Of a stretch of DNA of 64,000 nt, positions 1 through 64,000 are shown in pieces. Within the stretch, counting starts at the first letter, position 1. Each line of letters begins with the position of its first letter. The stretch spans positions 1,472,420 to 1,536,419 of the forward strand of contig JAXLQV010000003.1 in the NCBI GenBank assembly GCA_046331465.1, written 5' to 3'. The notes under the pieces are model-generated. The model was not told the origin of the DNA. It saw only the letters and a list, made by a program, of their open reading frames with translations, and made no database searches. Position numbers and translations under genes: made by a program. This stretch comes from Thermoanaerobaculia bacterium. GTDB lineage: Bacteria; Acidobacteriota; Thermoanaerobaculia; UBA5066.

Positions 1-1191
1 GGAGGTAGTCGCCGGACGTGACGTCCTCTTCCACGGCGAGCGACGGGAGCCCGTCGCGCCGGTCCTTCAGCACCTCGATGAACGTGACGAAGAAGTTCGG
101 CACCCCTTCGCGGAGCTGCTGGACGAAGGCGTGCTGGTCGGTCGAGCCCTTGTTCCCGTAGACGGCGATCCCCTGGTGGACGGTGTTCCCCGAGAGGTCC
201 TTCTCCTTGCCGAGCGACTCCATGACGAGCTGCTGGAGGTAGCGCGAGAGGAGGAGGAGGCGGTCCTTGTAGGGGAGGACGACCATGTCCTTCAGGCCCC
301 GGCCGCCCGTCTCCCGGTACCACGCGAGGGCGAGGAGCGCGGCGGGGTTCTTCGCGACGTCGGGGATCCGGGTCGCGGCGTCGCAGGCGCGCGCCCCCTC
401 GAGGAGGCCGTCGACGTCGAGCCCCTGCAGCGCGGCGGGGAGGAGGCCGACAGCGGAGAGCTGCGAGGTGCGGCCCCCGACCCAGTCCCACATCGGGAAG
501 CGGGCGAGCCACTTCTGCCGGACGGCGCGCTTGTCGAGGTCGCTTCCCTCCTGCGTCACGGCGACGGCGTGCCGCCCGAAGTCGAGCCCCTTGGCGGTGT
601 AGGCCGCCTGGGCGACGAGCATCCCGTTGCGCGTCTCCTTCGTCCCGCCGGACTTCGAGACGACGACCGTGAGCGTGTGCCGGATCCCACCGGCGGCGGC
701 GATCCGGTCCATCTCGCGCGCCATCCCGTCGGGGTCGGTGTTGTCGAAGAAGAAGAGGCGGAGCTTGTCCTCCCCGCTCCCGAGCGCGTCGGCGACGAGC
801 TGCGGGCCGAGCGCGGAGCCGCCGATGCCGACGAGGAGGACGTTCGTGAAGCGCTTTCCCGACTCGGGGGCGACCTTCCCGGAGTGGACGTCGGCGGCGA
901 ACGCCTTCACGCGGGCGACGGTCTCCTCGATCGCCTGCCCGAGGTGCTCCGGGGCGAGCTCGGGGGCGCGCAGCCAGTAGTGCCCCACGCGGCGCTTCTC
1001 GTCGGGGTTCGCGATCGCCCCGCCCTCGAGCGCGGCCATCCCCGAGAAGGCGGCGGGGAACGCCTCGAGGAGGAGCGGGTCGCTCGTCTTGGCGTGCGTC
1101 GGGAGGCAGGTCCTCGAGACGTCGACGAGGAGCGGGACGGAGGGCGCGGCGGCGGAGAGGCTCCGGATGCGGGAAAGGGAGGCGTCGGTCA
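1..1191 (-). CDS. pgi: Glucose-6-phosphate isomerase, partial (C-terminus beyond window edge)
   Basis: Minus-strand translation VTDASLS...[15 protein letters not shown]...[15 protein letters not shown]...WDWVGGRTS matches PGI signature regions; GTG start preceded by GAGGTGA; absent from ORF track because it runs off the edge. Confidence 0.8.
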
Positions 1192-1250
1192 CGTTTCACC
1201 TCGGGGGAGCGCGCTGGAATCCCCTTAGACTAACCGCAAAGGAGCTTCCC

Positions 1251-2234
1251 ATGGCCGACGCCAGGAACCTGGCCCTCGGGATCGACGTCGGGGGGACGAA
1301 GATCCTCGCGGGCGTCGTCGACGAGAAGTGGCGCATCCTCGGGCGGGGAAAGGTGAGGAGCCCGTTCCGGGGCGGCCCGGCGGAGATGACGGCCGCCATC
1401 GTCGGCGCCGCCGACGCGGCGCTTGCCGAGGCGGGGGCCGGACGGGCGGACGTCGCCGCGGCGGGCCTCGGCGTCCCCGGGCCTCTGGACGAGGGGCGGA
1501 CGACGCTGCTGCGCGCCGTGAACCTGGGCGTCGAGAAGTGGGAGATCCCTCCCGCTCTCGAGCCGGCCTTTCCGGGGATCCCGAAACGGCTCGAGAACGA
1601 CGTCCGCGTCGCGGCGCTCGGAGAGGCGCGGCTCGGCGCCGCGAAGGGCGAACGGCTGGTCGTGGCGATCTGGGTCGGCACCGGCATCGGCGGTGCGGTC
1701 CTCCTCGACGGGAAGCTCTGGCTCGGCCGGAACCGGAACGCGGGGGAGATCGGGCAGAGCTTCATCGACCTGAAGAAGGCGGGGAACGGGACGGCGGACG
1801 GGACCCTCGAGGGGATCGGCGCGAAGGTCGGGATGACCGCCTTCATCCGCCGGCGGATCGAGAAGGGGGAGAGGACCACGGTCTCCCGCTCGATCCTCGA
1901 GAAGGACGGGAGGCTCAAGGGCTCCGACCTCCGCAAGGCCCTCGCGGCCGGGGACACGCTCGTCGAGCGGGCCGTCGCGCGGTCGGCTCGGGCCGTGGGG
2001 ATGACGGTCGCGACGCTCTGGAACGTCTTCTCGCCCGACCTCTTCGTCCTCGGCGGCGGGGTCGCCGAGGACGTCGGCGAGCCCTACGTCGAGCAGGTCC
2101 GCGTCGCGGCGAACCAGCACGCCTTCTTCACCGACCTCGCCCCGGTCCGGATCGTCCGGTCGGCGCTCGGGGACGACGCCGGGATCCTCGGGGCGGCCGT
2201 CCTGGCCCGCGAAGGGCACGGGGGGAGGGGCTGA
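1251..2234 (+). CDS. glk: ROK-family sugar kinase (glucokinase-like)
   Basis: LGIDVGGTKI...ENDVRVAALGE...GTGIGGAVLLDGKL motifs typical of ROK kinases; AAGGAG RBS 8 nt before ATG; divergent from pgi. Confidence 0.75.
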   Translation: MADARNLALGIDVGGTKILAGVVDEKWRILGRGKVRSPFRGGPAEMTAAIVGAADAALAEAGAGRADVAAAGLGVPGPLDEGRTTLLRAVNLGVEKWEIPPALEPAFPGIPKRLENDVRVAALGEARLGAAKGERLVVAIWVGTGIGGAVLLDGKLWLGRNRNAGEIGQSFIDLKKAGNGTADGTLEGIGAKVGMTAFIRRRIEKGERTTVSRSILEKDGRLKGSDLRKALAAGDTLVERAVARSARAVGMTVATLWNVFSPDLFVLGGGVAEDVGEPYVEQVRVAANQHAFFTDLAPVRIVRSALGDDAGILGAAVLAREGHGGRG

Positions 2235-2291
2235 ACCGGCGGACCGGGCCGGTTTGACCTCCGGGAGCCGGATCAAGACAATCGACCGCCC

Positions 2292-3080
2292 GTGAGCTGC
2301 ACCTCCTGCTCCCTCGGCACCCTCGTCAACCCCGGCGGCAACTACGTCGGGGCCCGCCTCGCCGACGCGATGGACGGGAAGGTCACGCTCGTCTTCGCGG
2401 GCGAGGTCGCCGTCCGGATGGGCGAGCGGATCGTCGTCGAGACCGAGGAGGGGCCCGAGTTCGCCGAGGTGACGACCCTGACCCCCGTCCTCGCGAAGTC
2501 GTGCTCCCAGAAGAAGGCGAAGCGCCTCCTCCGCCTCGCCTCCGACTCCGAGTCGGCCGACTACGCCGAGCGCCTCGAGCTTCAGGAGGAGGCCGCCCGG
2601 TTCGCGTCGAAGAGGATCGAGGAGCTGCGTCTCCCGGTCAGCCTCGCCCGGTGCGCCGTCCCGTTCGACCGGCGCCGGATCACCGTCCTCTACTCCTCCG
2701 ACGAGCGGGCGAACCTCCGCGACCTCTGCCGCGAGATGTCCGACCGCTTCCGGCTCCGCGTCGAGGCCCGGATGATCGGCGTGAGGGACGAGACGAAGAT
2801 CGTCGGCGGCATCGGCCCGTGCGGGCTGACGCTCTGCTGCTCCACCTGGCTCCGGGGCTTCCACCCCGTCACGATCCGGATGGCCAAGCTCCAGGGGATC
2901 ACGCCGAACCCCTCGAAGCTGACGGGAATGTGCGGCCGGCTGAAGTGCTGTCTCGCCTACGAGCTCGAGGGGGGGATCGAGGCCGCCCGCCGGATGGGGA
3001 GCAAGGGCCCCGACCGGAAGGACGGCGACCGGAAGGCCCCGCCCCAGGCCCCGCCCCAGCCTCCGCCGCCGGCCGCCTGA
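2292..3080 (+). CDS. ricT: PSP1 C-terminal domain protein (RicT/YaaT-like regulatory Fe-S complex subunit)
   Basis: Cys-rich block [13 protein letters not shown]...[13 protein letters not shown] characteristic of PSP1/RicT; start may be slightly downstream. Confidence 0.65.
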
Positions 3081-3156
3081 GCGGGAGCCGACCCCTCGGT
3101 TAGACTCGGTTCAAACGGTACGTACGAGACGGCCTCCCTCTCGGGAAGGAGCCTTC

Positions 3157-3603
3157 ATGCCGCCTGTCCGCAAGCCTCCGACGCCGCCTGCTCCTCCGAA
3201 CGGCGCCCTCCCGCCCGGCTCCGAGCTGGGACCGCGGAAGCTGATCCGTCCTTCCCTCTCCGAGGTCCGACGCGAGTCGGCAGCGCCGCGGGGGCTCCGC
3301 AAGGGTGCGCCGCCGGAGCAGACGAACGCCGAGTCGTTCTACTACCTCAAGCAGATGCAGGCGCGCACTCCGGTCGTCGTCCGCCTCGTGGACGGCGAGG
3401 AGCTCCGCGGCTGGATCGAGTGGTACGACAAGGACGCCATCAAGCTGAACCGCGAGAACGCGCCGAACCTCCTCCTGCAGAAGCACGCGATCAAGTACCT
3501 CTTCAAGGAGGAGGAGGAGCGCCAGTTCCGCCGCCGCAAGGCGCGCGCCGACCGCGAGGACGAGCAGGCCCCGGCGCGCGGCTCCGGCGACCCGGAGCGC
3601 TGA
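3157..3603 (+). CDS. hfq: Hfq-like (Sm-fold) RNA-binding protein with ~65-aa Pro-rich N-terminal extension
   Basis: Core [37 protein letters not shown]...[10 protein letters not shown] aligns to Hfq Sm1/Sm2 (YKHAI) motifs; GGAAGGAG RBS. Confidence 0.6.
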
Positions 3604-3674
3604 CCCCCGGCTCCCGCCGCGCCGCAGCCGTGCCCCCCTGCAGCGCCGCCCCGGCACGGCGCTAGACTTCCCCC

Positions 3675-5153
3675 ATGAAGACCGAGAACCTCACGCGCGA
3701 AGCCCTGACGAAGTACGCCGCGGAGAATCGGGAGGCTTTCGAGGCCCTTCTGAAGGACTTCGTCGAGATCCCGAGCGTCTCCGTCGACCCGACGAAGAAG
3801 GACGCCGTCCGCGAGAACGCCAAGCTCGCCGCCGACGTCGTCCGCCGCTTCGGAGGCGAGGCCGCCATCCTGGAGACCGCGGGCCACCCCATCGTGACCG
3901 GCGCCTGGGGGCGGAACCCCGACTGGCCGACGGTCACCGTCTACAACCACCTCGACGTGCAGCCCGCCTCGCAGGAGACGGAGCCCTGGACGACGGAGCC
4001 GTTCACCTTCACGAAGAAGGGCGACCGCTACTTCGGCCGCGGCACGACCGACGACAAGGGCCCGGCGCTCACCGCGCTCTTCGGGATCAAGGCGGCCGTC
4101 GAGGCCGAGCTCCCCGTGAACGTCCGCGTCCTCTGGGAGTTCGAGGAGGAGATCGGCTCGCCGAGCTTCGAGAAGGCGGTCGCCGAGAACGCCGCCGACC
4201 TCGCGACGGACTCGGTCCTCGTCTCCGACACGATCTGGATCGCGCGCGGAAAGCCTGCCTGCCCGGCGGGCCTGCGCGGCCTCCAGGGCTTCCTCTTCAC
4301 GCTCGAGACGGGCGAGACGGACCAGCACTCGGGGGTCTGCGGCGGCGCGGCGCGCAACCCGATGGCCGAGCTGATGAAGCTCGTGAGCGAGTGCTTCGAC
4401 GCGACGACGGGGAAGGTGAAGATCCCCGGCTTCTACGACGACGTCGTCCCTCCGACGAAGAAGGAGCTGGAGGACTTCAGGCGCTCCGGCTTCACCGTCG
4501 CCGGCTTCAAGAAGGACCACCTCTTCAGGTCGCTCCGGACGAGCGACGCGCTCGACCTCATGAAGCGGATCTGGGCTCAGCCGACGTTCGAGATCCACGG
4601 CATGGTCGGCGGCTATACCGGGCCCGGCGTGAAGACCGTCATCCCGCCGCGCGCCGAGGTGAAGGTCTCCTGCCGCCTCGTCCCCGACCAGACGGGCGAG
4701 AAGATCGCGAAGCTCGTCACGAAGTTCGTGAAGTCGAAGAACAAGGACGTGAAGGTCGAGGTCAAGAACCGACTCGACCCCTACAAGGGAAGGACGGAAG
4801 GGCCGCTCGCCGAGGCGGTGAAACGCTCGATGAAGTTCGCCTTCCGGCGCGAGCCGGTCTTCGTCCGCGAGGGGGGCTCGATCGGCGCCGTCGTGACGAT
4901 GGAGAAGGTCCTGAAGTGCCCCGTCATCTTCCTCGGCCTCTCGCTCCCGGAGCACGGCTACCACGCCCCGAACGAGAACTTCGACTGGGAGCAGGCCTCG
5001 GGCGGGATGGCGGCCTTCGCCCGCTACTTCGGCGAGGTCGCCTCGCTCGGCAAGCCCTCGAAGATCGCGAAACCCGGCCCGCGCCCGCCGAAGCCCGTCT
5101 CGAAGAAGGCCCCGGCAAAGAAGGCGAAGCCCGCGAAGAAGGGGAAGAGGTAG
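3675..5153 (+). CDS. M20-family metallopeptidase (dipeptidase/ArgE-DapE-like) with Lys-rich C-terminal tail
   Basis: NHLDVQPA, GRGTTDDKGP, EEEIGS metal-binding/catalytic motifs of M20 peptidases; tail KAPAKKAKPAKKGKR. Confidence 0.75.
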   Translation: MKTENLTREALTKYAAENREAFEALLKDFVEIPSVSVDPTKKDAVRENAKLAADVVRRFGGEAAILETAGHPIVTGAWGRNPDWPTVTVYNHLDVQPASQETEPWTTEPFTFTKKGDRYFGRGTTDDKGPALTALFGIKAAVEAELPVNVRVLWEFEEEIGSPSFEKAVAENAADLATDSVLVSDTIWIARGKPACPAGLRGLQGFLFTLETGETDQHSGVCGGAARNPMAELMKLVSECFDATTGKVKIPGFYDDVVPPTKKELEDFRRSGFTVAGFKKDHLFRSLRTSDALDLMKRIWAQPTFEIHGMVGGYTGPGVKTVIPPRAEVKVSCRLVPDQTGEKIAKLVTKFVKSKNKDVKVEVKNRLDPYKGRTEGPLAEAVKRSMKFAFRREPVFVREGGSIGAVVTMEKVLKCPVIFLGLSLPEHGYHAPNENFDWEQASGGMAAFARYFGEVASLGKPSKIAKPGPRPPKPVSKKAPAKKAKPAKKGKR

Positions 5154-5188
5154 ACCCGGCCGCGGCGGAATCGAAGCAACACAGGCCC

Positions 5189-5216
5189 GAAGGCCCCCGC
5201 GAAGAGCGGGGGCCTT
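5189..5216. terminator. GC-rich hairpin downstream of M20 peptidase (putative intrinsic terminator)
   Basis: gaaggccccc-gcgaagagc-gggggccttc inverted repeat immediately 3' of stop codon. Confidence 0.45.
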
Positions 5217-5974
5217 CTCATTCGTACCCGCGCGAGAAGGCGACCGAGCACGAGAGAACGGCATCGGAAGTCCCGTCGAATCCATCGGGGGCCGGCGTGC
5301 GTCAGCGCTCGCCGAGGGAAGCCGAAAGAGGCAGTCGGGTCGCCGTTGGGGTCAAAGGCACGGGGGTCAGGCCTTCGTCTTCCGCTATAGAAGCGTGCCG
5401 CTATGAGGGCCGCGCGAGCCCAAGGGCATCGCGAGAATTCGGACTCGCGAGGCTCGACGTGCCCTTGCCGACTCGGCGAGGTAAACACCGGAGTCCGCGG
5501 GCCGGTTGCCAATGGCGCTACTCCGACTTCCCGCCCGAAAGCGTTCCGGGGCCGCAGACCAGAGGATCCGAAGCGGGCGATGTGCGCCCGAAGGCATCTG
5601 GCGACTCGGGGCGTGGTTCGGTTTCGCTGTCGGTTCGAGGGGCCCGAGCGGGCGGGAGGGGCGTCCCGCAAGCGAGCGTTCGAGCACGCGCGGGGCACCC
5701 GCACGATTCCGCGAGCAGGTCGCCGGATCAGGAGCGCGCGCTGTCTGAGCGAAGCGAGTTCGCGCGCTCCCCGGCGGCCCGCGCAGCGGCATCGATGCGG
5801 GTCACGCGCGCGCAGAGCTCGCCGTGGGACGCCCCTCCCGTCCGCGACTCGAATGGCCCGAGGAAGTGGCCTGGAGAGTCTTCGGGCTCCCGGGCTTTCC
5901 CGGGCTCCGCCTCTTCTCGAAATCTATAGTAGAAAATCAAGACCTGACCCCATCAGTTGGACCCCGTTGGGGAC

Positions 5975-7129
5975 CTATCCGGGGTCCGCGGCGAGGAGGT
6001 CGGCTTTCCAGCGCGAGAGGCCGGTCGCGGCGACGAGGTCGGCGGGGGGGAGGGGGCGGCGGGCGGCGAGCTCGGCGCGGGCGACGTCGACGAGCGCGGC
6101 CCGCGAGGCGAGGACGCCCGGGTCGATTCCGAGGCGCTGCGCGGTGGCGTCGCGCCGGGCCTTGAGCGCGTTGACCGCCTTCTCGAGCGCGGGCTCGGGG
6201 CGGACCGGCTCGCCGCGGCGCGGGGCGGGCCAGGCGGAGGGCGGTTGCGCCTCGGCCGCCTGGATCGCCTCGCGGAGGCGCGCGGCGAACGCGGAGGGAA
6301 CCGGGCGCGGGAAGAGCGCGGCGAGGTCGCGCTCGCCGGCGGCGGCGCGGCGCGAGAGCGCGACGAGCGCCTCGTTGTGGAGGACCCGGAACGGCGGCAG
6401 GTCGAGCGCCCGGGCCCGCTCCTCGCGCGCGTGCCAGAGCTCGCGCAGGAACGCGCGCTCCTTCGGGGCGAGGCCGTTTGAGCCCTTGATCCTCCAGTCG
6501 GTCTCGGGGTCCTCCGGCGCCGGCGAGAGGTCCTGCGCGAGGAGGCGGGCGCACTCCTCGGCGTGCCACGCGGTCCGGCCGCGCGCGGCGAGGTCGGCCT
6601 CGAGGGAGGCCACGAGCGCGTGGAGGTGGAGGACGTCGGACGCGGCGTAGGCGACGAGCGTCGGGGAGAGAGGCCTCCGGCTCCAGTCGGCGCGCTGGCT
6701 CGACTTGTCGAGCGTGACGCCGAGGCGCTGGGAGAGGAGCGCGGCGAGGCCGATCTCCTTGAGGCCGAGGAGCTGCGCCGCCACCATCGTGTCGAAGATC
6801 TCCCGCGGCCGGAAGCCGTAACCGCGGGAAAGGAGCCGCAGGTCGTAGTCGGCCCCGTGCAGGAGGAGCCGCCGGTCCGAGAGGAGCGCGAAGAGGCGGT
6901 CGAGGTCGAGCCCCGCGAGCGGGTCGACGAGCCACGCCGCGCCGTCGCGCGACAGCTGGAGGAGGCAGGCCTTCTCGTAGTAGTGGTGGAAGGAGTCGGC
7001 CTCGGTGTCGAGGGCGACCGCGTCGGCGGGATGCGCCGCGAGATCGGCGACGAGCCGGTCGAGCGCGTCGGCTTCGGCGACGAGGTGTGGCGTTTGTTCC
7101 GCGTAAGTCGGGAGATCGGAAGAGGTCAC
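5975..7129 (-). CDS. rnd: Ribonuclease D (DEDDy 3'-5' exonuclease + HRDC)
   Basis: ALDTEADSFHHYYEKACLLQLS exonuclease motif, HRDC-like C-terminus; GTG start; the long ORF 5975..8470 is an upstream run-on. Confidence 0.75.
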   Translation of the reverse strand: MTSSDLPTYAEQTPHLVAEADALDRLVADLAAHPADAVALDTEADSFHHYYEKACLLQLSRDGAAWLVDPLAGLDLDRLFALLSDRRLLLHGADYDLRLLSRGYGFRPREIFDTMVAAQLLGLKEIGLAALLSQRLGVTLDKSSQRADWSRRPLSPTLVAYAASDVLHLHALVASLEADLAARGRTAWHAEECARLLAQDLSPAPEDPETDWRIKGSNGLAPKERAFLRELWHAREERARALDLPPFRVLHNEALVALSRRAAAGERDLAALFPRPVPSAFAARLREAIQAAEAQPPSAWPAPRRGEPVRPEPALEKAVNALKARRDATAQRLGIDPGVLASRAALVDVARAELAARRPLPPADLVAATGLSRWKADLLAADPG

Positions 7130-7167
7130 GAGACGCGGCAAGGGTAGCACCTCGCGGCCCTTTCTCC

Positions 7168-7197
7168 TTGACGCGCCGAGAAACAGGGGCCGATACT
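7168..7197 (+). promoter_or_regulatory. Sigma70-like promoter of the dcw operon (TTGACG-N18-GATACT)
   Basis: -35/-10 hexamers read from sequence ~90 nt upstream of mraZ. Confidence 0.4.
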
Positions 7198-7200
7198 CCG

Positions 7201-7235
7201 CGTGGGAAAAAGTGGTTACAAGTGGTCGATCGTGG
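7201..7235 (+). promoter_or_regulatory. Putative MraZ operator: four direct repeats GTGGG/GTGGT at 10-bp spacing
   Basis: gtgggaaaaa gtggttacaa gtggtcgatc gtgggcgtag; MraZ is known to bind GTGGG repeats upstream of its own gene. Confidence 0.6.
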
Positions 7236-7288
7236 GCGTAGGGGATGCCGCGGTCGACCGGCGAGCCCCTTTTCCCGGGAAACGAGAG

Positions 7289-7732
7289 ATGGAACGCCTC
7301 CGCGGCAGCGCCGAGTCGACGGTCGACGAGAAGGGCCGGATCAAGGTCCCGGCGAAGTTCCGCGAGCCGATCGAGTCCGCCTTCGGAAACGAGTTCTTCG
7401 TCACGTCGCTCACCGGCGTCGAGATTCTCGTCTATCCGCTGCCGGTCTGGGCGGCCTTCGAGGAGAAGCTCGCCGCGCTGCCGTTCGTCCACCGGACGCG
7501 GCAGAAGTTCCTCGAGCGCTACAACACGTACGGCCAGACCGTGAGCATGGACGGCCAGGGCCGCCTCCTGATCCCGGCGCTCCTCCGGGAGGCCTCGGGG
7601 GTCGGGAGCGAGGTCCTCGTCCTCGCCCAGCCCGACTACCTCAAGGTCGTCGACAAGTCCCGCCACTTCGCCGCCCTCGCCTCCGCGCCGATCACCGATG
7701 AGGACTACGACGATCTCGTCCGCTCTCTCTGA
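7289..7732 (+). CDS. mraZ: Transcriptional regulator MraZ
   Basis: MERLRGSAESTVDEKGRIKVPAKFRE... duplicated MraZ/SpoVT-AbrB fold pattern; first gene of dcw cluster. Confidence 0.85.
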   Translation: MERLRGSAESTVDEKGRIKVPAKFREPIESAFGNEFFVTSLTGVEILVYPLPVWAAFEEKLAALPFVHRTRQKFLERYNTYGQTVSMDGQGRLLIPALLREASGVGSEVLVLAQPDYLKVVDKSRHFAALASAPITDEDYDDLVRSL

Positions 7733-7744
7733 CGCCGAGGCTGT

Positions 7745-8701
7745 GTGGAGCGGCCGACGCACGTCCCCGTCCTCCTCCGGGAGGTCCTCGAGGCCCTCCG
7801 GCCGGAGCGGGGCGGCGTCTACGTCGACGCGACGCTCGGGCTCGGCGGGCACGCCGAGGCGATCCTCGACGCCTCGCCGGCCGTCCGTCTCGTCGGGATC
7901 GACCGCGACCGCGACGCCCTGGCCTTCTCGCGCGAGCGTCTCGCGCGTTTCGGCGACCGTTTCGTCGCGGTGGAGGGGCGCCACGAGGAGCTGGCCCTCC
8001 ACCTCGACCGCCTGGCGCTGTCCGAGGTGGACGGCGTGCTGGCCGACCTCGGCGTCTCCTCGATGCAGCTCGACCGGGCCGAGCGGGGGTTCTCTTTCAT
8101 GAAGGACGGACCTCTCGACATGCGCATGGGCCCGTCGGGCCCGACGGCGGCCGACCTCGTGGCGGAGCTTCCCGCCGAGGAGCTCGCCCGCATCTTCCGC
8201 GAGTACGGCGAGGAGCCGCGCGCCCGCGCAGTCGCCCGCGCCGTCGTCGAGGCGCGCGAGAGCGCGCCGATCCGGACGACGGGGGAGCTCCGCACGCTCG
8301 TCGCGAAGGCCGTCGGCGGCCGGCGCGAGGAGGGGCGCGACCCGTCGACGCGCGTCTTCCAGGCGCTCCGCATCGCCACGAACCGCGAGCTTGTCGAGCT
8401 CGAGCGCTTCCTCGACGACGCGATCGCGCGCCTCTCCCTCGGCTCGCGCCTCGCGGTCCTCTCCTACCACTCGCTCGAGGACCGGATCGTCAAGGACGTC
8501 TTCCGCGACCGGTCGGCCGGCTGCAGCTGCCCCCCCTCGTTCCCGGTCTGCGTCTGCTCGCGCCGCCGCGTCCTCGCGCTCGTGACGCGCAAGCCGGTGC
8601 GGCCCTCGCCGGAGGAGGTCCTCGCGAACCGGCGCGCGCGCTCCGCGCGGCTCCGGGTCGCCGAGCGCGTCGCCCCCCCGGGGCCGCCGAGGTCCGGCTG
8701 A
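7745..8701 (+). CDS. rsmH: 16S rRNA (cytosine1402-N4)-methyltransferase RsmH (MraW)
   Basis: HVPVLLREVLEAL...YVDATLGLGGH...DLGVSSMQLD motifs; position after mraZ. Confidence 0.9.
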   Translation: MERPTHVPVLLREVLEALRPERGGVYVDATLGLGGHAEAILDASPAVRLVGIDRDRDALAFSRERLARFGDRFVAVEGRHEELALHLDRLALSEVDGVLADLGVSSMQLDRAERGFSFMKDGPLDMRMGPSGPTAADLVAELPAEELARIFREYGEEPRARAVARAVVEARESAPIRTTGELRTLVAKAVGGRREEGRDPSTRVFQALRIATNRELVELERFLDDAIARLSLGSRLAVLSYHSLEDRIVKDVFRDRSAGCSCPPSFPVCVCSRRRVLALVTRKPVRPSPEEVLANRRARSARLRVAERVAPPGPPRSG

Positions 8702-8707
8702 GGGGCC

Positions 8708-9136
8708 GTGTACACCGTCCGCCGCCCCGTCGAGAACGTCTACCTCGTCCGCGAGCCTGACCGACGGCGGACCCGGGAGCTCCTCGCCCTCCTCCTCTCC
8801 CCGCTCCCCCCGATGGCGGTCCTCTTCGCCGCGATCTGGACGAACCTCGAGACCTTCCGCCTGGGCTACCAGATCGAGCGCCTCCAGAAGCAGAAGGAGG
8901 CGCTCGTCGAGAAGCAGCGCCAGCTCGAGATGGAGCGCGCCCGCGTCTCGGCCCTCGCCCGCGTCGAGGGGGTCGCGCGGGAGCGGCTCGGCCTCGTGAC
9001 GCCGGGCCGCGACCAGGTCGTCTTCGTGAGGGACGGCGCCCTCGCGCCCGCCCCGCCCGCTCCGGCGCCCGCGAAGCCCGCGGGGCCCGAGACGCAGGGG
9101 CCGCCGGCGCCGGTCCAGACGGAGGAGGGCTTCTGA
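8708..9136 (+). CDS. ftsL: Cell division protein FtsL-like
   Basis: Small bitopic protein with TM helix and coiled-coil, Pro-rich tail; position between rsmH and ftsI. Confidence 0.6.
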   Translation: MYTVRRPVENVYLVREPDRRRTRELLALLLSPLPPMAVLFAAIWTNLETFRLGYQIERLQKQKEALVEKQRQLEMERARVSALARVEGVARERLGLVTPGRDQVVFVRDGALAPAPPAPAPAKPAGPETQGPPAPVQTEEGF

Positions 9137-11235
9137 GCCCCTCCCCGGAGCGGGCCGCCGCCCGCCGCGCCTACGTCCTCGTCGGCCTCGCGGGCCTCTG
9201 GATCCTCGGCCTCCTCGCCCGGCTCGTCGAGCTGCAGGTCGTCCGGCACGACGAGTTCGTGAAGCGCGCCAAGAAGCAGCAGGAGAGGACGGTCGAGCTC
9301 GCGCCCCGCCGCGGGACGATCGTCGACCGCGAGGGCCGGCCCCTCGCGGTGACGACGACGGTCGAGTCGGTCTTCGCGATCCCGTCCGACATCGACGATC
9401 CCGCGGCGGTCGCCAGGGAGCTCGCGCCGCTCGTGGGGCAGCCGGCCGCGGAGCTCAGGAAGAAGCTCTCCGACCGCGAGCGCGACTTCGTCTGGGTCGC
9501 GCGGCGCGTGGACGCCGACACCGCCCTCGCCGTGAAGCGGAGCTCGCTCCCGGGCGTGCGCCTCCTGAAGGAGTCGGCGCGGCGCTACCCGGAAGGGACG
9601 CTCGCGGCCGCCGTCGTCGGCTACGTCGGGACCGACAGCCAGGGCCTCGCCGGCCTCGAGTACAAGTGGGACGCCGAGGTCCGGGGCCGGCCCGCGCGCG
9701 TCACGGTCCTGCGCGACGCGGCGCAGCGGTCGTACGCGATCCGGAGCGGCGGCGCGGGGGGCGGGCCGCGCGGGATGACGGACGAGGTCGAGGGGGCCTC
9801 GCTGAGGCTCACGCTCCACTCGGGGATCCAGCACGTCGCCGAGCGCGAGCTCGCGCGGATCCTCGAGGAGCTGAACGCGCACGCGGCGTCGGCCGTCGTC
9901 ATGGACCCCCGGACGGGCGAGATCCTCGCGATGGCCTCGGCGCCCACCTTCGACCCGAACCGGTGGGCCGAGTCGGGCGTGGAGGTCCGCCGCTGCCGGC
10001 CGATCTCCGACGCCTACGAGCCGGGCTCGACGTTCAAGGTGATCACGGCCGCCGCGGCGATCGACGCCGGGACGATCGGCCCGGACGACGTGATCGACTG
10101 CGGCGGCGGCACGCTGACGATCGGGAGGACGACGATCCACGAGCACGGGCACGCGGCCTACGGCGCGCTGCCGCTCGTCGACGTCCTCGCCCACTCCTCG
10201 AACGTCGGCGCCGCGCACATCGGCCTCGGCCTCGGGAAGGCGAACTTCCACCGCGCGGTCCGCGCCTTCGGGTTCGGCCAGAAGACCGGCGTCGACCTCG
10301 ACGGCGAGAACGTCGGCCTCCTGCGCGACCCGGAGTCCTGGAGCGCCCTCTCGCTCCCGACGATGTCCTTCGGCCAGGAGATCGGCGTGAACGCGCTCCA
10401 GCTCGCGCGTGCCTTCTCCGTCATCGCGAACGGTGGCGTCCTGCCGACGCCGCACCTCGTCGCCGAGGTCTCGCGCCCCGGCGCGGCCCCGGAGCGCCGC
10501 CGCGTCGCGACCGGCCCGCGCGTCGTCTCCGAGGAGACCGCTGCCGCGATGCGCCGCCTCCTCGTGAAGGTCGTCGTCGCCGGGACGGGGAAGAAGGCCA
10601 ACGTCCCCGGCTTCGTGGTGGCGGGGAAGACGGGGACCGCGCAGAAGGCCGTCCCCGGGGCGGGCTATTCGAGCAGCCGCTACGTCTCGTCGTTCTACGG
10701 CTTCCTCCCGGCCGACCACCCGCGCGTCGTCATCGGCGTCCTCGTCGACGAGCCGCACGGCAAGACCTACGGGGGCGACGTCGCCGCGCCCGCCTTCGCG
10801 GCGATCGCGGCGGAGGTGATGCGGGTCGTCGGCGAGCCGGGGACCCCGGCCGAGGACCGCGTGACGCCGTCCATCCTGACGGCCGACCTCTCCCGCGGCG
10901 CGGGGCCCGCGAGCGGCGAGCTGCCGTCCGGCCTCGTGCCGGCGTCGAACCGCCCCGCGGCCGTGCCGGAGGACCTCGACCGGCTCGCCGCGGGCGAGCG
11001 GCTCGTCCCCGACGTCGCCGGCCGCCCCGCGCGGGAGGCCGTGCAGGAGCTCTCGCAGCGCGGCTTCACCGCGAAGCTCGCGGGGCACGGATTCGTCGTG
11101 TCGCAGGAGCCCCCGCCCGGGACGCCGCTCGCGCGCGGGAGCGCGGTCCGGCTGACGCTCTCCTTCGCGCCGCCCGAGAACGACGCCGCGCTCCTCGGCC
11201 CGTCGGCCGCCCTCGCGGAAGGACGCGAGCCGTGA
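9133..11235 (+). CDS. ftsI: Peptidoglycan D,D-transpeptidase FtsI (PBP3-like) with C-terminal PASTA domain; start inferred at CTG
   Basis: SxxK (STFK), SSN, KTGT motifs; TM anchor AYVLVGLAGLWILGLLARLV lies upstream of the first canonical start (GTG 9259); no ATG/GTG/TTG in frame between ftsL stop and TM; CTG 9133 follows GGAGGAGGG. Confidence 0.7.
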   Translation: MSPSPERAAARRAYVLVGLAGLWILGLLARLVELQVVRHDEFVKRAKKQQERTVELAPRRGTIVDREGRPLAVTTTVESVFAIPSDIDDPAAVARELAPLVGQPAAELRKKLSDRERDFVWVARRVDADTALAVKRSSLPGVRLLKESARRYPEGTLAAAVVGYVGTDSQGLAGLEYKWDAEVRGRPARVTVLRDAAQRSYAIRSGGAGGGPRGMTDEVEGASLRLTLHSGIQHVAERELARILEELNAHAASAVVMDPRTGEILAMASAPTFDPNRWAESGVEVRRCRPISDAYEPGSTFKVITAAAAIDAGTIGPDDVIDCGGGTLTIGRTTIHEHGHAAYGALPLVDVLAHSSNVGAAHIGLGLGKANFHRAVRAFGFGQKTGVDLDGENVGLLRDPESWSALSLPTMSFGQEIGVNALQLARAFSVIANGGVLPTPHLVAEVSRPGAAPERRRVATGPRVVSEETAAAMRRLLVKVVVAGTGKKANVPGFVVAGKTGTAQKAVPGAGYSSSRYVSSFYGFLPADHPRVVIGVLVDEPHGKTYGGDVAAPAFAAIAAEVMRVVGEPGTPAEDRVTPSILTADLSRGAGPASGELPSGLVPASNRPAAVPEDLDRLAAGERLVPDVAGRPAREAVQELSQRGFTAKLAGHGFVVSQEPPPGTPLARGSAVRLTLSFAPPENDAALLGPSAALAEGREP

Positions 11236-12740
11236 GGCTCTCGGTCCTCGCGGAGGGGCTGCCGCACGCGCGGGTCGGCCCGGCGGGCGACCCGGAGATC
11301 CGGGGGATCACGCACGACTCGCGCCGCGCCGGCGCGGGGATCCTCTTTGCCGCCTTCCCGGGAAAGAAGGCCGACGGGCGCGACTTCGTCGCCCAGGCCG
11401 TCCTCTCGGGGGCCCCCGCGGCGCTCGGCCCGGCGCCCGCGCCGGCCGGCGTGGAGGTGCCGTACCTCGAGGTCGGCAGCCCCCGGCGTGCCGCCGGCCT
11501 CCTCGCCGCGCGCCTCGCGGGCGACCCGAGCGGGAAGCTCGTGATGGCCGGTGTGACGGGGACGAGCGGCAAGACGACGACGACCCTCCTCGTGGACGCG
11601 GTCCTCGCCGGCGCGCACGCCCGGCGCGGCCTCTTCGGGACGCTCGTCTACCGCTGGGGCGACGGGCCGGCGGCCACGCTCGACGCCTCCCGGACGACAC
11701 CCGAGGCGACGGAGCTGCAGCCGATGCTCGCGGCGCTCGTGGCAGGCGGCGGCACGGCGGCGACGCTCGAGTGCTCCTCGCACGCGCTCTGGCTCGAGCG
11801 GCTCGCCGGCTGCGCGTTCGACGTCGCTGTCTTCCTGAACCTGACGCGCGACCACCTCGACGACCACGGGACGATGGAGGCCTACTTCGAGGAGAAGGCG
11901 AAGCTCTTCTCCCTCCTGAAGCCGGGCGGCGCCGCCGTCGTGAACGTCGACGACCCGTGGGGACGGGTTCTCCTCGGGCGGCTCCCGAGGGAGAAGGCCC
12001 TCTCGTTCTCGCTCGCGCCCGGGTCGGGGGCGGACGTCACCGGCGACGCCCGCCACTCGGGGGCCGGGATCGCGCTCCGCGTCGTCCGCCGCGCGACGGG
12101 CGAGTCGCTCGAGATCTCCTCCCCGCTCCTCGGCGCGCCGAACGCGGAGAACCTCCTCGCGGCCGCCTCCGCGGCGCTCGCGCTCGGCCTCCCTCCCGCC
12201 GAGGTCGCCGCGCGGCTTTCGGCCTTCTCGACCGCCCCGGGGCGGCTCGAGCCGGTCCCGAACTCCCTCGGGCTCCTCGTCCTCGTCGACTACGCCCACA
12301 AGCCGGCCGCGCTCGAGGGGGTCCTGAAGACGACCCGCGCCCTCGCGACGGCGCGCGGCGGGAGGCTCCACGTCCTCTTCGGCTGCGGGGGCGACCGGGA
12401 CCGCGGCAAGCGCCCCGAGATGGGCCGCATCGCCGCCGAGCTCGCCGACCGCGTCGTCGTCACCTCCGACAACCCGCGCTCGGAGGAGCCGGCGGCCATC
12501 GCCGCCGAGGTCGCCGCGGGAGCGGCCGCCGCCGGGGTCGAGCCCCTCGTCCTCGTCGACCGCCGTGCGGCGATCCACCGCGCCCTCGCGGAGGCGGCGC
12601 CGAACGACGTCGTCGTCATCGCGGGGAAGGGGCACGAGACGTACCAGGTCACGGCCGGGGTGCAGGAGCCGTTCGACGACCGCGTCGTCGCACGCGAGGC
12701 GCTGGAGGCGCTCGAGAGGGCGGGGAAGGGGGAGCCGTGA
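11232..12740 (+). CDS. murE: UDP-N-acetylmuramoyl-L-alanyl-D-glutamate--2,6-diaminopimelate ligase
   Basis: GVTGTSGKTTTT P-loop, DYAHKP, VVIAGKGHETYQ; GTGA overlap with ftsI stop. Confidence 0.85.
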   Translation: MRLSVLAEGLPHARVGPAGDPEIRGITHDSRRAGAGILFAAFPGKKADGRDFVAQAVLSGAPAALGPAPAPAGVEVPYLEVGSPRRAAGLLAARLAGDPSGKLVMAGVTGTSGKTTTTLLVDAVLAGAHARRGLFGTLVYRWGDGPAATLDASRTTPEATELQPMLAALVAGGGTAATLECSSHALWLERLAGCAFDVAVFLNLTRDHLDDHGTMEAYFEEKAKLFSLLKPGGAAVVNVDDPWGRVLLGRLPREKALSFSLAPGSGADVTGDARHSGAGIALRVVRRATGESLEISSPLLGAPNAENLLAAASAALALGLPPAEVAARLSAFSTAPGRLEPVPNSLGLLVLVDYAHKPAALEGVLKTTRALATARGGRLHVLFGCGGDRDRGKRPEMGRIAAELADRVVVTSDNPRSEEPAAIAAEVAAGAAAAGVEPLVLVDRRAAIHRALAEAAPNDVVVIAGKGHETYQVTAGVQEPFDDRVVAREALEALERAGKGEP

Positions 12741-14134
12741 GCCTCTCGCTCGGCCCCGACCTTCCCGAGGTTTCCCGCGCGGCGGTCTTCGGCCTCGCGA
12801 AGTCGGGCCTCGCCACGGCGAGGGCGCTCCTCGACCGCGGCGTCTCCGTCGTCGCCACCGACGCGGCGCCGGCCGGGAAGCTCGGGGCCCTGCCGGCCGA
12901 CGAACGGCTCGAGCTCGTCCTCGGCGGCCACCCGGTCTCGCTCCTCGAGCGGGTCGACCTCTGCGTCGTCTCGCCGGGCGTCCCGATGTCGATCCCGGCG
13001 CTCGACGCCGCGCGCGCCTCGGGCATCCCCGTGATCGCGGAGATCGAGCTCGCCTCGCGCCTCCTTCCCGGCCTCGTCGTCGGGATCACGGGGACGAACG
13101 GGAAGTCGACGACGACCGCCCTCGCGGCCGCCCTCCTCCGCGACGCCGGCCGCGACGCCGTCGCCTGTGGGAACTTCGGGACGCCGTGGATCCACTTCGC
13201 CGCGGCCTCCTCGCCGGCGGCCGCCGAGCTCGCGCCGCCGAGCAGGGTCTGGGTCGTCGAGCTCTCCTCGTTCCAGCTCGAGGGGCTCCGGCGGTTCGCC
13301 CCGGACGTCGCCGTCCACCTGAACCTGACGCCCGACCACCTCGACCGCTACCGCTCCGTGGACGACTACGGCGCGGCGAAGGCGAGGATCTTCGAGAACC
13401 AGGGGGAGGCGCAGGTCGCCGTCCTGAACGACGACGACCCGCTCGTCGCGCGGATCCGCACCCGCGCGCGGCGCCTCGCCTTCAGCCGCCGGCACGACCT
13501 CCCGCTCGGCGCCTGGCTGAAGGACGGCGTCTTCCTCGCGGACGCGGCCGGGAAGGGGCCGCGCGTCTACGCGAGGCGCGAGGACCTTCAGCTCCCCGGC
13601 TCGCACAACGCCGAGAACGCGCTCGCCGCGCTCGCCGCGACGATCCCGCTCGGCGTGACGCCGGAGACGGCCGTGAGGACCTTCCGGACGTTCAAGGGGC
13701 TCCCGCACCGGACCGTCCTCGTGAGGACGCGGAACGGCGTCGCGTTTTACAACGACTCGAAGGGGACGAACGTCGACGCGACGCTGAAGAGCCTCGAGGG
13801 GTTCCCCGACGGGAGCGTCTTCCTCATCCTGGGCGGCAAGGACAAGGGGGACGACTTCGGCCGCCTCCTCCCGCTCGCGACGAAGAAGGCGCGGAAGGTC
13901 CTCGCCATCGGCAAGGCGGGGCCGGCGGTGATGAAGGCCCTCTCGGGGGGCGTGCCGTGCGACGCGGCCGGAACGGTCGAGCGCGCCGTCGAGATCGCCG
14001 CGGCCGAGGGGCGCCCCGGCGACGTCGTCCTCCTCTCCCCCGCGTGCGCCTCCTACGACCAGTTCCGCAACTACGAGCACCGGGGCGAGGTCTTCGAGGC
14101 GCTCATCCACGCCCTTCCCGAGGCGGGGGGCTGA
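12737..14134 (+). CDS. murD: UDP-N-acetylmuramoylalanine--D-glutamate ligase
   Basis: N-terminal AVFGLAKSGLATARALLDRG, GITGTNGKSTTT, C-terminal SPACASYDQFRNYEHRG typical of MurD; GTGA overlap with murE. Confidence 0.85.
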   Translation: MSLSLGPDLPEVSRAAVFGLAKSGLATARALLDRGVSVVATDAAPAGKLGALPADERLELVLGGHPVSLLERVDLCVVSPGVPMSIPALDAARASGIPVIAEIELASRLLPGLVVGITGTNGKSTTTALAAALLRDAGRDAVACGNFGTPWIHFAAASSPAAAELAPPSRVWVVELSSFQLEGLRRFAPDVAVHLNLTPDHLDRYRSVDDYGAAKARIFENQGEAQVAVLNDDDPLVARIRTRARRLAFSRRHDLPLGAWLKDGVFLADAAGKGPRVYARREDLQLPGSHNAENALAALAATIPLGVTPETAVRTFRTFKGLPHRTVLVRTRNGVAFYNDSKGTNVDATLKSLEGFPDGSVFLILGGKDKGDDFGRLLPLATKKARKVLAIGKAGPAVMKALSGGVPCDAAGTVERAVEIAAAEGRPGDVVLLSPACASYDQFRNYEHRGEVFEALIHALPEAGG

Positions 14135-14135
14135 C

Positions 14136-15239
14136 GTGGCGCGCAAGCTCGCCATCGACCGCTTCCTCTTCGGGCCCGTGGTCCTCCTCGTCGGGCTCGG
14201 GCTCCTGATGATCTACAGCGCCTCGGCGATGCAGATCTACCTCCCCGCGGCCGGCGGGCCTTCCCAGCCGCTCTTCTTCGTCTTCAAGCAGGGCTTCGCG
14301 GTCCTCTTCGGCGCGGCTCTCACGATCGTCGCGATGCGGGTCGACTACCGCCGGCTGAACGACCCGCGGCTGATCGGGGCGGGGCTCTCGCTCCTCCTCC
14401 TCGCGCTCGTGGCGGTCCTCTTCCGCCCGCCGATCAACGGGACCCGCCGCTGGCTCGGGCTCGGCGTGATGTCGGTCCAGCCGTCGGAGTTCGCGAAGAT
14501 CGGGCTCGTCGTCGCCCTCGCCGCGCTCCTCTCCCGCCGCGAGGGCGAGCTCGAGGACGTGCGCCGGACGCTCCTCCCGGCGGCGGGGCTCCTCGCCGTC
14601 CTGGCCGTCCTCGTCCTCCTGCAGCCCGACTTCGGCACGGCCCTCTCGTACTTCGCGATCGCCGGGGCGATGCTCTTCTACGCGGGGCTGCGGCTCCGCT
14701 GGTTCGCGGGAGGGGCGCTCCTCGCCGTCCCCGCGCTCGTCGCCTACGCCTGGTCGGCGCCCTACCGGCGGGCCCGGATCCTCGCGTTCCTCCACCCCGA
14801 GTCGGACCCGCTCGGCACCGGCTACCAGGCGCTCCAGTCGCTCATCGCGGTCGGCACGGGGGGCGTCACCGGCCTCGGCCTCGGCGACGGCAAGCAGAAG
14901 CTCTTCTTCCTCCCCTACCCCTACACCGACTTCATCTACGCGATCGTCGGCGAGGAGCTCGGCCTGATCGGCTGCGCCTTCGTCCTCGCCCTTTTCGGGA
15001 TGGTCTTCGCCCGCGGGATGCGCGCCGCCGTGAACGCCCCCGACACGTTCGGGAGGCTCCTCGGCCTCGGCCTCGCCGTGATGATCGTCGTCCAGGCGCT
15101 CGTCAACATCTCCGTCGTCCTCGCCCTCCTTCCCACCAAGGGGATCCCGCTGCCGTTCCTCTCGTACGGCGGCTCCGCCCTCTGGGCCGAGCTCCTGGCG
15201 GTCGGGGTCCTCCTCAACATCTCGCAGCACGCGCCGTGA
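14136..15239 (+). CDS. ftsW: Peptidoglycan glycosyltransferase / lipid II flippase FtsW (SEDS family)
   Basis: Polytopic membrane protein with SEDS motifs (QPSEFAK, LPTKGIPLPFLSYGGSA). Confidence 0.85.
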   Translation: MARKLAIDRFLFGPVVLLVGLGLLMIYSASAMQIYLPAAGGPSQPLFFVFKQGFAVLFGAALTIVAMRVDYRRLNDPRLIGAGLSLLLLALVAVLFRPPINGTRRWLGLGVMSVQPSEFAKIGLVVALAALLSRREGELEDVRRTLLPAAGLLAVLAVLVLLQPDFGTALSYFAIAGAMLFYAGLRLRWFAGGALLAVPALVAYAWSAPYRRARILAFLHPESDPLGTGYQALQSLIAVGTGGVTGLGLGDGKQKLFFLPYPYTDFIYAIVGEELGLIGCAFVLALFGMVFARGMRAAVNAPDTFGRLLGLGLAVMIVVQALVNISVVLALLPTKGIPLPFLSYGGSALWAELLAVGVLLNISQHAP

Positions 15240-16624
15240 ACTTCCTCCGCGTCCGCCGCGTCCACTTCGTGGGCATCGGGGGGGTCGGGATGTCCGGCCT
15301 CGCCGAGATCCTCTCGAGCGTCGGGCTGACCGTCACGGGCTCCGACCTCCGCGAGGGAGAGGAGACGCGCCGCCTCCGCGGGATCGGCATCCCGGTCTTC
15401 GCGGCGGGGCACCGCGCCGAGCACGTCGCCGGGGCGGACGTCGTCGTCTACTCCTCCGCGGTCGCCGAGGACAACGCCGAGCTCGTCGCGGCGCGGAACG
15501 CCGGAGTTCCGGTCATCAAGCGGGCGGAGATGCTCGCCGAGGTGATGCGCGTGAAGACCGGCATCGCGATCGCCGGCTCGCACGGGAAGACGACGACGAC
15601 CTCGATGACCGGCTCGATCCTCCAGGCCGCGGGCCTCGACCCGACGATCGTCGTCGGCGGGCGGGTCCGCGCGATGGGGACGAACGCCTGCCTCGGCAAG
15701 GGGGAGTACCTCGTCGCCGAGGCGGACGAGTTCGACCGCTCGTTCCTCCGTCTCCGGCCGATCGTTGCCGTCGTCAACAACATCGACCTCGAGCACCTCG
15801 ACACGTATCGCGACCTCGCCGACCTGAAGGCCGCGTTCGCCGAGTTCGCCGGGACGGTGCCCTTCTTCGGCGCGGCGCTCCTCGGCCTCGACGACCCGAA
15901 CGTCCAGGAGATCCGGCCGCTCCTCTCGAGCCGGGTCCGCGTCGGGACGTTCGGCCTGACGCCGCAGGCCGACGTGACCGCCCGCGACCTCGGCCTCGAC
16001 CGGAGCGGGTCCCGGTTCACGGCCGTCGCAGAGGGCGAGGTCCTCGGGGAGGTCTCGGTCTCGCTCCCGGGCCTCCACAACGTGAAGAACGCGCTCGCGG
16101 CGATCGCGGTCTGCCGCGAGCTGGAGGTCCCGTTCGAGGCGTGCGCGCAGGCGCTCCGGGTCTTCTCCGGCGTCGTGCGCCGCTTCGAGCGGAAGGGGGA
16201 GCGGGGCGGCGTCCTCGTCCTCGACGACTACGCCCACCACCCGACCGAGGTCTCGGCGACGCTCGGCGCGGCGCGGCAGGCTCACCCGGAGCGCCGCCTC
16301 GTGGTCCTCTTCCAGCCGCACCTCTTCACTCGGACGCGCGACCAGGCGGACGGCTTCGGCGCCGCCCTCCTCGCCGCCGACGTCGTCTACGTCCTCCCCG
16401 TCTACCCGTCGCGCGAGGCGCCGATCCCCGGCGTCACGTCGCGCCTCGTCTCCGACGCGGCCCGCGCCCGCGGCCACCGGAACGTCGTCGACCTCGAGAC
16501 GAGGAGCGACGTCGTCCCGCGCCTCGAGGCGGAGCTCCGGGCGGGCGACCTCCTCGTGACGATGGGCGCGGGCGACGTGAACCGGCTCGGCGAGGAATAC
16601 CTCGCGGCTCAGGAGCCGTCGTGA
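15236..16624 (+). CDS. murC: UDP-N-acetylmuramate--L-alanine ligase
   Basis: VHFVGIGGVGMSGLAEIL, GSHGKTTTTSM, DDYAHHPTEV; GTGA overlap with ftsW. Confidence 0.85.
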   Translation: MNFLRVRRVHFVGIGGVGMSGLAEILSSVGLTVTGSDLREGEETRRLRGIGIPVFAAGHRAEHVAGADVVVYSSAVAEDNAELVAARNAGVPVIKRAEMLAEVMRVKTGIAIAGSHGKTTTTSMTGSILQAAGLDPTIVVGGRVRAMGTNACLGKGEYLVAEADEFDRSFLRLRPIVAVVNNIDLEHLDTYRDLADLKAAFAEFAGTVPFFGAALLGLDDPNVQEIRPLLSSRVRVGTFGLTPQADVTARDLGLDRSGSRFTAVAEGEVLGEVSVSLPGLHNVKNALAAIAVCRELEVPFEACAQALRVFSGVVRRFERKGERGGVLVLDDYAHHPTEVSATLGAARQAHPERRLVVLFQPHLFTRTRDQADGFGAALLAADVVYVLPVYPSREAPIPGVTSRLVSDAARARGHRNVVDLETRSDVVPRLEAELRAGDLLVTMGAGDVNRLGEEYLAAQEPS

Positions 16625-17433
16625 GCGGCGCGTACTACCGTCCCGGCACGATCCGGCCGCCGCGCCCGGCGGGGCGGCGCGAGGCGCGGCGCCGCCTCTT
16701 CCTCGCCCTCGCCGCGGTCGTCCTCCTCCTGGGCAGCGCCGCGGCGGCCTGGGCGACCGTCCAGCGGCACCCGCGCTTCCTCGTCCGCCGCGTCGTACTG
16801 ACGGGAGTCCCCGAGCCGCACCGGGACGAGGTCGAGGCGCTCTCCGACCCCTGGATCGGCCGCTCGCTCCTCTCCGTCGACCTCGACGCGGCGATCGCGG
16901 ACCTCTCCTCGCGCCCCTGGGTCGCGAAGGCCGCGGCCCGCCGCGTCGTCCCCGACACGATCGCCGTCCAGGTGGAGCCGCGCTCCCCGGTCGCCCTCGC
17001 GCGCCGGGGCGACGAGCTCTGGACCGTCGACCAGAACGGCCTCTGGCTCGCGGCGTACGCCGGGGGAGCCGGCTCCCCCCGCTTCGTCATCCTCGACCCT
17101 TCGGGGGCCCCTTCGCCCGAGGAGGGCGTGACGCGGGGCGCGCGGCTCCTCGCCCGCCTGAAGGAGGAGGACCCCGACCTCCTCGCGCGCGTCTCGGAGG
17201 TGGAGGTCCTTCCCGAGGGCTTCGCCGTCGTCGACGCTCCCGCCCGCCTGAGGCTCCGCCTCGGCGACGACGCCCTCCTCCCCGAGCGCGCGTTCGCCCG
17301 CTGGCGGGCGTTCCTCGCTCTCGCCCCCGAGCTGGGCCGCCACGGCCTCCTCCCGCGGGAGGTCGACCTGAGATTCGAGAACCGCATCGTGCTGAAGGCC
17401 CCGGGCGCCGAGAGCGCCCACGGAAGCACCTGA
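16621..17433 (+). CDS. ftsQ: Cell division protein FtsQ (POTRA)
   Basis: N-terminal Arg-rich segment + TM, POTRA-like region, position before ftsA; GTGA overlap with murC. Confidence 0.7.
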   Translation: MSGAYYRPGTIRPPRPAGRREARRRLFLALAAVVLLLGSAAAAWATVQRHPRFLVRRVVLTGVPEPHRDEVEALSDPWIGRSLLSVDLDAAIADLSSRPWVAKAAARRVVPDTIAVQVEPRSPVALARRGDELWTVDQNGLWLAAYAGGAGSPRFVILDPSGAPSPEEGVTRGARLLARLKEEDPDLLARVSEVEVLPEGFAVVDAPARLRLRLGDDALLPERAFARWRAFLALAPELGRHGLLPREVDLRFENRIVLKAPGAESAHGST

Positions 17434-17443
17434 GGAAGGACCC

Positions 17444-18688
17444 GTGCCGAAGACCACCCCGTACCTCGTCAGCCTCGACATCGGATCCTCGAAGGTCTGC
17501 GCGCTCATCGCGGAGACCGGAGGCGAGGGACGCGTCGACGTCGTCGGCAAGGGGGTCGCCACCCACAAGGGGACCCGCAAGGGGGCGATCATCGACGTGC
17601 CGGCCACGATCGAGGCGATCAAGCGCGCGACCGAGGAGGCCGAGATCATGGCGGGGGTCCAGATCGAGCGCGCCGTCGTCGGCGTCGCCGGCCCCGTCGT
17701 GAGGTCGTTCAACAGCCGGCAGGTCGTCGCCGTCGCGGCGCGCAACCGCGAGATCTCGCGCGAGGACATCGGCCGCGCGCTCGACGCCGCGCGCTCCTGC
17801 CCGATCCCGTCCGACTACGAGATCCTCACCGTCCTGCAGCGGCAGTTCGTCGTGGACGGCCAGGACGGCGTCGCGGACCCGCTCGGGATGGTCGGGAGCC
17901 GCCTCGAGGCCGACGTCCACGTCGTGACCGTCCCGGTCGCCACGACGCAGAACCTCCTGAAGTGCGTCAACGGGGCCGGCGTCTCGGTGACCGAGATGGT
18001 CCTCGAGCCGCTCGCGGCGAGCGAGGCGGTCCTGACGCCGGACGAGAAGGACCACGGGGTCGTCCTCGCGGACATCGGCGGCGGGACGACGGAGATCGCC
18101 GTCTGGAGGCAGGGGGCGCTCGCCCACACCGCGGTCGTCCCGATCGGGGGCGACCTCTTCACGAGCGACCTCGCCGTCCTCCTCAAGACCCCCGTCCCCG
18201 ACGCCGAGCGGCTGAAGAAGAAGTTCGGCGCGGCCGTCGCCGGCCTCGTCACCGCCGAGGAGATGCTCGACGTGCCGCGGACCGGCGGGCAGGGGGTCCA
18301 TCCCGTGAGCCGGGCCTACGTCGCGGAGATCCTCGAGGCGCGCGCGCGGGAGCTCTTCGAGGTCCTCTGGCGCGAGGCGACGGCCGACATTTCGGCGCGC
18401 GAGCTCCGGGCCGGGCTCGTCCTGACCGGCGGCGGCTCCGTCCTCGACGGGATGGCCGACGAGGCCGAGCAGGTGCTCGGCGTCCCGGTGCGGGTCGGCG
18501 CGCCGCGGGGCCTGACCGGGCTCACCGACATCGTGAACGGCCCCGAGTGGGCCTGCGCGGCGGGGCTGCTCCTCGTCGGGCGCGGGGGGGCGTCGGCGCC
18601 GAAGGGGCGCCCGTCGGCGCCGGGCGGCCTCCTCTCGAAGCTGAAGAACTCGCTGGGGCGGATGTTCACCCCGGCGTCGGCCATCTGA
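17444..18688 (+). CDS. ftsA: Cell division protein FtsA
   Basis: Actin-fold motifs LDIGSSKV, DIGGGTTEIAV; position. Confidence 0.9.
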   Translation: MPKTTPYLVSLDIGSSKVCALIAETGGEGRVDVVGKGVATHKGTRKGAIIDVPATIEAIKRATEEAEIMAGVQIERAVVGVAGPVVRSFNSRQVVAVAARNREISREDIGRALDAARSCPIPSDYEILTVLQRQFVVDGQDGVADPLGMVGSRLEADVHVVTVPVATTQNLLKCVNGAGVSVTEMVLEPLAASEAVLTPDEKDHGVVLADIGGGTTEIAVWRQGALAHTAVVPIGGDLFTSDLAVLLKTPVPDAERLKKKFGAAVAGLVTAEEMLDVPRTGGQGVHPVSRAYVAEILEARARELFEVLWREATADISARELRAGLVLTGGGSVLDGMADEAEQVLGVPVRVGAPRGLTGLTDIVNGPEWACAAGLLLVGRGGASAPKGRPSAPGGLLSKLKNSLGRMFTPASAI

Positions 18689-18706
18689 AGGGACCTGGAG
18701 GTAGAG

Positions 18707-19870
18707 ATGATTCTGTTCGAGGACGAGGGGAGCACCGTGCCGGCGATCACGATGACCGAGGACGTCACGAACCCGGCGCGCATCAAGGTCGTCGGAGTCG
18801 GCGGGGGCGGCGGGAACGCCGTGAACCGGATGATCCAGGCGGGCATCCGGGGCGTCGACTTCATCGCCGCGAACACGGACCTTCAGGTCCTCAAGGTGAA
18901 CCGGGCGGCGCAGAAGATCCAGCTCGGCCTCGCGACCTCGAAGGGGATGGGGGCGGGCTCGAACCCCGAGATCGGCCGGACGGCCGCGCTCGAGGACGCC
19001 GAGCGGATCGCCGAGGCGCTCTCCGGCTCGGACATGGTCTTCGTGACCGCCGGCATGGGCGGCGGCACCGGGACGGGCGCGGCGCCGGTCGTCGCGAAGA
19101 TCGCGTCGGAAGCCGGGGCTCTCGTCGTCGCGATCGTCTCGAAGCCCTTCGCGTTCGAGGGGCGGAGGAAGCTCCGCTTCGCCGAGGAGGGGATCGCCGA
19201 GCTGCGCGAGTACGTCGACACGCTCATCACGATCCCGAACGAGCGGCTCTACGCCTTCGTCGACCGGAACATCACCGCGTGGGAGGCGTTCAAGATCGCC
19301 GACGACGTCCTCCGCCAGGCCGTGCAGGGGATCAGCGACCTGATCACGGTCCCCGGCTACGTGAACGTCGACTTCGCCGACGTGAAGACGGTGATGGAGA
19401 ACATGGGGATGGCGCTCATGGGGACCGGCACGGCGACGGGCGAGCACCGCGCCGTCGAGGCGGCCCAGAAGGCGATCTCGAACCCGCTCCTCGAGGAGCA
19501 GTCGATCCAGGGCGCCCGCGCGATCCTCATCAACGTCACGGGCGGCGAGGACCTGACGCTCGCCGAGTTCAACGAGGCGTGCCAGATCGTCCAGCAGGCC
19601 GCCGACGACGACGCGAACATCATCTTCGGCCTCGTCCAGGACGGCGGCATGAAGGAGCAGGTGAAGGTGAGCGTCATCGCGACCGGCTTCGACGCCCCCG
19701 TCGCCGCCGCGCGGCGCGTCGCGGTCCAGTCGACGAGCCGGGCCCCGATCGCGCTCCCCGAGGAGCCGCTCCCCGAGGACCACGGATACGGCGTCAATCT
19801 CGTGAACGTGAGGTCGCCGAAGGACGACATCTTCGACATCCCGACGTTCCTGCGCCGCCAGATGGACTGA
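18707..19870 (+). CDS. ftsZ: Cell division GTPase FtsZ
   Basis: [11 protein letters not shown] tubulin signature, NTDLQ; GGAGG RBS. Confidence 0.95.
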
Positions 19871-19891
19871 CCGGGCTCCGCCCCGTCCCCG

Positions 19892-20221
19892 TCAGCCCGG
19901 GTCGGCCGGAGGCGGGGCGGGGCGGGTGCCGTTTTGCGGCCGGCGGCGGCTTCGCTGCCAGGCGCGCAGCCTCAGCCAGGTCCCTTCCACGCGCGGGTGC
20001 CGCTGCCGCCACCGGCGGACCTTCCTCTGGAACCAGCGGCTCTCGACGTAGAGGATCGCCACCCCCGCGACGCCGAAGGGCCACCCCTGGATGAAGGGGA
20101 GGAGGCCCCCGACGACCCCGAGGCCGAGGAGCGCCCAGCCGAGCGTGAGGAGGGCGAGCCTCACGAGGTGGTGGCGGCGCCGGGCGAGGCCGCGCCCGTT
20201 CGGCGGGGCCGGCGCGGTCAC
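19892..20221 (-). CDS. Small PGPGW-family transmembrane protein
   Basis: LLPFIQGWPFGVAGVAILYVESRWFQRKV resembles PGPGW membrane-protein family; GTGA overlap with upstream exonuclease gene. Confidence 0.5.
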   Translation of the reverse strand: MTAPAPPNGRGLARRRHHLVRLALLTLGWALLGLGVVGGLLPFIQGWPFGVAGVAILYVESRWFQRKVRRWRQRHPRVEGTWLRLRAWQRSRRRPQNGTRPAPPPADPG

Positions 20222-21033
20222 TTCCGGGCCGGGAAGCGCCCTTCGCGGGCCTCGCGGACGATCCGCTTCGCCTCCTCGGGGAAGTCGGCCTCGAGCATCC
20301 AGTCGAGGTACTCCGGGTTCTTCCCGGCGACGGCCTCGAGGGTCTGCCCCCGCTTGGCCCCGAAGTTGAAGACGGCCGAGCCGTCCCTCCAGACGAAGCG
20401 CTTGTCGACGTCGACCCAGCGCCCCTCGACCGGGGCCGTGAAGGCCGCGAGGGCGTCGATGCCGCGCGGGAGGTCGGCGTAGCGCTTCAGCTGCCCGGCG
20501 AGGACCTCGGCGGCGGCGATCGTGTCGGCGAGGGCCGAGTGGGCCCCCTCGTGCTCGCGCCCGACGAACGTCCGGACGGCCGCGGTGAGGTCGCGCGGCT
20601 CCTTGCGGAAGTAGATGACCTGGGCGTCGACGACCCGGCGGCCGTCGAAGGAGAAGGCGACCTTCACCCGCTCGAACTCGCGCGCCAGGAGCGGGATGTC
20701 GAAGCCGCGGAGGTTGTAGCCCGCGAGGTCGCACCCCTCGAGGAAGGCGGCGAGGCGCGGCGCGACGTCGGAGAACGGCGGGGCGTCGGCGACGTCCGCG
20801 TCGGTGATGCCGTGGACCGCGGTCGCCTCGCGCGGGATCTTCACGCCGGGATTCACGCGGGTCTCGAACGTCGCGAGGCTCCCGTCGGGGGAGACCTTCA
20901 GCGCGGCGACCTCGACGATCCGGTCGGTGAGGCGGTCGGGGCCGGTCGTCTCGAGATCGAAGACGGCGAGAGGGGCGCCGCCGCAGAGGGACCGGAGGGC
21001 CTCGAGGGCCTCGGGGGGGAGAAGTTCTGTCAC
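20218..21033 (-). CDS. DnaQ-like (DEDDh) 3'-5' exonuclease with C-terminal extension
   Basis: AVFDLETTG...VHGITDADV...HSALADTIAAAEV exo I/II/III motifs. Confidence 0.75.
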   Translation of the reverse strand: MTELLPPEALEALRSLCGGAPLAVFDLETTGPDRLTDRIVEVAALKVSPDGSLATFETRVNPGVKIPREATAVHGITDADVADAPPFSDVAPRLAAFLEGCDLAGYNLRGFDIPLLAREFERVKVAFSFDGRRVVDAQVIYFRKEPRDLTAAVRTFVGREHEGAHSALADTIAAAEVLAGQLKRYADLPRGIDALAAFTAPVEGRWVDVDKRFVWRDGSAVFNFGAKRGQTLEAVAGKNPEYLDWMLEADFPEEAKRIVREAREGRFPARK

Positions 21034-21761
21034 GCCGGGATCATCTCAGACGCCGGCGCCGCGAACGCCCAGGCCGTTCCTGGGGGGGCGCCGGGAGGGT
21101 CCTGCCACGTGACGCGCACGGCGCGGAGGAGGACCGGGCCGGACGGGTCGGCCCCGGGGTCGTAGAGCGGGTCGTTCCGGAGCGGGTGGCCGACCGCCGC
21201 GAGGTGGACCCGGAGCTGGTGCATCCGGCCGGTCCCGGGCGAGAGCTCGAGGAGGGCGCCGTCTTCCCGCACCTCGAGGAGACGCCAGCCGGTCGAGGCG
21301 GGGCGGCCGGCCGGGTGCGCCGCGCAGCGGGCGGGGGGTGGGACGGGCGGGATCCCGGGAAGCGGCTCGCCGCGGAGGAGGCGCGCCGCGCGGTCGGGTC
21401 CGTAGGCGGCGCGGAGCGCACGCTCGAGCAGCCAGGGGCGCCCCGTCCGATGCTCGAGGAGCGGGAGGTCGATCGTCCCCTCGGGCGCGGAGGGGACGCC
21501 GCGGACGAGGCCGACGTAGAGCTTCGTCACCTGCGTCGGCCAGGCGGCGTGCGCGGCGCGGAGCGCCTCCTCGCCGCGCGCGAGGAGGAGGACGCCGGAC
21601 GTGATCCGGTCGAGGCGGTGGACGAGGTGGAGGTCGGGCCCGAGCGCCGCCCGCGCCTCCTCGAGGAGACCTCCCGGGCCGTGCGCCGGCTGCCCCGCCT
21701 CCTTGTCGAACGCGAGGTACCCCCCCGCGCCGGGCGGGACGGGGAGCGGCCGGAGCGTCAC
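21030..21761 (-). CDS. RluA-family pseudouridine synthase
   Basis: HRLDRITSGVLLLAR catalytic Asp motif, KLYVGLVRG, MHQLRVH; 4-nt overlaps with flanking genes. Confidence 0.75.
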   Translation of the reverse strand: MTLRPLPVPPGAGGYLAFDKEAGQPAHGPGGLLEEARAALGPDLHLVHRLDRITSGVLLLARGEEALRAAHAAWPTQVTKLYVGLVRGVPSAPEGTIDLPLLEHRTGRPWLLERALRAAYGPDRAARLLRGEPLPGIPPVPPPARCAAHPAGRPASTGWRLLEVREDGALLELSPGTGRMHQLRVHLAAVGHPLRNDPLYDPGADPSGPVLLRAVRVTWQDPPGAPPGTAWAFAAPASEMIPA

Positions 21762-22036
21762 GCCGTCCGCGTTCGGAAGCGGAGCGCCGAGACGAGGACG
21801 GCGAGGTTCCCCGCGAGGTTCGCCGACATCCCGAGGACGATCTCGAGGAGGCCGAAGCGGACGCCGTAGGTGAGCCAGATGACCTGGCCGAGGAGGAAGA
21901 GGAGGTAAGTGACGACGGAGACGTCGTCGCTCGACCGCCTCTTCCAGATCCGGACCGCCTGGGGGACGTAGGCCGCGCCGCTTCCGACGCCGACGGCGCC
22001 GACGAGGACCTTGAGGACGGAGTCGAAGGTCTCCAT
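21758..22036 (-). CDS. SemiSWEET / PQ-loop small transporter (3 TM)
   Basis: 92 aa, AAYVPQAVRIWKRRSSDDVS PQ-loop motif. Confidence 0.55.
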   Translation of the reverse strand: METFDSVLKVLVGAVGVGSGAAYVPQAVRIWKRRSSDDVSVVTYLLFLLGQVIWLTYGVRFGLLEIVLGMSANLAGNLAVLVSALRFRTRTA

Positions 22037-22096
22037 GCAGCGGGGAGCCTAGCAGGGCGCGAGGCACCCGGCCGGGCGGGGTCCTACAATGGGGCC

Positions 22097-22459
22097 GTGA
22101 GGCCGCGTCCGCTCCTCGCCGCACTGCTCCTCGCCTCCGTGCCCCTCGCGGCCCGCGCGGCGGAGCTGTACGGGCGGCCGCTCCGCGGCCTGACGGCAGT
22201 CCCGATCGCCGAGCTCGCGAGGAAGGCGCCGGAGTACGACGGGAAGACGATCCGCGCGCGCGGGCAGCTCCGGTCGGAGGGGGGGGCGTTCCACCTCGCC
22301 GACGGCGGAGCGTCGATCCGGCTCGTCCTGCGCGACGCGGGCGCGGCGCTCCCGGGCGACGCGTCGGGCGCTTCGGCGACCGCGGAGGGGACCTTCCGGG
22401 CGAAGGGGCCGGGCGGCGGCCCCGCGCTCGAGGCGTCGGGCGTCGAGCTGACGCGCTGA
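22097..22459 (+). CDS. Small secreted protein (signal peptide), unknown function
   Basis: N-terminal RPRPLLAALLLASVPLAARAA signal; TACAAT -10 box only ~6 nt from GTG (possibly leaderless). Confidence 0.45.
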   Translation: MRPRPLLAALLLASVPLAARAAELYGRPLRGLTAVPIAELARKAPEYDGKTIRARGQLRSEGGAFHLADGGASIRLVLRDAGAALPGDASGASATAEGTFRAKGPGGGPALEASGVELTR

Positions 22460-22549
22460 CCGCCCGGACCGGCGTTTCGGCGCCGCGCTTCCGCACCGCT
22501 CCGGCGGCGAACGACCCGTTGCGGAAAAGTCCGTAAACTCCACGGCGAC

Positions 22550-24046
22550 ATGCGCCTCGGCGTCGACTTTGGGACGACCCACACGGTGGTGACGATGGTC
22601 GACCGCGGGAACTACCCCGTGGTCGCCTTCGAGGGGGGCGACCCCTACCCGTCGCTCGCCGCCCTCCTGCCGTCGGGCGAGCTCCGGTACGGCTTCGACG
22701 CGGCGGCGGTGCGGCACGAGCACGGCGTCCGCCCGGTCCGCTCGTTCAAGCGGCTCCTCGCCGACGCCGGGCCGCGCGCGGCGGTCGAGATCGGCGGCGC
22801 TCCCGTCCTCCTCCTCGACCTCCTCACGGGGTTCCTCTCGAAGGTCCGGGAGGACCTCCTCGCGCGCTCGAACGCCGGGGTCGCGGAAGGCGAGCCGCTC
22901 GAGGCGGCGATCTCGGTCCCCGCGAACTCCTCGAGCGCGCAGCGATTCCTGACCCTCGAGGCGTTCCGGGCGGCCGGCTTCGCCCCCGTCGCCCTCCTGA
23001 ACGAGCCCTCGGCGGCCGGCTTCGAGTACGCGCACCGCTTCCGCTCGACGATCACCTCGCGGCGCGAGCACGTCCTCGTCTACGACCTCGGGGGCGGGAC
23101 GTTCGACGCCTCGCTCCTCCGGATGACGGGGAAGACGAACGAGGTCGTCACGAGCGAGGGGGTCCGCCGACTCGGGGGGGACGACTTCGACGAGGCGATC
23201 CTCGACGCCGTCCTCGCGAGGGCGGGCGCGGCCCCGCCCGACGCCGAGACGCGCGACCTCCTCCTCGAGGAGTGCGCGCGGCAGAAGGAGGCGGCCGGGC
23301 CGAACACGCGGAAGCTCGTCCTCGACCTGGCGCCCCTCGACCTGCCGCCGATCGCCCTGCCGATCGAGGAGGTCTGGGAGGCCTGCGCCCCCCTCGTCGA
23401 GCGGACGATCGCCGCGACGGAGCCGGTCCTCGCGGCGGCGGAGGTCGGGGAAGGAGAGCTCGCCGGCGTCTACGTCGTCGGCGGCGCAGGGGCGTTCCCG
23501 CTCGTCGGGAGGCGGCTCCGCGAGCGGTTCGGGGAGAAGAGGGTGAAGCGATCTCCGCACCCCTTCGCCGCGACGGCGGTCGGCCTCGCTCTCTTCCTCG
23601 ACACGGAGGCGGGCTTCACGCTCGCCGACCGGCTGACGCGGCACTTCGGCGTCTTCCGCGAGGCGGAGGCCGGCGACGAGGTCGTCTTCGACCCGATCTT
23701 CCCGAAGGACCTCGCCGTCCCGGCGCCGGGCGGGGCCCCGCTCACCGCGGTGCGCCGCTACCGCGCCGCGCACGACGTGGGGCACTTCCGCTTCGTCGAG
23801 TGCAGCCGCATCGTCGAGGGGCGTCCCGACGGCGACGTCACCCCCGGCCCCGACGTCAGGTTCCCCTTCCTCCCGTCGCTCCGCGGCGCGCGCCTGGACG
23901 GCGTGGCCGTCCGGAGGCTCGACGGGCCCGGCCCCGAGGTGGAGGAGGTCTACTCCTGCACCGACGGGGGCGCGGTGGAGGTGACGATCCGGGTCCCGTC
24001 CGACGGCTTCTCGGAGACGTTCCGCCTCGGCCGGGTCGGCCTCTGA
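22550..24046 (+). CDS. Non-canonical Hsp70-family (actin-like ATPase) protein, ~500 aa
   Basis: GVDFGTTHTVV, LNEPSAAG, VYDLGGGTFDASLL Hsp70 phosphate/adenosine motifs but truncated substrate-binding region. Confidence 0.7.
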   Translation: MRLGVDFGTTHTVVTMVDRGNYPVVAFEGGDPYPSLAALLPSGELRYGFDAAAVRHEHGVRPVRSFKRLLADAGPRAAVEIGGAPVLLLDLLTGFLSKVREDLLARSNAGVAEGEPLEAAISVPANSSSAQRFLTLEAFRAAGFAPVALLNEPSAAGFEYAHRFRSTITSRREHVLVYDLGGGTFDASLLRMTGKTNEVVTSEGVRRLGGDDFDEAILDAVLARAGAAPPDAETRDLLLEECARQKEAAGPNTRKLVLDLAPLDLPPIALPIEEVWEACAPLVERTIAATEPVLAAAEVGEGELAGVYVVGGAGAFPLVGRRLRERFGEKRVKRSPHPFAATAVGLALFLDTEAGFTLADRLTRHFGVFREAEAGDEVVFDPIFPKDLAVPAPGGAPLTAVRRYRAAHDVGHFRFVECSRIVEGRPDGDVTPGPDVRFPFLPSLRGARLDGVAVRRLDGPGPEVEEVYSCTDGGAVEVTIRVPSDGFSETFRLGRVGL

Positions 24047-24156
24047 CCGCGGCTCGCCGACGCCCGGCGTCGGTTCGCCGAATCGGGCGGGCGGAATCGC
24101 CCCCCGGCGCGTAACTTCGGTCAGAGGCTCCCCCGCGGGGAGCGCGGAGGCAGGCC

Positions 24157-24876
24157 ATGAACGTGAAAGACCCGAGATTCCCGGCCGCGGCGGGCGCGGT
24201 CCGCCTCGTCTTCGGCATCCTCGTCATCGTCGCGGGACTCCTCTTCACCCTCGACAACTTCGGCCTCGTCTCGGCGCGGTTCCTCCTCCGCCTCTGGCCG
24301 GCCGCGCTCGTGGCGGTCGGCCTGACGAAGGCGCTCCAGAGGAAGGGCTTCTGGAACGGCTTCTGGGGGTGGGTCCTCGCCCTCGCCGGGACGCTCCTCC
24401 TCCTCGACAACCTGAACGTCCTCCGCTTCCCGGTCTGGAAGCTGACGCCGCTCATCCTCGTGGCGCTCGGCATCCGGCTCGTGCAGAAGGCGGGGGGAAG
24501 GACGTTCCCCGATCGGACCGTCGAGAACCGGACGGCGGCGACGCTCGACGAGACGGCGATCTTCGGCGGCTGGGACCGCTCGATCACGACGAACGAGTTC
24601 CTCGGCGGGGAGATCAACGCGCTCTTCGGCGGCTTCGAGCTCGACCTGTCGGCCTGCCGGATCCCCGACGACCAGGCGACGGTCACCGTCTTCGTCGCCT
24701 TCGGGGGAGGAGACATCCGCGTCCCGCGCGACTGGAACGTCGAGGTGCGCGCCTTCGCGATCTTCGGCGGGACCGACGACAAGAGCGCCCACCCCGCCCC
24801 CGAGGGAGACGTTCCGCCGAAGAAGCTCGTCATCGACGGGTTCGTCGTCTTCGGCGGCCTCGACGTGAAGAACTGA
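24157..24876 (+). CDS. LiaF-like membrane protein (N-terminal TM segments + C-terminal DUF2154-like beta domain)
   Basis: Three TM helices then repetitive FGG...DL...V strands as in LiaF C-terminal domain. Confidence 0.5.
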   Translation: MNVKDPRFPAAAGAVRLVFGILVIVAGLLFTLDNFGLVSARFLLRLWPAALVAVGLTKALQRKGFWNGFWGWVLALAGTLLLLDNLNVLRFPVWKLTPLILVALGIRLVQKAGGRTFPDRTVENRTAATLDETAIFGGWDRSITTNEFLGGEINALFGGFELDLSACRIPDDQATVTVFVAFGGGDIRVPRDWNVEVRAFAIFGGTDDKSAHPAPEGDVPPKKLVIDGFVVFGGLDVKN

Positions 24877-24877
24877 C

Positions 24878-25942
24878 GTGCACCCGATCCTGGCTCGCCG
24901 GGAGAGGCTCCTCGCCTACCTCCTCGCCTGGGTTCCCCTGGCGGCGATCCAGGCGTACCTCCTGGCGCTCCCGGGGAGCCTCTCGCTCGGCGAGGCGGCG
25001 GCGCTCGCGGCGCCGCTCTCCCTCGTCTACGCGTTCCTCTGCCTCTCGTCGTTCTACGCCTGCCGGAACGCGCCGCTCACGCGCGCCCGGACCGCGTCCG
25101 TCCTCGGCGTCCACGGCGTCGGGGCGGTCATCGCGGCCTCGCTCCTGACGCTCGCCGGCTCGACGCTCGCGAGCCTCCTCGGCTCCTTCCCCGTCCTCTC
25201 GACGCTCCCCGAGCGGTTCGGCAAGGCGGTGCCGCCCCTCTTCGTCGTCGGCGTCCTCCTCTACCTCCTCGCCGTGACGTTCCACTACATCCTCCTCTCG
25301 CTCGAGTCGTCCCAGGCGGCCGAGCGGCGGGCGATGGAGGCGCGGGTCCTCGCGCGCGAGGCCGAGCTCGAGGCGCTCAAGGCGCAGCTGAACCCGCACT
25401 TCCTCTTCAACGCGCTCAACTCGGTCAGCGCCCTGACGACGACGGCCCCGGCGCGGGCGCGCGAGATGTGCGTCCTCCTCTCCGACTTCCTCCGGCGGAG
25501 CCTCGCCTCGGGCGAGCGCTCCCTCATCCCGCTCCGCGAGGAGCTCGCCCTCGTCCGCCAGTTCCTCGCCGTCGAGAAGGTCCGCTACGGCCGCCGCCTC
25601 GAGGTCGAGGAGGAGGTGGACGAGTCGCTCCTCTCGGTCGCGGTCCCGCCGCTCCTCCTGCAGCCGCTCGTCGAGAACGCGGTCCGCCACGGCATCGCGA
25701 CGCTGCTCGACGGCGGGACGCTGACGCTCCGGGTGGAGCGGGCCGGGGACGGCGTGAGGGTCGCCGTCGAGAACCCCTACGACCCCGAGGCGGCCGTCTC
25801 CACGGGGAGCGGCCTCGGCCTCTCCATCGTGCGGCGGCGCCTCGCGGCGGCGTGGGGGAGGGCGGCCGAGATCGAGGAGCGGGGGGACGGGAAGCGCTTC
25901 TGCGTGGCCCTCGTCGTCCCGGGGCCGCCGGAGGCGGCGTGA
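24878..25942 (+). CDS. LytS/YehU-family sensor histidine kinase (His_kinase PF06580 type)
   Basis: Membrane N-terminus, NPHFLFNALNSV H-box, HATPase C-terminus. Confidence 0.8.
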   Translation: MHPILARRERLLAYLLAWVPLAAIQAYLLALPGSLSLGEAAALAAPLSLVYAFLCLSSFYACRNAPLTRARTASVLGVHGVGAVIAASLLTLAGSTLASLLGSFPVLSTLPERFGKAVPPLFVVGVLLYLLAVTFHYILLSLESSQAAERRAMEARVLAREAELEALKAQLNPHFLFNALNSVSALTTTAPARAREMCVLLSDFLRRSLASGERSLIPLREELALVRQFLAVEKVRYGRRLEVEEEVDESLLSVAVPPLLLQPLVENAVRHGIATLLDGGTLTLRVERAGDGVRVAVENPYDPEAAVSTGSGLGLSIVRRRLAAAWGRAAEIEERGDGKRFCVALVVPGPPEAA

Positions 25943-26676
25943 CGTTCCGCGTCGTCGTCGTCGACGACGAGGAGCTCGCCCGGGGCGTCGTCCGCGAGCA
26001 CCTCGCCGCGCACCCCGACGTCGCGGTCGTGGCCGAGTGCGCGAACGGCCCCGAGGCGATCGAGGCGGTCGCGGCCCACGCCCCCGACCTCGTCTTCCTC
26101 GACGTCCAGATGCCCCGCCTGACGGGCTTCGAGACGCTCGAGCTCCTCGAGCCGCGGCCCGCCGTCGTCTTCGTGACGGCGTACGACCGGTACGCGGTGA
26201 GGGCGTTCGAGGTGAACGCGGTCGACTACCTCCTGAAGCCCTTCTCGAAGGAGCGCTTCGACGCCGCGCTCGCGCGGGCGCGGGGCCTCGCCGCCTCGGG
26301 GGCGCGGGGGCCCGATCCGGTCGCCCTCGCGGCCGCGGCGCGGCCCGACGGGGCGCCGCCGGAGCGGATCGCGGTCCGCGACGGGACGCGCGTGACGCTC
26401 GTCCGCGTGGACGACGTCGAGTGGGCGAAGGCCGAGGACGACTACGTCCTGATCCGGGCCGGCGGGAGGAGCCACCTGAAGCACCAGGCGCTCGCCGACC
26501 TCGAGCGGCAGCTCCCCGCCGAGCGCTTCGTCCGCGTCCACCGCTCGTGGATCGTGAACGTCGCTCGGCTCGTCTCCCTCGAGGAGGGGAAAGCGGCGCG
26601 GATGGCCGACGGGGAGAGGATCCCGGTCAGCCGGACCGGCGCGGCGCGCCTCCGCGAGCGGCTCCCGAGGGGCTGA
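25939..26676 (+). CDS. LytR/AlgR-family response regulator (REC + LytTR)
   Basis: VVVVDDEELAR...DLVFLDVQMP receiver; C-terminal LytTR-like RVHRSWIVN; GTGA overlap with kinase. Confidence 0.8.
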   Translation: MTFRVVVVDDEELARGVVREHLAAHPDVAVVAECANGPEAIEAVAAHAPDLVFLDVQMPRLTGFETLELLEPRPAVVFVTAYDRYAVRAFEVNAVDYLLKPFSKERFDAALARARGLAASGARGPDPVALAAAARPDGAPPERIAVRDGTRVTLVRVDDVEWAKAEDDYVLIRAGGRSHLKHQALADLERQLPAERFVRVHRSWIVNVARLVSLEEGKAARMADGERIPVSRTGAARLRERLPRG

Positions 26677-26725
26677 CGGGCCCGCCGCCGCAGGCCTGCG
26701 GACGTGGAGCGCCGGAAAGGGAGAC

Positions 26726-26749
26726 GGCCGGCCGCGGATGCGGCCGGCC
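26726..26749. terminator. Perfect palindromic hairpin between convergent genes
   Basis: ggccggccgc-ggat-gcggccggcc. Confidence 0.45.
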
Positions 26750-26782
26750 GTCGGTTCATCCCCTACCCCTTTTCGAGGCGGG

Positions 26783-28192
26783 CTAGACGATCTTCCGGAT
26801 CGCGAGCAGCGCGGCCACGCCGATGAGGACCGCGAGGAGCGCGAGGCCGCGGAACGAAAGGGACGGGATCGCCGCGTCACCGACGACGAGCGCCGTCGGG
26901 TCCTGCCCGCCCGGCCGGCCCGGGTCGTCCGTCAGCGCGGTCGCTTCGTTCGTGCCGTCGCCGTTCGCGTCGTAGGAGATCGAGCCCTGGTTGCTGAGCA
27001 CCAGCCCGGCCGAGCCGAAGCCGATCGTGGCGTGGATCGTGATCGTGACGCTCCCGCCGCCGGGAATCGAGCCGTTCCACGTGACGGTGTTCGTCGCGAC
27101 CGTCGCCAGGGCGGTCCCGGAGGTCGCGCTCGCGCTCACGAGGACGAGCCCCGTCGGGAGGACGTCCGTGAACTCGTCTCCCGGGTTGTCGAGCTGCGCC
27201 GTCGCCGCGCTGTTCGACAGGACCACCGTATATGTGACCGCGCCGCCGGGCGTGAACGAACCGGCGACCGACTTCGTGCCCGTCAGGGTCGCCGGCGACA
27301 GCGACTGGTAGCAGACGATGACCTCGCCGTTGCCCGGCCGGACGTCGTTCTGCGTGCTCCCGCCCGTGACGCCGCTCGTGTCCGAGCTGCCGCCCGCGCC
27401 GCCGCCGCCGCCGCCCTTGTCGTTCCCGCCGCAGCCCGTCGTTCCCGCCGAGCCGGCGCCGCCGCCGCCTCCCTGGACGAATCCGCCGCCGCCTCCTCCT
27501 CCTCCCGACTGGCCGTTGGTACAGCAGCAGGCCTGCCCGTTGCCGCCGTTGGGAACCGTGCCGGGCTGCCCGAGGAAGCCCCCGCAGCCGACCCCTGCGG
27601 CACCGCCGACGCCCAGCGTGCCGCCGAAGCCGCCGCCCCCGGACGGGCTCGTGGCGCCGTTTCCGCCGGGAAGCCCGCCGCCGCCGCCGCCGGCACCACC
27701 GGCCGGGAAGGCGAGGCCGTCGGCCTGGCAGCCGTTCTGGCCGCCGCCGCCGCCGCCGCCCGCCGTCAGGACCCGATTCGCCAGAGCGTTGCCGCCGGCG
27801 CGGACGTCCGAGGCGCCGCCGCCGATCCCGCCGCCGATCGTTCCGCCCGTGCCGGCGCCGTTGAACGTGTTCCCCTGTCCGCCGACGTAGATGTAGAGAG
27901 TCTGTCCGGCCGTGACGGCGAGCGAGCCGGTCGCGTAGCCGCCCAGTCCGCCGACGCCCGCCGCGCTCCCGGTGGCCGCGGCGCCCTGGGCGCCCCACGC
28001 GTGGATCGTGACGGTCGAGGCGTTCGCGGGAACGACGAACTGCTGCTCGGCGCCGGTGAAGGAGAACGTCTGGCTCGTGAATCCTGCCGGGCAGCTGGGC
28101 TGCGCCGCTGCACCCGCCGCGCCGACGACGAGGGCCGCCGCGCCGAACGCCGCGACCCATCCCACTGCACGATCCAGCTCGTCTCGTCTCAT
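26783..28192 (-). CDS. Glycine-rich secreted repeat protein with DUF11-like region and IPTL/PEP-CTERM-like C-terminal sorting signal
   Basis: Signal peptide; long GGxGG tracts; C-terminus IPSLSFRGLALLAVLIGVAALLAIRKIV (motif + TM + basic tail); AAGGAGG RBS. Confidence 0.6.
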   Translation of the reverse strand: MRRDELDRAVGWVAAFGAAALVVGAAGAAAQPSCPAGFTSQTFSFTGAEQQFVVPANASTVTIHAWGAQGAAATGSAAGVGGLGGYATGSLAVTAGQTLYIYVGGQGNTFNGAGTGGTIGGGIGGGASDVRAGGNALANRVLTAGGGGGGGQNGCQADGLAFPAGGAGGGGGGLPGGNGATSPSGGGGFGGTLGVGGAAGVGCGGFLGQPGTVPNGGNGQACCCTNGQSGGGGGGGGFVQGGGGGAGSAGTTGCGGNDKGGGGGGAGGSSDTSGVTGGSTQNDVRPGNGEVIVCYQSLSPATLTGTKSVAGSFTPGGAVTYTVVLSNSAATAQLDNPGDEFTDVLPTGLVLVSASATSGTALATVATNTVTWNGSIPGGGSVTITIHATIGFGSAGLVLSNQGSISYDANGDGTNEATALTDDPGRPGGQDPTALVVGDAAIPSLSFRGLALLAVLIGVAALLAIRKIV

Positions 28193-28549
28193 CCCATCCT
28201 CCTTGCGGCATCCTCGACGCCCGTCGTGCGCGAGCCGCCAGCTGCGAATGCGGCCACCGCACGAGGGAACCTGCGCCCGAATGTCGCGGCGATGATAGCG
28301 GCCCGCAGAGGGAACGAGGAAGCCGATTCCGCCTCCGGCCCCCCCGAAAGGCCCGTCGCCGCCGCGCCTCTCCCGCCCCGTTTCAGGCGAGCCGGAGCCC
28401 CGCCCTGCCTCCCGGTGGATAATCCGCCCGCGCGTCCCCGGAGCGCCCGGAGCGCGTCCCGCGGCTTTCGCGGAGGCTCGGAACGCGCGCCCGGAAGAGG
28501 AGTGCCGCAACGGGCTCCGGGGAGGTCCCGGAGCGAGGAGGGTCCGACG

Positions 28550-29998
28550 ATGCCCGTGCCCCCGAACCTCCCGCCGAAGACCCTCCGCGTCGGGGTCCTC
28601 TCCCGCCTCGCGTCGGCGCGACCCTGGGAGATCCACGACCACGTCACGGCGCTCGCGCTCATGCAGGTCTACGAGACGCCCTTCAGCTCGCCCCCGGACG
28701 GCGGCGCGCCGAAGCCGGAGCTCTTCGCCGAGCCCCTCCGCCAGGACGGCGACCCCCTCACCCTCTCGGCCGCGGTGCGGCCCGGGGCCTCCTTCTCGGA
28801 CGGCACCCCCTGCACCGCCGCCGCCGTCGCGACGTCGCTCGCGCGGGTGCGCGACGTCTCCGCGCGCGCCGACGTGAAGACCCGGAACGAGCGCGTCGAG
28901 TTCCGCCTCCGGGCGCCCGACCCGCACTTCGCGACGATCCTGACGAACCCGTTCTGCGGCGTGGCCCTCGAGAGCCGGGGAGCGCTCCTCGGCACCGGCC
29001 CCTTCCTGCCGCCCGAGCCGCTCGAGGGCGACGACGTGGTCCGGTCCGGCAAGGTCCTCCTCCGCGCGAACCCCCGGGCGGCGAAGGTCCCCGCGCTCGG
29101 CGGCGTCCTCTTCGAGGTCTATCCCGACGCCGAGGCCCTCCTCGCCGCCGTCCACGCGGGCGACGTGCACGTCACGTACGCCCTCACGTTCTCCCACCTC
29201 GCGAAGCTCCGCGGCGCCCCGGTCTACCCGAAGACGCTCGACGGCAGCAGCACCGGGATCCTCTTCCTCAACGTCGAGCGCCCGGCGATGTCGGACCCGC
29301 GCCTCCGGCGCGCCCTCTGCTCCGCCGTCAGCCGGACCGAGATCGCCCGCGTCAGCTATGGACCGCTCGGAATGGGCTTCGCGGCGGCCGGTCTCCTCCC
29401 CCCGTTCCTGAAGAGGGACGTGCCCGTGGGAGCCGTCGACGGGAGCCCGGTCCAGGGGCGGCAGCTCCTCGCGGAGGCGGGCATCACGGCGCCGGAGCGC
29501 CTGACCCTCGTCCTGACGTGGGGCCCGAAGCCCTACATGCCTGACCCGCCGGCCGTGGCGAAGACGCTCATCGAGAGCTTCCGGCCGCTCGGCATCGAGC
29601 TCACGATCGTCCAGCCCCGCGACCGGGGGGAGTACGTCGGGCACCTCGAGCGCGCCGACTACGACCTCCTCCTCGGCGGGTGGATCGCCGACACCCCCCT
29701 CGCGTCCGACTTCGTCGACTCGCTCCTCCTCTCGACGATGGTCACCTCGCGGACGGCGCCGCGGGCGGCCGCCTACAACCTCTCGCGCTGGCAGGACCCG
29801 GCGACCGACCGGGACCTCGAGAAGTTCCGGAAGAGCCAGGACGTCCGGGACCTCGCCCCGATCGCCCGGACGGTCCACGAGCAGGGGCTCCTCGTCCCGC
29901 TCCTCCACGGCAAGCTGATCGCCGTCTCCCACAGGGACACGCGGCGGTTCGTGCCGTCGGCGCTCGCCCGCTCGTACTTCGGCGAGATGGAGGTCTAG
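28550..29998 (+). CDS. ABC-transporter substrate-binding protein family 5-like (no obvious signal peptide)
   Basis: SBP_bac_5-like architecture inferred from overall pattern; weak domain call. Confidence 0.4.
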   Translation: MPVPPNLPPKTLRVGVLSRLASARPWEIHDHVTALALMQVYETPFSSPPDGGAPKPELFAEPLRQDGDPLTLSAAVRPGASFSDGTPCTAAAVATSLARVRDVSARADVKTRNERVEFRLRAPDPHFATILTNPFCGVALESRGALLGTGPFLPPEPLEGDDVVRSGKVLLRANPRAAKVPALGGVLFEVYPDAEALLAAVHAGDVHVTYALTFSHLAKLRGAPVYPKTLDGSSTGILFLNVERPAMSDPRLRRALCSAVSRTEIARVSYGPLGMGFAAAGLLPPFLKRDVPVGAVDGSPVQGRQLLAEAGITAPERLTLVLTWGPKPYMPDPPAVAKTLIESFRPLGIELTIVQPRDRGEYVGHLERADYDLLLGGWIADTPLASDFVDSLLLSTMVTSRTAPRAAAYNLSRWQDPATDRDLEKFRKSQDVRDLAPIARTVHEQGLLVPLLHGKLIAVSHRDTRRFVPSALARSYFGEMEV

Positions 29999-30103
29999 GG
30001 GCGTGCGCGCGGAGCGTCTTCGGGCCGGGAACCGCCCGCGCTCGGCTAGACTGGCGGGAGGACCCCGTTCGCGGCGTTGGCCCGCCGGGAGGGAGAGCCG
30101 TTC

Positions 30104-30502
30104 ATGAAGCTGAAGAAGGTCCTGATCGTCGACGACTCCGAGCTCGTCCACAAGATGCACGGGCTGGTCCTGCAGCGGTACCAGAAGTGCGAGGTCCTCC
30201 ACACGTACGACGGGAACCAGGCGCTCGAGGCTCTGAGCCGGAACCCCGACGTCCAGCTCATCCTCCTCGACATCAACATGCCGGTGATGGACGGTCTCCG
30301 CTTCCTCGAGGTCCGCAAGCAGACGGGACTCTTCACCGACATCCCCGTCATCATCATCTCCACGGAGGGGCGCGAGGACGACACGGCGCGCGGGATGGCC
30401 CTCGGGGCGACCGGCTACGTCAAGAAGCCGTTCCGCCCCGCGCAGCTGCACGCGATCATCGACGGCCTCTTCGACAGCCGGAGCGGACCCGGGGAGCCAT
30501 GA
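30104..30502 (+). CDS. cheY: CheY-like single-domain response regulator
   Basis: KVLIVDDSELV...ILLDINMPVMDG...GATGYVKKPF. Confidence 0.85.
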   Translation: MKLKKVLIVDDSELVHKMHGLVLQRYQKCEVLHTYDGNQALEALSRNPDVQLILLDINMPVMDGLRFLEVRKQTGLFTDIPVIIISTEGREDDTARGMALGATGYVKKPFRPAQLHAIIDGLFDSRSGPGEP

Positions 30503-30545
30503 GGAGCGGGAGCTCCGCGGCGCCGCCGGCTCGCGGAGGGCGCCG

Positions 30546-32213
30546 GTGACGACGGCCGAGTTCCAGGAGATCCTGGACGACTACCTCTCGTCGACGCGGG
30601 AGCTCCTGGAAAAGGCCGAGGCGACCCTGCTCGAGGCCGAGCGCGCCGAGGCCGCGCTCACGCCGGACGACCTCGCGGGCCTCAAGCGCGTCTTCCACAC
30701 GCTCAAGGGGAACTCCGGGATGATGGGGTACGACGCGGTCGCGCGGGCCGCGCACGTCATGGAGGACGCCCTCGTCGCGGTCGGCGGCGGCGACGCCGCC
30801 GAGGACGAGGAGGTCGTCGTCCTCCTCCTCTCGGCGATCGGCATGATCTCCCCGGCGTTCCGCTCGGGCGAGGTCCCCGAGACGATGCCGGCCGACTGGG
30901 CCGCGGCGCTCTCGGGCCTCGAGCGGGTCGCCTCCGAGGCCGGGAGCGCGCCGCACGCCCGCCCCGCCGCCGGGGCGCCCGCCGCGGACGCCGCCGCCCG
31001 GGGCATCCTCGCGGGGAGGTCCCGGTCCCTCCGCGTGAGCCACGCGAGCCTCGAGAGGCTGCTCGAGCTGACCGGCGAGATGAACGTCCTCCTCGCGGGC
31101 GTCGCCGAGCGGCTCCGGAGGATCGCCGCCCGCACGCCCTCGGACGAGGCCGCGGCCGCGACCGAGAGCCTCGAGCTCCTCCTGCGGACGTTCGGCCTCC
31201 TCGAGCGCGAGGTCTTCGCGACGCGGCTCGTCCCCGTCGAGACGGTCTTCGCCCGGTTCCGGCGCCTCGTGCGCGACCTCTCGCTCGAGCTCGGCAAGGA
31301 GGTCGACGTCGTCGTGGAAGGGGGCGCGACGACGTTCGACAAGTCGATCGTCGACGAGCTCGCCGAGCCGCTCGTCCACCTCGTGCGGAACGCGGTCGAC
31401 CACGGCATCGAGAGCCCCGCCGAGCGGGAGGCGAAGGGGAAGCCCCGGCGCGCGACGCTCACCCTGGCCGCCCGGCAGGCCTCCAGCCTCGCCGAGGTCG
31501 CCGTCCTCGACGACGGCGCCGGCATCGACCTCGAGCGGGTCCGGCGGCGCGCCGCGGAGATGGGGATCGCCACCGACGAGCTGGACGAGGGCGCGGTCCG
31601 CGACCTCGTCTTCCTCCCGGCCTTCTCGACCCGCCAGGGGGTCAGCGCAATCTCCGGGCGCGGCGTGGGGCTCGACGTCGTGAAGGCGTCGGTCGAGAGG
31701 CTCGGCGGCTCCGTGCAGCTCCGTTCCGCGCCGGGGCGCGGGACGGAGTTCCGCCTCGCATTCCCCCTGACGCTCGCCGTCTCGGACGCCCTCCTCGTCG
31801 CCGTCGACGGAGAGACCTACGCCCTCCCGGTCAGCTTCCTCGAGGAGACGGTCCGCCTCGAGGAGGGGGAGCTGCACCGGGTCGCCTCGCGCGGCGTGAT
31901 CCGCTTCCGCGAGCGCCTCGTGGCCGCGGTCGACGCCGGGGCCTTCCTCGGGACGGGCGCGCCGGGCCGGGGCGGGCGCCGGTTCGCGTCGATCCTCTCG
32001 GGCGGCGGCCGCCAGAAGGCGCTCCTCGTCGACCGCCCCCTCGAGACGCGCCGGATCGTCGTGAAGCCGCTCGACGAGTCGCTCGGCCGGCCGCTCGGCC
32101 TCTCGGGGGCGACGCTACTGGGCGACGGCCGGATCGTGATGATCCTCGACGCGGTGGGGCTCCTCGACGCGCACGTCGAGAGGCTCCAGGCCGCCGCGGG
32201 AAGGGAGCTCTGA
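30546..32213 (+). CDS. cheA: Chemotaxis histidine kinase CheA (HPt-dimerisation-HATPase-CheW-like)
   Basis: [12 protein letters not shown]t, HATPase G-boxes, C-terminal CheW-like domain. Confidence 0.9.
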
Positions 32214-32215
32214 GG

Positions 32216-32773
32216 ATGGACGCGAAGAAGGAACGTCCGGGCGACGTCGTCCCGGGGGCTCCCGGGGCCGACGGCACCGTCGACCTCCTCGCCTTCGCGG
32301 ACTGGGTCTCCGCGGGCCAGCGGAGGCGCGCCGCGGACCACGCCGCGGAGGAGAAGACCTACGTCGCGTTCCGGCTCGACCGCGAGGAGTACGGGCTCCC
32401 GGTCGAGAGCGTGCGGGAGATCCTGCGCCTCGGCGAGACGACCCGCGTCCCGCAGGCCCCGCCGCACATCCGCGGCCTGATGAACGTCCGCGGGAGCATC
32501 CTCCCGGTCGTCGAGATCCGGACGCGCATCGGCCTCGCCCCGCTCGACCCCGGGCCGAGCGCCCGCGTCGTCGTCCTCGAGGTCGGAGAGCGGGCCCTCG
32601 GGCTGCTCGTCGACCGGGTCACGCGCGTGGCGAAGGTGAGGGCGTCCGAGATCGAGCCGCCGCCGGCCGAGGTCGTCACGGCGCGGACGGACTACGTCGT
32701 CGGCGTGGCGAAGCGGCCCGAGGGCCTGCTCGTCCTGCTCGACCCCGGCAAGACCCTGGTCGTGAAGGCATAG
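32216..32773 (+). CDS. cheW: Chemotaxis coupling protein CheW
   Basis: CheW-like domain ([15 protein letters not shown]...[16 protein letters not shown]). Confidence 0.85.
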
Positions 32774-32802
32774 GAGGTCAACATGACGCGGGAGGAGAGG
32801 GC

Positions 32803-35082
32803 ATGATTTCGTTCCGGAGCCTTCGCGCGCGCCTCGTCGTCTGGTTCCTTTTGGCGGTCGTCCCGCTCGCCGGCTTCGGCGTCTTCAGCCACGTCCGCGT
32901 CCGGTCGTCGATGCGCGAGCTCGTCGGGACCGACTTCCGCGACCGGGCGATGTCGACCGCCGACAAGATCTCCCGGAACCTCTTCGAGCGCTACGCCGAC
33001 GTCGTCGACCTCGCCGAGAACCCCGTCCTGGCGTCGTCGAAGAGCACCGCGGAGCAGAAGAGCGCGGTCCTCCGGAACTTCTTCGACAACCGCGCGCCCG
33101 TTTACTCCTCCATCGTCCTCGCGGATGCCGCGGGGAAGGTCATTGCGGCGTCGGACGCGGCGCTCCTCGGCGGGAACGAGGCGAAGTCGGACTGGTTCGT
33201 CGAGGGGCAGGGGGGCGACCCGTGGTACTCGCCCTCCGTCGCCCGCGACGAGAAGTCGGGCGGGCCCGTCGTCACGTTCTCCTGGCGCGTCGAGGAGGCG
33301 GGCTCCAGCCGCGTCCTCGGCGTCGTCGGCGCGCGGGTCGACTACGGCGCCCTCTTCTCCGAGAACCTCGTGAAGAAGGAGACGTTCGGGAAGACGGGCG
33401 AGATCCTGGTCGTCGACAAGAAGTCCGGGTCGGTCCTCTGCTCGAAGGACGTCGCGGCGATCCTGAAGGCGACCGTCTCGAATCAGCCGGCGTTCCAGCT
33501 GGCGCAGAAGTCCACGCACGGCTTCACGACGCAGGTCGACCCGTCGAACGGAAAGATGTACGCGGTCGGCTGGGCGACCGAGCAGGGCTTCTCGATCTTC
33601 TCGGGGCAGCGCGTCCTCGTCCTCGTGCGGCAGGAGGCCGACGAGGCGTTCAAGACGCTGGACGAGCTCTTCCTGACGTTCCTCGTCGCGCTCGCGATCG
33701 CAGCGGGCGCCGTCGTCGTCCTCGCGTTCCGCGTCTCGCAGGCCGTCTCCCGGCCGCTCCTCGCCCTCGTCGACGTCGCCGAGGGGATCGCCCGCGGCGA
33801 GCTCGCGGACGTGCCGGAGCAGGGGCGGAAGGACGAGATCGGGCGCCTCTCGCGCGCGATGCGCGGGATGGTCGCCTACCTGCGCGAGATGGTCGACGCG
33901 GCGGACCGCCTCGCCGACGGCGACCTCCGCGCGACCCCGGCCCTGCGCGGCGACACCGACGCGTTCGGCCGCGCCTTCGTGAGGATGGTCACGACGCTGC
34001 GCGACCTCCTCTCGCGCCTCCGCGACGCCTCGCAGCAGGTCGCGATCTCGGCCGAGGAGATCTCGGCCTCGGCCTCGTCGATCCAGCGCGGCGCCGAGTC
34101 GCAGGCCGCCTCCTCGGACGAGACCTCCTCGACGCTCGTCGAGATGGCCGCGCAGATCAGCGCGGTGGCCCAGAACACCCAGGCGCTCGCGGCGAACGTC
34201 GAGGAGACGGCCGCCTCGATCCAGGAGATGGGGACGCTCGTCCAGAGGACGGCCCGCAACTCCGAGGTCCTCCTCGAGGCCGTCGACGAGACGACGCGGA
34301 CGCTCCAGGAGATCCACGGCGCGATCCAGACGGTCGACGAGAAGGTCCGCACCGTCGACGAGGTCTCGCGGACGGCGGTCGGCGACGCGAACGACGGCGG
34401 CGGGCTCCTGCAGGGGACGATCCGCTCCATCGGCGAGAAGTCGCAGGGCGTCGGCAAGATCGTGAAGGTCATCGAGGCGATCGCCGACCAGACGAACCTC
34501 CTCGCGCTGAACGCGGCCATCGAGGCTGCCCGGGCGGGCGACGCGGGGCGCGGCTTCGCCGTCGTCGCGGACGAGGTGAAGAAGCTCGCGGAGCGCTCGG
34601 CGCGCGCAACCGAGGAGATCGCGGGCGTCATCGAGGCGATGCAGAAGGACGTGCAGAGCGCCGTCGACATGACGGCCGGCGTCCTCGGGAGCATCCTCGG
34701 CTCGGTGCAGAAGGCGTCCGGCATGGTCGCCGAGGTGCACCGCCTCACGCAGGAGCAGTCGAGCGGGGCCGTGAAGGTCCTCTCGGTGGCCGAGCGGATC
34801 AGCGACGTGTCGCGGCAGGTCTCCACGGCGGCCCAGGAGCAGGCCGCCGGGAGCCAGCAGATCCTGAAGGCCGTCGCGAGCATGAACAGCATGACGCAGC
34901 AGGTGGCGGACGCCACCGTCGAGCAGAAGAAGGGGGGCGACATGGTCGTCCGCGCCATGGAGACGATCGCGTCGGTGGCGCGCGCGAACCTCTCCGCCGT
35001 CGAGGAGCTCACCCGCGCCTCGACGGACCTGGCCCGCGAGGCCGAGAGCCTCCGCCAGCAGCTCGAGTCCTTCCGGGTCTGA
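32803..35082 (+). CDS. Methyl-accepting chemotaxis protein (periplasmic Cache-like sensor, HAMP, MA domain)
   Basis: TM-sensor-TM-HAMP, conserved [31 protein letters not shown] signalling hairpin. Confidence 0.9.
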
Positions 35083-35098
35083 AGAGGAGGGCCGACCG

Positions 35099-37126
35099 AT
35101 GCGCGCGACGACGAAGGAGACGGCGACGAAGCAGCGGCTCGCCGCGGCGCGCGAGTGGTGCCGGGACTCGGACCCTCTCGCGCGCGGGCGGGGCCTCGAG
35201 CTCGCCGCCCGGCTCGGCCGGCCCGGCCAGGACCTGATCTGGGCCGCCCTCGAGGACCGCGACGCCGCGACCCGGCAGGCCGCGATCCGCCTCGCGGCGC
35301 GCCGGGTCCCGGCCGCGCGCCTCCTCGACGGGGTCGCGAACCCGGCGAACTCCGTCCTCCGGACGGCGTGCATCGACGCCCTGAAGCTGAAGGGGCCCTC
35401 GGCGATCCCGGTCCTCCGGCGGGGAACCGTCTCGGAGGACCCGGACGTCGTCCTCTTCACGCTGCAGATCCTCGGCGCCATGCCCGAGGAGGACGTGGCG
35501 CCGATCCTCCTCGGATTCCTCTCGCACCCCGACCTCAACATCGCGCAGGCGGCGGTCGAGAGCCTCGGCGACCTGAAGTGCCGGAAGGCCGTCGGCCCGC
35601 TCCTCGAGCTCCTCGAGGGGGACCTCTGGCTCCGCTTCGCGGCGATCCTCGCGCTCGGGCGGATCGGCGACGCGCGCGCGACGCTCGAGCTCCTGAAGCT
35701 CACGGGGGACGACTCGCTCGGCACGACCGCGCTCGAGGCGATCGGGCGGATCGGCGACCCGTCCGCGATCGAGCCGCTCTGCCGCGAGCTCGTCCGCGAG
35801 GACCGCTTCCCGCAGCGGGACGCCATCCTGACCGCGATCGGGGAGTGCCTCGCGAGGGCCGGCGGCGAGGTGCCGCGGCTTCGCGACCCCGAGGCCGCGG
35901 CCGCGCTCCGGAGGGACCCGTTCCGCCGCTACCTCCGCGAGGGGCTGGCCTCGGAGACCCCGGAGCTCCGCGCCGCCGCGAACCGCCTCGTCGCCGCCTA
36001 CGGCGACGAGACGCTCTACCCGGGTCTCGTCGAGCACCTCGACGAGCCGGCGCTCGCCTCCGGGACCGTCTCGTTCCTCGGCTCCCTCCCGGAGGCGAAG
36101 GGCGCGCGGGAGCTCCTGCAGGCCGCCGCCTCGCACCCGCGGCCCGCCGTCAGGTCCGCCGCGCTCCGGGTCCTCGGCCTCCGTTCGGAAGCCTGGGGCG
36201 ACGCGATCATCGCGGAGAAGCTCACCGACGCCGACCCGGGCGTCCTCGCGAACGCGGTCCGGTCGCTCGCCCGGAGGCTCCCGGAGGGGGCCTTCGAGAA
36301 GGTCCTCCCGCTCCTCTTCCACGCGAGAGAGGAGGTCCGCAACCGCGCCCTCGAGTCCCTCCCGTACCTGGCGCGCCCGACGGACGTCGCGCTCCTCGAG
36401 CGGCTCCTCCTCGAGACCGAGCCGGGAGAGCGGCTCCTCGCCTACGTCGAGGTCTCGCGCCGCCTCGAGAGGGGACCGTTCGTCGGGGCCTGGCTCTCCC
36501 GGATCCCCGGGGCGCCGCCGGACCTCCTGCGCGGGCTCCTCCGGGCGCTCAGCGAGGAGACCGGCCCGGAGGTCACGGCGAGCCTCCGCCCGCTCCTCGA
36601 CCACCCCGAGCCGGCGATCCGGACGCTCGTCATCGAGTGCCTCGCCCACCCCGCGAACGCCGCGGAGATCGGCCCGCTCCTGAAGGCCCGCCTCCGCGCC
36701 GACCCCGAATGCGTCTACTACGTCGTCCGCGCGCTCGGCCGGCTGCGCTACGCCGCGGCCGCCGGCGACCTGATGGCGTTCTACCCGTCCGCGGCGCCGC
36801 TCGAGAAGGTCGCGATCGTCGAGGCCGTCGGCGCCCTGGGGACGCCGGAAGGGGCCCGGTTCCTCGAGGCCGAGCTGCAGGGGCGCGACCGCGAGCGGCG
36901 CCGGGCCGCGGCCGCCGCGCTCGCCAAGCACCACCGGGACGGGCGGCTCGCGACGTTCGCCCGGCTCGCGCGCGCGGAGGACTGGTCGCTCCGGAACACG
37001 GCGGCCTGGGCGCTCGGCGAGATCGGCTCGGACGACGCCGTCCCGGTCCTCCGCAAGCTGACGGCCGACCACGAGGAGGTCGTCGCCCGCACGGCGCGCA
37101 ACGCGCTCGAGAAGCTCGGGAGCTGA
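35099..37126 (+). CDS. HEAT/PBS-lyase repeat protein (Cpc7-like) embedded in che operon
   Basis: >12 repeats of the LGxIGDxxAxxxL type (e.g. ALGRIGDARATLELL, AWALGEIGSDDAVPVL). Confidence 0.75.
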   Translation: MRATTKETATKQRLAAAREWCRDSDPLARGRGLELAARLGRPGQDLIWAALEDRDAATRQAAIRLAARRVPAARLLDGVANPANSVLRTACIDALKLKGPSAIPVLRRGTVSEDPDVVLFTLQILGAMPEEDVAPILLGFLSHPDLNIAQAAVESLGDLKCRKAVGPLLELLEGDLWLRFAAILALGRIGDARATLELLKLTGDDSLGTTALEAIGRIGDPSAIEPLCRELVREDRFPQRDAILTAIGECLARAGGEVPRLRDPEAAAALRRDPFRRYLREGLASETPELRAAANRLVAAYGDETLYPGLVEHLDEPALASGTVSFLGSLPEAKGARELLQAAASHPRPAVRSAALRVLGLRSEAWGDAIIAEKLTDADPGVLANAVRSLARRLPEGAFEKVLPLLFHAREEVRNRALESLPYLARPTDVALLERLLLETEPGERLLAYVEVSRRLERGPFVGAWLSRIPGAPPDLLRGLLRALSEETGPEVTASLRPLLDHPEPAIRTLVIECLAHPANAAEIGPLLKARLRADPECVYYVVRALGRLRYAAAAGDLMAFYPSAAPLEKVAIVEAVGALGTPEGARFLEAELQGRDRERRRAAAAALAKHHRDGRLATFARLARAEDWSLRNTAAWALGEIGSDDAVPVLRKLTADHEEVVARTARNALEKLGS

Positions 37127-37133
37127 GGGGCGA

Positions 37134-38012
37134 GTGGAGGGCGGCGTCGCGTTCGCGCACCGGACGACCGGCATCCCGCCGATGACGGACGAGGAGTGCC
37201 ACCTCTTCTCGGACTTCGTCCGGGAGCGGTTCGGCCTCGACGTCTTCGCGGCGCACCGCGACCGCGTCCGCTTCCGGCTGAAGGAGCGCCTCGAGGCGCG
37301 GGCGATGACCTCCTTCCTCGAGTACTACCGCTTCCTCGTCCTCTCGCCGGACGCCGCGCAGGAGCTCCACTTCCTCGCCGAGGCGCTGACGAACAACGAG
37401 ACCTACTTCTTCCGGGAGCGCTACCAGCTCGACTGGTATTTCTCGGAGGTCCTCCCGCGGCAGGTCCGGGAGCGCCCGGCCGGGGAGCCGGTCCGCGTCC
37501 TCTCCGCCGGCTGCTCCTCGGGCGAGGAGGCCTACACCCTCGCGATCGTCCAGCACGAGAACCAGTTCCGCTGCTTCGGCCGCCCCGTCGAGATCCACGC
37601 GATCGACCTGAACCCGAGCCGGATCCGGCAGGCGGAGGAGGCCGAGTACGAGGGGCTCTCCTTCCGCGCGGCCCCGCCCGAGGCGAAGGAGAGGTACTTC
37701 ACCGCGACGGCGAAGGACGGGCGCCTCCGCCTCAAGGCCTGGCTGAAGGCGCCCGTGAAGTTCCGCGTCCTGAACCTGATGGAGCTCGGCAGCGGTTTCC
37801 CGGACGGGTACTTCGACGCGGTCTTCTGCCGGAACGTCCTCATCTACTTCAACGAGGCGACGCTCCAGCGCGCGACGGTCCTCTTCCACCGCGCCCTCCG
37901 CCCCCGCGCCCCGCTCTTCCTCGGCCACTCGGAGTCGCTCCTCGGGAAGACCCGCCTCTTCCGCCCGGAGCGGGCGCCCGACTTCATCTACTACGTGAAG
38001 GAGGAGAGGTGA
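37134..38012 (+). CDS. cheR: Chemotaxis protein methyltransferase CheR
   Basis: CheR N-terminal helical + SAM-binding VLSAGCSSGEE...CRNVLIYF; alternative ATG start at 37182. Confidence 0.85.
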   Translation: MEGGVAFAHRTTGIPPMTDEECHLFSDFVRERFGLDVFAAHRDRVRFRLKERLEARAMTSFLEYYRFLVLSPDAAQELHFLAEALTNNETYFFRERYQLDWYFSEVLPRQVRERPAGEPVRVLSAGCSSGEEAYTLAIVQHENQFRCFGRPVEIHAIDLNPSRIRQAEEAEYEGLSFRAAPPEAKERYFTATAKDGRLRLKAWLKAPVKFRVLNLMELGSGFPDGYFDAVFCRNVLIYFNEATLQRATVLFHRALRPRAPLFLGHSESLLGKTRLFRPERAPDFIYYVKEER

Positions 38013-39142
38013 CCGGCGCCGCGGGGGGCGGGACGCCGCGGAACGGCGCGAACGCGAGGGAGGCGCGCGTCCTCGTCGTCGACGACTCGACGTTCGTGAG
38101 GAAGGCGCTCCGGAAGGTCTTCGAGTCGCGCTCCGGGCTCACGGTCGCCGGCGAGGCGGGCGACGGCCTCGAGGCGGTCCGGATGTGCGGCGTCCTCGCG
38201 CCCGACATCGTCACGCTCGACATCCAGATGCCGGGGATGGACGGCCTCGCCGCCCTGAAGGAGATCAAGCGGCTCTGGCCCGACCTTCCGGTCCTCGTCC
38301 TCGCCTCGGCCGCGAGCAACGGCCCCGAGGTCGCCATGGAGGCGCTCGCCCTCGGCGCGTTCGAGTTCGTCGACAAGGGGCAGTTCCGGTCGATGGACTT
38401 CCAGATCATGGGGGAGGAGGTCGTCCGGAAGGTGAGGGCCGGCCTCGCCGCCTCCGCCCCGCCCCCCGCCGCCGAGCTCCCCGCCGCCCCGGTCCCGCCG
38501 CGGCCCGCCCGGCGCGCCGCGGGCCCGGGCCTGCCGAGGACGGACGTCGAGGCGGTCTGCATCGGCGCCTCGACCGGGGGGCCCGCCGCGCTCGGGACGA
38601 TCCTCGGCCGCCTCCCGGCGGGGTTTCCGTTTCCGATCGCCATCGTCCAACATATGCCGATGGGTTTCACGGCGGCTTTCGCCGAGAGGCTGAACCAGTC
38701 GTCGCGCCTCGAGGTCCGGGAGGCGCGGGGCGGGGAGGCGTTCCTGCCGGGCTGGGCGTTCCTGGCCCCCGCGGGCCAGCACCTCGTCTTCGAGGAGGGG
38801 CCCGACGGCGTCCGCGTCGAGCTCTCCGCGGAGCCTGCGGGCGGCTCGCACGTCCCCTCCGTCGACGTCCTCCTCGCGGCCGCGGCCCGGACGTTCGGGA
38901 GGCGCGCGATCGGGATCGTCCTCACCGGGATGGGAAGCGACGGGCGCGAGGGGGCGAAGGCGCTCGTGGCGTCCGGGGGGACGGTCGTCGCCGAGTCGGA
39001 GGAGAGCTGCGCCGTCTACGGCATGCCGCGCGCGGTCGTCGAGGCCGGCCTCGCGAGCGCGGTCTGGAGCGCCGACGAGATCGGGTCGGAGCTCCGGCGG
39101 ATGGCCGGGGCGCCGCCCGAGGAGGGAGGCGAGGACCGATGA
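38009..39142 (+). CDS. cheB: Protein-glutamate methylesterase CheB (REC + methylesterase)
   Basis: VLVVDDSTFVR...DIQMPGMDG receiver; IGASTGGP...HMPMGFT...GMGSDG esterase motifs; GTGA overlap with cheR. Confidence 0.9.
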   Translation: MTGAAGGGTPRNGANAREARVLVVDDSTFVRKALRKVFESRSGLTVAGEAGDGLEAVRMCGVLAPDIVTLDIQMPGMDGLAALKEIKRLWPDLPVLVLASAASNGPEVAMEALALGAFEFVDKGQFRSMDFQIMGEEVVRKVRAGLAASAPPPAAELPAAPVPPRPARRAAGPGLPRTDVEAVCIGASTGGPAALGTILGRLPAGFPFPIAIVQHMPMGFTAAFAERLNQSSRLEVREARGGEAFLPGWAFLAPAGQHLVFEEGPDGVRVELSAEPAGGSHVPSVDVLLAAAARTFGRRAIGIVLTGMGSDGREGAKALVASGGTVVAESEESCAVYGMPRAVVEAGLASAVWSADEIGSELRRMAGAPPEEGGEDR

Positions 39143-39945
39143 CGGATCCGAAGCCGCCCGAGACCTCCGAAGCCCTGCGGACCCTCTTCCGCTCCCTCGA
39201 GGAGCGGAGCCGCGGCATCGAGGACGACTTCCTCCGCCTCTACGACCAGCTCCGCATCCAGGTCGACGACCTGAGGCGCGACCTCGCGACGGCGGAGGCG
39301 CTCCTCGAGTCGACCCACGAGGAGACCCTCCGGGACCGGGAGAAGCTGAAGAAGAAGGCCGAGCAGCTCGAGGCCGAGAACCGCGACTTCGCCCAGCGCT
39401 ACGTCGACCTCGAGGACCACTCGACGAGCCTGACGAACCTCTACGCCGCCACGTTCCAGCTCCACTCCTCGCCCGACCCCGACGCCGTCGTGAGGACGAT
39501 CGTCGAGATCGCGGTGAACCTGATCGGCGCCGCCGAGTTCATCCTCTACCTCTCCGACGAGGCGAAGGGGGACTACTCCGTCGTCGCGCGGGAAGGGGAT
39601 CTCCCGCCCGCGGGACCGCGCCAGGCCGAGCTCGAGCAGGCGGTGGAGAAGGAGGCGGTCCGGCACCGGCGGACCGTCTTCCTCGAGGAGCTTCCGCCGA
39701 CGGGGCGGAGCGGTCTCTCCGACGCGATCTGCTGTGCCCCGCTCTACTTCCGCGACCGTCTCGTGGGCGCCCTGACGATCTACGCCCTCCTCGAGCACAA
39801 GGCGAGCTTCTCCCAGCTCGACCGCGAGCTCTTCGACCTTCTGGGTGAACAGGCCGCCCTCGCGATGGTCTCGTCGCAGGCCTACGTCGCCGTCGAGAGG
39901 AAGCTGAAGACCGTCCAGAGGTTCATGGACCTGCTGAAGACCTGA
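39139..39945 (+). CDS. Coiled-coil + GAF-domain protein
   Basis: N-terminal heptad-rich segment; GAF-like core IGAAEFILYLSD...CCAPLYFRDRLVGALTIY; ATGA overlap with cheB. Confidence 0.6.
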   Translation: MTDPKPPETSEALRTLFRSLEERSRGIEDDFLRLYDQLRIQVDDLRRDLATAEALLESTHEETLRDREKLKKKAEQLEAENRDFAQRYVDLEDHSTSLTNLYAATFQLHSSPDPDAVVRTIVEIAVNLIGAAEFILYLSDEAKGDYSVVAREGDLPPAGPRQAELEQAVEKEAVRHRRTVFLEELPPTGRSGLSDAICCAPLYFRDRLVGALTIYALLEHKASFSQLDRELFDLLGEQAALAMVSSQAYVAVERKLKTVQRFMDLLKT

Positions 39946-39947
39946 CC

Positions 39948-41225
39948 GTGACCGAAGTCTCGCAGACCCACGACAAGTCGACGAGCCTCGAGGGGCAGCT
40001 CGAGGACTTCCCGCTCACGGACATCCTCCAGGTCCTCCAGGTTGCCGGCAAGAGCGGAGCCCTGTTCCTCACGCGGGCGGACGGCGTGACCGGGATCGTC
40101 GTCTTCCGGAACGGACAGATCGTCCAGGCCCTCGCCAGCGACGCTCACGAGACCCTCGGCGACCGCCTCGTCAACAAGGGCAAGATCACGGCCGTCCAGG
40201 TGAACGAGGCGCTCGGCTACCGTGCCCGCTACCCCGGTATGCGCCTCGGCGACGCCCTGGTCGAGCTCGGCGTCACGCCGCGCCGGACCGTCGAGGACGA
40301 GGTCAAGGAACAGATGACGGAGGCGATCGAGCGGATGATGACCTGGGGCGACGCCCAGTTCGTCTTCCGGATCGGTCTCGTCTCCATGATGCGCGGGATG
40401 CCCGACTTCACGGTCGACCTCGTCCTCGACGAGGGGGTCGAGCCGCGCCACATCCTGCTCGAGGCGAGCCTTCTCCAGGACAAGCGCAACCGCGAGCTGG
40501 ACCGGATCCGCCGAAAGCTCGACGAGGGTGCCGCGGCTTCGCCGGCAGCGCCCCTCCCGGCGCCGGCGCGCCCTGAGGTGGTCCCCGCGCCGCGCCCGGC
40601 GGAGAAGAAGAAGGCGGAGTCGTCCCCGGCCGCCGACGAGGAGGCGGGACAGTCGATCCGCTGGTTCGACCCGGCGACGCCTCCGGGACCCGACCCCGAG
40701 GAGGCCGACAAGCTGCGGTCGGCCGTCAGCTTCCTCTCCCTCACGGAAGAGCTCTTCGCGGCGCAGGGGCGCGGCGAGATGGGGCTCCTCCTCCTCCGCT
40801 ACGCGAGCGAGCTCTACTCCGACGGGGGGCTCGTCGTCCGCGACAAGGAGACGTTCCGCCTCCTCGGCCAGTTCGGCCGGGGCATCGGGTGCTTCCAGCC
40901 GCGCGACCCGACACCGAAGACCTCCTGGACGACCGGGGAAAGCCCGCTCTTCGACCTGATCGTCAAGGACGGCCGGGCCTACAACGGCTTCGTGACGCCG
41001 ACGTCCCAGGGCGGGCTCGCGCCCGACCCGACGAACGGACCGGAGGCGCTCCCGGTCCTCGCGGTTCCCCTCCTCGTCCTCGGCAACGTCTCCCTGATCC
41101 TCGTCTGCCAGACGCCGTTCGAGAGGGAGTCCGAGGCGCGTGCCCTGATCGTCCTGGCGCGGCAGGTCGCCGTGACCCTCGAGAACCTCACGCTGAGGGA
41201 GGTCGCGCGGAGGATGCTCGCCTAG
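39948..41225 (+). CDS. DUF4388 (PATAN-like) domain protein
   Basis: N-terminal GQLEDFPLTDILQVLQVAGKSGALFL DUF4388 hallmark; Ala/Pro-rich linker; unknown C-terminal domain. Confidence 0.6.
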   Translation: MTEVSQTHDKSTSLEGQLEDFPLTDILQVLQVAGKSGALFLTRADGVTGIVVFRNGQIVQALASDAHETLGDRLVNKGKITAVQVNEALGYRARYPGMRLGDALVELGVTPRRTVEDEVKEQMTEAIERMMTWGDAQFVFRIGLVSMMRGMPDFTVDLVLDEGVEPRHILLEASLLQDKRNRELDRIRRKLDEGAAASPAAPLPAPARPEVVPAPRPAEKKKAESSPAADEEAGQSIRWFDPATPPGPDPEEADKLRSAVSFLSLTEELFAAQGRGEMGLLLLRYASELYSDGGLVVRDKETFRLLGQFGRGIGCFQPRDPTPKTSWTTGESPLFDLIVKDGRAYNGFVTPTSQGGLAPDPTNGPEALPVLAVPLLVLGNVSLILVCQTPFERESEARALIVLARQVAVTLENLTLREVARRMLA

Positions 41226-41270
41226 GAGGACGCGTCGCGCCGCGCGCGCAGCGCCGCGCGGGGAGCGGCT

Positions 41271-41774
41271 TCAGCCCTCGGGGCCGGAGAGGAAGTCGGC
41301 GACGATCTTCGCGACCGAGGTGGAGTTCCACTCGGCCTCGGCCATCTTCACGACCACGTCCACCGTCGACCCGCCGGCTCGCTCCGCGAGGAGCGTGGCA
41401 GTCGCCTTGAAGCGGAACCTCTCGCGGCCGCCCGTGTCGAGGCAGGAGACGTTCAGCGCGACGTAGTGAGGCTCCCGGTCGCTGTTCGTGTAGTGGAACG
41501 ACCAGGTCGTCGTGACGATTCCGGGCCCGGCCGAGCGGTCGGCGACCTGCTTGACCTCGAGCGCCGTGAGCGCGGCGTTCCAGTCGCGGCCGGCGTACGA
41601 CGCGTCCTCGAGGGCGACGCGCCCCCCTTTCGCGATCCGGGTGCGGATCGATGCGCGCGTCCAGACGGTCGCGAGGAGGGGCGCCGCCAGGAGGAGCGCG
41701 AGGAGGGCCGCGGCGGCGCGCGTCGCGAGCCTTCCTCCCGCGATGCCGGCGGGGTTCGGTCGGAGGACCTTCAC
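41271..41774 (-). CDS. Hypothetical exported/membrane-anchored protein
   Basis: Signal/anchor AAAALLALLLAAPLLA; no recognised domain. Confidence 0.4.
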   Translation of the reverse strand: MKVLRPNPAGIAGGRLATRAAAALLALLLAAPLLATVWTRASIRTRIAKGGRVALEDASYAGRDWNAALTALEVKQVADRSAGPGIVTTTWSFHYTNSDREPHYVALNVSCLDTGGRERFRFKATATLLAERAGGSTVDVVVKMAEAEWNSTSVAKIVADFLSGPEG

Positions 41775-41803
41775 GGCGGCGGACTATAGCCCAGGGGCGC
41801 CCC

Positions 41804-42505
41804 TCAGCGTGCGCCGGCGCGCCTGAGCATGGCGTCGAGGACCGCCTTCGAGACGCCCTGCTTCTTCAGCTTCACGAGGGCGTCCGAGGAGACGTCGAGC
41901 GCCTCCCGGGGGGCCTGCTGGATCTTCGCGACCACGAGGTCGTCTCCGAGATCCGCCTTCACCATCGCCACGACGTCGGCGTTCGTGAGGGCCTTCTCGC
42001 CCTGGCCGCCCGGGGGCGGAGCGCCCTGCGCGGCGCCGGGGCCCTTCTCGGGCGGCGCCTCCCGTCCCGCGGGGGGAAGCGACGAGCGGGCCCGGCTCAT
42101 CCCCTCCTTGAAGCAGGGGTTCCACTCGGCCCGCTTGAAGGAGGCCTTCACCGGGATGCACTCGTCGTCGCAGCAGTCGTAGACGAACGTCGCGAGGTCG
42201 GCCGGGTCCATCCAGGCATCCGCCATCAGGGCGGAGTCGGGCTTCGGGTAGAGGACGCGGACGCGGCCGTTCTCCTCGAAGAACTCGTAGACCGTCGCGA
42301 GAAACTCCTTGTGGAAGCCGGCCACGGCGTCGCCCCGCCGGAACGTCCGCTTCACGGCGGTGCCCGACCCGTCCTCGTAGCCCGGCGCTCCGTCGCGGAT
42401 CACGAGCGCCCCCTCGCCCTTCCGCTGGCCGCCCGGCTGGGCGAGCGCGAAGCCGCTGGCCAGGACAAGCGCGACCAGGAAGAGCCTTCCGAGCCCGAGC
42501 CTCAT
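41804..42505 (-). CDS. Hypothetical secreted protein (Cys-containing, Gly/Pro-rich linker)
   Basis: Signal peptide LFLVALVLASGFALAQP; CCDDEC motif; no recognised domain. Confidence 0.45.
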   Translation of the reverse strand: MRLGLGRLFLVALVLASGFALAQPGGQRKGEGALVIRDGAPGYEDGSGTAVKRTFRRGDAVAGFHKEFLATVYEFFEENGRVRVLYPKPDSALMADAWMDPADLATFVYDCCDDECIPVKASFKRAEWNPCFKEGMSRARSSLPPAGREAPPEKGPGAAQGAPPPGGQGEKALTNADVVAMVKADLGDDLVVAKIQQAPREALDVSSDALVKLKKQGVSKAVLDAMLRRAGAR

Positions 42506-42548
42506 GAGGACCTCCTTCGAACGCGCTCCCGACGAGTCCCGTGCGCCC

Positions 42549-44573
42549 TCAGGCGGGCGGGGGAGGCGCGGCGGGGGGAGCGCCCACCCCGCGGCCGAGG
42601 ACCTTCACGACGACGACCGTCCGGTCGTCTTCCGGGTCGTCCCCCCCCGTGTGGGCCCGCCACGCGGCGAGGACCGCCTCGAGGACGTCGCGGGCGCCCC
42701 TCCCGCCGCAGGCGGCGAGCGTCCGTTCGAGCCTTTCGAACCCGAGCGCCTCGCTCCCGTCGGGCGACATCGCCTCGACGACGCCGTCGGAGAGGAAGAC
42801 CCAGACCTCGCCGTCGACGAGGGGAACGGTCACCGTGACGCGGTCGACGGGGCGCCCCGCGCCGAGCGGCTTTGCGGGGTTCTCGACCGACGTCACCGTG
42901 CCTCCGGGAGCGACGCGATAGGGGTAGAGGTGCCCCGCGTTCGTGAACTCGGCCGTCCGCGCCTCGAGGTCGAACCTCACGTGCGCGAGCGTGACGAAGG
43001 CGCGCCGCTCCGTCGTCCGCCGCACCTCGTCGTCGAGGTGCGCGAGGAGCGTCGGCGTGTCGGTCCCTCCGCGCGCGAGGGCCGAGAGGCTCGCGAGGGC
43101 CGAGGCCATGACGATCCCGGCCGGCAGGCCGTGGCCGGCGACGTCGGCGATGACGACCGTCAGCCGCGTCTCCCCCTCGCCGAGGAAGTGGTAGAAATCG
43201 CCGCCGATCGCCGCGGCGGGGCGGAAGTCGGCGGCGAGCTCGACGCCGGGGAAGCCGAAGTCGGGGGCGGGGAGGAGGCGCCGCTGGAGGTCGCGGGCGA
43301 TCGCGAGCTCCCTCCCGAGCGCCTCGGCCTCGGCGCGGGCGGCCATGCTCGTCTCGAGGTGCCCCGCCATCTCGTTGAAGCTGTTGATCAGCCCCGCGAG
43401 CTGGTCGTGCCCGCGGAGCTTCAGTCGGACCGAGAAGCTGCCCTTCTCGATCTCGGCGAAGCCGTGCGAGAGGCGGCGGGCGGCGCGGGCGATCCGGAAG
43501 ACGAGGACCGATGCGACGAGGAGGGCGAGGAGGTAGACGAGCCCGGTGGAGATGCCGAGGGCCTTCAGGACGGCGAGTGCGATCGAGCCCGCCCCCTGGC
43601 CGGAGCCGGAGAGCTGCGCGTCGCCGAACAGCCTCCGGAACTCCGCCGTGAGCGACGTCCGCACGAGGAGGGCCGCCCCCTCGTCCTTCACGGCTGCCCC
43701 GGTCGTCGCGTCGAGGACGGGGAGATCGAGCGGGAGGAACCAGACGACCCACCCGTCGTCGCCGGGGCCGGGCTGCCGCCCGGCCCCGGCCTTCGACTCC
43801 TCCCGGTTGAGGGACGAGACGCGGGTCCGCTTCCCGGGGGACTCGATCGTGAGGCCGCCCTTCGCCCCTTCCGCTTTCGAGGCCCTCGCATCCGCGGTCG
43901 CCTCGGTCTTCCCGACGCCGAACCGCACGTTCAGCCCTGCCTCGGACGAGAGCTCGTCCTCGAGCGTGGTGTCGGCGCTGCGGTAGAGAAAGAGGACGCC
44001 CGCCTTCGTCTGCCGCTCCACGAGGAGGAATGTCTTCTCCCCGGACCGGACGAAAGCGCGAAGGCCCCTCTCGGGTACGACGATCTTCCCGAGGTCCGTC
44101 CCGAGCGGGCCGTCCCCTTCGGTCGCGCCTGCCCGCGGGAGAAGGGCCCAGCCGTCGAACGCGCCGCTGCCCGTCTCCATCTCGGGCCGCCGCACACGAT
44201 CTCGTCCCGCGAACTCCGACGCCTTCGCCTCGAGCGCCTCGAGCCGCGCGAGGAGGCGGGTCTCGGCGCGGCGCGCCCCGACCTGGCCGGCAAGGATGAA
44301 GAGCGCCGCGAGGGCGAGGCCGGCGACGAGGAGGAGCGGCAGGACGCCGATGAGGAGGTACGAGACGAAGAGCCGGCTCCCGACCCGCCAGAGGAGGCCG
44401 CGCAGGAGGTGGCGGAGGGCGCTCACCCCGAAGACCGGGGTCGCGAGGACGATCGCGAGGACGCCGATCACCTTCACGAATTCGGCGAGCCCCTCCTCCC
44501 CGCCCAGGTTCGCGAGGAGGATCCCGGCGAGGAGCACGAGGCCCGAGACCTTGAACGTGCGGGTGAGGGTCAA
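42549..44573 (-). CDS. Membrane-bound HAMP-PP2C (SpoIIE/RsbU-like) serine phosphatase
   Basis: Multiple TM helices, HAMP, PP2C motifs GGDFYHF...VIADVAGHGLPAG...FLSDGVVEA. Confidence 0.75.
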   Translation of the reverse strand: MTLTRTFKVSGLVLLAGILLANLGGEEGLAEFVKVIGVLAIVLATPVFGVSALRHLLRGLLWRVGSRLFVSYLLIGVLPLLLVAGLALAALFILAGQVGARRAETRLLARLEALEAKASEFAGRDRVRRPEMETGSGAFDGWALLPRAGATEGDGPLGTDLGKIVVPERGLRAFVRSGEKTFLLVERQTKAGVLFLYRSADTTLEDELSSEAGLNVRFGVGKTEATADARASKAEGAKGGLTIESPGKRTRVSSLNREESKAGAGRQPGPGDDGWVVWFLPLDLPVLDATTGAAVKDEGAALLVRTSLTAEFRRLFGDAQLSGSGQGAGSIALAVLKALGISTGLVYLLALLVASVLVFRIARAARRLSHGFAEIEKGSFSVRLKLRGHDQLAGLINSFNEMAGHLETSMAARAEAEALGRELAIARDLQRRLLPAPDFGFPGVELAADFRPAAAIGGDFYHFLGEGETRLTVVIADVAGHGLPAGIVMASALASLSALARGGTDTPTLLAHLDDEVRRTTERRAFVTLAHVRFDLEARTAEFTNAGHLYPYRVAPGGTVTSVENPAKPLGAGRPVDRVTVTVPLVDGEVWVFLSDGVVEAMSPDGSEALGFERLERTLAACGGRGARDVLEAVLAAWRAHTGGDDPEDDRTVVVVKVLGRGVGAPPAAPPPPA

Positions 44574-44676
44574 AGGCGTTCTCCCGCGGCCCGGGGCCGC
44601 CCGGTCCGAGATCCCGCGAGATTACATCCGCCGGGGCGTCGCGTGTCCCGCCTAAGATGGCGGCAAGAGCGGTGGA

Positions 44677-46128
44677 ATGAGCCCGACCGAGATCCTCGCC
44701 CTCGCCGTCCTGGCTCTCGACGTGGCGGCGCTCGCCCACGCGGTGACGCGCCACCTCGGCGTCGCGTCGACGCTCGCCTGGATCTTCTTCATCCTCTTCC
44801 TCCCGGGCGTCGGGGCGGCCGCCTACTTCCTCCTCGCGAGCCCGCGCATCCGGACGACGCGCCGGAGGCGGCGCCTCGCCGGGGAGGCCGTCCGGGCGGC
44901 GATCCGCCGGAGCCTCGGGCGCGAGCCGCTCCCGGAGGAGGTCGAGCACGCGTCGCCGCTCGCGCGCAGCGTCCTCTTCCTCGGGACGCGCCTCACGGGG
45001 CTCCCGCCGCGGGCGGGGAACCGCGTCGAGCTCCTCCTCGACAACGAGCGCGCGTTCGGCGCGAAGGCGGACGCGATCCGGGGCGCGGAGCGCTCCGTCT
45101 GGGCCGAGTACTACCTCGTCGAGGACGACGCGACGGGGAGGAGCTTCCTCTCCGACCTCGCCGGGCGCGCCCGCGCCGGCTGCGACGTGAGGCTCCTGTA
45201 CGACGCCGTCGGCTCCTCCGGCCGCCCCGAGGAGGAGCTCGCGACGCTCCGGGCGGCGGGCGGGAAGGCCGAGGCGTTCCTCCCCGTCAACCCGCTCCGC
45301 AAGCGCTGGTCGGCCCACCTCCGGAACCACCGGAAGCTCCTCGTCGTCGACGAGCGGATCGGCTTCACCGGCGGCATGAACATCGGCGACGAGTACGCGC
45401 GCGGACGCGCGTCCGCGCCCGGGTCGGCGAAGGCGGGACGGAACCGCCCCTGGCACGACGCGCACCTCCGGGTCGAGGGGCCCGCCGTCTTCGACCTCGC
45501 CACCGTCTTCGCCGAGGACTGGACGTTCGCCTCCGGAGAGCGCCTCGTCCCGACGAGCATCCCGCTCCCGGCGGCGGGAGGCTCGGTCGTCGCGGTCCTC
45601 CCGAGCGGCCCGGACCAGGCCGCGAACGCGAACGCGCACACCTACTTCGCCGCCCTCTCGGGCGCCCTCGAGCGCTGCTGGCTCACGACCCCCTACTTCG
45701 TCCCCGACGAGCCGACGGTGGCGGCGCTCTGCAACGCCGCCTTCCGGGGGATCGACGTGAGGGTCCTCGTCCCGGCCGAGAGCGACGTCCCCCTCGCGCA
45801 GGCGGCGGGGCGCTTCTTCTACGGGACGCTCCTCCGCTCCGGCGTGAGGATCTTCGAGTACCAGCCCGCGGTCCTCCACGCCAAGACCGTCGTCGTCGAC
45901 GGCTCCTGGGCGCTCGTCGGCTCGGCGAACCTCGACTTCCGGAGCTTCACGCTGAACTTCGAGCTGGGGGCCCTCGTCTTCGACCGTGGCTTCGCCGCGC
46001 TCCTCGAGAGGCGTTTCGCGCAGGACCTCGTCGAGAGCCGCGAGGTGACGCTTCCGCCCGTCGAGCGGCGCGGCTTCGCCCTCCGCGCCCGGCTCGGCCT
46101 CGCGCGCCTCCTCTCTCCGCTCCTCTGA
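44677..46128 (+). CDS. cls: Cardiolipin synthase (PLD superfamily, two HKD motifs)
   Basis: N-terminal TM pair; HRKLLVVD and HAKTVVVDGSWALVGSANLD. Confidence 0.85.
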   Translation: MSPTEILALAVLALDVAALAHAVTRHLGVASTLAWIFFILFLPGVGAAAYFLLASPRIRTTRRRRRLAGEAVRAAIRRSLGREPLPEEVEHASPLARSVLFLGTRLTGLPPRAGNRVELLLDNERAFGAKADAIRGAERSVWAEYYLVEDDATGRSFLSDLAGRARAGCDVRLLYDAVGSSGRPEEELATLRAAGGKAEAFLPVNPLRKRWSAHLRNHRKLLVVDERIGFTGGMNIGDEYARGRASAPGSAKAGRNRPWHDAHLRVEGPAVFDLATVFAEDWTFASGERLVPTSIPLPAAGGSVVAVLPSGPDQAANANAHTYFAALSGALERCWLTTPYFVPDEPTVAALCNAAFRGIDVRVLVPAESDVPLAQAAGRFFYGTLLRSGVRIFEYQPAVLHAKTVVVDGSWALVGSANLDFRSFTLNFELGALVFDRGFAALLERRFAQDLVESREVTLPPVERRGFALRARLGLARLLSPLL

Positions 46129-46140
46129 GGTGACCTGCCG

Positions 46141-47970
46141 ATGAGCCCCCGCTCCGCCCCTCTCCTCGACCGCCTCGACTCCTCCCGCCGCACCCGTCCC
46201 GGCGCCGCTGCCGCGGAGGCCGCGCTCGCCGAAGCCGCCGCCTTCGAGCCACGCGACGCGGAGGAGCTCGCGCGATTCCACGACGCCGCGCTCTTCCTCC
46301 GCGCCTACCCCCACTCGCGCCGCGTCCTCGACCTCGCCGACGAGGCCCTGGCGCGGGTGCCCGGGCTCGTCGCGCGCCTCGACGACCTCGCCCCGCTCGA
46401 CGACGGGTCCGTCTCCGGGATCGCCGGAGTGCCGATCGCGATGCCCTTCTCGTGGGCGGCGGCTTCCTGGCTCGCGGGGCGCGACCCCTCGGCGCTCCGC
46501 GTCGACTGGGACGCCGAGGACCTCCCGGACCGCCTCGCGGCCTTCCTCCCGCGCTTCGTCCCGGGGCTCGAGGAGCAGGCCCGCGTCGACGCGAACGTCC
46601 CCTTCCGGGCCTACGTCGACGCGGCCCGCGGCGAGACTCCCGACGCCGCGTGGCTCGTCCGCAGCCTCGAGGCGCTCCCGTACCCGGGGCCCGTCCGGGC
46701 GGAGCTCTGGGAAGCGCTCGGCCTCCAGCTCTCCTGGCAGCCGCGCGTCGAGGACTCCCGCGGCCTCGCACGCTTCCCGTCGCCCGGGCCCTTCTGCTCC
46801 GACGACCCGCTCCTGTCGCGGCGCGACGTCTCCGTCGCCGCGGAGCTGGCCGCTCCGCCTCCGCGCCCGCTGCGGCTCTCGCGCCGCGACGGCGCGGCCG
46901 TCCTCGACGCGGCCCGGGCGGCGATGGCCGTCCGCTACCGCGAGCTCCCCGCCTTCTCGGCCGGCGACCCCTCCGCGGTCCTCCGCTACGACGTCGGCCG
47001 CGGTACCGCGATCCTCGTCACCGGCCTCGCGCGCGAGGCGCGCCTCCCGCTCCGCGCGGGCTTCGGCACGCTCTTCGTCCGCAACGGGGTCCTCGTCGGC
47101 TACGGCGACCTCCACGCCGCCCTCGGCCGCGCCGACGTCAGCCTCAACGTCTTCTACGCCTTCCGCGACGGCGAGTCGGCCTGGCTCTACGCGCGTCTCC
47201 TCGCCGTGGCCCGCGCCGTCACCGGCGCCGCGCAGCTCTCCGTCGACCCCTACCAGGTCGGCCACGGCAACGAGGAGGCGATCGCCTCCGGGGCCTTCTG
47301 GTTCTACCGCAAGCTCGGTTTCCGCTCCGCCGACGCGGCGCTCGAGAAGGTCGCCCGCCGCGAGGAGGCGCGCCTGGCGCGCGCCGGCGGCCGCACGTCC
47401 CCCGCGCTCCTCCGCCGTCTCGCCGCCGCCCCGCTCCTCTACGACGTTCCCGGCGGGCGCCGTCCCCTTCCCGACGCGTTCCACCTCCGCGACGTCGCTC
47501 TCGCCGCCGCGCGCCGCCTGGCCGCCTCCGGCCTCGCGCCGGACGCCTTCCGCGTCCGCGAGACCCGAAGGCTCGCCCGGCTCCTGGGCCTCGGCGCGGC
47601 CGAGCGCGACGCGCTCGGGGGCCTCGCGCCGTTCCTCTCGCTCCTCGAGGACCTCGACACGTGGCCGGCGGCCGACAGGAACGCCCTCGCGAGCCTCGTC
47701 CGGGCCAAGTCCGGCCGGGACGAGCTCCGCTACGCCCGTCTCGCCGGGTCGCTCCCGCGCCTCGGGGAGGCGCTCGTCGCCGCCGTCGCGCGGGAGCGCC
47801 AGGCGGCGGCGCTCACGGCGCCTTCGCGGGCTCGGCGGGCTGCGGCGACTCGAGCGCCTGGTCGAGGATCGAGGGGACCTTCGAGAGCTCCTCGGGCTTC
47901 TTCCGGCCACCCTTCGCCGCCGCGGACTTCGTCGTGTCGGCCTGCTGCCGCGCGAGGTCGTCGGAGGTGA
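46141..47970 (+). CDS. Hypothetical protein (609 aa, Ala/Arg/Leu-rich, no recognised domain); 3' end uncertain
   Basis: Long ORF 12 nt after cls; C-terminal ~50 aa low-complexity and overlapping convergent secretin gene by ~157 nt. Confidence 0.4.
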   Translation: MSPRSAPLLDRLDSSRRTRPGAAAAEAALAEAAAFEPRDAEELARFHDAALFLRAYPHSRRVLDLADEALARVPGLVARLDDLAPLDDGSVSGIAGVPIAMPFSWAAASWLAGRDPSALRVDWDAEDLPDRLAAFLPRFVPGLEEQARVDANVPFRAYVDAARGETPDAAWLVRSLEALPYPGPVRAELWEALGLQLSWQPRVEDSRGLARFPSPGPFCSDDPLLSRRDVSVAAELAAPPPRPLRLSRRDGAAVLDAARAAMAVRYRELPAFSAGDPSAVLRYDVGRGTAILVTGLAREARLPLRAGFGTLFVRNGVLVGYGDLHAALGRADVSLNVFYAFRDGESAWLYARLLAVARAVTGAAQLSVDPYQVGHGNEEAIASGAFWFYRKLGFRSADAALEKVARREEARLARAGGRTSPALLRRLAAAPLLYDVPGGRRPLPDAFHLRDVALAAARRLAASGLAPDAFRVRETRRLARLLGLGAAERDALGGLAPFLSLLEDLDTWPAADRNALASLVRAKSGRDELRYARLAGSLPRLGEALVAAVARERQAAALTAPSRARRAAATRAPGRGSRGPSRAPRASSGHPSPPRTSSCRPAAARGRRR

Positions 47971-49840
47971 GGTCGTCGGGGAGGACGCTGACCGCGAGCG
48001 TGAGGAGCGCGTAGTTGCGGCTCCTCGTGGTGGACTTCTGCGAGAAGAGGTACTTGATGAGCGGGATCGAGGAGAGCCACGGCACGCCGGAGCGCGACTC
48101 GATGTCGCTGTCGGAGACGAACGACCCGACGAGGTAGGTCCGTCCGTCCGCCGGGAAGACGCGCGTCGTCTTGAAGCTCTTGTCGCTGTACTGCGGGGCG
48201 GTCACGTTCGCGGTCCGCTTCTCCCCGGAGATCAGCGAGACCTTGACCGTGATGTCGAGGCGCACGCGCCCTGCGGCGCCCGCCTCCTGGGAGAAGTCGA
48301 GGACGACCGGGGTCACCGCGATGTTCGTCTCGAGGTCCCGGTACTCGGTCTGGACGTTGCCGTACGTGTCGAGGCTGAAGACCGGCTCGTGCTGGACGTC
48401 GGAGATGTCGGCCTTCACCCCGTTCGGCGTGAAGACCTGGCTCGCGACGAGCGCCTTGCCGCTGCCGAGGCTCTCGTCGGCGACGATGATGTTGTTGGCG
48501 CCCGACTGGTTGACGTTCAGGCTGAACTCGGTCGCCCAGCCCGTCGTGGCTTCCTTCGTCAGGGCGCCGCTGTAGGTGACGCTGCTGGGGAAGAGGTTGA
48601 TGCCGAGGTCGCGGATCTCCGAGTCGGAGAACTGCGTCAGCCGCGCGGAGATGGCGACGAGGTGCTTTCGCCCGGTGGGGAGGAACATCTCCTTCGCGGT
48701 GGCGACGAACGTGGAGACCGCTTCGGGCTCGCCCGAGACGAGGATCTGCGGCAGGAGCCCCACCGGCTGGTAGAGGGAGACGACGAGGCCGCGCGACTCG
48801 AGCCGGTTCGACTGGATCAGCTCCTTGGTCGCGTCGACGTTGTCGGGGTCGATCGGGAGGAGCGCCAGGCGGCCGTCGTGGCTGACCCGGACGCGGCCGA
48901 TGTCGGAGGGGTTCGAGGAGGCGGGTCCCTCCGGGCGCTGCACCCGGTGCCAGAGCTCGTCGAGGAACCCCCGCGCGTCGGCGTGGAAGCGCCGTCCGGC
49001 GATGGCGGGCCGGCCTTCCCGGCACCCCCACGCCCAGACCGTCGTCCAGCCGGTGAGGGCGGCCGGGACGGTCTCGGCAGAGGGGTTCGCGGTGCAGTAG
49101 AGCGTCGCCGCGACGGCGGGGACCTCGGAGTCGTCGGCCTTCTCGAGGCACGGCGAGTCCGCCCCGGGGAGGCACGCGACGACCTCGCGGTCCCGGCACC
49201 GCCACACCGCCTGCCGGCGGAGCTCGGCCGGGGCGTCGGCGGCCAGGACGCCCTGCCGGACGAGAGCCGGCCCGACCGCCTCGGGGAGGGGTGGCCCGCC
49301 GTAGCGGGCGTCGGGCGCGTCGACGTCGCCGACGGCCGCGCAGTAGGCGAACGGATCGGCCTGCGCAGGAGGCGCGGACGCGGCCTTGCAGGTCCCGGCG
49401 AAGTACTCCGCCGCGTCGCACGTCGAACCCCCGGGCAGGGTGCAGGTCCCCGTCTCGTTCTCTCCGCCGGCCGCGCCGGTGACGTGGTACGTGCCGCCGG
49501 TCATCGCGCAGTAGCGGGCGGCGGGCGTGGCGAGCTTGAAGACGTCGACCCCCCGGCGCGGGCAGCTCCCGCGGAGAAGGGCCCACTCCTCGCACTGCCG
49601 GCCGTCCGCGAAACGGCAGACGCCGTACTCGCCGCCGTCACCGCGCTTCTGGACCTCGTGGACGCCGTCCAGCCGGATGCAGTTCTCGGAGGCCGGGTTC
49701 GCGCGCGTCTTCGCCGGCCCCGCGGCCTGCGCCGGAGGGAACGCCGCGAGGACGGCGGCGCCGACGGCGAGAAGCGCCACGCGTCTCCCGGCGCGCGGTT
49801 CGGCGAGGGCGTCACGCCCCGCCCGGGCTCCCGTCGTCAT
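47813..49840 (-). CDS. Secretin-family outer-membrane channel with two N-terminal DUF333 domains
   Basis: Signal peptide; NPASENC...CRFADGRQCEEWALLRGSC DUF333 pattern twice; C-terminal GVPWLSSIPLIKYLFSQKSTTRSRNYALLTLAVSVL secretin motif. Confidence 0.65.
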   Translation of the reverse strand: MTTGARAGRDALAEPRAGRRVALLAVGAAVLAAFPPAQAAGPAKTRANPASENCIRLDGVHEVQKRGDGGEYGVCRFADGRQCEEWALLRGSCPRRGVDVFKLATPAARYCAMTGGTYHVTGAAGGENETGTCTLPGGSTCDAAEYFAGTCKAASAPPAQADPFAYCAAVGDVDAPDARYGGPPLPEAVGPALVRQGVLAADAPAELRRQAVWRCRDREVVACLPGADSPCLEKADDSEVPAVAATLYCTANPSAETVPAALTGWTTVWAWGCREGRPAIAGRRFHADARGFLDELWHRVQRPEGPASSNPSDIGRVRVSHDGRLALLPIDPDNVDATKELIQSNRLESRGLVVSLYQPVGLLPQILVSGEPEAVSTFVATAKEMFLPTGRKHLVAISARLTQFSDSEIRDLGINLFPSSVTYSGALTKEATTGWATEFSLNVNQSGANNIIVADESLGSGKALVASQVFTPNGVKADISDVQHEPVFSLDTYGNVQTEYRDLETNIAVTPVVLDFSQEAGAAGRVRLDITVKVSLISGEKRTANVTAPQYSDKSFKTTRVFPADGRTYLVGSFVSDSDIESRSGVPWLSSIPLIKYLFSQKSTTRSRNYALLTLAVSVLPDDLTSDDLARQQADTTKSAAAKGGRKKPEELSKVPSILDQALESPQPAEPAKAP

Positions 49841-64000: not shown

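Follow-up and report, generated by a model that had tools for sequence, protein, structure and literature searches.

A Che7-type chemosensory operon of Acidobacteriota with a conserved GAF/PATAN-GAF pair as its proposed output or adaptor module

Introduction

To our knowledge, few non-flagellar chemosensory systems have a known output, and the Acidobacteria, although abundant in soil, have almost no experimental signalling biology. A locus from a Thermoanaerobaculia MAG (Acidobacteriota) raises the question of what such a system may act upon: a set of che genes that includes a HEAT-repeat gene runs directly into genes for a coiled-coil GAF protein (ccGAF) and a DUF4388 protein (PATAN-GAF). It joins three strands that are usually treated apart, namely Che7 with its HEAT protein, the PatA-type regulators and the MshEN c-di-GMP receptors. 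The analysis covered a window of 64 kb, the whole stretch of DNA, in which all positions below are given. On balance, the locus probably combines a HEAT-containing Che7-type core with a dedicated accessory pair, ccGAF and PATAN-GAF, that would work as its output or adaptor device.

Organisation of the operon

Nine co-directional genes, identified from the sequence and Pfam, are tightly packed on the + strand between positions 30104 and 41225:

29999..30103 (+), upstream intergenic region of 105 nt, presumed promoter region of the operon (sequence)
30104..30502 (+), cheY, single-domain response regulator, 132 aa (Pfam Response_reg 8e-25)
30546..32213 (+), cheA, 555 aa, Hpt, HATPase_c and CheW-like domains (Pfam)
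32216..32773 (+), cheW, 185 aa (Pfam CheW 4e-34)
32803..35082 (+), mcp, 759 aa, TM1, periplasmic dCache_1, TM2, HAMP and MCPsignal (Pfam, hydropathy, tip motif)
35099..37126 (+), HEAT / PBS-lyase-like repeat protein, 675 aa (Pfam HEAT_2 8e-52 in 6 stretches, HEAT_PBS 5e-14)
37134..38012 (+), cheR methyltransferase, 292 aa (Pfam CheR 7e-45)
38009..39142 (+), cheB methylesterase with N-terminal REC, 377 aa (Pfam CheB_methylest 2e-59, Response_reg 1e-23)
39139..39945 (+), ccGAF protein, 268 aa (Pfam GAF_2 2.5e-13)
39948..41225 (+), PATAN-GAF protein, 425 aa (Pfam DUF4388 2e-21, 76.7 bits; AF2 pLDDT 71.6)

All the genes of the nine-gene operon outlined in a preliminary description are present at the coordinates given there and co-directional, with their domains recognised by Pfam, and they form one operon that encodes a complete chemosensory pathway with adaptation. 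Its 5' boundary is the 105-nt gap behind an SBP_bac_5 gene, its 3' boundary a convergent gene (41271-41774, - strand), and GC3 is 0.94-0.99 across the called frames. The cheR/cheB junction is a GTGA overlap. As described before, cheB and the ccGAF gene overlap by ATGA, while the gap from the ccGAF gene to the DUF4388 gene has to be corrected from 3 to 2 nt; the remaining gaps measure 2-43 nt. Within the operon no internal terminator or promoter signal rises above chance, and a sigma-70 consensus was found neither there nor in the 105-nt upstream region.

The chemosensory core

The core genes, whose Pfam matches all lie well over the gathering scores, provide everything that a Che pathway with methylation-based adaptation requires: CheA with its Hpt, ATPase and CheW-like domains, CheW, an MCP signalling domain, CheY, CheR and CheB. 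Alignment with other REC domains places the DD pair, the phospho-acceptor Asp and the Lys in CheY, and the Hpt domain of CheA carries the HTLKG histidine. No P2 domain was detected in CheA by Pfam, and its matches to the NCBIfam CheA models (2e-98) fall under their equivalog cut-offs. The hairpin tip of the receptor, located by its motif, is near residue 580. An alternative ATG start for cheR lies at 37182.

With its complete CheA/W/Y/R/B/MCP set and a sensor domain in the periplasm, the operon might be taken for a conventional flagellar chemotaxis system, the more so as Halobacterium has a HEAT_PBS protein that works between CheY and the archaellum. This is nonetheless very improbable, since flagellar genes are absent from the 64-kb window and from the annotated related loci, no CheZ, CheC/X or FliM-type partner was found, and accessory HEAT and PATAN proteins are typical of pilus-linked or alternative-function systems.

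The first seven genes are in the order of Myxococcus xanthus che7 (MXAN_6965 to 6959; PMC3945109), as had been proposed, and also in that of a Che7-type cluster of Hyalangium gracile (L085), with the HEAT/PBS-lyase-like gene between mcp and cheR. A single CheY, a CheA without P2 and the presence of both CheR and CheB are further common traits. The known systems belong to myxobacteria and the present one to a different phylum, and similarity to the Hyalangium cluster is modest: the HEAT proteins share 28% identity over 81% of the query (98 bits), in a class of repeat proteins that readily match one another, and another HEAT-type cluster scores higher than Hyalangium for both CheA (288 against 165 bits) and the MCP (340 against 104). 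Mcp7 is listed without TM or HAMP (PMC3945109), whereas the receptor described here is transmembrane, with two TM segments, dCache_1 and HAMP. The CheA of 555 aa compares with 683-686 aa in the Che7 systems, and the Hyalangium cluster lacks the ccGAF and PATAN-GAF genes, into both of which the present operon continues. The Che7-type core is not confined to myxobacteria.

The HEAT protein takes the place that Cpc7 has in che7-type clusters, and CheY7 is said to bind Cpc7 (a finding attributed to Darnell et al., 2014). A crude repeat profile yields about 13 HEAT-like units, which makes the earlier count of more than 12 repeats plausible. Related HEAT proteins lie in or beside che clusters in all six contexts examined. 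The haloarchaeal OE2401F offers a parallel, being a HEAT_PBS-repeat protein from a che gene region that acts with CheY-interacting proteins downstream of CheY; it is archaeal, much more distant in sequence and accompanied by CheF (DUF439) and an archaellum, and orthology is not claimed.

The ccGAF and PATAN-GAF proteins

The two proteins encoded at the end of the operon contain the following parts:

39160-39468 (+), ccGAF helix of about 100 residues (residues 8-110; AF2 prediction, pLDDT 78.7)
39475-39873 (+), ccGAF GAF domain (residues 113-245; Pfam GAF_2, Foldseek matches to GAF structures, E 6e-8)
39898-39939 (+), conserved C-terminal helix of ccGAF with RKLKTVQ (residues 254-267; tail conservation across phyla)
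39978-40532 (+), PATAN/DUF4388 (PF14332) domain (residues ~11-195; Pfam DUF4388)
40152..40313 (+), MshEN-like tandem 24-residue motif (residues 69-122), a helical insertion in PATAN and candidate c-di-GMP site (phmmer, NCBIfam, motif audit)
40536-40694 (+), disordered, Pro/Ala/Glu-rich linker of PATAN-GAF (residues 197-249; alignment A1, AF2)
40695-41222 (+), cryptic GAF fold of PATAN-GAF (residues 250-425; AF2, Foldseek)

The long predicted helix of ccGAF bears out the N-terminal coiled coil assigned to it in the preliminary description. The best fold match found by Foldseek is a cAMP-bound GAF; conservation is highest in the helices and the C-terminal tail, not in a ligand pocket. The tail motif, RKLxT(V/L)Q, is kept from Thermoanaerobaculia to Vicinamibacteria and Polyangiaceae and is missing from the second GAF paralogue.

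PATAN is the domain by which cyanobacterial PatA-type regulators bind the type IV pilus motor; in Synechocystis no more than this domain is needed for binding to the PilB1 N-terminus and the PilC N-terminal domain and for output (bioRxiv 10.1101/2021.06.11.447907). For this reason the likeliest role of the pair is that of an output or adaptor module. In the window protein, PATAN is followed by a disordered linker of about 55 residues only, which leads to the C-terminal GAF fold, and Pfam finds no Response_reg match. The missing REC, the domain that makes PatA-type regulators the outputs of their pathways, counts against an output role. The C-terminal fold has no Pfam match and resembles GAF structures in Foldseek (E 1e-5, TM 0.5-0.65); by sequence it is limited to its own family, with 20 matches among 1.84 billion representatives. 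The distant PATAN proteins that take up this place in other operons are response regulators of the form PATAN-REC-(GAF), with the phospho-acceptor Asp, and the relatives L054, L045 and L072 carry REC. In hhalign, the PATAN domain aligns with that of PATAN-REC relatives at a probability of 99%, and the C-terminal domains of PATAN-GAF and the REC-containing relatives at 68% (E 4.7e-5), which gives moderate support to the homology of the latter.

The cyanobacterial Tax/Pix systems with PatA-type (PATAN-REC) regulators, such as Synechocystis PixG and PixE, likewise have a PATAN protein with a helical insertion in a chemosensory cluster, a separate CheY and GAF domains, although the latter are found within the receptor, PixJ. 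In contrast, the PATAN protein described here lacks REC, its C-terminus is a GAF fold, the neighbouring gene encodes a separate coiled-coil GAF partner, and the operon also supplies CheR, CheB and a HEAT protein. Nor is a pilus motor gene linked to the present locus.

The PATAN insertion, with AF2 helices at residues 70-130, resembles the c-di-GMP-binding part of MshE/PilB-type ATPases (PDB 5HTL; PMC5013675), to whose 53-residue tandem motif residues 69-122 align, with four helices predicted. Searches of the PDB with phmmer matched PilF (6f8l, 3.7e-4) and MshE (5htl, 8e-3). The NCBIfam model NF053729 scored 36.9 bits, just below its cut-off of 38, and the MshEN model was matched by 25/25 family members (best E 9e-11). 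The MshEN pattern comprises a pair of motifs, each of 24 residues, RLGxx(L/V/I)(L/V/I)xxG(L/V/I)(L/V/I)xxxxLxxxLxxQ, with a spacer of 5 residues. Motif II, RLGDALVELGVTPRRTVEDEVKEQ, is intact and agrees with the published pattern; motif I is degenerate, with Thr/Ser/Pro for Arg1 and Arg/Leu/Met for Gln24, and the spacer has 6 residues instead of 5. Both residues have been shown to be of importance to c-di-GMP binding by MshE (Wang et al. 2016, PMC5013675). MshEN stands at the N-terminus of the ATPase, whereas the motif is here inserted in the PATAN domain, where it may add a c-di-GMP input.

Conservation of the pair

The genomic context of the pair was compared in 44 informative loci, those flanked by 3 kb or more on each side. 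At least two che core genes were present in 41 of them, an adjacent GAF gene in 35 and a HEAT gene in 17. The same nine-gene order, at about 70% identity, recurs in Holophagales and other Acidobacteria MAGs, and the HEAT-type clusters of Vicinamibacteria end in CheB-PATAN-GAF. The pair is also found in che clusters devoid of HEAT, ordered either REC-PATAN-GAF-CheY-GAF2-CheD-CheA... or ...CheR-CheB-GAF-PATAN, and in those of Myxococcales/Polyangiaceae. The similarities of GAF and PATAN to the window proteins co-vary (Spearman rho 0.90, 51 loci, uncorrected for phylogeny), against a rho of 0.01 to -0.18 between either and CheB or CheA, equally uncorrected. Judged from these comparisons, ccGAF and PATAN-GAF make up a conserved and co-evolving pair in che clusters of several architectures, in keeping with their original description as operon members and plausible output modules.

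That the two genes are functionally unrelated passengers downstream of the che operon is strongly disfavoured. An obvious Shine-Dalgarno-like sequence is indeed missing before the DUF4388 start codon, but the genes overlap at their start and stop codons or are separated by 2 nt, with no terminator signal, and the 41/44 loci with che adjacency come from at least two phyla and show several gene orders. The HEAT protein, for its part, is not a constant partner of the pair: only 4 of the 25 close-family loci carry a HEAT gene and 21 have none. The pair behaves as a mobile module common to different che cores, and Che7-type cores repeatedly recruit a PATAN protein, which may or may not contain a receiver domain, along with a coiled-coil GAF protein as its dedicated partner.

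The same data bear on a doubtful alternative, in which the operon is a Che7-like system for an alternative cellular function, CheY-P has no output partner other than the HEAT protein, and the two accessory proteins are cytoplasmic sensors on the input side, modulating the receptor-CheA array in response to c-di-GMP or another small ligand. It draws on the gene order shared with che7, a system summarised elsewhere as having an associated HEAT-repeat protein and as linking aggregation with sporulation (PMC9040617), on the classical role of GAF domains as small-ligand sensors, to which the cAMP-bound fold match conforms, on the candidate c-di-GMP site and on the absence of a linked motility motor. 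The 21 loci in which the pair occurs without HEAT argue against it, as does the REC of the PATAN relatives, which marks targets of phosphotransfer and not inputs. Moreover, the most conserved parts of ccGAF do not form a ligand pocket, and PATAN is known biochemically solely as an output domain (bioRxiv 10.1101/2021.06.11.447907).

Proposed mechanism and target

In the preferred reading, with the pair as an output or adaptor module, the transmembrane dCache receptor would sense a periplasmic ligand and control CheA through CheW, CheA would phosphorylate CheY and CheB, and the receptor would be reset by CheR and CheB. ccGAF and PATAN-GAF would bind each other by way of their GAF or helical parts and work downstream of CheA/CheY. 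The PATAN-REC-(GAF) regulator of the distant relatives is a predicted direct substrate of CheA; REC is missing from PATAN-GAF in this lineage, so the signal would have to arrive in trans, via CheY-P, perhaps with the HEAT protein as a relay. By analogy with the cyanobacterial PatA-type regulators, the likeliest target of the pair would be a type IV pilus or a T2SS-like ATPase or platform.

A more specific version, which we put forward tentatively, is that ccGAF and the REC-less PATAN-GAF form a heteromeric, c-di-GMP-gated output device, one that would be widespread in Acidobacteriota and also occur in some Myxococcota, and that Che cores, both Che7-type and others, use it to control a type IV pilus or a machine of the T2SS-like kind. 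If true, it would give a defined output to the long-enigmatic HEAT-type "alternative function" Che systems and add a new accessory protein pair to the Che repertoire.

The "non-motility" label first attached to the operon is supported neither way: linked motor genes, whether for pili or flagella, are absent, but positive evidence for the label is lacking too. It is overstated, given that PATAN binds the type IV pilus motor in cyanobacteria and that Halobacterium uses a HEAT_PBS protein to connect CheY with the archaellum. A scan for PilB/PilT/GspE-type ATPase genes by their Walker A signature found none in the entire 64-kb window and none up to 10 kb away in 84 loci (L001-L084). A T2SSF gene, of the PilC/GspF type, was found in one locus only (L088, a metagenome contig), after a related che cluster in which the GAF tail has the weaker form RKLRTLE.

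Operon structure

Nine consecutive plus-strand genes, with intergenic distances of −4 to 43 nt, were found at 30104–41225. The G+C content of the window is ~73%, and the reading frames are unambiguous by third-position GC analysis. Their products were assigned by Pfam, in this order:

Gene 1, +: CheY
Gene 2, +: CheA, with Hpt, HATPase_c and CheW-like domains and no P2
Gene 3, +: CheW
Gene 4, +: MCP, with dCache_1, HAMP and signalling domain
Gene 5, +: HEAT/HEAT_PBS repeat protein, 675 aa
Gene 6, +: CheR
Gene 7, +: CheB, with REC and methylesterase
Gene 8, 39139–39945, +: coiled-coil GAF (ccGAF) protein, 268 aa
Gene 9, 39948–41225, +: DUF4388 protein, 425 aa

The genes overlap at cheR/cheB (GTGA) and cheB/GAF (ATGA), and 2 nt separate the last two, instead of the 3 nt given in the preliminary description. 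Apart from that gap, the nine-gene operon which had been proposed is confirmed by the gene calls on the plus strand, the Pfam content and the tight packing. The upstream border is a 105-nt gap between an SBP_bac_5 gene and cheY, and the downstream border is a convergent gene starting at 41271. A scan of 29500–41900 for sigma-70 promoters and intrinsic terminators was uninformative: it gave no promoter and five weak terminator-like sites against a chance expectation of 2.6, with no internal signal above chance. The MCP heptad class, roughly ~48H, is a crude estimate from arm lengths and carries no weight as evidence. DUF4388 (PF14332) corresponds to the PATAN, i.e. PatA N-terminal, domain.

The GAF/PATAN pair occurs with different che cores

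An alignment of the PATAN protein was used to scan one genome per species. In the 84 loci collected (L001–L084, from other genomes), every ORF of a six-frame translation was searched with the nine window proteins. Full-length relatives of the PATAN protein all come from Holophagales, Thermoanaerobaculia or Acidobacteriota MAGs. The gene orders are listed below.

Table. Architectures of loci carrying the PATAN gene
1, window type: Y-A-W-MCP-HEAT-R-B-GAF-PATAN; L001, L002, L008, L007, L009, L010, L024, L040
2, without HEAT: [REC]-PATAN-GAF-CheY-GAF2-CheD-CheA-MCP-CheW-...-CheR-CheB; L003 and ten others
3, without HEAT: GAF2-CheD-CheA-x-MCP-MCP-CheW-CheR-CheB-GAF-PATAN; L005 and fourteen others
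4: A-W-MCP-HEAT-R-B-PATAN-GAF; Vicinamibacteria and other Acidobacteriota
5: PATAN-CheY-CheA-CheW-...-HEAT-CheR-CheB; L044, L045, L047, L050, L051
6: GAF-PATAN-CheY-GAF-CheW-CheA...; Myxococcales/Polyangiaceae MAGs (GAF-PATAN-CheY-GAF type: L043, L046)

Among the 44 loci extending at least 3 kb on either side of the PATAN gene, 41 contain at least two che core genes, 35 an adjacent GAF gene and 17 a HEAT gene; for the close family (n = 25) the corresponding counts are 23, 24 and 4. The earlier assignment of the GAF and DUF4388 genes to the operon is supported by these frequencies, and the view that the two are mere passengers is contradicted by their conservation. Similarity to the window protein co-varies between GAF and PATAN (Spearman rho 0.90 over 51 loci, kinship ignored) and is unrelated to that of CheB or CheA (rho 0.01 and −0.18, kinship again ignored). 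The pair therefore behaves as one module combined with different che cores.

In the HEAT-less types, a second coiled-coil GAF paralogue lies directly upstream of cheD (L003:12446–13204; its counterpart in L005 and L012–L039), a position usually taken by cheC. This paralogue, next to CheY/CheD, has no RKLKTVQ tail. Some Thermoanaerobaculia loci have a second PATAN-GAF paralogue or, immediately upstream of the main PATAN gene, an additional short PATAN ORF (L012:9908–11245 and 15107–16612; the 10 kb region of L014 and L016). In L001, cheB (8071–9195) is split into two ORF fragments, and its called product, of 239 aa, has REC only; a frameshift or an assembly error may account for this, since the gene is intact (374 aa) in L002, a near-identical Holophagales MAG.

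The ccGAF protein

In the predicted structure of the ccGAF protein (pLDDT 78.7), a single ~100-residue helix (8–110) precedes a GAF domain, which is followed by a short helix at the C-terminus; the best Foldseek matches are GAF domains (E 6e-8). Conservation is strongest in the helix that leads into the GAF domain (LYAATFQLH) and in the C-terminal RKLKTVQRFMDLLK. All GAF genes adjacent to PATAN carry the motif RKLxT(V/L)Q, those of Vicinamibacteria and Polyangiaceae among them, and the ccGAF of the metagenome contig L088 has a weaker form, RKLRTLE. A weak match of the coiled coil to HmpF (NCBIfam, 17.8 bits; cut-off 200) was put down to coiled-coil composition. A bilin-lyase system, made up of a HEAT_PBS protein and a GAF domain with an invariant Cys-Cys, was also considered and rejected, because most loci with the pair lack HEAT, the Cys-Cys is not kept in the Vicinamibacteria or Polyangiaceae orthologues, and there is no heme oxygenase or bilin gene nearby.

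The PATAN protein and the missing receiver

Three parts are predicted for the PATAN protein (pLDDT 71.6): the PATAN domain (~11–195), a disordered linker of variable length (197–249), and an alpha/beta domain (250–425), which has no Pfam match and is matched by Foldseek to GAF structures (E 1e-5, TM 0.5–0.65 on target). A search with this C-terminal domain against 1.84 billion representatives for REC-containing architectures returned 20 matches, all within this protein's own family, to which the domain is thus nearly restricted by sequence. More distant clusters have other PATAN architectures at this place in the operon: PATAN-REC followed by about 230 further residues in L054, PATAN-REC-weak GAF in L045, PATAN-REC in L072, and PATAN-x-GAF in L043 and L088. 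The acidic pair and the phospho-acceptor Asp are kept in all three REC domains; the Lys is kept in L054 and L045 and is Arg in L072. The C-terminal region of L054 aligns to the C-terminal domain of the window family with moderate support (hhalign probability 68%, E 4.7e-5). In the window protein, the disordered linker of ~55 residues stands where REC would be. Thus, the protein appears to function in the manner of a PatA-type regulator's output half, but it has no receiver and so falls outside that family.

For residues 68–122, matches were obtained to the N-terminal part of PilF, a pilus ATPase (6f8l, E 3.7e-4), and to that of MshE (5htl, E 8e-3), in which exactly these 53 residues bind c-di-GMP (PMC5013675). 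The NCBIfam model "c-di-GMP_motif, MshE-related" scores 36.9 bits for the window protein, below its cut-off of 38, and matches all 25 aligned family members (best E 9e-11). Motif II (R99–Q122) agrees with the published MshEN pattern, but motif I is degenerate, with Thr/Ser/Pro instead of Arg and Arg/Leu/Met instead of Gln, and the spacer between the motifs is 6 residues rather than 5, so c-di-GMP binding by this candidate insertion is possible only.

Proposed mechanism and target

At the level of sequence, the operon combines a complete receptor–kinase–adaptation set with a GAF/PATAN pair that is conserved, co-evolving and co-operonic. The two proteins would form a complex, given their GAF folds and conserved helices. 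The pair would act downstream of CheA/CheY, because relatives carry REC and because PATAN alone is an output domain in Synechocystis, where it binds the PilB1 N-terminus and the PilC N-terminal domain (bioRxiv 10.1101/2021.06.11.447907). In the REC-less lineage, the signal would arrive in trans from CheY-P, possibly via the HEAT protein, and the PATAN insertion may add c-di-GMP control. A plausible alternative is that the HEAT protein is the sole output, with the pair serving as input or modulator, but the REC-bearing relatives fit this poorly and HEAT is rare among loci with the pair.

The target of a pair acting as output is the weakest step of the mechanism. No pilus- or secretion-type ATPase gene was found near the 84 loci or in the window (Walker A regex), and a PilC-like T2SSF query matched L088 only. 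This peat-type metagenome contig carries REC-ccGAF-PATAN/GAF-CheA-CheW-HEAT-CheR-CheB-MCP-HEAT (L088:2859–17401). A PilC/GspF-type T2SSF gene in the same orientation follows directly, 154 nt further on, and is the sole gene of pilus or secretion type that was seen to neighbour one of the clusters.

Che7 with its HEAT protein (PMC3945109, PMC9040617), PatA-type regulators in cyanobacterial Tax systems (bioRxiv 10.1101/2021.06.11.447907) and MshEN (PMC5013675) are already described. The literature searched on DUF4388/PATAN in a chemosensory context made no mention of a coiled-coil partner with a GAF domain, of a PATAN-GAF protein lacking REC, or of the pair in Acidobacteria che clusters.

Comparison with Che7

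The host belongs to Thermoanaerobaculia, a class of Acidobacteriota, and is not a myxobacterium. The order of the first seven genes is shared with Che7, as it matches both the M. xanthus locus tags, CheY7 (6965), CheA7, CheW7, Mcp7, 6961, CheR7 and CheB7 (6959) (PMC3945109), and the cluster around the Hyalangium gracile HEAT homologue (REC of 125 aa, CheA 686, CheW 145, an 848-aa protein, HEAT 784, CheR 274, CheB 345). The Che7 likeness noted in the preliminary description therefore stands for gene order, but the protein similarity is modest, the window proteins being closer to those of HEAT-containing che clusters of other uncultured bacteria (CheA 288 bits against L086 and 165 against Hyalangium; MCP 340 bits against L087 and 104 against Hyalangium). 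The receptor type also differs: Mcp7 has no TM or HAMP (PMC3945109), whereas the window receptor has two TM segments, dCache_1 and HAMP.

HEAT proteins of the window type are a recurrent che accessory, since related ones lie inside or beside che clusters in all six contexts read. Their presence is no indicator of the non-motility role that had been assigned to the operon, because in Halobacterium a HEAT_PBS protein works in motility, downstream of CheY. A flagellar system is contradicted by the genomic context; there are no flagellar or pilus motor genes in the 64-kb window.

Surroundings of the operon

The other features of the window include:

24163–26676: three-gene set of LiaF-like membrane protein, LytS-type His_kinase and LytTR response regulator, between an Hsp70-like gene and a glycine-rich protein gene
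47816–49780, −: orphan secretin, 655 aa, two DUF333 matches in the N-terminal region
61080–61157, +: tRNA-Arg, right end of the window
61323–62609, +: phage-type integrase, directly after tRNA-Arg, right end of the window
62865–63809, −: DDE IS transposase, right end of the window
Elsewhere: dcw cluster, mraZ to ftsZ
Elsewhere: HAMP-SpoIIE phosphatase
Elsewhere: cardiolipin-synthase-like PLD
Elsewhere: sulfatase
Elsewhere: two-component pair
Elsewhere: porin and ABC-2 transporter

The secretin gives weak PilQ, GspD and MshL model matches, all far under cut-offs, and is not flanked by pilMNOP or gsp genes. Antisense to a long, spurious plus-strand ORF lies the gene (26786–28300, −) for a glycine-rich secreted protein with signal peptide, long poly-Gly tracts, DUF11 and a hydrophobic anchor at the C-terminus. 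The Hfq-related protein at 3157–3603 is unusually long (148 aa), with an N-terminal extension and the Sm-like core at residues 65–118. The G+C content of 61080–63809 is ~0.67, against 0.73 elsewhere in the window, and this tRNA-Arg/integrase/transposase region probably marks the border of an integrated element.
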